Made by a program: the position numbers and the translations under genes. The notes under the pieces are model-generated. The model saw only the letters and a list, made by a program, of their open reading frames with translations, was not told where the DNA came from and did no database searches. Shown in pieces: positions 1 through 64,000 of a stretch of 64,000 nt of DNA. The stretch comes from Macrostomum lignano. Taxonomy: Eukaryota. The stretch's first letter is position 1; each line of letters opens with the position of its first letter. The stretch lies in assembly GCA_002269645.1 (NCBI GenBank), contig NIVC01002196.1:62001-126000 (forward strand), read 5' to 3'.

Positions 1-722
1 GGCAGCTGGGGTTGCGGGTGAGAGTGGGGATGGCTGTGGGGCAGCTGGGGTTGCGGGTGAGAGTGGGGATGGCTGTGGGGCAGATGGGGTTGCGGGTGAG
101 AGTGAGGGATGGCTATGGGGCAGATGGGGTTGCGAGTGAGAGTGGGGGATGGCTGTGGGGCAGCTGGGGTTGCGGGTGAGAGTGGGGATGGCTATGGGGC
201 AGATGGGGTTGCGAGTGAGAGTGGGGGATGGCTGTGGGGCAGCTGGGGTTGCGGGTGAGAGTGGGGATGGCTGTGGGGCAGATGGGGTTGCGGGTGAGAG
301 TGGGGATGGCTGTGGGGCAGATGGGGTTGCGGGTGAGAGTGGGGGATGTCTGTGGGGCAGCTGGGGTTGCGGGTGAGAGTGGGGATGGCTGTGGGGCAGA
401 TGGGGTTGCGGGTGAGAGTGGGGATGGCTGTGGGGCAGATGGGGTTGCGGGTGAGAGTGGGGATGGCTGTGGGGCAGATGGGGTTGCGGGTGAGAGTGGG
501 GATGGCTGTGGGGCAGATGGGGTTGCGGGTGAGAGTGGGGGATGTCTGTGGGGCAGATGGGGTTGCGGGTGAGAGTGGGGGATGGCTGTGGGGCAGATGG
601 GGTTGCGGGTGAGAGTGGGGATGGCTGTGGGGCAGCTGCAGCTGGGGTTGCGGGTGAGAGTGGGGATGGCTGTGGGGCAGATGGGGTTTCGGGTGAGAGT
701 GGGGGATGGCTGTGGGGCAGTT
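1..722. repeat. G-rich minisatellite, 39-40 bp unit (GGGGATGGCTGTGGGGCAGATGGGGTTGCGGGTGAGAGT)
   Basis: Directly visible tandem copies, running off the window start; explains the ORFs at 149-881. Confidence 0.97.
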
Positions 723-1169
723 GGGGCTGCTGTCTGGATTTTTGATGAAACTGAACAATTAGAGTTGTTGCACTATGGGTCAACAGAAGTTCCTGACCTC
801 GCACATTCGTATCTCATTGCTCTGTCCTTTTTATTTGCGTTAGAATTCATACAATTAATCATGTTGAATTTACCTGGCTAGGAAAAGGTACCCTGTCAAT
901 AGTGTTATTCTGAAAAACTTTGCGAGCATGGAGGAGCTTAAATCCCACAGGAGGAGCAGCTGTTGCAGAGACGTTTTTGCAACAGAGACACCGGATAGGC
1001 AAGGTGCCAGCCGAACACGAGAGGAGAAGCAGTGCTCGGCAGTGAGACGGAGTGGGCAGTGGGACCTTTTTCAGGGCACATAATCCGTCGTTGCCATGGC
1101 GACACCAGCCCATCCTCTCTCCCCTAAATCCCAAACTCGAGATTATCCGCTTCCGCAGTCGCCGCAGTA

Positions 1170-1176
<7 letters not shown>

Positions 1177-1212
<36 letters not shown>
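1177..1212. repeat. (GA)n microsatellite
   Basis: Direct. Similar GA/CT tracts at about 19654-19691, 22054-22095 and 24605-24657. Confidence 0.95.
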
Positions 1213-1216
<4 letters not shown>

Positions 1217-1436
1217 TCACACCTGGTCGATTCCGCCTTTATCCATCCACCCCGATCCAAGCTGTGTGCATCTTGGCGAGAGCGTAATTAGAAAATATGA
1301 GGAGACTACAAAGGTTGCGGGAAATTAGCTCTGGGATCAGGGGGCAGCCAATAAGGACAGCCTAACTAATCTACAAATTAACTTTTTTCTTCAAGCGGCA
1401 TATAGACTAAATGATGTCAGACGAGGGCGTCTCACG

Positions 1437-1700
1437 AGCTCGAAAGTTCACAAGCTCGAAAGTTCACAGGCTCAAAAGTTCACAAGCTCGAAAGTTCACA
1501 GGCTCAAAAGTTCACAAGCTCGAAAGTTCACAAGCTCGAAGGTTCACAGGCTCAAAAGTTCACAGGCTCGAAAGTTCACAGGCTCGAAAGTTCACAAGTT
1601 CGAAAGTTCACAAGCTCGAAGGTTCACAGGCTCGAAAGTTCACAGATTCGAAAGTTCACAAGCTCGAAAGTTCACAGGTTCGAAAGTTCACAAGCTTGAA
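1437..1700. repeat. 16-bp minisatellite (GCTCGAAAGTTCACAA)
   Basis: Direct tandem copies; explains the SSKVH/ARKFT ORF. Confidence 0.95.
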
Positions 1701-2164
1701 AGCGAAATTTCGGGCTTATAAAAGCGAAACTCCCAGATAGCCTTTTATGGGTGAGCGCAGTTTTGCTTTGGTCTGCAAACATTCGCCAGAACTTACTCTA
1801 TCCAACATGCTGCTATGCTCACTGAAGCAGAGATGTCCCACAGATTCGATTAGAGTTCCGCTGTCGCCGCTGCTGCTGCTGCCGAAGACTGCTCAATGCT
1901 CAACAAGGATTCCGAATTTTAGCGACCGAACTTATCTAGAGAGTGACTGTGAGAGCTCCGGCGTTGATTGGACCTTTGTCTCGGCGAATCCTGGGCTGCT
2001 CAAAGGATAGAGAGAAGTGCGCTGAGCAGGACGACGGCTAAGCAACTAGGGAGGGGAAATGCCCGACAGTATGGGGTGGAGCTTGACTCTGCAAAATGGG
2101 GGTGCGAATTGGGAACAGGCAAGGTCAGACATGGGGAGGGAAGAGATAGGGTATGGGATGAAGG

Positions 2165-3225
2165 GGAGATTTGGGACCAGGGGTGATAGTGGGATATTTG
2201 GGATAAGGGATAATGGGAGATTTGGGACCAGGGGTAGTGGGATATTTGGGATAAGGGATAGGGGGAGATTTGGGATCAGGGATAGGGGGAGATTTGGGAT
2301 CAGGGATAGGGGGAGATTTGGGATCAGGGATAGGGGGAGATTTGGGATCAGGGATAGGGGAGATTTGGGATCAGGGATAGGGGGAGATTTGGGATCAGGG
2401 ATAGGGGGAGATTTGGGATCAGGGATAATGGGAGATTTGGGATCACGGATAGGGGGAGATTTGGGATCAGGGATAGGGGGAGATTTGAGATCAGGGATAG
2501 GGGGAGATTTGGGATCAGGGATAGGGGGGAGATTTGGGATCAGGGATAGGGGGGAGATTTGGGATCAGGGATAATGGGAGATTTGGGATCAGGGATAGGG
2601 GGGAGATTTGGGATCAGGGATAGGGGGAGATTTGGGATCAGGGATAGGGGAAGATTTGGGATCAGGGATAGGGGGAGATTTGGGATCAGGGATAATGGGA
2701 GATTTGGGACCAGGGGTAGTGGGATATTTGGGATCAGGGATAGGGGGAGATTTGGGATCAGGGATAGGGGAAGATTTGGGATCAGGGAAAGGGGGAGATT
2801 TGGGATCAGGGATAGGGGGGAGATTTGGGATCAGGGATAGGGGAAGATTTGGGATCAGGGATAGGGGGAGATTTGGGATCAGGGATAGGGGGAGATTTGG
2901 GATCAGGGATAGGGGGGAGATTTGGGATCAGGGATAATGGGAGATTTGGGATCAGGGATAATGGGAGATTTGGGATCAGGGATAATGGGAGATTTGGGAT
3001 CAGGGATAGGGGGAGATTTGGGATCAGGGATAGGGGGAGATTTGGGATCAGGGATAATGGGAGATTTGGGATCAGGGATAGGGGGAGATTTGGGATCAGG
3101 GATAGGGGGGAGATTTGGGATCAGGGATAGGGGGAGATTTGGGATCAGGGAAAAATGGATATTTAGGATCAGGGATAGGGAAGATTTGGGATCAGATATA
3201 GTGGGAGATTTGGGATCAAGGATAG
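2165..3225. repeat. G-rich 24-bp minisatellite (GGAGATTTGGGATCAGGGATAGGG)
   Basis: Direct tandem copies; explains the GIGGDLGS and RFGIRDRG ORFs. Confidence 0.96.
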
Positions 3226-3553
3226 TGGAAGGTTTGGTTCATGATTAATATGGAGATTTTTCGGTATTCTCGAGCTTGCCGACTGGGCAAAGCCACGCAA
3301 ATGCCAGCTGCATTTCCAGCACGTTTCCAACTCTGCTGTCAGATCTGCACGCACGCGAAAGTGGCAAATCAATTAGGAGACATCAATTTATTTCAACTTG
3401 CTGCAGACTCTGGCAAGTGTTGGTTCCCCATCTCGGATCTCTGCAGCTTCCACCTGACTAATTTGCATATGCAAATTTATTTCAATTTGCCCACAGCAAC
3501 GGAAAATATCATTTTTTCAGCAGAATTGAGCGGCATAAAAGTCCTGAAAAAGG

Positions 3554-3745
3554 TATTGATAATGTACATTGCAGCAGGGGGCCAGCGGTTTAACAGTCCT
3601 ATTGATAATGTACATTGCAGCACGGGGCCAGCGGTTTAACAGTCCTATTGATAATGTACATTGCAGCACGGGGCCAGCGGTTTAACAGTCCTATTGATAA
3701 TGTACATTGCAGCACGGAGCCAGCGGTTTAACAGTCCTATTGATA
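3554..3745. repeat. 46-bp tandem repeat, about 4 copies (TATTGATAATGTACATTGCAGCACGGGGCCAGCGGTTTAACAGTCC)
   Basis: Direct. Near-identical copies with no variable spacers, so not a CRISPR array. Confidence 0.93.
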
Positions 3746-4297
3746 CTCGTAATTCATTGCCTGGAAGTTGCCACGTCAAACTATTTAGAATGGAAAATAC
3801 GCACGTTTTTTGTTATTTTGCACTCAATTTCACATGCGTGTAAAAAAGTTTGACATTAAACTCGACTGAATGGCATTCAAATCGGCGCCAGTTCACAGCA
3901 GAAAAATTTTATTATAACAAATTTGCCTTTTATGTTTCAACAAACTGGTGTTTTTAAGTTTTTGTTACTTCCCAAACGCAAAAAATGAAACGCCAGTGAC
4001 TCATATTTTGAGAAGAAAAATCGATAAACCTCTGTAGGGTTAAAATCCGGTGATTATTGATAAAAATTGTGCTTTCTACCAGAAAAACTGAACAAAAATA
4101 GCCCGCACTACTGACAGTAGAAATGTTCGATAAACTTTCCCCTATGTATGCAATATTAAAAATTGACGTCGAGTGCATTTTTCATGGAATTTAAGACTTC
4201 TTCAAGGAATGGAACAATATGATTATGAATATGACTCATCAATTCAAAAAGTCTCGGTTTGCGCAAGTTGTGCAACTGAACATTGGAAGCTTGCTGA

Positions 4298-19141
<14,844 letters not shown>

Positions 19142-19650
19142 GCTTCGGGGGATAAAGGGGAAAATGAGACCGAATCTCGCAAATTCTTCCCTTTCTGCTG
19201 CTGAAGCAGAATTCTGGAGTTCTAGAAGACTTCGTTGACCCTTTTATACTGGATGATATCGGAGGCAATTCATCGCGCTGATCTTCTCCTTACCCCTCGA
19301 CGGCCCCTTCAATCTCTCCCTCTTCTTGCCCTCTCAGGAGCCACATCCTCATGGATCCCTGTGAGGAATGAATGGGCCGGGCCGGGGATGGGAATGAGGC
19401 ATAGGGGGACGCTGGGTGACTGGCTGCGGGCCTTAGCCACCAATTGACGAAGCAGAGTGAGAGGGAGAATGCAAGACCGTGTGCGCACGGATGAAAATCG
19501 AGGTTGCAAGCGATGGGGGATTGGGAAGGAGAAGACGGGAAAGCTGCCCTACCTATTCAGTCCTCAGAGAAAGATAGACCCGGGGTGGGACCATCATTGA
19601 GGTTTAGAAAGGGGGGAATAACACTAACAAGGAGTCCCGAGGCCCTCTCC

Positions 19651-19695
<45 letters not shown>

Positions 19696-20584
19696 CCTGC
19701 GCTGCACCTTCGATTTGCCCCACTTTGCCCGGCGGGATTTGGCCCCCAGTGCGCATTCCAATTGCGTGGGTGTGAGTCATTACAGTGGCTGCGCAGTCCA
19801 CGCCCCACCACCCCAAGGCATCTATACCCAGTCACCCGGATCGGCTTCCCAAATCCAAATCTCTCACGCCTTTTCTCGCGCAGTGATGAGCCTCTTGGGA
19901 ACGGGGAGTGGGATCGAGATTCAACTAAAGGAGTCGCTGAACTTGGCAATAGAAGGCTAATTTACCGCTAAAAAAATAAACCGCTGAGCTAGCTTGATTT
20001 GTCAGGACGATCAACTAATTAACCTGCGAGATACTTTCAATAAAACGCTTGCTCAGAGTCTTAAAGGGATCAAGCTCTTGAGCTTGTGTAGCAATGAAGC
20101 TGGGTGCTAACTTGATTTTCAAAATCTTGCGTAGCCATATTACTCAGGGACTTAGGGTTGATTTCCAACAATTCTTGATATTGGTCTGACCGACTGACTG
20201 CATGGCCGGCTAAAATCAATACTTACGGAGAGCTGAACGTTCAAATAAATTTGACTGATGATGGAAAATTGACTGGAAACTAATTTAACTAATGGGGACT
20301 AACTGAAATGATGTCGCATTCCAAAGCGGGATTTCACCAGACTAGATTTGCTTGCAGACTTTGCTGCCCGAGTAGGCAAAAATTTATTATTTCTACCTTA
20401 GATTGCTTCAGCTGGCGAATCTTCCCCATTTTTGACGTTTGCCAATGAAGACCTCTGGACGGCACGTGATCTCACCGACATCATCGGTTAGTTGGACGCA
20501 TCGATCGTGCTCAGCGTTTTTAGAAGTGTTACGAGCTAACCAAGCTCAACATGGTTAGACACACTAAAATGTCTACGTAGCATC

Positions 20585-21515
20585 GATCGAGCTCAAGATG
20601 ACCAGACGTACTGATCGAGCTTAAGGTGACCAGATAATCCGATCGAGCTCAAGATGACCAGACGTACTGATCGAGCTCAAGATGACTAGACATACTGATA
20701 TCGAGCTCAAGATGACTAGACATACTGATATCGAGCTCAAGATGACTAGACATACTGATATCGAGCTCAATATGACTAGACATACTGATATCGAGCTCAA
20801 TATGACTAGACATACTGATATCGAGCTCAAGATGACTAGACATACTGATATCGAGCTCAAGATGACTAGACATACTGATATCGAGCTCAATATGACTAGA
20901 CATACTGATATCGAGCTCAAGATGACTAGACATACTGATATCGAGCTCAAGATGACTAGACATACTGATATCGAGCTCAAGATGACTAGACATACTGATA
21001 TCGAGCTCAATATGACTAGACATACTGATATCGAGCTCAAGATGACTAGAAGCACTGATATCGAGCTCAAGATGACTAGACATACTGATATCGAGCTCAA
21101 GATGACTAGACATACTGATATCGAGCTCAATATGACTAGACATACTGATATCGAGCTCAAGATGACTAGACATACTGATATCGAGCTCAAGATGACTAGA
21201 CATACTGATATCGAGCTCAAGATGACTAGACATACTGATATCGAGCTCAATATGACTAGACATACTGATATCGAGCTCAAGATGACTAGAAGCACTGATA
21301 TCGAGCTCAAGATGACTAGACATACTGATATCGAGCTCAAGATGACTAGACATACTGATATCGAGCTCAATATGACTACACGCATTGATATCGAACTCAA
21401 GATGACTAGACGCACTGATATCGAACTCAAGATGACTAGACGCACTGATATCGAACTCAAGATGACCAGACGTACTGATATCGAGCTCAAGATGACCAGA
21501 CGCACTGATCGAGCT
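20585..21515. repeat. 30-bp minisatellite (GATATCGAGCTCAAGATGACTAGACATACT)
   Basis: Direct; explains the MTRHTDIELK and SSHLELDISM ORFs. Confidence 0.97.
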
Positions 21516-22049
21516 CATGATAAGATGCACGGAAATGATTCGACTGTCCAGGCACACTCAGGTGTACTACTAAGGCCCGCATTTGTAAGGCAGGCCAATT
21601 CTAATGCAATCCCAAGCCTTTTAACAATATCCTGGTTGAGCAGGAAGCCGCGCTCACTTTCTTTTTGAGGGGCACTTAAAAATCTGCTTGAAAATTACAG
21701 ACCAGCTCTTCTCTCTAGTCTCTTCCGCCTCGGTCTAATTGTCTTCTTCTGGCGCTTTGGTCCCGACCCTTTTCCTCCGTACACTTCAGCAGATTGGTGA
21801 AATCCACCGAACGAGAGCAGAGTAGGCCGGAGTAAGAGGATCCTCTCTGTTGTCCGGCCCCCTCAATCAATTGGGGCTGCAGCGATTGCCTTTCTATTTG
21901 AGAGCAATTTCTCATAGATGCAACTCGCAGAAGCCTTACTAGGCGGCACAAACGAACCGCACATTGAAGTGGAAGAGAAGCAGAGACTCGCGATCTCATT
22001 TTCCCTGACCGGCTCTCTCATCAATCGCATCCGGGATGGCGAATTCGCA

Positions 22050-22105
<56 letters not shown>

Positions 22106-22526
22106 AGAGAGTGACAGTCGGCCTCCTGGAAGCAGGTAAAACCTGAAGCCATGCACGACAACTCGGGATGGCCAGCTGCCCGAGTAGAGGCTGGGTTACC
22201 CCAGACTGGACTACTGAATCCCCCGCAGGTGGAGTGTCTGTTCAGATGGTTTGAGGTCTGTTGCATTGCACTAGTTCGATAATACCAAGTCTTATACCCT
22301 TGTGATCAATAAATTATTGAGAAAAAAGATACTAGGAGGGTTTATTAATCTTGCAAGTTGGATTAATGAATCTCTTAATTATTGATAATCAATAGATTTA
22401 TTGCAGAACCCAATTTAATGAAAAATTCCTAAAAGAAAATAGAAGTATTAAAAAATAGCTGAAACGTAAGATGAGCAAGTGTTGCTTTTTAGAGACCTCT
22501 GGCACACCCTAACAATTTCCTAATTT

Positions 22527-24601
22527 CCAAATATGGCAAGTTTGAAGGTGTTGATGCAGGAAAGGTTTGGTGCACTCTACATTGAGACAGTTGCCGGACT
22601 GACTGAGCTCTTGCACATGGCAGCCGATCGCGGAGCCCTCCTCACCCATCAGGTGCGATTGGATGAACTGGAGTGGATTGGGCAGAAGTGCTGGCTCTAG
22701 ATTAATCACCTGGCCCACTGAGTAGCCGCTGATTTGCGACTGTGCCGTTCTCCCTGCTCGCAACTGACGCATAGATGTCGAAGCTGGTCGATCAGGAAAT
22801 CTGTATGCCAATTCAACAGGAATAAATTGTCCAACACTATATTTAGAGTGAAAAACTAGACTTTATACTACTGGCTAAGTAGCTGAGAAATGCTCCTGTC
22901 ATGACTACAGGTGACTCGCCTTACTCATTTAAAGTGACGTTGGTATTTAATTTAACCAAATGCATTTCCAATATTTATCATATAACGTCACAAAATTTAA
23001 CTATTTTTCAATTCTCAAGGTCAGTTTACTGGAAATGTTTCAACGATGCTACTGGCGTTAAAACTTTCAGTAGTAAGATATGTTCATAAGTTCATTATTA
23101 GTTCAAAAATTCAATAATTTTTTATTCAAACAAAAAAGACAAAAAATTAACAAGAATTTACTAAGTATTAAGGCATGGCAGCCAGACGAACAACTTTAAG
23201 TTGCGTGGGCAGGATGTCAAATCGTGCTTTGCGCTTAGCCAAAATTATCATATATGCAACAATTAGATTCCGGCGATAAAGCCATTGGCAGATCCACTCC
23301 GCACAGCTGAGGGCTTATCAATCTTTTTTCTATCAATTCTGTGCGCTCGCTTTTGGCATAAAGCTGTGCCTAATATGGCTTTGACTGCGACAATTAACTA
23401 AGCTTTCTGTTGGCTTGTTTGGTGTATAACTTGGCTGAATGAAGTTGGTGGACTTGTAAATTGTTATAAAAGTTGGTCAATGTAATTTGTATTTAGCTAA
23501 ATCTCAAGGTATTGGCACTGCCTATTATTTTGGATTCTTTGCAGCTACGGTACTACGGTACAAATTATTTCAATTAGGCACCAACTGATTTCATACTGCC
23601 AATACCCAGCAGTATGGCGCCTTTGACATGACACCCATTTGATGTCCCTGACATCCCATTTGGTGACATTACATCCCATATGGTGTCCCTGACATACCCA
23701 TCTGGTGTCCCTGACATCCTATTTAGTGTCCCTGACATCCCATCTGGTATCCCTAACATCCCATTTGATGTCCCTAACATCCCATTTGATGTCCCTGACA
23801 TCCCATTTGATGTCCCTGACATCCCATTTTGGTGTTCCTCACATCCCATTTTGGTGCCCTCATATCCCATTTTGGTGTTCCTCACATCCCATTTTGGTGC
23901 CCTCATATCCCATTTTGGTGTTTCTCACATCCCATTTGGTGTCCCTAAGATCCCATTTGGGACCTTAGGGACACCAAAGGGATGTCAGGGCTCCCATTTG
24001 AGCCCTGACATCCCATTTGGTGCCCTGACATCCCATTTGGTGTCCCTGACATCCCATTTGGTGCCATGACATCTTATCTAGTGTCCCTGACATTCCGTCT
24101 GGTATCCCTGACATCCTATTTGGTGCCATGACATCCTATTTGGTGCCATGACATCTTATCTAGTGTCCCTGACATTCCATCTGGTGTCCCTGACATCCCA
24201 TCTAGTGTCCCTGACATCCCATTAGGTGCCCTGACATCCCATCTGGTGTCCCTGACATCCCACTTGGTGCCCTGGCATCTATTTGGTGCCCCTGACATCC
24301 CATTTGGTGTCCTGAGATCCCATTTAGAGTCCTGAAATCCCATTTGGTGCCATGACATGACTGGGTGTCCTAAGATCCCTTTTGGTGTCCTGTGATCCAA
24401 TATGATGTCCCTGACATCCCATTTCGGTGTCCCTGACACCCGGCTTAGCGCCAGCCAGCCGGTGCAAGAAGACAGCAAGACAGCATTATTGACATTAATT
24501 CGATGAATAGATAAATTACAAAACCAGCATTTTCACCACCAATCCACTTTATTAACTAGCTTGCCCAGTTGCATGAAAACCATCGCTGGGAACGCATGCA
24601 G

Positions 24602-24658
<57 letters not shown>

Positions 24659-25193
24659 GGTTGAAAGGAATAGCGGGAAAATTGGGAGCAGGGAGCAGGA
24701 GAAGCAGAGTTGCAGAGGACAGGACAGCTTACACAGGCTGGTACAGGCCAGATCAATCTCATTCTGCACTCGTATCAAGCCTGTACTAGCTTTCCAGCCG
24801 GCATATCAGAAGACACCCAAGCGCCAGCACAGTGCAAGCAAAATGACAGAGAGAAAGAGAGAGAGAGCGAGAGAGAGAGGAGTGAAGAGCAAGATAGAAT
24901 ACCAGAAGACAGAAAGTACACTCCGGGGAGAGAGCCAATACTTAGTGCACTCGCTCGGCTGACTGTACAAACGTACAGCTCTTTGAAACCCTCAATAATT
25001 TCGTCCCCCGGCTTCGTAACCCGCAGAGCTGCCTCAGTTGTTTGACGTAAGCCTCTGGCTATTTTTGGTCAGCCACTCCTCTCTCCTGCCTGTCTTCACA
25101 CTGTTTCCCTGCCTTGCCTTTCTGTCACTCGGCCAGTTCTATCCAACATTGGTGGCGCTCTTACTGGCTGGCAAGCAAAACCTCCTAATATGG
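22527..25193. promoter_or_regulatory. Three CArG boxes (22527 CCAAATATGG; 23369 and 25184 CCTAATATGG) plus CRE-like TGACGTAA (25043) upstream of egr
   Basis: Exact CC(A/T)6GG matches read from the sequence. Function is inferred from the known SRF/CREB control of Egr genes. Confidence 0.6.
23635..24440. repeat. Degenerate minisatellite, about 21-bp unit (TGTCCCTGACATCCCATTTGG)
   Basis: Direct, with divergent copies. Confidence 0.9.
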
Positions 25194-25514
25194 AATTCAG
25201 ATATTCATTCATAAAACCTTAAAGACACGCACAAGCCGTGGCCTTTCTGCCTGTTATAACTAAACCCGCGGTTTCAACTGAGACGTTGAAAAAAAGCGCG
25301 AGAAAATAGGCTACCTGGCTGCATCCTTCTTCGCCACTGTCAATATTAAAGGTTACCGGCACAATTGTCCTCATATTCCACGGCTATTCAAGTCTGCCGT
25401 CTCTCCTCCCCTTCCGCTGTCAGGATCTGAGAGCTACAGCCGATACAAAAGCACAGTTTAACCACAACAGGAACCAAGCTGGCAACCTGGTTAGCAGCGC
25501 TCACGCCTTTGGCG

Positions 25515-26010
25515 ATGATGGAGAACATCCAGTCCTGCGCATTCAGCTTCAGCCATGAACATTTGGAACGCCTGACTCAACAGTCGCTTGACGAAAGCGC
25601 TCGCGTCTTCGACACCTTCCACAGCGGCGACACGCCGAAAACCTGCGGCCTGACGCCAGCCACAACTCAGCACTTTTTCGCCGCAGATGATGAGTTGAAG
25701 ACTCCGGTCGCGCTGCATACGCCGGGCGGGCCGCACCAGGCCGCTAGGCTCGGCGGCGGCGCTCCTGGCGCCTTTTTTACCACTTCTAAGCTCGAGGATG
25801 AACCGACTTATTGTTTCCTGCTTTCACCGCGGCTGCAGCAGCAGACTATTCAACAACAGCAGCAGCAGCAACAACAGCAGCAGCAACAGCAACAGCAACA
25901 GCAGCACCAAGAGCCAATGCTGCAAGAGAAAGCTGAACCGATGGACGAAGCGGACTGTTTGGCATCAAAAGTTGTCGCAGAGCTAACCGAAGTTAAAGAG
26001 GAGCTGCACA
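25515..26010 (+). CDS. EGR: EGR/Krox transcription factor, exon 1 (acidic, polyQ N-terminus)
   Basis: ATG at 25515, CAG/CAA tract, donor CAC A|gtgaga (phase 1) matching acceptor tttttag|TG at 26990. Confidence 0.8.
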
Positions 26011-26982
26011 GTGAGATACTTAACAATTATTGATATTCCAGGCATAGTTTTTTAAATATGCATTTTCATCTGCTTTAGCATTTCCTGCATGGGTCGGTCC
26101 TATACCTATACTGAGCCTATACTGAGGTAAACAGCTGACAGCCGCTAACCCACCCCATAGCGGCTTAACCTGTACCGAACTGTGTTGCAGCCTAGCTCTT
26201 AGATTCCAGTCGGAGCGCAGCCGTTGCTAGCTTGACATTTTAGCAATCGAGCTATTAAAAAGTGGAGAGAACGGCTGGCACAGTATAAGATAGCTGGATG
26301 AGAGCTGCTCGATCCCATTCTGTGTCAATAGAAGACAGTGCCAGGGACAGAAAGACAGACCAGTGGATTTAAAAGCTTCGTCTGCGAGAGCCGAAGCACG
26401 CGCGGAATCAATTTCCTGAAACTGCTACACTGCATGGGCTTGGCCTGGTCTAAAAAAGTTGTATTTTTTAGCTAGAGAACAGCACAGGCAACTGCAGTTC
26501 AGAAGAACGATAGGGGAATGCAAACGATTCGGTGGTGGGGGGAGAGGTAATTTGCGCTGACGATTTCCTGTATAATTATGAGCTATCCGTCTGCAATGAC
26601 TGAATTTGGGGTTCTATTTGAATTTGTAATGATATGCAATAGTTATCTAGATAGAATGTGCTGCAAAAATGATTCTCTTTTTATCACACAAGCAGAGGGG
26701 CTGTTGAAACAAAAAAACTGCTTTTGTTATCTTCTGCCTAGCTTTGCTAACTAACACTGGGGCCTCTTGCTCTCCATCTCATTCCCGTTGCTGAGCAGAC
26801 AATATGCTCAGCTGTTTACAACCTCTTGCCTATTTATCAGTTTTTTTTCTCTTTCTCTCTTCGCATTCCAAATTTGGATGTACAAGGTTTCTCTCTTATG
26901 AAAAGTATGCGGGCATTAGAAAGGTATGCAAGGTAGGTTTCACATTGCAAACTAATATGGCTACTATTCGATGACCATATAA

Positions 26983-27603
<621 letters not shown>

Positions 27604-28548
27604 TTTTTAACTCAGTTCAAAACTCAAGCTGATATCCGTTGTTGACCATGTCTCTGTTTTAACCGTATCGTGCTGTATTCCTCCAAGTTTGCGAGCGCCA
27701 CTTTTTTACATGCTACCTTCTGCTCCTCATCTATGCGTTGGGTTCTGGACGTTTATCTGCGCGTATCATCCCGGCTATTGTTGGCCTGATATGAGCTATA
27801 TTCTCATACTTTTTGCGGTATTACGGTATGTCTTTTAGCTTTAGAACTGCTTATTATTGATTAAATAGTAAACAGGGATAAGCAGAAATCTTTGAGTAAC
27901 TGACATAATCGTAATTCATATGCACTGATTTATACATTATTATGCCAGGTAAAATTACACTCTGCTTGTGCAAACCAAATGCATGTATTATTTTATGTAA
28001 AACCTTTTTTCTGAATTGTCAAGGAAAAGAATATAATAAAAGTAAAATCGATATGAACATAAATTTCGACTTTGTTCAATACGAGCAACTTTGGCTATTC
28101 AATCGTAGAATTATTAAAAGCACGACGGTCTTGCAAACTGCAGTGATTCATTCAATAAAAAGGGACGAAGGTTGTAAGTGACGTCAGCAGCAATTAGAAT
28201 ATACCTTTGCTGCCCTTTGCACTATCCGGGAGCTGTGGGGTAGAAGTAAATCTGAAAGCTGGACACGGTTGTAGCTGGTATTATTGAAGGTGAATGAATG
28301 CATAAATTATGGACAGATATTCGCTAAGGTAGATATTAGCGGACACAGAATGCTACTGGAAACACAGAAAGTATCCATAATATAGCTAATATTCCATTCT
28401 TTTACTTAACCAACTACTAGAAGTAGGGTTTACTCTAAACTATAACGATTTTAAAGACCATTTTGTCTCCATCCGACAGAACGGGACAATTGCGGAAGTC
28501 AATCAGTTCAGGCGGCTGCATCCGCTTCAGCCTACACGAGCGTCGGGC

Positions 28549-31340
28549 GCTCCAGTGATTAGAGCTCCAGTGACTGGAGCTCCAGTGATTAGAGCTCCAG
28601 TGATTAGAGCTCCAGTGATTAGAGTTCCATTGATTAGAGTTCCATTGATTAGAGCTCCAGTGATTAGAGCTCCAGTGATTAGAGCTCCAGTGATTAGAGC
28701 TCCAGTGATTAGAGCTCCAGTGATTAGAGCTTTAGTGATTAGAGCTCCAGTGATTAGAGCTTTAGTGATTAGAGCTCCAGTGATTAGAGCTCCAGTGATT
28801 AGAGCTTTAGTGATTAGAGCTCCAGTGATTAGAGTTCCAGTGATTAGAGCTCCAGTGATTAGAGCTCCAGTGATTAGAGCTCCAGTGATTAGAGCTTTAG
28901 TGATTAGAGCTCCAGTGATTAGAGCTTTAGTGATTAGAGCTCCAGTGATTAGAGTTCCAGTGATTAGAGCTCCAGTGATTAGAGTTCCAGTGATTAGAGC
29001 TCCAGTGATTAGAGCTCCAGTGATTAGAGCTCCAGTGATTAGAGCTTTAGTGATTAGAGCTCCAGTGATTAGAGCTTTAGTGATTAGAGCTCCAGTGATT
29101 AGAGTTCCATTGATTAGAGCTCCATTGATTAGAGCTCCAGTGATTAGAGCTCCATTGATTAGAGCTCCAGTGATTAGAGCTCCAGTGATTAGAGCTTTAG
29201 TGATTAGAGCTCCAGTGATTAGAGCTTTAGTGATTAGAGCTTTAGTGATTAGAGCTCCAGTGATTAGAGCTTTAGTGATTAGAGCTCCAGTGACTGGAGC
29301 TCCAGTGATTAGAGCTCCAGTGATTAGAGTTCCAGTGATTAGAGCTCCAGTGATTAGAGTTCCAGTGATTAGAGCTCCAGTGATTAGAGCTCCAGTGATT
29401 AGAGCTTTAGTGATTAGAGCTCCAGTGATTAGAGCTTTAGTGATTAGAGCTCCAGTGATTAGAGCTCCAGTGATTAGAGTTCCAGTGATTAGAGCTCCAG
29501 TGATTAGAGCTCCAGTGATTAGAGCTTTAGTGATTAGAGCTCCAGTGATTAGAGCTCCAGTGATTAGAGCTCCAGTGATTAGAGCTCCAGTGATTAGAGC
29601 TCCAGTGATTAGAGCTCCAGTGATTAGAGCTCCAGTGATTAGAGCTCCAGTGATTAGAGCTTTAGTGATTAGAGCTCCAGTGATTAGAGCTCCAGTGATT
29701 AGAGCTCCAGTGATTAGAGCTCCAGTGATTAGAGCTCCAGTGATTTGAGCTCCAGTAATTAGAATTCCAGTGATTAGAGCTCCAGTGATTAGAGTTCCAG
29801 TGATTAGAGCTCCAGTGATTAGAGCTCCAGTGATTAGAGCTCCAGTGATTAGAGCTCCAGTGATTAGAGCTCCAGTGATTAGAGCTTTAGTGATTAGAGC
29901 TCCAGTGATTAGAGCTTTAGTGATTAGAGCTCCAGTGATTAGAGTTCCATTGATTAGAGCTCCATTGATTAGAGCTCCAGTGATTAGAGCTCCAGTGATT
30001 AGAGCTCCAGTGATTAGAGCTCCAGTGATTAGAGCTTTAGTGATTAGAGCTCCAGTGATTAGAGCTTTAGTGATTAGAGCTCCAGTGATTAGAGTTCCAG
30101 TGATTAGAGCTCCAGTGATTAGAGTTCCAGTGATTAGAGCTCCAGTGATTAGAGTTCCAGTGATTAGAGCTCCAGTGATTAGAGCTCCAGTGATTAGAGT
30201 TCCAGTGATTAGAGCTCCAGTGATTAGAGCTCCAGTGATTAGAGCTCCATTGATTAGAGCTCCAGTGATTAGAGCTCCAGTGATTAGAGCTTTAGTGATT
30301 AGAGCTCCAGTGATTAGAGCTTTAGTGATTAGAGCTCCAGTGATTAGAGTTCCATTGATTAGAGCTCCATTGATTAGAGCTCCAGTGATTAGAGCTCCAG
30401 TGATTAGAGCTCCAGTGATTAGAGCTCCAGTGATTAGAGCTTTAGTGATTAGAGCTCCAGTGATTAGAGCTTTAGTGATTAGAGCTCCAGTGATTAGAGT
30501 TCCAGTGATTAGAGCTCCAGTGATTAGAGTTCCAGTGATTAGAGCTCCAGTGATTAGAGTTCCAGTGATTAGAGCTCCAGTGATTAGAGCTCCAGTGATT
30601 AGAGCTTTAGTGATTAGAGCTCCAGTGATTAGAGCTTTAGTGATTAGAGCTCCAGTGATTAGAGCTCCAGTAATTAGAGTTCCAGTGATTAGAGCTCCAG
30701 TGATTAGAGCTCCAGTGATTAGAGCTTTAGTGATTAGAGCTCCAGTGATTAGAGCTCCAGTGATTAGAGCTTTAGTGATTAGAGCTCCAGTGATTAGAGC
30801 TCCAGTGATTAGAGCTCCAGTGATTAGAGCTTCAGTGATTAGAGCTCCAGTGATTAGAGCTCCAGTGATTAGAGCTCCAGTGATTAGAGCTCCAGTGATT
30901 AGAGCTCCAGTGATTTGAGCTCCAGTAATTAGAATTCCAGTGATTAGAGCTCCAGTGATTTGAGCTTTAGTGATTAGAGCTCCAGTGATTAGAGCTCCAG
31001 TAATTAGAGTTCCAGTGATTAGAGCTCCAGTGATTAGAGCTCCAGTGATTAGAGCTTTAGTGATTAGAGCTCCAGTGATTAGAGCTCCAGTGATTAGAGC
31101 TTTAGTGATTAGAGCTCCAGTGATTAGAGCTCCAGTGATTAGAGCTCCAGTGATTAGAGCTTCAGTGATTAGAGCTTTAGTGATTAGAGCTCCAGTGATT
31201 AGAGCTCCAGTGATTAGAGCTCCAGTGATTAGAGCTCCAGTGATTTGAGCTCCAGTAATTAGAATTCCAGTGATTAGAGCTCCAGTGATTTGAGCTCCAG
31301 TAATTAGAATTCCAGTGATTAGAGCTCCAGTGATTAGAGC
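28549..31340. repeat. 15-bp satellite (AGAGCTCCAGTGATT), about 186 units, fused to a SINE
   Basis: Direct; produces the IRAPV ORFs. The last unit runs straight into GTCGGACTCTCACG of the SINE head. Confidence 0.97.
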
Positions 31341-31630
31341 GTCGGACTCTCACGACTGAAAGGTCGGGGGTTCGATTCGTGATCCCACGGGAACAATTTG
31401 TGTCCTTGAGCAAGACACTTAACTCTGCATTGCTTCAGTTCAACCAGGTATAAAATGGGTTCCAGCATTAGCTGGGGCAATTGAGGGTGTGTGGCGACCC
31501 CCCCCCCCCCTAGTCCTTGGACTGAACAGCCGTACGCAGCCTTCAGATGCGCCGCGCAATGGCTGCGGCTGAGCTGTCGGTTGCACACCTGGCCCTATTG
31601 GACTTGGCAGGTGCAATGTAGTCAATTAAT
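31333..31630 (+). mobile_element. tRNA-headed CORE-type SINE, copy 3 (5' end replaced by the satellite)
   Basis: B-box GGTTCGATTC, CORE-like block and 3' region match copies 1 and 2. Confidence 0.88.
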
Positions 31631-33327
31631 TAGTTATTGCCTTGCAACAAGATTATTGATTTGCTCTAACTGGGGGAGTTATGTTCCCACATAAATGTAC
31701 ATCTTGGGTTGCAAGCGGTCAATAATTCATGTACATCGTCGTAGCATTCACTTTTACAACCGCAAATATATAAATCGCCCCACATTTTCTCGCTCAGCTA
31801 AAACCGCCATCTTCAGACTTTACAGTTGGCGTCGCAAGCACACTTAGGCCAGCCACTTGTTGTTCAATCCATCTCGCTGCCAACCCTTGAGTAATTCAGC
31901 ACTAGAATGCTACGAGCTAATTTTCACACTATCAAAAGCTTCATAGACCAACGCACTCTGAACCCAGCTGTTTTTAAGTTCTCTTTAAAAAAATCATGCG
32001 TCTGCAGTCCAGAACTAACGAAAAATATAAACTGTCTGCGAAGTCAAGAACTTTCACCAAGTGTTCGAAGCTTCAAAAAATTCTAACAAGGGAAAAGCCA
32101 TTGGCTTCCAGATGAACAGCTTCAGGCTTCAGCTGACAGCTGCTACCACAGGGACATCCTGGTCAGAACCTTTAGTTCGGCGTTTTACTTCCAGGCCAGC
32201 CAGCCCGAAGCAATATTCTACACAGAATAGTGTAATGCTTTCAGCATAGGACTTTCGGCTTTTCTCGGGAAGCTCGACAAATGCCGGGTATCCGTGTCTG
32301 TCTGGGATGAACTATCCCTGTCGCTCTTCTTCCCGTTATTATGCCTGGTCGTAATTTCTTTACCTAAGCAATTAGAGTGAAAGACAGGGGTCCCTACCGC
32401 GGGATGGAAAGAGAGACGGAGGCGTGAATCCGAAGCCGGAGGCCGGAGTCAGAAGGACGGTTTCTCTTCATCAGCCCCCCCCCCCGATGCAGTGCAAGTT
32501 CCTCAACTCTGGCCACGATCAGTCAGTTCCCTTCATAATTCTCTCTGCCTACTTTTTTCTCCCGGCTCCCTTTGAACAAAAAGCATCCAGTCTCTGCGCC
32601 ACTCCCCTAGGACTTCGCTTTCGTGTCTCGCCATCCTCCCAGCCCTTCACAGCGCTCTTTTGCGACTGACTGATTGAATATAATAGGGCCCGGGCCGCGG
32701 CACTCCGCACAGTGCTTATGGCGCCAACTGGGATTGCCCCGAAAAAAAGTTTGCGGTGCAGATGCGGAGCTCTCTGGACAAAGTAGAGGCCCGCTAATCT
32801 CTCTCTCTCATGTGGGGAGTTGTGTTGACCCAGTGAGCCGCGCTCTCAGCACTCTGTGTCCATCTATCTTTCTCTCTCTCTCCACTTAACCCAGGACTCC
32901 CACCGGCGGTCCATGTCGGCGAAGGCAAGACTTGGAGCGGTTAGGACGCGCTTCCCACTCCCCCCCCCCATTTTTTCATAGAAATCGGCCGCTCGTCCTA
33001 TTCACCGAAGCAAAGCGCTCCACCCCACTGGTCGGTCGTTGCTTTGATTCCGAAGTCAGTCCCGCATTGCTTACTTGCAGGTCTAGTCGCGATCTGGAGC
33101 CACTTGGTCGGATTCGACGCAGTTTAATTAAGAGAAATTATCTAAAAATAAATTTGGAGGGCCAAGTTAATGCCTAACTTCCCTACACTAAGCCTGTAAA
33201 TTGTAGACTAAAGCTGCCTGACTGAAGATCCATTGTTCAGAAAGTACATGTGCACTAATTGTAAATCGTATGGTTGTCATAGCATTGTCAAAAGGACTAT
33301 CATAATTTTAACTTATAAGAACTTTAC

Positions 33328-33930
33328 GACTGACTGAGATAAAAGCGGATGGACCAGAACTGACTGAGATAAAAGCGGATGGACCAGAACTGACTGAGAT
33401 AAAAGCGGATGGACCAGAACTGACTGAGATAAAAGCGGATGGACCAGAACTGACTGAGATAAAAGCGGATGGACCAGAACTGACTGAGATAAAAGCGGAT
33501 GGACCAGAACTGACTGAGATAAAAGCGGATGGACCAGAACTGACTGACTGAGATAAAAGCGGATGGACCAGAACTGACTGAGATAAAAGCGGATGGACCA
33601 GAACTGACTGAGATAAAAGCGGATGGACCAGAACTGACTGAGATAAAAGCGGATGGACCAGAACTGACTGAGATAAAAGCGGATGGACCAGAACTGACTG
33701 AGATAAAAGCGGATGGACCAGAACTGACTGAGATAAAAGCGGATGGACCAGAACTGACTGAGATAAAAGCGGATGGACCAGAACTGACTGAGATAAAAGC
33801 GGATGGACCAGAATTGACTGAGATAAAAGCGGATGGACCAGAATTGACTGAGATAAAAGCGGATGAACCAGAATTGACTGAGATAAAAGCGGATGGACCA
33901 GAATTGACTGAGATAAAAGCGGATGAACCA
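33328..33930. repeat. 30-bp minisatellite (TGACTGAGATAAAAGCGGATGGACCAGAAC)
   Basis: Direct; one unit has an extra TGAC. Confidence 0.97.
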
Positions 33931-34844
33931 GGCTTGTACGAGCGTAGAACTCCAATAGGACTGGTAGAATATGTAACATTCGTTATTGGAAAAATATGCT
34001 TCGAAACTTAGATCAGAAAGCCCATCTGCATCGGGGGTGACTGTTCAGTAACAGCACACTTTCTCCTCTCTCTCTCTACGCAGTGCTCTGGGAGATCATT
34101 TTTGATAACTCTGCCACCCGGTTCACCCTGCCAAAACCATCGACAGCCAAACTAGTTGGGTGCTCACTAGTGAGGGGGTAATAGGTGACAGTTGCTGCAG
34201 AAGTGTTGTGGGAAAATTCCAACCCGAATCTAGTTCCTCTTCCTGCTAGTCTGCGTTTTTCTATCCCTTCTTCCCGTTCCTCTTCCATCCTGGCAATTCC
34301 CCTCCCAGTGCGCTCGCGGTTCAGACCAGCGACAGTTTCCCAATTTGCATGAAGCTGGGAGTGGAGGGAGCTGAGGTGGTGGCCGGATTGGCGGCAGCCC
34401 CCTTTTGGCTGGCTCTCTCTGCCCTCCCCCGTTACAGCGATCCTGTATTTTTCCCACGTGGCCCCCTCCCGATGCCTTCCTCTCCTCGATCTTCCGCGGA
34501 CCCGGCATGGCTACGGCAGTGGCAGCGGCAGGCAGCAGCGGTTTGGCCAGCTGAAGCCAATTCTTGATTCCTGGGCCCGTATCCCCAGGTTTCTCTGGCC
34601 TTTTCGTGTGAGATAGCAGTCCAGCACTAAAGGAATTTACAACTGGCCAGCGAAAGCGCCAAATACCTCAGCTAACTGGTTCCAGTCTGAATCTTTTGCG
34701 TTGCCGTAGGTTGATTCACAGCAGAAGTTCAACAACAGCCATCAGTATACTGGAAAACAGGGCGAGTAGCTGCGGGATTGGCAGCATCCACGCAGCGAGA
34801 TGCCCTAGCCTGCTATGGGTGAGTGCGACTGCATTATTCGGCTT

Positions 34845-35225
34845 ACTGAATGACCTACTGGCTGACTGAATGACTTACTGGCTGACTGAATGACTTACTG
34901 GCTGACCGAATGACTTACTGGCTGACTTACTGACTTACTGTCTTACTCAATGACTTACTGGCTGACTGAATGACTTACTGGCTGACTGAATGACTTACTG
35001 GCTGACTGAATGACCTACAAGCTTACTATATGACTCACAAGTTTACCATATGACTTACGAGTACTCGTACTGGCTTACTGAATGACTTGCTGTCTTACTC
35101 AATGACTTACAGGCTTAATAAACAACTTACTAGCTTATTGTATGGCTTACAGGTTTATTCTACGGCTTACTAAATGACTTACAGGCTTACTGAATGACTT
35201 ACAGGCTTACTGAATGACTTACTGG
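34845..35225. repeat. Degenerate minisatellite, about 20-bp unit (GCTGACTGAATGACTTACTG)
   Basis: Direct. Confidence 0.88.
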
Positions 35226-37637
35226 CTTCCAGCATGAAAGACTACTGGAGAACACAGTGGTTTGTTTGATGACTTGAGTTTCTGGCCTACTGGATGACTT
35301 GCCGCCATGCTCAATGATTTTCTGTTAGAATAGCCGACATCTACAGACTGATTGATCGATTTATCTAAAAATCTGCGAGTCCAAGTCAAACAATTGATGT
35401 TTATGTCAATCACTTTTCTCTCATCATATTCTCTCTGATATGCATTACTTTCAGTAGTAGATCTTGAGCAGCGAACTCAGCGGCTCAGTGCAAAGCGTAA
35501 GCTGTAGGGCCACGGACTAAAATCTGCTAAATTTATCTAATCAGATTTGGACAGCAATCCTTCTATCGGGAAAAACCCTCTTAAGATCGGCATGAGAGAG
35601 CCGGGGAGAAACCTCTAAACATCGAAGGATGTTGACTGCTATTTTTAGAATCAATCTTTTACACTGACCGCCTGCCGGCTAAGCCGAAATAGGTGCACTT
35701 TTATTTACTAGCCTGCCCAGCTTCTGTGCCGTGCCCTCCGCATCGCTCTGCTATTTAAAAATCTGTGGGTGGCCTTTTTATTGAAAAGATTTTCCACCTT
35801 AGGACTCGCTGGGCAAAAATGATTCCAATACGAGAATTTTTTTTGTTAAATTGGGTGAAAGCAAAATCTGATGTTGTCTTATGAATCTCGTGTCGCGGCC
35901 TTGCATTTAAACATTTCTTTCGGGGTTAGCATCTCCTAGCAGTAAAAAACCAATAAGCTAGTTTAATGCAAACATTGACTGTTGGCATAGTAAAACAATC
36001 GATAACTGAAAGGCGTTCATCTGCGTCCATTTATAATCAAAGCAGAATAACTTTTCTTATTTCTACCGGCTTCAGACAGTCGCTTAGCAATCATAAGCTT
36101 CAATTCGCCATTAGTAATACATTGTTGGCCTGGCACAACAGCGGCGCCGCGCTCCACCGATCACAGCACCATCAAATCGGCTTTGTATAGCGGAGCAACT
36201 CCGGGATTGAGTCTAGGCTTGTCTTGGCGCCTCAGGCTTAATTTGTCTGCTTCTGGAATGCACAGACTTACTATTTTTCTTCTTTCCACCCCGGAGAAGC
36301 CCCGAGCCGCCCCTTCCAACTGATCAAGCGCCTGATTGGATTGGGGCAGCTAAAATGGGACGAAGATTCTGAGGACTTCGAGGAACCAACGGGCCCAATA
36401 CAGCCAGCAGGCGTTGGGTGGAAACGGAATTTTACTTGGGACGAGGGCCGTATCAGTTCCCCCCTTCCTGCTCAATTTCTCTTCCTCACAGTCTTCGCGG
36501 CCCCTGCTGGAGGATCCGCGCCAGAAAGGAGGCGGAAGACTTCCAGGAGGCTATGGTTGATCTAGATTTGCATATTTGAGAAAAAAGACACACGAGAGAG
36601 GCAGGGGGAAGGCGCACTCCCAAGTTCACTGTCGCTCCCGGGTCTCGGTTTTTCTTTCTTCTCCTACGAGTAAGACACGCCCCCCGGCCTCAACTAAGCC
36701 ACGCGCTGAGCACATGGAGAAATACGCTGGGAAAAGGGAAGGGGAGCCCAATGAAGCTATTTACTCTCTCTTTCTGTCTCTGTGCGCAGGCGGAAGAGAA
36801 GCTAGCTGGGACACACACACTTCACGAGCCCTCCTCCCCTCACTATAATTTCCTTCGGATAGCGCTTCCTTCTCAGCCTTTCTCTCCCTTCCTTCCCGTT
36901 TTTTAACCAAACTCTGCCCCTAAGTCCCTGCGGTAGCCGTCAGCCAACCCCAGCCCCTTTGCACAGATGGGCCCGAACCAGTAACCTACCCCATTACAAA
37001 ACCCCGCGTCACTATACGCTACAGCCCGCGACTCTGAGCAAATCTTACAAACACACTCTTTCTCGCCTCTCTACTAATAGCTGTCAATAACAATCGATTC
37101 GAGGCTGAGGCGGCATCTTGGTGCAAGGTCCTGTTGAAGCCTCCCTTCTCGTTTTCTTTGCGCGAGCCGCCGCTGCCGTCCGATTCCTAATCACTCTGCT
37201 CCCCCGACGCTTGTTTGGTTGGCCCTCGCCCCCGCTTCACCCTTACCGTTCGCCAAACGTCCCTGCCCCTCTGACCCGAGGCGAGGTTGTTTAAGTCGAT
37301 CCGTGTTTTCAAAATCAACAACTATCGAAGAGAGCAAACGAAAGAATACAGCGCTGCTAGAGAAATCAGAGTCGGTTTGACGGGAATAAAAAAGTGGAAG
37401 ACGGTGCGGCAATTTGCCTCGGCTTGCAGTGCCATGGGCTAAAGGAAGTTTCAGGCCTCAGTACTACACCATTGCCACTTTAATGATCCGACTGTCAGAC
37501 GAACACGACAGCAAGCTAATGAGCGATTGAGCGGCAATTAAAAGTGCTCAAAGCACTCTACAGATGTGGGAGTTCAAGGCAAAACAAGCAGAAGCCGAAG
37601 CAGCAGAAACAACAACAACAACAGCCAAAGACTCGGC

Positions 37638-37786
37638 ATGAACCTTAACCACCTCATCTCGGGTGGCAGGCACGAGAGCGGAGCCTCCCGAGGCGGCCAG
37701 TCGCAGTCCGAGCATCACCGCTTCGTCCGGCACGAGTCGCGGCCCAGCTGCTCAGACACGGTGTTTGAATCGGCTGCAGATGACAG
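37638..37786 (+). CDS. Candidate alternative N-terminal exon A of the Kv1 gene (MNLNHLISGG..ADDR)
   Basis: Upstream acceptor ctacag| at 37564, ATG at 37638, donor AG|gtagga in phase 2 matching the acceptor at 43462. Inference; no transcript evidence. Confidence 0.45.
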
Positions 37787-37960
37787 GTAGGACAGCCGGG
37801 CATCTGTTACCCGTTCGGCTGTCAGAGTTTGCCAGACCGCAGATCTTTTCTAAACTTTAACAAACATGTAACTAGGAAGTTGAATCGACTGAACCCACAA
37901 GTTCAAACAACAATGACTTGACGTCTCAATCACATCGCCCCTAGACATTATATCCCACTA

Positions 37961-38157
37961 GAATAATTTGTGTCCTTGAGCAAGACACTTAACTCTGCAT
38001 TGCTTCAGTTCAACCAGCTGTAAAATGGGTGCCAGCATTAGCTGGGGTAATTGATGGTGTGTGTGGCGACCCCCAGTCTTTGGACTGAACAGCCGTACGC
38101 AGCCTTCAGATGCGCCGCGCAATAGCTGCGACTGAGCTGTCGGTTGCACATCTGGCC
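37961..38157 (+). mobile_element. CORE-type SINE, copy 4 (5'-truncated)
   Basis: Starts at TGTGTCCTTGAGCAAGACACTTAAC and follows the same body as the other copies. Confidence 0.87.
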
Positions 38158-39462
38158 ATTAGGGCAGTTATAATAGTCTGCCACACAAACTTTTCAACCC
38201 TTTGAAGTCTTTCAAGTTTTACAGTCCCTATCACACACGATTCAGTTATGGGGACTTTGAAATACAATTTGTCTTCTAAGGCTCCATACGCTCGTAGAAA
38301 GATAAAAAAATTCACATAGGGCCTACTTACTGAGTAGAATAACTGGTGATTTTCAATACTGGTATGAACAAATTTTTAATTTAGAGGAGAAAAATAAATT
38401 AAATTTTCAACTGATCCTGCGCTGGAGCGATTCCATTGCTAGGACAGTTCTATTGTTTATAAAGCCTTGTTTACGCTTTGAGTTGTTTACAAAGGAATCA
38501 TTAGATGTAGAAATACTTAGAGTTGGCTGATACTCGGGCACATAATCTACTCGCGTAGATTGTAGTCAAGAAGAGCTGAAGAAGATTGAAATTAAAGTCG
38601 TCAGAAATGAGCTCGCATGCCAAACTGCCCCGGTGGTGGAGAATTAATCCGCAGCCCTTGCCCCACCCCACCGGAAAAGCGGCGGGGTCAAACACATTCC
38701 CCGTTCTGATTGCAACAACGCTTTGCTTTGCTTTCAGTGCCGGGGAAGCCGCTTCTACGAGTATTAAGTATTGAGCATTGGCTCTCTGACCCCTCTGTAG
38801 CTGCTACAGTTTCGCGTACTCCCCGGCATGGCCTTCTCCCCTCTTGATTCCCTTTCTGGCTGGCTCGACAGTCGCGTCCGTGAGTGGGTGGGTGAGCAGC
38901 TTTCGGGCTTGGCAGAGCGCGGGGGTGTCGCAGCGGCTTTGCTGATTTTCTGGTTTCCTCCTTCGCTCGTACAAGCTGCGCCCCAGACTTCACTGGCCCG
39001 AGTGAAATAATTCGCGCAGTAAATGCAATTGCGCCAATGTAATGCGCACAATGGGACCCTTGCGCACCCGAAAATTTTCTCAACTAACACACCCTGACTG
39101 TGGCTGTATGCAGCAAGTGGGGAATATGTAGGAGCACACGTGTGCCTTTGCGAGGATATTCTGCACAGAGGGGATCGGCAAGGTGCCGGTAGTCCAACTG
39201 CGCCGCTAAGCTCCCCTCTGAGAGCGGCCCCCGCACTGGTAGGGGTAAGCAATAATTTCCATTCCCACCTCCTCACTATAAACCGCCTCTTCTGCCAGAA
39301 AGAAAAATGTAACAAGCCGAGAAAACTTAGACAAACATATCGATAGACAGAGAGAGCGACAGCGACTCCCAATGGCCTAAGTTTGAACTACTCGCCCACT
39401 CACGACTCGTTGATCGGAAACAATATACAAAATGCCATGACTCCCTGACAGCTCTGGCTGCC

Positions 39463-39740
39463 ATGCACAGTCATGATGTTTATTACAGCCCTAGGCTTAA
39501 TCCGGCCAACAGCTCTCAATACCGTACTCATCGACCTCGGCGTCATGAGCACCAGCGCCAGCACCAGCAACATCAGCTTCATCAGCAACAAAATCTTCAT
39601 CTGGCACCTAATTTCAGACGGTCCCCAGCTCGCACCTGCGGCGGTCTGCTGGGCAACGCTGAAGAGCTACCGGACAACGCAGAGGCCTCTGGTGAGAGAC
39701 TGCAACAAGTCCGGAGGCAGCACCAGCTGCTCCGAGAGCA
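39463..39740 (+). CDS. Candidate alternative N-terminal exon B of the Kv1 gene (MHSHDVYY..LLRE; internal acceptor possible at 39619)
   Basis: Open frame ending at a strong donor CA|gtaagt in phase 2, compatible with the acceptor at 43462. Inference. Confidence 0.5.
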
Positions 39741-40929
39741 GTAAGTGATGCCTGGTTTCTGACCCCGCGTCTGTGCTCCACATGCACTGAGTTAATTTCC
39801 TATAATAGATCGCATATTGCAGCAATGGTCACATTTTACAGCATCATTTGATTCCTACCCAAACTATACCCGACATTGGTTTGGATACCTTAATCCTCTT
39901 CAATATCCGTTAAAAATAGACGCCTGTTTCTCAGATTACCTCTCTTAAGTCTACTTTATACTTGATGTATCTTCACACAATGGGCACTCTTCGTACAATC
40001 AGCCCTTTCAGCTGTCGAAATAGGACCACTTTGCGTGGGCTGGTTCCTAACTACTGTACAATGTCATACAGTAAGGGAGATACAACTGTAGGGGATATTG
40101 GTAGGCGCTCCTAATGTTACAGTTTTTCTAATGACCACATAGCAGCATTTGCATCGCGTATTTGGGTGCCTGCTACACAGAAATTGTGTGTCACCCAGCC
40201 TTCCTTTCCTCGCTTTTCCCCATACATGCAACCGCAGAGTCTAAAACAATTCCGGGTGTGAGTTAAGAGCACAGAAACTGCGGGCCACGAGAGAAAGAGA
40301 GGGGGCGAGGAGGGAGATGGGCGGGTCCTGAGCAAAGCAGAGGCCATGAATAATGCAGCCGCACTGAGCAAGAACTCTAAGGTGAGGAATCAACTGCGTG
40401 TTTAGCCTGTATGCCTTCTCGGTGCGTTGGAATCGCCTCGGCCTTGCCTAAAATGCTGGATCCCGAGGATGGTGCGCGAAGATGCTGCGAAAACCAGCCT
40501 GATTTGCTGGGAGAAATCTGTACCAGATGGACAGGGTAGCTAAATTATGCTTCATTGCCGCTCCACGATTCAACCGACCCAGTGGAGCGTGACAGCGTTC
40601 TCGGCAAATAAACTTTTACTCATCAAGGAAGTTAGAGCTCATATGTTTAGAGTCGATTCGAACTGCTCATCGATATGGCTGCGACGATTGTATCGGCAAT
40701 GCTTGAAGGAATGTGAGTTGCTTCCGTCGCGGTGCGCGCGAGGACGTTGAAAAAGATTTTTATGGCTACCTACCATCGAGTGTTTAAAGGGAACTCTTTT
40801 AAAAAAATAGGCTACAGACTAAAGTACAGAGCTCAGCAGTTGGAAGTGCTATTGTTGCGCAACAAGTTTTGTTCCCGTTTGCCTGGATAGCATCAGCGCA
40901 TGATCCTCAATTAGTGATAGCTCTCACTT

Positions 40930-41943
40930 AGACCCAAACTGTGACACTTCCCTTCTAGACCCATCCTGTGACACTTCCTTTCTAAACCCATCCTGTGACC
41001 CTTCCTTTCTAGGCCCAACCTGCAACACTTCCCCTCTAGATCCAGCCTGTGACACTTCCCCTCTAGACAAACCTATGACACTTCCCCTCTAGACCCAACC
41101 TGTGACACTTCCCTTCTAGACCCATCCTGTGACACTTCCTTTCTAAACCCATCCTGTGACCCTTCCCTTCTAAACCCATCCTGTGACACTTCCTTTCTAG
41201 GCCCAACCTGCAACACTTCCCCTCTAGATCCAGCCTGTGACACTTCCCCTCTAGACAAACCTATGACACTTCCCTTCTAGACCCAGCCTGTGACCCTTCC
41301 CTTCTAAACCCATCCTGTGACACTTCCTTTCTAGGCCCAACCTGCAACACTTCCCTCTAGATCCAGCCTGTGACACTTCCCCTCTAGACAAACCTATGAC
41401 ACTTCCCCTCTAGACCCAACCTGTGACACTTCCCTTCTAGACCCAGCCTGTGACCCTTCCCTTCTAGACCCAGCCTGTGACACTTCCCCTCTAGACCCAG
41501 CCTGTGACACTTCCCTTCCAGACCCAACCTGTGACACTTCCCTTCTAGACCCAACCTGTGACACTTCCCTTCCAGACCCAACCTTGTGACACTTCCCTTC
41601 CAGACCCAACCTGTGACACTTCCCTTCTAGACCCAACCTGTGACACTTCCCTTCTAGACCTAACCTGTGACACTTCCCTTCCAGACCCAACCTTGTGACA
41701 CTTCCCTTCCAGACCCAACCTGTGACACTTCCCTTCTAGACCTAACCTGTGACACTTCCCTTCTAGACCCAGCCTGTGACACTGCTCTTCTAGACCCATC
41801 CTGTGACACTGCCCTTCTAGACCCATCCTGTGACACTTCCCCTCTAGACCCAGCCTGTGACACTTTCCTTCTAAACCCAAACTGTGACACTTCCCTTCTA
41901 GACCCAGCCTGCAACACTTCCCCTCTAGACCCAACCTGTGACT
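40930..41943. repeat. 27-bp minisatellite (CTGTGACACTTCCCTTCTAGACCCAAC)
   Basis: Direct; produces the GLEGKCHRL ORFs. Confidence 0.96.
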
Positions 41944-43351
41944 GTTAAAATAATAATCCTGCCTTTGAATAGGAATTCTAGCCAATACAGCTTTGTAAAT
42001 TTGGTGCTAGGTTTTGATGTACATTTAACAAGACGACAGGAGCAACTATACACATATTTGAGAGCAGCCGTGCCTAGAGTTGTTTGCTGAGCAGAGAGGA
42101 ACAAATGAAAAATATTGGTGGATGAGAATGGATTCAGAGCCAAGCTCTTTTAGAATGTAGCCTGTTGACTCACGCAGTGTGTTTCAGTTTCAGCTGCAGT
42201 CTAAACCCACCACCTCCGCCCCCCCTGCGCATACGCTCGTAGCTACCCCAAATGCAACCGCTGCAGTATGGCTCATCGCCCAGTTCCAGAGAATGTGAAA
42301 GGTTGGGAAATGGAGGCAGGGAGGGAGGCAGCAATCCCATTACCCTAGCTATTCCATTGTGATCCCAGAGTGGCTCCTTCACCCGCTCACGGCCTTTACT
42401 GCATCCAAAGAGAGGGAGAGTGGGAGAGATTGCCTATGAGAATGTGGATGGAGGGGGTGCATTGGATTGCATTGGATTCTTTAACGCGCCAAATTCAGGA
42501 ATTAGCTATGTACTTCTCGCCACGGTCTCGGGAGGGGGGCAGCCCGGGTTGACAGGAAGGATTTGAAACAGGAATTGGGAGACGATGCAGAGAGAGCGAT
42601 GGTGTTGAGAGCAAGAATAGGTGGTGGCTGCACTGAATCGACGGGCGCAAGGGTCCTCTACCATTGGCTAGGGCTCCCCCCGTAAATGCTTAGTTGTTTG
42701 GAGGATCCAAACTCAGTAGTTTGATGGGCCTGAGAATTCGCTCTGACAAATTCCTATCCTAGCCACCGTTCCTCTTCCTCTCTCGCTCCTCTCTCTTTCT
42801 TTCTCTTCATCAACAGTCGCGCTTCTCATTTTGGCTTTCCCTCCCCAAAGCCATCTCAGAGCTGCGCCTAACTGTACAGGTCTTATCCCACAAAAGCCCC
42901 ACCTCAGGATCTATTCCCTCATCGCTCACTCCCTGCTTCCCTCCCTCACTCTGCAGCAGCCATCAGCAACCATCCGAGTGCCATCAACCGCGCCCACCCC
43001 TGCGCCCAGTCCCGTGCATCAAATCCAGCCAACCTCGTACAAGAGTGAGGGAGCAGGAGAGGGAGGATGAAGTAATAAAGAATTGCTGCGAAATAGAGAC
43101 AGGAAAGAGGGAGACGAGAGACAGCTATCATAGCCTGGCCTCGCCAGCTGTTGCCCCAGCCGTCTTTGTCAGAACAAGAGACTTCTCAATCTGAGCCGCC
43201 CGACAGTCAAGACGAAATCCTCGGATACCTTCCAGCTTCCCTTGGTTCAAGGGGCCGAGGGAGTCTAATGCAGGGCGGCGACTTCCCTGTCTGACCTGTT
43301 CTCCCTGCCTCACTTGTTCACTCCACTCTCTGTGTGAGCCGGCCCGCCGCC

Positions 43352-44970
43352 ATGGAGGTGGCCATGGCAGGCATCGAGCAGGGGAACGGTGGCCCCGGCA
43401 GCTACATGGGCCAGCGTGGCAGAGTCAGCGAACTAGCCCACCTGCATGTGCCCTATTCCAGGTCTTTTCCAAAAATGACGGAGGACACGAGCCAGCAGCA
43501 TCAACAACAACTGATGCTGGACCGCGAGGACAATCGTTCGGCATTCGACTACGACTGCGAGCGTGTGGTCATCAATGTCAGCGGGCTGCGCTTTGAAACG
43601 CAGCTGAAGACACTCAATCAGTTCCCGGACACTCTACTGGGCAACTCGCAGAAGCGCAATCGTTACTACGACCCTCTACGCAACGAATACTTCTTCGACC
43701 GTAATCGGCCGTCATTCGACGCCATTCTGTACTTTTATCAGAGCGGCGGGCGACTAAGAAGGCCAGTCAACGTTCCAATTGACGTTTTCTCGGAGGAGAT
43801 TCGGTTCTACGAGCTTGGAGAAGAGGCCATCGAAAAGTACCGCGACGATGAAGGCTTTATTAAAGAGGAGGTGAAGGTACTACCGAGAACGAGTTCCAAC
43901 GCAAGGTTTGGTTGCTTTTCGAATACCCCAGAGCTCCATGGCAGCTCGTGTTATTGCCATTATTTCAGTGTGCGTCATCCTGCTCAGCATAGTAATTTTC
44001 TGCGTGGAAACGCTGCCTCACTTCCGACGCTACAAGGTTGTCAACAGTAGCTTTGGTAATACCACGTATGGCCAGGTAATCGAGGAGGACGACATACCGC
44101 AGTTTGGCGAGCCTTCTTCATCATAGAGACCATCTGCATAGTATGGTTCACCTTCGAGCTGATGGTTCGGTTCGCGTCCTCACCGGAGAAACTTGGCTTT
44201 TTTAAGAACATAATGAACTCCATCGATATCGTAGCCATCATTCCCTACTTCATCACGCTGGGCACGGTGATTGCCGATGACAGCCGCAGTAACCAAGCAA
44301 TGTCACTGGCCATCCTCCGGGTGATTCGGCTTGTCCGCGTTTTTCGCATCTTCAAGCTCAGCCGACACTTCAAAGGCCTGCAGATTCTCGGCCAGACGCT
44401 TAAAGCTTCCGTTCGAGAGCTGGGCCTCCTGGTGTTCTCTTATTCATCAGCGTGATTCTGTTCTCCTCAGCCGTCTACTTCGCCGAAGCGGACTCTACGA
44501 AGTCGCATTTTGACTCCATCCCGTCGGCATTCTGGTGGCAGTAGTAACCATGACGACAGTAGGCTACGGCGACATGCGCCCCGTAACCGTCTGGGGCAAG
44601 CTAGTAGGCTCCTTGTGCGCCATCGCAGGCGTCCTGACGATTGCCCTGCCCGTACCCGTCATCGTGTCCAACTTCAACTACTTCTATCACCGGGAGACGG
44701 AGTCGGAGGACAAACAGACCTACGTGCATGTGCAGTCCTGCCCTCCTACAGAGACGGCGGTAAGAAGAACTCGCTGGTGTCTGCCAGCCGAGTGTCGGAG
44801 GCCTCCGAGGTGGACCTGGCCACGGAGGGACACTTCCTCATGCAGGATCAGCCGCAGCAGCAGGCGAGTAATCAAAGCACGAAACAGAACCACGCAGGCA
44901 AGCTGCAGGCGCCCAACAGAATTCTTCCAGCAGGGGCAACACAACAGCATGCTTTGAGACAGACGTCTGA
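43352..44970 (+). CDS. Sh: Shaker/Kv1 voltage-gated K+ channel with an intronless core; this copy has 5 clear and 2 inferred single-base deletions (sequence error or pseudogene)
   Basis: Kozak gccgccATGG at 43352; T1 domain ([36 protein letters not shown]); S4 [19 protein letters not shown]; pore TMTTVGYGD; S6 [11 protein letters not shown]; terminal ETDV-TGA at 44970. Confidence 0.95.
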
Positions 44971-47900
44971 CCTCTGGCTTAAGCAGCTTCCGCCAACCTG
45001 TCCTCTTCCCTTCCACACGCCTACTCGGCTCTTCCTGCAGTACGTGGGGACTGTACATACATACAGGTGAGTTGCTATCTTTCGTTATGATTTAAAGTTG
45101 TTAAGTTTTTAATAGTTTTTAAGCTTTATAATAACGTACATTTTTGCCAAAATGGAACAAAGTAAACGATGCAGCATGCATAACTATTGTGACTGTATTG
45201 TAGTTAGACATCGAAATTAAACAGCCCAATCGAAAGCTCATTGTTGGCTCGCTTTAGCCTATGGTCTAGCAGGCAGAATTGATGCAAAAATCCCGTAAAC
45301 GCAAACTAGATACCTGTACTTTTAGTACGGGCAATGTCGGGTACTCGACTACATAGTATACTGTACTCAAGTGCATTCATCCACATTTGCATGCGAACTA
45401 ATGTGCTCATTTGTATTCCCCTTCAAGAATTCTTGTGCTTTAATGATTTGGTGGAATGAAGGGCGATGCTGAATAATTAAGAATAAGCCGGAGGAAGAAT
45501 GTGGGAAATGGGAAGCCGGGAGAGGCAGGGAGCGGGGAAGAATAGATATACTAAAAATAAATACGCCCAGCAACCGCCAACTTTTGCATCCAGCGCATCC
45601 AGGGAGCAGAGCAGAGAGCTGGCTACAGTGAGGGACCAGGATGTACTGGGTGGCTAACTTTCATTATAAATTCAGCCAATCCCGGAAGTGCCAGCTATTC
45701 ACTGTAAAAATAATGAGCACCAAAGTCCCAAACCGGCTCCAGCGCAGGAAGTGTGGCCTAGGCCTACAGTCCCAGCCTCAAGTGCAAACAGAGGGGTGCT
45801 CACTCAGTCACTCACGCTGGGAGGCGCGGCTAAGTGTGAAGGCTAGTTTCCTCTTTAAATATGAGCCTTACTTCATCAAAACTTCGTATAAAACACATGC
45901 ATAAATACAAGTCCATGCAGCTTCAGATATGTGAGGGTGAAGGGGGGGTTAAAACTTTGGTCCCCGGCAGGCCCTGAGGGCGCAGAGACCTTTGCTGAAA
46001 TAACCTGGGTGCGTGTGCGATAGTGTCAGAAAAAATGAGCATACGAGGAGACTGCCTGCCCCCCCCTCACTAGCTGAATTCTCCTGAGAATACTCGGCGC
46101 CCCTGTTCTGTTCCGGCTCTCCCCCATCCTCACAACACGTACTCAATTTTTCTTACGCACTTATCTCGACTTTCACTTTTGCCGCTCGCATCCAGCTTTT
46201 GTTTCCTATCGTCCCTCCCCTCGTTCACGATCTGTAACTATTGCAGCAGTATTATATATTATTTTGCCGCAAAAACTTATATTTTTACATTCGACGCTTT
46301 AGTTGCCATAATCCCCAAGGCAACGGCGCTATATATGTATTGTAGTGATCATATTCCGAGTAAGCAGCAAGGAGCAAGGAGCGAGTACTTATCGAGATGA
46401 ATTCATGACGGCTGTCCGTAGAAACGCCTTTCTGCCATTTATTGATAAAAGCAGGCTAAAAAGGTTGGCCTGATTCTTTCCGGAGGGGTCAATACTGACC
46501 TGGGGGGTCCCAGATTTGACATGCAACTGGCGCATTTAGCGTCCATGCTAAGTGTACTCTGCTACTCACATGAGCCGGCCTTATCACCATCTCTCTTCCC
46601 CATCTCTTTTTCAATCGATTTTTTCTCCCTCGAAACTTCCGCTTTTCATTCCATCTAATCCTCACTGCCTCTCTCTCTTAATCTCTCTTCCTGCTCCCCG
46701 GTTTCTCTCCTTGCAGTTGTGTGCAAACTTTGCTGCCAGTAGCTGGTCCCTGGCGATACGCGTGCGCCCTGAGGTTTGGGCTGTCATAGACGGCGCATGA
46801 TTAGAATTGGGTGCTGTATTGGGCGACAGCTGCGCAGATGCCTGTCACAGGGGAGCCAGCAGTTTCTGTCCAAAGCCCACTAGCTCTGCTTGGCGAATGA
46901 TTCCTAGTTAGTAACTTGCTCGCTGTTTGGTCTCCCTGGGAATAGACTTGTAAACGCGATTTGCTTGTCTAAGTCCATCTATAGAATACTAATTTGTGCA
47001 AAAAGCAAATCCACGGATTTCTATTCCGCCTAGGCCTCCGAGTGCATATGATTAAAATTGATGACCAGATTCTTTACAATTAGCTATTCCAAAGCATGCT
47101 CAGAAATTTCCCCATTCAATTTAGTCTTTGAAGGCGATTCTATTCAAACTTAATATCCAGATTTTTGCGTAGACTTAGATGGCAACTTAATGCACGTTTC
47201 TACATCCCATTGTTGAAATTAAATTTTATGAGTAACAGCTAAGAAGCCATGCACGCGAAAGTGAAATTATTATAGAACTAATAATGTACTTTCACCGTAA
47301 ATTCATCGAGGTCTTTTTATCTCTTTTTAATCAACGGTTCTTTACAGCTTCTAGTTAGATGATAAGGAAGTCGAGAAAATCAGGGCCACCGTATACCCTG
47401 TGTGAGTGTGTTGATCGTAGCCAAATGCCCACTGGTATTAAGTAAACTCAATCTACTAGAAATGACCCGTACAGCATGTTTCTTTGAGCTCGACAGAGCG
47501 GAAAAGTGCACTGGAGCCATCTGCAAGCGAAAGCAATTCAGTAATTCGACATCCACAACTCTTTAATAATTTTAGATACACCCGATAAGCCCCCCGAGGC
47601 CGATCAAACACCAGTTCGTGTATCGCGAACAGCCAATCGACAGCTGCAGCTCACAGGGCCCAGCCTGTCCAAGTACCTGTCTTGGCGTCCGGTACATGGG
47701 TCTGCTGCACTTCATTCTGCAGTCGGTCGGTCCGATTCACCCTCGGTTCTTTCAAGTAACAAGCAAAATGCAGCGCGGCACACAGAGAAAATTTTGGTTG
47801 TTCAAGAAGATTCCCAACGAATTAAGAGTTTGAAGAGGGACGTACGTGAATTATTTGGGGAAAAACTCTGCGTCGCTGCGTACCTGAACGAAACGATAAG

Positions 47901-48939
47901 GTTAGACTGGAAAACTATATAGCTCGTAGTTTCTGCAACAGAAATTCGAGTTTTGTTTCTTGGAATTTCTCGAATACATTTTTGGAGCAAATAAACCATA
48001 GCTGGGTGTATAAACGAATATATGTCTCTGTGGTGGCATGTAAAATCATAATTTGGGTCTAGAATAAATTAATTCGTCAACCCAAACAAAGTTAGTTACT
48101 GGGTCCTTCACTGATACCCAACAGAAGCCAAATAACCGTCCATGTTGGCAGCGACACAGTCGGTAGAGATAAATATTCGATACTTCACACAAGTAACGTA
48201 TTAAACAAAACTGCCTATTAAGCTTTATCTTGCACGTTTTGTAAAAATGAACTATTAATTATTCCTCTCGATCTGATTATCAACGATTTTCTGAAGCGTT
48301 GCAACCCTGTGCGTTCTTAGAGAATCCGCTTGGAATGCATAAAGCTTTCTTAGCTCGCTAACACAGGCCCGAGCAGATTGAGCAGCTACACATCTCTTCT
48401 ATGTTCGTGATTTATTTTAAAGCCTTGAAAGAATTGCTTCTAGCAAAGTTGTCTATTTCTTTTTTCCTGGCTTCCCGACCCTTAATTAGGGCTTGCTGTG
48501 TAATGGATTGTTAGACAACATTTAGAAACAATTATGTAATGCAATTTGTAGGAAATTATTCGCTATCACTTATTGTGACTGGTTAATGCTGCTGTCATCA
48601 TGCAGGCATTAGTTAAAGAATTAGCGTTAGTATGAATAGGTAACTTGCATTTGGGTTCCAACATTCACTTGATTCGTTTTTTCAACTAGCTAGCTTAAAA
48701 AATCTCAAACTACCGAATCGCCGGGTTTTGTTTGCTTATTCAGAACAGGTCCTGCAGTAAAAAACTGCGTTTAGTCTGTCACATCGCGGGCAAGAAATTT
48801 TCTACCTCGGTGCTTATGTTAGTTTCATTTGATTTCCTCCTTAATTTTATGCTACCCCTTGAAATTCCTTAAATTAAAGAGTAGCCCCTGCTGAACAAAC
48901 ATGCCTATGATATGGTTTCACTTGGTGTACACTGTTCTC

Positions 48940-49460
48940 TCTTGTCCCGAGAAGCAGCTTAGACCTCTCCCCGATAGTACACTGGTTTGTTCTCTCTCGT
49001 CCCCGAGAAGCAGCTATTGGCTCTCCCCCATTGTGCACTGGTTTGTTCTCTCTCGTCCCCGAGAAGCAGCTATAGGCTCTCCCCCATTGTACACTGGTTT
49101 GTTCTCTCTCGTCCCCGAGAAGCAGCTATAGGCTCCCCCATTGTACACTGGTTTGTTCTCTCTCGTCCCCGAGAAGCAGCTATAGGCTCTCCCCCATTGT
49201 ACACTGGTTTGTTCTCTCTCGTCCCCGAGAAGCAGCTATAGGCTCTCCCCCATTGTACACTGGTTTGTTCTCTCTCGTCCCCGAGAAGCAGCTATAGGCT
49301 CTCCCCCATTGTACACTGGTTTGTTCTCTCTCGTCCCCGAGAAGCAGCTATAGGCTCTCCCCCATTGTGCACTGGTTTGTTCTCTCTCGTCCCCGAGAAG
49401 CAGCTATAGGCTCTCCCCCATTGTACACTGGTTTGTTCTCTCTCGTCCCCGACAAGCAGT
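48940..49460. repeat. 56-bp minisatellite, about 9 copies (TGGTTTGTTCTCTCTCGTCCCCGAGAAGCAGCTATAGGCTCTCCCCCATTGTACAC)
   Basis: Direct; no unique spacers. Confidence 0.96.
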
Positions 49461-50487
49461 TAGTTATACGCTCACATAGACTAGGTTTGTTCAGAAGGTA
49501 CATATAGTAGCTTTATATTAAAAATGCTATGGCCAAAAGTAGGAATTCATGCTATCATTAACTGTATAGCTTGCATTGGCCAAACGAAACCGATCAACAA
49601 AAGCTAGCTATAGTTTTATACCGGTCAAGAATTAGTGCGATGGTCTTGCAGAAGAGTCTTTTCCATCTCTACATGTACTGCAACATTATAAACTAAATGT
49701 GTATCTCAGCGCGTATTTTTTTCGTTTTTTGTCTATTTTCGCTGTTCTGCTACATTTTTGTGCGTCTTCATTGGCAGCCTGCTTGCCTATAGAGGACTGG
49801 TTAACCGTGAGCAGGCATTTAGCAAAACTGTCAAACAAGGCGAGTTCAATAGAATCATGCTAGCGCGGTATGAGAAGCCGATTGTCGGGTTGCAGTGTTA
49901 GCAACTCTCTATGCAACATGAGACAAGGCAGTCGGTGTTAAACTCTGCTGAAATGACAGTGTCTTTATATACAACCTACCCGTTTCCCAACTTTCTGTCT
50001 CTCGATTGTCTGCTTTTGTCAGTATTAAAGCACTGTGTAAATTTATGGAATAAATAAACAGGGTGCGTGCACATCACACACTACTGGCAATAGCACTCAT
50101 AAGTCAGGAAAAGCCTTAACTTCTTTGCCTATCTTTTGGGACTCTTTCAGAGTTTTATAAATAGTGAGCTTCATAGCGAGTGTGACAATGTCTGGTGCTG
50201 AAAGCAGAAAGTGAGGCAAAGTCTGGCGCGTGGATTCTACACATAGTTATCCGGTATGGCAGATTACATACGGAGCGCTTTTATTTTTTCTCCAGCATTA
50301 GGAGTGAACTTTGTGTGTGTTTTCCCGCAAGCTCATACTTTCAACAAGATGAAAGGTTTATCTCGTGTACTACTTTAGCAAATGAGCATCATAGGGAGTT
50401 AAAGAACGAAAAAGAGATGAGCTTTTTAGGATAGAGTGTTAAGGTTGCGTGACTGCGGTTCAGTACAAACTCATCGCTATTGCTGTC

Positions 50488-53400
50488 TCAGGCTGCGCGC
50501 TGGCTGGCTTTAGTCTTCGCGTTTCTCTCCACCGCATAGTTGACCAGCACCCTGCAGCGGAATTTGGTTGGAATTTGGTTGGGATTAGGCCAGGATTAGC
50601 TCGGGATTAGGTTGTGATTAGTTTGTGATTGTTTGGACTTAGGTTGCGATTAGGTCGGAATTAGGGTTGGATTAGGTTGGGATTAGCGAGAGAATAGGTT
50701 GGGATTAGGTTGGGATTAGGGTGGAATTAGGTTGGGATTAGGCTGGGATTAGTTCGGAATTAGGGTGGAATTAGGTTGGGATTAGGTTGGGATTAGGTTG
50801 AGATTAGATTGGGATTAAGTTAGGATTAGGTTGGGATTAGGTTGGGATTAGGTTGGGATTAGGCTGGGATTAGTTCGGAATTAGGGTGGAATTAGGTTGG
50901 GATTAGGTTGGGATTAGGTTGAGATTAGATTGGGATTAAGTTAGGATTAGGTTGGGATTAGGTTGGGATTAGGTTGGGATTAGGTTGGGATTAGAGTGGG
51001 ATTAGGGTGGAATTAGATTGAGAGTCAAGGTGGTTATGTACAGCCTGCTAGTCTATTTAAATGCAGCTCTCCAAAAGCAATAAAGTTTCAACTGATGAAA
51101 ACAAATAAACAATAAACTTACTCTGCTTCCTTTCGGTGGTGTTTCTGCAAGGTGAAAAGGGATGAGTGCAAATGTGACATATTCAGGTAAAACTCAATTA
51201 AGAATACAGACGTAGCAAATTAGTTGTAGCGACCAATTATATTTCAGGAGTGAAAGATGCAGAAAACGAGATTTACCTCCTTTAGCTTCTTAATCATGCG
51301 AGTCTGCTCCCGCTCGCCGATCTCAATCTTCTGCGGCCCGCCGGTCGGCTTGCTACCCTCGATGCTGTCCTTCAGGCTATGCCGCGTTATCAGGCGGTGC
51401 TTGTTCTCCTCCATGATGCGACGCGGCAGCTTATAGATTGGGTTCTGATAGATGAGTCGGTGTCGGAGCGATACCACGTGCTCCTCGTTGTCCATCCGGC
51501 GCTTGTAGCGTCTGCCGTAGCGGCTGGCGAAGGGCTCCTGCACCCGGTAGCGGCTGTGCGGCTTCACCCGGGTGCGCTTCGGCCAGCGGTTCACCTCGCG
51601 CTCAACAAACTTGCCATCCTGTTTGACAGGTTAGATTGGGGGTGCGGATGACATGCTCAATGACAACTGATATGGTAAGAAATCGACGATCTCGCGATCA
51701 GGATGTTGCACAGAGAAAGTTCTCTGAGGTCACCTGGCTGCAACAACTGCAGAAACGTTGTTCAACAACAGCTTGACTAGTCGCTACCATGAACTACGTA
51801 AAGACCTCATAAAGATTTGAAAATTAACTAGCAATCTGCACCCCCGTTCAGAGACAACAAAGAAAGAAATAAAAATGTTTGAGTTAACTACACGTAGGAA
51901 TTATGACCTTCTGCAGTCACCATTGATAATTTCTTAGGGGAAAACGATTCTTTAAGCAAAAAAAGCGTTCAATTCGATTGACTGCTCACACCCGCACTAT
52001 CATACACTTCGCTAGAGAGTGCAAGCAATAATCGACATAGGCGTAGGAACGTTTCAAAAAGTGGGGGGGGGCAGGTTCAGTGGCATATTTGAGGGGGGGG
52101 GGCGCACAGGGCGCACGCACCCGTCGAGTTTAGATTTTTTATATGGAAAATGCACATTACGCTCGTATCATGTACCGATTATTTTCAGAATCCATTTTGT
52201 CACCACTCATTTTATAAAGCGCCGCAAGCACTCATTTTAGCGCCGCAGGTACTCATTTTAGCGCCGCAGGTACTCATTTTAGCGCCGCAGGTACTCATTT
52301 TAGCGCCCAGGCACTCATTTTGGCGCCGCAGGCACTCATTTTAGCGCCACAGACACTCATTTTAGCGCCACAGACACTCATTTTAGCGCCACAGACACTC
52401 ATTTTAGCGCCGCAGGCACTCATTTTAGCGCCCCAGGCACTCATTTTGGCGCCGCAGGCACTCATTTTGGCGCCGCAGGCACTCATTTTAGCGCCACAGA
52501 CACTCATTTTAGCGCCGCAGGCACTCATTTTAGCGCCCCAGGCACTCATTTTGGCGCCGCAGGCACTCATTTTGGCGCCGCAGGCACTCATTTTAGCGCC
52601 ACAGACACTCATTTTAGCGCCGCAGGCACTCATTTTAGCGCCCCAGGCACTCATTTTGGCGCCGCAGGCACTCATTTTGGCGCCGCAGGCACTCATTTTG
52701 GCGCCGCAGGCACTCATTTTAGCGCCACAGACACTCATTTTAGCGCCGCAGGCACTCATTTTAGCGCCGCAGGCACTCATTTTAGCGCCGCAGGCACTCA
52801 TTTTAGCGCCGCAGGCACTCATTTTGGCGCCGCAGGCACTCATTTTAGCGCCGCAGGCACTCATTTTGGCGCTGCAGGCACTCATTTTAGCGCCACAGAC
52901 ACTCATTTTAGCGCCGCAGGCACTCATTTTAGCGCCGCAGGCACTCATTTTAGCGCCGCAGGCACTCATTTTAGCGCCGCAGGCACTCATTTTGGCGCCG
53001 CAGGCACTCATTTTAGCGCCGCAGGCACTCATTTTGGCGCTGCAGGCACTCATTTTAGCGCCACAGACACTCATTTTGGCGCCGCAGGCACTCATTTTGG
53101 CGCTGCAGGCACTCATTTTAGCGCCACAGACACTCATTATGGCGCCGCAGGCACTCATTTTGGCGCCGCAGGCACTCATTTTAGCGCCGCAAGCACTCAT
53201 TTTAGCGCCGCAGGCACTCATTTTGGCGCTGCAGGCACTCATTTTAGCGCCACAGACACTCATTTTGGCGCCGCAGGCACTCATTTTGGCGCCGCAGGCA
53301 CTCATTTTGGCGCCGCAGGCACTCATTTTGGCGCCGCAGGCACTCATTTTAGCGCCACAGACACTCATTTTGGCGCCGCAGGCACTCATTTTGGCGCCGC

Positions 53401-54285
53401 AGGCACTCATTTTAGCGCTATTTTTGTCGGCCTGTAGCAAAATGCATTCATGCAAAGCAGCAAAAACAAAAATAAGCAAAAAGTCTACATTTTACATTTA
53501 AAATGTGGGGGGCCAGATACCATTACTGGCCTCACCATTTTAAAAAGTGGGGGTGCCATGGCCCCACTGTCCCACCCCCCTTCCTACGCCTATGATAATC
53601 AATAGAAATATAGTAACGGCTAAGTCAAATTGAAAAGCCATGAATCGGAAAGCCAGTAGTGAGAAGAAAGCCTGACCTGGTAGACAAAAGCGTATCTTGG
53701 CGGAAAAGCCACGATGTTGTCAGCCTGGCTACCTGAGACCTGAGACCCCTCGGCGCTGCCAGGCCTCTCGCCAACGCCGATGCTCAGACCGTCATCCCCG
53801 GCCGGCTTGCGCGGCCCGAAATGAAACCGCGGCCGGCGCTGCTGCCACAGCTCGAACCTGGCCATCTGGCGCTCTTTCTCGTCGGCGCTGATGCTGCCGG
53901 ACTCGTTGTGCTTCGCCTCCAGCCGGCACAGCGGCATCGATGTCGGAGCCAGTAGTTGATGCGATTCGGTTGACAAGGCCACCTCGGGCGTGTAGTTCTG
54001 ATTGCCGAGGTCCAGCAGTAGGCGGCAGTTGCTTCTGTTACTCAGGCCGCCTTTAACGTCTTCGTTGTTGACAAAGGCGGCAGCGGCCGCTGTGGCGACT
54101 GCTTCAAACGAGGATGTGGACGCTGAGCAGGCGTCATCATGATTCAGCATGTTGGCCTGTTTATTGTTGGCTAACGAGTCGGCTTGTTCATCTTTGGCTT
54201 GAAACAGGCGGAAAACCGTCCAAGGCTTGGATGACTTTAGTTGGTTGTCTTTAGTTGAGCTTCTGTTACGGCTGAAGAGTCCCAT
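50488..54285 (-). CDS. Four-exon gene of unknown function, about 345 aa, with a basic C-terminal half
   Basis: Exons 54285-53677 (donor CAG|gtcagg, phase 0), 51618-51277 (cag|GAT..GAG|gtaaat), 51144-51122 (cag|AAA..GA|gtaagt) and 50551-50488 (cag|G..TGA) join in frame. Minus-strand AATAAA at 50285-50280. No family recognised. Confidence 0.72.
50565..51020. repeat. 11-bp telomere-like minisatellite (TTAGGTTGGGA) in intron 50552-51121
   Basis: Direct. Confidence 0.92.
52036..53594. mobile_element. Non-autonomous hAT-like DNA transposon (MITE) with an internal 21-bp minisatellite
   Basis: Perfect 14-bp TIRs CATAGGCGTAGGAA (52036) and TTCCTACGCCTATG (53581). Flanks ATAATCGA and ATAATCAA form an 8-bp TSD with one mismatch; 8-bp TSDs are typical of hAT. 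Confidence 0.85.
52215..53420. repeat. 21-bp minisatellite (GCGCCGCAGGCACTCATTTTA) inside the MITE
   Basis: Direct; produces the APQALIL and MSACGAK ORFs. Confidence 0.97.
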
Positions 54286-54509
54286 TGGTGCCTTGGTACC
54301 GGACTCTGAGTTGTAATAAACTTCCGATGGTCTGGAATTCTATACAGCTTTACTTATGCAGTGCTTTCTGGCTTCTTAGGTTTGATGCTGAGACAACTGC
54401 ACCTGAATCAGTGCCATAGACAGCAAGACAAACTATTCAACACAGCTTAGCTTAGCTTCGTTCATGGCAAACCGCTAGTGCTAAAACGAATAATGGTTAT
54501 TGTTTACGC

Positions 54510-57152
54510 ATGGGAATGGCGCATCTGGGAATGGCACATCTGGGAATGGCGCATCTGGGAATGGCACATCTGGGAATGGCGCATCTGGGAATGGCGCATC
54601 TGGGAATGGCACATCTGGGAATGGCGCATCTGGGAATGGCGCATCTGGGAATGGCGCATCTGGGAATGGCACATCTGGGAATGGCGCATCTGGGAATGGC
54701 ACATCTGGGAATGGCGCATCTGGGAATGGCGCATCTGGGAATGGCACATCTGGGAATGGCGCATCTGGGAATGGCGCATCTGGGAATGGCACATCTGGGA
54801 ATGGCGCAACTGGGAATGGCACATCTGGGAATGGCGCATCTGGGAATGGCGCATCTGGGAATGGCGCATCTGGGAATGGCACATCTGGGAATGGCGCATC
54901 TGGGAATGGCGCATCTGGGAATGGCGCATCTGGGAATGGCGCATCTGGGAATGGCACATCTGGGAATGGCGCATCTGGGAATGGCGCATCTGGGAATGGC
55001 ACATCTGGGAATGGCGCAACTGGGAATGGCACATCTGGGAATGGCGCATCTGGGAATGGCGCATCTGGGAATGGCACATCTGGGAATGGCACATCTGGGA
55101 ATGGCGCATCTGGGAATGGCGCATCTGGGAATGGCACATCTGGGAATGGCGCAACTGGGAATGGCACATCTAGGAATGGCGCATCTGGGAATGGCGCATC
55201 TGGGAATGGCACATCTGGGAATGGCGCATCTGGGAATGGCACATCTGGGAATGGCGCATCTGGGAATGGCGCATCTGGGAATGGCGCATCTGGGAATGGC
55301 GCATCTGGGAATGGCGCATCTGGGAATGGCGCATCTGGGAATGGCGCATCTGGGAATGGCGCATCTGGGAATGGCACATCTGGGAATGGTACATCTGGGA
55401 ATGGCACATCTGGGAATGGCACATCTGGGAATGGCACATCTGGGAATGGCGCATCTGGGAATGGCGCATCTGGGAATGGCGCATCTGGGAATGGCGCATC
55501 TGGGAATGGCGCATCTGGGAATGGCACATCTGGGAATGGCACATCTGGGAATGGCGCATCTGGGAATGGCACATCTGGGAATGGCGCATCTGGGAATGGC
55601 ACATCTGGGAATGGCACATCTGGGAATGGCACATCTCTGGGAATGGCGCATCTCTGGGAATGACACATCTGGGAATGGCGCATCTGGGAATGGCACATCT
55701 GGGAATGGCACATCTGGGAATGGCGCATCTGGGAATGGCGCATCTGGGAATGGCGCATCTGGGAATGGCGCATCTGGGAATGGCGCATCTGGGAATGGCG
55801 CATCTGGGAATGGCGCATCTGGGAATGGCGCATCTGGGAATGGCGCATCTGGGAATGGCACATCTGGGAATGGCGCATCTGGGAATGGCGCATCTGGGAA
55901 TGGCGCATCTGGGAATGGCGCATCTGGGAATGGCGCATCTGGGAATGGCGCATCTGGGAATGGCGCATCTGGGAATGGCACATCTGGGAATGGCGCATCT
56001 GGGAATGGCGCATCTGGGAATGGCGCAACTGGGAATGGCGCATCTGGGAATGGCGCATCTGGGAATGGCACATCTGGGAATGGTACATCTGGGAATGGCA
56101 CATCTGGGAATGGCACATCTGGGAATGGCACATCTGGGAATGGCACATCTGGGAATGGCGCATCTGGGAATGGCGCATCTGGGAATGGCGCAACTGGGAA
56201 TGGCGCATCTGGGAATGGCGCATCTGGGAATGGCACATCTGGGAATGGTACATCTGGGAATGGCACATCTGGGAATGGCACATCTGGGAATGGCACATCT
56301 GGGAATGGCGCATCTGGGAATGGCACATCTGGGAATGGCACATCTGGGAATGGCACATCTCTGGGAATGGCGCATCTCTGGGAATGACACATCTGGGAAT
56401 GGCGCATCTGGGAATGGCACATCTGGGAATGGCGCATCTCTGGGAATGGCACATCTGGGAATGGCGCATCTGGGAATGGCACATCTGGGAATGGCACATC
56501 TGGGAATGGCACATCTGGGAATGGCACATCTGGGAATGGCACATCTGGGAATGGCACATCTCTGGGAATGGCGCATCTCTGGGAATGGCACATCTGGGAA
56601 TGGCACATCTCTGGGAATGGCACATCTCTGGGAATGGCGCATCTCTGGGAATGGCGCATCTGGGAATGGCGCATCTCTGGGAATGGCGCATCTCTGGGAA
56701 TGGCGCATCTCTGGGAATGGCGCATCTCTGGGAATGGCGCATCTCTGGGAATGGCGCACCTGGGAATGGCGCACCTGGGAATGGCGCATCTCTGGGAATG
56801 GCGCATCTCTGGGAATGGCGCACCTGGGAATGGCGCACCTGGGAATGGCGCACCTGGGAATGGCGCACCTGGGAATGGCACATCTGGGAATGGCGCACCT
56901 GGGAATGGCACATCTGGGAATGGCACATCTGGGAATGGCACATCTGGGAATGGCGCATCTCTGGGAATGGCGCATCTGATAATGGCGCACCTGGGAATGG
57001 CACATCTGGGAATGGCACATCTGGGAATGGCGCACCTGGGAATGGCACATCTGGGAATGGCACATCTGGGAATGGCACATCTGGGAATGGCACATCTGGG
57101 AATGGCGCATCTCTGGGAATGGCGCATCTGATAATGGCGCACCTGGGAATGG
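54510..57152. repeat. 15-bp satellite (GGGAATGGCGCATCT) with 17-bp variants
   Basis: Direct; produces the GMAHL, WEWRI, DAPFP and RCAIP ORFs. Confidence 0.97.
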
Positions 57153-58161
57153 CTCAACTACAGATGGTGCAATTGAATGGAAAATAAGCAAAAAATTGAT
57201 GTGTTAGTTATTAAGGGCTTAGATAGCAAATACACGTAGCTATTGAGAATCAACGAATCCGAGGCTTACTGACCGTGCTCCGAGCTGCGCACACTCGTAG
57301 ATTAAGCCTCAGCTAAAAGTTTTCACAAGTCATTGATTAGTGGAAGATGAGCTCAGCCAGTCTTCCCAGCCGGCTATCCGCCATCGGAAGCTTTCTCGTG
57401 GCTGAAGCCTAGGAAGTCTAAGAGATATCCTTTACTTCGGATTGCCTCCTTGTGACGGAATGGGGAGCGGTACTTCGCTTGAACGATCCAGAGTGGACGA
57501 GGGTCACTGCTTCCCGCCTTCTTCGTCTCCTTGTTCTACTGCTCCTCTTCTCCCCGTCATCCCATTTTCCTGTCTCTAGCCAATGCGCCCGGATAGTAAT
57601 CACTTAAAGGTAGCGCAGTGCATCAATCAGCTCTGACATCTCTTTTGCCGTTCCGCCCAAGCCTCCCGCGGTCCAGTGAGCACGGCACTCAAATCTTGGC
57701 GGAGGCAAAAGTCGAACAAAGAAACTGGAGGAGGAAAAAGAATGGGAGGGGGGTTGGGGCCGAGACAGGAACTTATTGGCTGTATCGGATTTTTGCTCAA
57801 CTGTAATGGCAAGTTGAGCTGCACTGGGGTGACAGGCGGTGAGGTTCTATTACCGTCTTTCCCACGTACTGATTAGAGTGCTACGTCAGCCTTTTACCTG
57901 TTGTGGAAATCAGGCTCCGTATGTTGAAACCCGGACTGGGATATACTGATACGCATACATGGACATCAAATCAGTCAAGGCAAGAGTCGATGTGGTTACG
58001 CCTGTTCCTCTGGTCACTGAGCACTAACAACCTCAAACAGGGTGCACACAAGGACTACTAAAGCGAATAATGCTGTCTTATCTCAGGCAGCAAGAAAGAG
58101 AGACAGAGGGGGAATTAGAATCAAGGACTACTAAAGACTACTACGAAGTTAGAAGGATGCA

Positions 58162-58808
58162 ACACTCGATCTCCATGGAAAATGTTTTGAAGGCCACTTT
58201 TCGCCCAAAAAATACACTACGGAGATAGGAGGTTTTCATTTTTGCAGCACAAAAGTTGTTATTGCTTTCGATTGGAAGCAGACTCAATGTTCATCTTTTG
58301 ATATGTTGTGCCTTTCTCATAGCTCTATCGATATTCATAAAGCTTTTTGTTCAGAAAATTAGGATTCTTTGTCAATTTTTTATCACATGTACAATTGCAC
58401 ATGTCCTGTGCCTAAAAACCATTAAAATGGCACGGCTCAGCTCATTGGTTTTATGAATCTATTTCGTCATTCTTAGCTGACTGTGTAACAATATGTGTAA
58501 CAGAGATGATAAAAAAGATTCATAAAACCAATGAGTCGAGCTGTGCCATGCATTTTAATGATTTTTAAGTACAGGAAATGTATGTAGGATAAAAAATTAA
58601 CATAGAATCCTAATTTTCCCAACAAAAAGCTTTATGAATATCGATAGAGCTATGAGAAAGGCACAACACATCAAAAGATGAACATTGGATCTGCCTCCTA
58701 TCGAAAGCAATAACAATTTTTGTGCTGCAAAAATGAAAACTTCCTACCTCCGTAGTGTATTTTTGGGCGAAAAGTGGCCTACAAAACTTTTCCATGAAAC
58801 GTGAGTGT
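58162..58808. mobile_element. Foldback or MITE-like long inverted repeat (arms about 310 bp, spacer about 35 bp)
   Basis: The left arm (e.g. GGCCACTTTTCGCCCAAAAAATACACTACGGAG) is the reverse complement of the right arm (CTCCGTAGTGTATTTTTGGGCGAAAAGTGGCC) over its whole length, with scattered mismatches. Confidence 0.85.
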
Positions 58809-58994
58809 CGCGTCCTGTATCTACATTTTTTTATTAGAGGCAGGGGGTTGTGTGCACCCTGGCGCACTTTAAGCGACATAGGCACACAACCGGCGAGAGG
58901 CATTATTGCCCATTCCGCCGACTCCCCTGAGCAGGCATACAAGCGCGCGGATACGTACGCACGCACACACTCACACAGGAGTGTAACGCGGCCC

Positions 58995-59178
58995 TAACTT
59001 TATTTTATCGTTAGGCATGTACATTTCACTGCGCCTTGGGGCTTGGCTCTCAAGGCCGTTAATTGCACGAGCAGAGCCGAGATTCCAATTCAGCCCCAAA
59101 TTAATGTGACTGCACTTGGAATCGAGCCTGGGTCGCTGGCACACCAGAGCAGCTGCGCTACCGCTGGGCTACGGCCCC
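58995..59178 (-). mobile_element. Second tRNA-headed SINE-like element
   Basis: Reverse complement reads GGGGCCGTAGCCCAGCGGTAGCGC..GGCTCGATTCC (A and B boxes) followed by a non-tRNA body ending ATAAAATAAA. Single copy in the window. Confidence 0.6.
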
Positions 59179-60415
59179 CTGTATCTACGTTGCTTTAGTT
59201 GTCCTTGGATGCACAGCGGCCCTGGCTTTTTAATTGTCAGACATGTAGACACATTGTGCACCAAGTGTTGGCCTTCATGGGCGTGAATCGCACGACAAAC
59301 CGGTGCCAATTTTTGTGCACGAGGCCCAAATTAATCTGGCCCGGCACGGGATCGATTGACGCGAGAGCTACCCTGCGTCTACACTTCAGCTGCGGCCATG
59401 ACTCATTCTTTATGGCTCATTCATTTCGCAAAAATGAGTGGCGGCCTTGATCTAAGCAGCAGTGCATAGTGCACTACTGGCGCAATCGCATTGACAAAAT
59501 TTTGTCCCACCCTGAACTTGGAAAAGCGTAAAAGCACTTTTACTTTCGTTGAAAGTTACAAAGGTCAGTCATGCTGACGATGAAACAGAAAGCAACCGTA
59601 TAGTGGTTGCACTTGCCATTTCGATGCCTCACAAATGCGCAGCTCAGTGGTCTGACCCTTAAAAGACCACATTATTTTGACCAGCCCGCAATGCATAGGT
59701 AGTGTTAGTGTAACCTAAGGTAGTGTAGGTTGCTCAAAAGGGGGTAGAATTGCCTCAGACAGCGCTGGTTTTGGGACGACTTCGCCAAAGTCATTGCGTC
59801 AGAGGGAGCCTACAGCCCTCCTGCAAATGAGGATTGTTGGCACTCTAATAAAATGTCCAAAAGACATTCTTAGGTCCGAATTTTTCTGCACATTCAGCTT
59901 TTCGAAAGCAAGTATTTTACCACTGAAGCTGCTGAGTTACATCAATTATGATTATTATTATTAGTCGATGAAAATATTTATTCCTGGCGCTGAGTCCAAA
60001 TAGTTTTACAGTGCCCAGTCGAAATTGAGCGCCGGAAATGTCGGAAGCGTTGAATTTGTTTGTGCAAATATAAAAAAAAACGGAGAAGCTTAAACTTTTC
60101 CTGTGTTTGATAGCAGTTCGCAGCCCTTGAAGAGATCTTCTGACACCTTGTCGATATTGGCAGTGCGGTGTCGCGCTTCGGCCAGCTGAAACTGGAGTCT
60201 CAGTCCAAGAAAAAAAGAAATTTGTCCGGCTCGGTGACAGCCGGAGTTGACGTGGGGATCAATACCTATAGCTTGCATGTAGTTTCTGCTTCCGAGAAGA
60301 GAATGCCCACAAGCTGCATAGCTGTCTGAAATTTTGGACACATGCATCTGGGCATCCAGTTTTATTCGCTGTATTCCATATACTAAAAATGATTTGTCGG
60401 TATATATTCGTATCT

Positions 60416-60527
60416 GTCTGTCGGTATGTGTCTATGTCTGTCGGTATGTGTCTATGTCTGTCGGTATGTGTCTATGTCTGTCGGTATGTGTCTATGTCTG
60501 TCGGTATGTGTCTATGTATGTCGGTAT
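60416..60527. repeat. 20-bp tandem repeat (GTCTGTCGGTATGTGTCTAT)
   Basis: Direct. Confidence 0.92.
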
Positions 60528-60800
60528 GTGATCGGCTGGTTGAGATTGGCCTGGATTTGCTTTTGCTATGGTAACTGCGCCATTCTGTCTTCTGGTGCGC
60601 GTCTTTCTGCGCTGGATTGGGCAGGACTCCCACCAATGGAGACCAAGCTGGGCTCCCATTCAATATATCATCCCAATTCTCTTCCCATGGGGCTAAAAAT
60701 TCCGATAGAAGCAAGAGAAAACGCAGAAACGAAGTGAAGAACAGCTCCCTTGGCATAGTTACTGCTCACAAACATCGGCACAGCTCAGTGTGCTTTGGAC

Positions 60801-61274
60801 ATGGCAGCGCTAATCCTGACCCTGCTACTTGTTTTGGCTGCCTCACCGATCGGCCTCTGCAAAAAGATGTCACTTCCCGGTGAACTGATTCTTGGCGGCC
60901 TGTTCCCCATCCACGAGAAGGACCCGGCCGAGACCAGCAGGTGCGGCAAGATCAGCGAGAACCGAGGCATCCAGCGCCTGGAGGCCATGGTCTATGCATT
61001 GAATCGCGTCAACGCAGATCCCAGTCTCCTGCCGCATCTGAAGCTGGGGGCCAAGCTGCTTGACACCTGCTCCAAGGACACCTACGCGCTTGAACAGAGC
61101 ATGGACTTCGTCACGGATCATTTGAGCACGCTAGACGCGTCGTACGAGTACCAGTGCCCCGACCCTGCCGCCAGGACACCTAAGCGAAAGTCGCGCAAGC
61201 CAGTCGCTGGAGTGATCGGCGCCGCCGATTCCTCGGTCAGCATCATGATTGCCAACATTTTGCGACTATTCAAG
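60801..61274 (+). CDS. GRM: Metabotropic glutamate receptor (class C GPCR, group II/III-like), first coding exon
   Basis: Signal peptide; LILGGLFPIH, RGIQRLEAM, DTCSKDTYALEQS, VIGAADSSVSIMIANILRLFK; donor AAG|gtgagc at the intron position before IPQISY in group II/III genes. The next exon was not found in the window. Confidence 0.96.
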
Positions 61275-62895
61275 GTGAGCCCACGTGTCTGACCCTAACG
61301 CCACGACTCTTGGGTTTCGATTCGATATTCGAGCGCCACATTCATTTGAGGTTCGTGGTGTTCGTGGGGTTCATCCTCACGTGCCCCAAGGCTCAGAGAG
61401 TGTACATGCCTGACGATTAGAAAGTCAGGGCCGCTGTACACCCTGTGTGAGCGTGTGCATGAGTGCGCGCCTGAGTACAGTATTGACGAACTTGCATGTG
61501 CTCAGGAGTCTGCGCAATGAGCAGAATTGCCCCAGCACTGGTTGTGGGACGACGTCGCAGAATGCGTTGCTCACGCAACCCTGCCTTCGAATCAAGCTTT
61601 TCCAGATATGTTTGGGAACAAGTTGATTACCCAGCCCGAACTTGCAGATCGTCGGCCTCTGTCGGTAAGGCATTCCTCGTCTCCGAAGAAGAGCCCGTTG
61701 AACTTTAGGCAGTCTCAAATGAGTCAGGTTTTTTACAATGGATACAATTTTTTCTAAGCGCATCACGCTCAGCAAATACCGCTCTCCGCACCCGCGGATG
61801 CCGTGGCCGCAGAATCTCCCACCTCCTCAGCAGCCTCTCCAAGCCGCGCTCTCTCCATACTCTCCAAACCAGCTAAGTTTCGCTGCCATTGTGCTGCATT
61901 GTTGCATCGCTATGGCTATCTCTCCCTCCCACCCCGTCTCTCTTCTCTCGCGGTGGCTTCTCTTTCTTAGTCTGTTTCTCTATCTAGAATTCCTGATCGT
62001 TAAAGTGTGGGGATTCTTTCCGCCCTCCCTCCCTGTCTCTCTATCTGCCTCCAACTACTTTAGCGTTTTTCAGCATCCGCAACACAGCAGCGGAGAAAGA
62101 GATTCAAGGCCTTTGTGCATGCATTAAGTACCTTATTGTTGTCTTCTAGCAACAGCCAGCAAGCGCCGCCGTTCAGAAATTTCTTTTTCTTCTCCTTTCC
62201 TCGATTTTGTAAGCTTTGTGAGGATGCTGTTTCGATTTAGAGACCAATAGACGGACGCCAGATAACTGCTGTAAGTTAAATTCGAGCCAGCCAGAGGTTC
62301 CTTAGTACGTCTCAGAAAAAGCCTACAGTATCCCATTCTTCACTAGTCCAGTATAATTGCCTTAGAGATTTTCTTTCTGCCTCAATTTCTCCCCTCTTAT
62401 ATTTATCCCCCCAATCTGCTCAACAGCCTTCTATTGCAATAGCTGTACTCAATATGCACTTTTATTGACCACCTTTGTTGCCAAGCTCAATCTGCGAATT
62501 CAATTGCAAGGAGAGGCACGGCGCCCGCAGGGTCGGGTTGGGTCGCCAAGTATTGATTATCAGTTGCTATTCCATTCCCCTCGGTGCCGCACTCAATCAT
62601 ATGCGGGATATGATGGCAGTAGCCAATGATCTGGGCGCAGTCCAACTCAGAATGTCGAAATCAATTCGAAGAGCAAAGTCACCGGCAGGACAAGCGGTTG
62701 AAGGGAATAAATTACCGCAACCGGGCCATTAAATCACGGGATTGGTGACCCGCATGACATCAAAGAGCCTTCGGTCAACCCTCCCGCTCATTCGGGACAG
62801 AAATCAATGAAAGCACCACTAAGACAGAAGGAATTGATTGGTTAAGAAGTTTCACTTACCTATGAGGTGGGTCTAATGCTGCATGCACTGGCATA

Positions 62896-63424
<529 letters not shown>

Positions 63425-64000
63425 GGTAGGTAGGTAAATAGATAAGTTGACAGGTTATGGTACAATAATAAGCAATAGCAGTTAGTTAGTATTGCTCTCA
63501 GTCAGCCAGCCATGTCAATCATCAATTGGATGTGTGGTTGACAGTCATAAATTTATCAAGGCAGCTCATTGGGTTGGCGCTGCACGCACTGGTTATGAAA
63601 GAGCAGGAAGGCTGGAGTTCTGCTTTGAAAAGCAGATATTTGCTGGCCAACTCACGAAAAGGTCAGCCAGCGGCTAGGTGTATCCTTCTAACTAATGAGC
63701 ATCGGAATCTCGACTTCGGAAAGTCGGAGGAAGAGACCACGGGCAATAATCAATAGTTCGAGTGCAGTGCAGAAAGCATTTAGACAGATTAGAAACAATT
63801 CAAAAGGTAAATCGAATGAGCCAACTGAATTTGGTTCAGTTTTTTAGCACGAATGAAGCCACAGTGGAAGAGTGCTGCGTCGGGGGAGCTTCGAAGAGAA
63901 CCGGCTCCACTCGTCACTTCTCGCAACTGCCCCGATATTGCCCCCGCTTTGTTCCAACGAGATGCAGTAAGGACTCTCTAGGCTTTGCATCTCTTCAAGA

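Follow-up and report, generated by a model that had tools for sequence, protein, structure and literature searches.

The N-termini of Shaker channels are said, with reference to Schwarz 1988, Kamb 1988 and Timpe 1988, to set inactivation kinetics. In insect Shaker genes, several 5′ exons bearing their own ATG codons (ShA, ShB, ShC, ShD and others) join the constant region before S[LFY]PK. In Tribolium, this junction is in phase 2 (ag/G TCN) and SLPK is preceded by an ordinary intron. The RefSeq isoforms of mollusc Kv1 genes (Mytilus, Mizuhopecten, Haliotis and Mya; XP_063398173-76 and others) likewise switch N-terminus exactly before S[FY]PK. In Mytilus, a frame beginning MEVAM runs directly into the core, and a mini-exon encoding MATLVSAILETL (TT/gtaagt) is spliced into ttccag/GTC before S[FY]PK. 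As described by Prince and Pfaffinger 2013 (PMC3634772), Aplysia AKv1/Kv1AnID and vertebrate Kv1.4 carry an N-terminal ball (MEVAM..., with E2 and E9) and a second conserved block before the T1 domain, and their coding sequence occupies one exon. That paper presents Kv1AnID genes as structurally simple and links complex alternative splicing to Ecdysozoa.

The window analysed here is a stretch of 64,000 nucleotides from the flatworm Macrostomum lignano (NIVC01002196.1:62001-126000, assembly Mlig_3_7), and positions are counted from its first letter. It contains a Kv1/Shaker gene whose protein has T1, Ion_trans and Ion_trans_2 domains, is about 70-73% identical to Kv1 orthologues, and has M. lignano Kv1 proteins as its top database matches (97% and 92% identity). 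On the best explanation, the locus is the lophotrochozoan Kv1/Shaker orthologue in M. lignano. An intact sister copy is present on NIVC01000568.1 (product PAA80734.1). The features of the window copy that are relevant to its N-termini are as follows.

37638..37786, + strand: candidate alternative first coding exon A, encoding MNLNHLISGGRHESGASRGGQSQSEHHRFVRHESRPSCSDTVFESAADD plus the bases AG, with a phase-2 donor (CAG/gtagga)
39463..39617, + strand: segment B1 (MHSHDV...APNF), an open frame upstream of B2, (CAN)n-like and rich in His and Gln
39618..39740, + strand: exon B2, 123 nt, symmetric (phase 2-2), acceptor tttcag/A, donor GCA/gtaagt, encoding (R)RSPARTCGGLLGNAEELPDNAEASGERLQQVRRQHQLLRE(Q)
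40675..40712, + strand: putative conserved alternative first mini-exon, exon C, ATGGCTGCGACGATTGTATCGGCAATGCTTGAAGGAAT/gtgagt, encoding MAATIVSAMLEG(M), with a phase-2 donor
43352..43461, + strand: ball segment, the ancestral Kv1 N-type inactivation domain, ending in (R) and contiguous with the core
43447..43462, + strand: internal 3′ splice site gccctattccag/G, embedded in the codons P-Y-S-R, with the exon start at 43462
43462..44970, + strand: common Kv1 core in one exon, with SFPKM..., T1, S1-S6, the pore sequence TVGYGD and a C-terminal ETDV; stop codon at 44968-70

The reading we favour, with a probability of roughly 0.72, is that the large Kv1 coding exon of this locus acts as a hybrid first/internal exon with swappable N-termini. 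An mRNA starting just upstream of the ATG at 43352 (MEVAMAG) would be read through to give a channel with the ancestral ball, which by homology with Aplysia AKv1 would produce N-type inactivation. If the pre-mRNA starts further upstream, the spliceosome would take ttccag/G at 43462, within the Ser-Arg codons before SFPK, and the 110-nt ball segment, retained when the exon serves as first exon, would be excised as the 3′ end of an intron. The replacement could be the 12-residue mini-exon C, yielding MAATIVSAMLEGM/SFPK, or exon A, either alone or together with the 123-nt cassette B2 (MNLNHL...DDR[RSPARTC...REQ]SFPK), or there may be none, with translation from M41 (MTEDTS). Because all junctions are in phase 2, every exon combination is in frame. 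Transcription and translation of exons A and C in M. lignano are inferred, as are differences in inactivation between the isoforms.

This hybrid-exon design is identical to that of the mollusc genes, which also have ball-less isoforms. The flatworm ball matches Kv1AnID, as given in PMC3634772, at E2, E9 and the surrounding motif, and the ball is likewise contiguous with the core in Mytilus, Capitella, Tubulanus, Owenia and Elysia. However, a long multi-exon N-terminus of the molluscs (PKDID...RIRRSKS...PLLGN...) has no detectable counterpart within the window, whereas exons A and B2 of the flatworm have no mollusc homologue. Mollusc Kv1 is also arranged head-to-head with snRNP70, which is not the case for the flatworm gene, at least in the 64-kb window. 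Compared to insect Shaker, the flatworm gene has its ball fused to the core with the acceptor inside the reading frame, and its core has no further coding introns. Moreover, the flatworm has a MEVAMAG-type ball with E2 and E9, a type that Ecdysozoa have lost according to Prince and Pfaffinger (PMC3634772).

A sequence-only reading of this DNA had proposed a phase-2 acceptor (cctattccag/G) just before SFPKM at the position of the insect Shaker junction, and both points hold. The acceptor lies inside the Kv1 reading frame, between R36 and S37 of MEVAMAG...YSR/SFPKM. Tribolium DNA has its splice site before SLPKL at the same position and in the same phase, and eight of eight Athalia isoforms (X1-X8) diverge exactly there. 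Examination of mollusc and annelid Kv1 genes, which had been suggested as a check, gives a concordant picture. The sequence TCC AGG TC is invariant in all seven orthologues, from four phyla, while adjoining synonymous sites vary, and the codon choices AAT/TAT, TCC and AGG are kept in each of them. The homologous acceptor is used in phase 2 in Mytilus RefSeq X2 and in the GenBank coding sequence (transcript-based) of an M. lignano paralogue, which retains CAG/GTC. The other splice motifs that had been named are all present in the window. Judged by this comparison, the conservation is far beyond chance, and the internal acceptor ahead of SFPK is a genuine 3′ splice site in phase 2 with deep conservation. 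The site is shared with molluscs, annelids, nemerteans and insects, and the design is an old one rather than a new type of system.

The GenBank proteins of both genomic copies begin at MTEDTS (M41) even though the in-frame MEVAMAG start, 123 nt further upstream, is open, and therefore the annotated mRNA cannot be colinear with the genome at this point. The annotated product is ball-less and has no new N-terminus, and no annotated GenBank product is longer than this ball-less protein of 499 aa.

Among the upstream exons, exon C is a homologue of the mini-exon MATLVSAILETL that molluscs, annelids and nemerteans possess. A search pattern derived from mollusc RefSeq N-termini, run over the whole window on both strands, gave one match, against 0.025 matches per 64 kb in shuffled sequences and none with the GT (p<0.01). 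Homologues with phase-2 donors are found upstream of Kv1 in Mytilus (RefSeq isoform X2), Gigantopelta, Capitella and Tubulanus, and the exon is the same in the sister copy. By sequence comparison, this is the best-conserved alternative first exon, across four phyla. It had been overlooked in the sequence-only reading. No M. lignano protein in the databases has exon A or exon C fused to the core.

The claim that at least three N-termini (MEVAMAG, MNLNHL and MHSHDV) arise from one locus survives in part, with two protein models joining B2 to the core, exon A being coding-like only, and the MHSHDV start not supported. Exon A, which runs from the MNLNHL start codon at 37638 to 37786, looks coding by its composition. 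Its GC3 is 0.78 (0.71 for coding sequence), and its codon log-likelihood ratio of 0.37 bits per codon, reached in one frame only, exceeds that of every one of the 499 stop-free null windows. The sister copy carries the same exon A sequence, an identity that is not significant (0 substitutions observed versus about 2.3 expected). The MNLNHL terminus is thus favoured by codon usage, while database searches for exon A gave no transcript, no protein model and no homologue.

Segment B1, which begins at the MHSHDV start codon (ATG at 39463), does not look coding in its codon usage (GC3 of 0.43 and a log-likelihood ratio of -0.22 bits per codon). The UniProt M. lignano models P0002 and P0123 begin after it, with RSPARTC at the 39618 acceptor, and read ...LLREQ/SFPKM. 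For these reasons, B1 is probably intronic or outron sequence rather than a start exon. The same two models contain the 39740 to 43462 junction that had been predicted, although UniProt (ML2) models could partly be ab initio predictions. The upstream acceptor exists but had been placed one base off, at the first whole codon (39619) rather than at the exon start (39618). Support for exon B is limited to its 3′ part, 39618-39740. This exon, B2, looks coding at a log-likelihood ratio of 0.37 bits per codon, with a second reading frame scoring almost equally, and lies inside a 2.2-kb block in which the two genomic copies differ by one substitution. ORFs of at least 40 codons that start with ATG and end in phase 2 at GT[AG]AG or GTAGG number 18 in 128 kb (both strands), or about 0.07 per kb per strand. 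With ~0.4 expected and two seen in the 6 kb upstream, the ORF-plus-donor pattern alone is weakly above chance.

The M. lignano paralogue Mlig009376g1 (P0005) resembles the window gene in that exon 1 bears an ATG, ends in a phase-2 donor and is followed by a 129-nt phase 2-2 exon and then by cttacag/G inside an exon. The contiguous frame upstream of this internal acceptor reads MEFAMAGFGEMNGNP, and this three-part design, with its CAG/GTC acceptor after a ball-like MEFAMAG frame, is annotated from transcripts. Unlike in the window gene, SHHH replaces SFPK and the ball motif has degenerated. A search of Mlig009376g1 for an exon C-like sequence found none, and its upstream exons are not alignable with A or B2.

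It is possible, though rather unlikely, that the window gene makes two proteins only, MEVAMAG with the ball and MTEDTS without it, and that the acceptors at 39618 and/or 43462 take the 35-nt spliced leader or non-coding 5′ exons, leaving B2 as 5′UTR and A and B1 untranslated. Both acceptors match the M. lignano spliced-leader motif [TC]TNCAG, and trans-splicing affects about 30-39% of genes. Joining the leader (...GCATG) to B2 would create an in-frame TG/A stop followed by RSPARTC, the exact start of P0002 and P0123, and because B2 has no ATG the first AUG would be that of MTEDTS, the exact GenBank start. The tag of the locus, Mlig000768g3, suggests a transcriptional unit split at trans-splice or poly(A) sites during annotation by the pipeline, and mollusc RefSeq includes ball-less isoforms beginning at an internal Met. 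With the GenBank protein starting at MTEDTS, a product without the ball, which may come from an mRNA trans-spliced to the leader, is a live rival. However, exon C is kept as an ATG-initiated phase-2 mini-exon in four phyla and belongs to the coding sequence in mollusc RefSeq, the coding codon usage of exon A is strong and frame-specific, B2 measures exactly 123 nt, has an open frame and fits in phase at either end, and the annotated coding sequence of the paralogue includes upstream coding exons. Such a transcript can also coexist with the hybrid exon as one more isoform. Spliced-leader trans-splicing as a competing user of these acceptors had been missed by the sequence-only reading.

The window copy of the Kv1 frame differs from the intact sister copy by six 1-bp deletions and one 2-bp insertion, which the earlier reading does not mention.

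after 43882, 43929, 44111, 44437, 44536 and 44740, + strand: 1-bp deletions in the window copy
44912-13, + strand: 2-bp insertion in the window copy

If these frameshifts were real, the window copy would be a decaying pseudogene from which nothing functional is spliced, and the sister copy would be the only working gene. The disrupted frame and the truncated GenBank product at the window copy (191 aa only) point in this direction, but we consider this improbable. All six deletions are of a single base, mostly in short homopolymer runs, and the flanking non-coding DNA shows the same deletion type at about equal frequency. Between the copies there are only four substitutions in 1.5 kb of coding sequence, the correct frame segments contain no stop codon, and exons A, B2 and C with their splice sites are the same in both. 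The pattern is a signature of an unpolished long-read consensus in a redundant assembly, and the frameshifts are probably assembly errors.

That the upstream ORF/donor pairs are chance occurrences in a simple single-exon gene, with the embedded AG kept via the peptide LPNSRSFPK alone, would fit the background frequency of such pairs, the non-significant identity of exon A and the published view of Kv1AnID genes as simple single-exon genes (PMC3634772), but it is very improbable, as protein constraint fails to explain synonymous codons that are invariant beside freely varying sites, the acceptor is demonstrably used in Mytilus and the paralogue, two models use the 39740 to 43462 junction, and exon C fits a pattern defined in other phyla. 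In the hybrid-exon reading, the LPNSRSFPK stretch, which is presumably the second conserved block of PMC3634772, coincides with a conserved and used 3′ splice site.

Three-frame translation of positions 43352-45070 yields a complete Kv1/Shaker protein (MEVAMAG...TVGYGD...ETDV) carried by a single exon with repeated frame shifts. The frame-corrected protein has 540 amino acids, and homology searches place it at 97% and 92% identity to M. lignano proteins and at ~57-77% identity to Kv1 channels of molluscs, annelids, nemerteans, brachiopods, and insects. Each of these relatives has a T1, an Ion_trans, and an Ion_trans_2 domain. PF02214 (T1, BTB_2), PF00520, and PF07885 are present on proteins P0001 and P0122, whose identity to the frame-corrected protein is 97-100%, and PF02214 is also found on the window's own truncated product (P0121), which maps to NIVC01002196.1:62001-126000 of assembly Mlig_3_7 (GCA_002269645.1). 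The S4 motif, the pore sequence TMTTVGYGD, and the C-terminal ETDV are recognizable in the three-frame translation and in an intact genomic copy. The best 120 matches are all Kv1/Shaker proteins (57-97% identity), and this similarity ranking puts Kv1 orthologues closest, not Kv2, Kv3, or Kv4. By these measures, the gene is a member of the Kv1/Shaker subfamily of voltage-gated K+ channels.

The segment preceding the channel core (43352-43461, the inactivation ball) fits the definition of the ancestral N-type inactivation domain of Kv1 (Kv1AnID), M-E-V-A-M-A-G-x-E-(x)-G-N-G-G-P, acidic at positions 2 and 9 (PMC3634772), and aligns with those of six other species. Deletion of the N-terminus would presumably abolish fast N-type inactivation in the M. 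lignano channel, an expectation drawn from Aplysia AKv1 only.

Inside this frame, the sequence cctattccag/G (the slash marks the splice site) opens at 43462, between R36 and S37, and reads ttccag/G TCT TTT CCA AAA in phase 2. A sequence-only reading of the window had proposed an internal phase-2 acceptor at this SFPK junction, and the proposal holds up well. The MEVAM isoform of Mytilus trossulus runs colinearly into the core, and in RefSeq isoform X2 an exon of 12 codons (MATLVSAILETL, donor TT/gtaagt) is spliced to ttccag/GTCTTATCC inside the MEVAM reading frame, at an acceptor that equals the flatworm site at 43462 in place and phase. The N-terminus is switched exactly before S[FY]PK in RefSeq isoforms of Mytilus, Mizuhopecten, Haliotis, and Mya, and exactly before SLPKL in eight Athalia isoforms and other insect proteins. 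The Tribolium DNA at the junction reads ...tttttcttgttctag/G TCG CTG CCC AAG. The window, Mytilus, and Tribolium thus each have one common acceptor directly ahead of S[LFY]PK, with an unchanged phase, and the M. lignano paralogue Mlig009376g1 (P0005) has the equivalent site.

The string (A/T)AT TCC AGG TC is invariant in seven species, namely Macrostomum, Mytilus, Gigantopelta, Elysia, Capitella, Owenia, and Tubulanus. In the same species, synonymous sites change freely in the Pro codon just before this string and in the Ser, Phe/Tyr, Pro, and Lys codons that follow it. Protein constraint is unable to account for invariance beside such free variation, and a splice site explains the pattern. 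Judged by these comparisons, the internal acceptor is real and old. An older Tribolium Shaker model (P0076) translates the intron polypyrimidine tract as protein (GFGQFFANFSCSR) before SLPKL (L006 4608-4650), where the real acceptor is ttctag/G.

Upstream of the core, all motifs named in the sequence-only reading were found to within one base, and every junction in the set is in phase 2. The exons concerned are as follows.

Upstream exons in the sequence-only reading
37638-37786, + strand: exon A, ATG at 37638 (MNLNHL start), donor CAG/gtagga after 37786, phase 2
39463-39740, + strand: open frame of exons B1 and B2, ATG at 39463 (MHSHDV start), donor GCA/gtaagt after 39740, phase 2
39618-39740, + strand: exon B2, acceptor tttcag/A, a phase 2-2 cassette of exactly 123 nt

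A further exon, missed in that reading, has the strongest support of all alternative N-termini of this gene. The pattern of the mollusc mini-exon, scanned on both strands, matches the window once, at 40675-40712 between B2 and the core, and shuffled-sequence controls give 0.025 matches per 64 kb, none with GT. This exon C (ATG GCT GCG ACG ATT GTA TCG GCA ATG CTT GAA GGA AT/gtgagt) codes for MAATIVSAMLEG(M) and ends in phase 2. Exons A and C each carry an ATG of their own and a phase-2 donor. ATG-initiated phase-2 homologues are located upstream of Kv1 in three other phyla.

Homologues of the mini-exon
Gigantopelta: MATLVSAILETL
Capitella: MATIVTSILDNM
Tubulanus: MASAIVSTILDNN, donor TT/gtaagt

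The exon emerged from the short pattern; tblastn of the window with N-terminal peptides from molluscs, brachiopods, insects, and flatworms returned low-complexity noise only. In the intron just downstream of exon C, a 27-bp unit is repeated ~38 times (40929-41942), and the copy number of this array differs between the two genomic copies of the locus.

The acceptor suggested near 39619 for chaining exon A to B2 is also present, with the exon starting at 39618 in a compatible phase. Two UniProt M. lignano models from the earlier ML2 assembly (P0002 and P0123) start with RSPARTC, the first whole codon past this acceptor, and continue ...LLREQ/SFPKM, which corresponds to a junction from 39740 to 43462 in models whose annotation method is unverified. 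The transcript-based GenBank CDS of the paralogue joins an ATG exon with a phase-2 donor to a 129-nt phase 2-2 exon and then to the acceptor cttacag/G TCG, which is located within a longer exon; directly upstream of the acceptor, the frame of this exon continues as MEFAMAGFGEMNGNPDACPPPHSYR. As annotated, the paralogue has the design that had been proposed for A, B2, and core.

An N-terminus beginning with MNLNHL is a plausible, as yet unproven candidate, and codon usage supports exon A. In a single frame, it scores 0.37 bits per codon, higher than any of the 499 null windows, and its GC3 is 0.78. An exhaustive HMMER search of 1.84 billion representatives with exon A retrieved one spurious repetitive bacterial protein only, and BLASTP of the A+B2 chain against the paralogue N-terminus revealed no similarity beyond the T1 domain. 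No M. lignano database protein joins exon A or C to the core, and the cluster look-up showed no further M. lignano isoforms in the database. A word-index protein search, queried with exons A and B plus the linker, matched only the window's truncated product, but this null is uninformative because the search missed P0002 despite 72 identical residues. Between the two genomic copies, exon A has 0 substitutions versus ~2.3 expected, which is not significant. Bare upstream pairs of an ORF and a donor are weakly unusual, with 18 in 128 kb on both strands, or ~0.4 expected in the 6 kb upstream versus two seen. At 37564-37640, ctctacag/ATGTGG fits the spliced-leader acceptor motif and begins an upstream ORF of 25 codons. 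The stop of this ORF overlaps the start codon of MNLNHL (GCATGA), as is typical of termination-reinitiation.

The MHSHDV start proposed for B1 is probably wrong. Its codon usage is non-coding (-0.22, GC3 0.43), and P0002 and P0123 begin after this segment, at the 39618 acceptor. Exon B2 scores 0.37 bits per codon. A 91-amino-acid ORF (MMFITALGLIRP..., 39473-39748, + strand) overlies exon B in the +1 frame with 0.29 bits per codon, has no phase compatible with the Kv1 core, and has no Pfam match. Because this ORF is coding-like, codon usage gives no clean test within this CAN-rich stretch.

Trans-splicing offers another explanation for these acceptors. For the Mlig_3_7 GenBank annotation, genome-guided transcripts were divided at trans-splice and poly(A) sites, and TransDecoder supplied the ORFs. 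In both genomic copies, the annotated protein starts at MTEDTS (M41), though the frame remains open back to MEVAMAG, 123 nt further upstream, which implies that the annotated mRNA is not colinear at its 5ˊ end. The M. lignano spliced leader (CGGTCTCTTACTGCGAAGACTCAATTTATTGCATG) is 35 nt long, ends in ATG, and is trans-spliced to 30-39% of genes. Its acceptor motif, [TC]TNCAG (PMC8629364), fits TTTCAG at 39612-39617 and TTCCAG at 43456-43461, although the motif is common to ordinary cis acceptors too. The sites at 39618 and 43462 may receive this leader, and the annotated, probably most abundant, mRNA may code for a ball-less channel. An mRNA composed of leader, B2, and core would have an in-frame TGA at the junction followed by RSPARTC, the start of the UniProt models, and would lack an ATG until MTEDTS, the GenBank start. 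Such an mRNA is compatible with N-terminal swapping at 43462 as one more isoform; for it to be the full explanation, exons A and C would have to be silent. With swapping at 43462, the candidate channel N-termini at the locus would be MEVAMAG, MAATIVSAMLEGM, MNLNHL (with or without B2), and MTEDTS.

N-terminal swapping is the classic means by which Shaker genes tune channels between A-type and delayed-rectifier behaviour, and it is treated as a speciality of flies or arthropods. Mollusc N-terminal isoforms are already in RefSeq, and squid SqKv1A, B, and D reportedly differ at their N-termini. In the literature consulted, complex alternative splicing is ascribed to Ecdysozoa, or to protostomes at large, and genes with Kv1AnID are treated as simple and often single-exon (PMC3634772). 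Our literature search found no published description of the embedded acceptor or the mini-exon. We put at roughly two in three the probability that the "single-exon" Kv1 genes of Lophotrochozoa are alternatively spliced via a 3ˊ splice site embedded in the CDS, that LPNSRSFPK before T1 is conserved largely as that splice site, and that ball swapping at the phase-2 junction, including the MAT(L/I)VSxIL(E/D) mini-exon found in flatworms, molluscs, annelids, and nemerteans, goes back to the protostome ancestor or further and is not an ecdysozoan invention. The observation in the sequence-only reading is confirmed and its interpretation partly supported: it is right on the conserved junction and the chaining acceptor, with a conserved third exon and a ball-less product to be added.

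A junction common in place and phase to insects and four lophotrochozoan phyla, hidden in an apparently intronless frame and accompanied by a conserved mini-exon, would represent a concrete, testable ancestral design for regulating inactivation, and would explain a conserved peptide block as a splice signal. Current M. lignano annotations, which give only a ball-less or truncated product, would be incomplete for Kv1, and the conserved isoforms are open to direct cloning and clamping in a transgenic flatworm model.

A separate transcript carrying the upstream exons is not indicated, as the 15.7 kb between an EGR-like zinc-finger gene (last ORF 26989-27603) and Kv1 holds exons A, B2, and C, and the window annotation contains no other called gene in this interval.

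Other features of the window
11732-12310, - strand: diacylglycerol-kinase catalytic exon
15460-15864, + strand: cytosolic fatty-acid-binding protein
25509-27603, + strand: EGR-like protein with three C2H2 zinc fingers
60795-61292, + strand: family-C (mGluR-like) receptor, N-terminal ligand-binding region
28549-31340, 33329-33931, 52218-53418, and 54511-57153: large tandem-repeat arrays with 15-, 30-, 21-, and 15-bp units

The second genomic copy, NIVC01000568.1, is ~98-99% identical to the window and codes for the intact protein PAA80734.1. Relative to this copy, the window CDS lacks a single base at six sites, mostly in short homopolymer runs, and carries one 2-bp insertion, all within 43882-44913. 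Only a truncated 191-amino-acid product is annotated in the window by GenBank because these indels break the Kv1 frame. A pseudogene is unlikely, since deletions of the same kind are as frequent in flanking non-coding DNA as in the CDS, and we read the indels as probable consensus errors of a redundant long-read assembly rather than decay. P0002 and P0123 read past the ETDV stop (44962-44970) via a putative donor GAC/gtctga into ~80 implausible residues, and short coding stretches are skipped in P0001 and P0002. Both features look like model artefacts that bridge assembly errors.

Between the copies, a 2.2-kb block holding B2 and exon C (38505-40712) has one substitution, compared to 1-2% divergence on either side (Fisher p=1.4e-7), which could reflect gene conversion as well as selection or conserved regulatory sequence. 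Divergence is likewise only ~0.1% in the 3ˊ flank (44971-48900).

In Mytilus, Capitella, Tubulanus, Owenia, Elysia, and Gigantopelta, the MEVAM-type Kv1 gene has a U1 snRNP70 gene as its immediate upstream neighbour, in head-to-head orientation; the M. lignano window lacks this microsynteny. The MATLV exon of Mytilus overlaps the U1 snRNP70 gene at its 5ˊ end.
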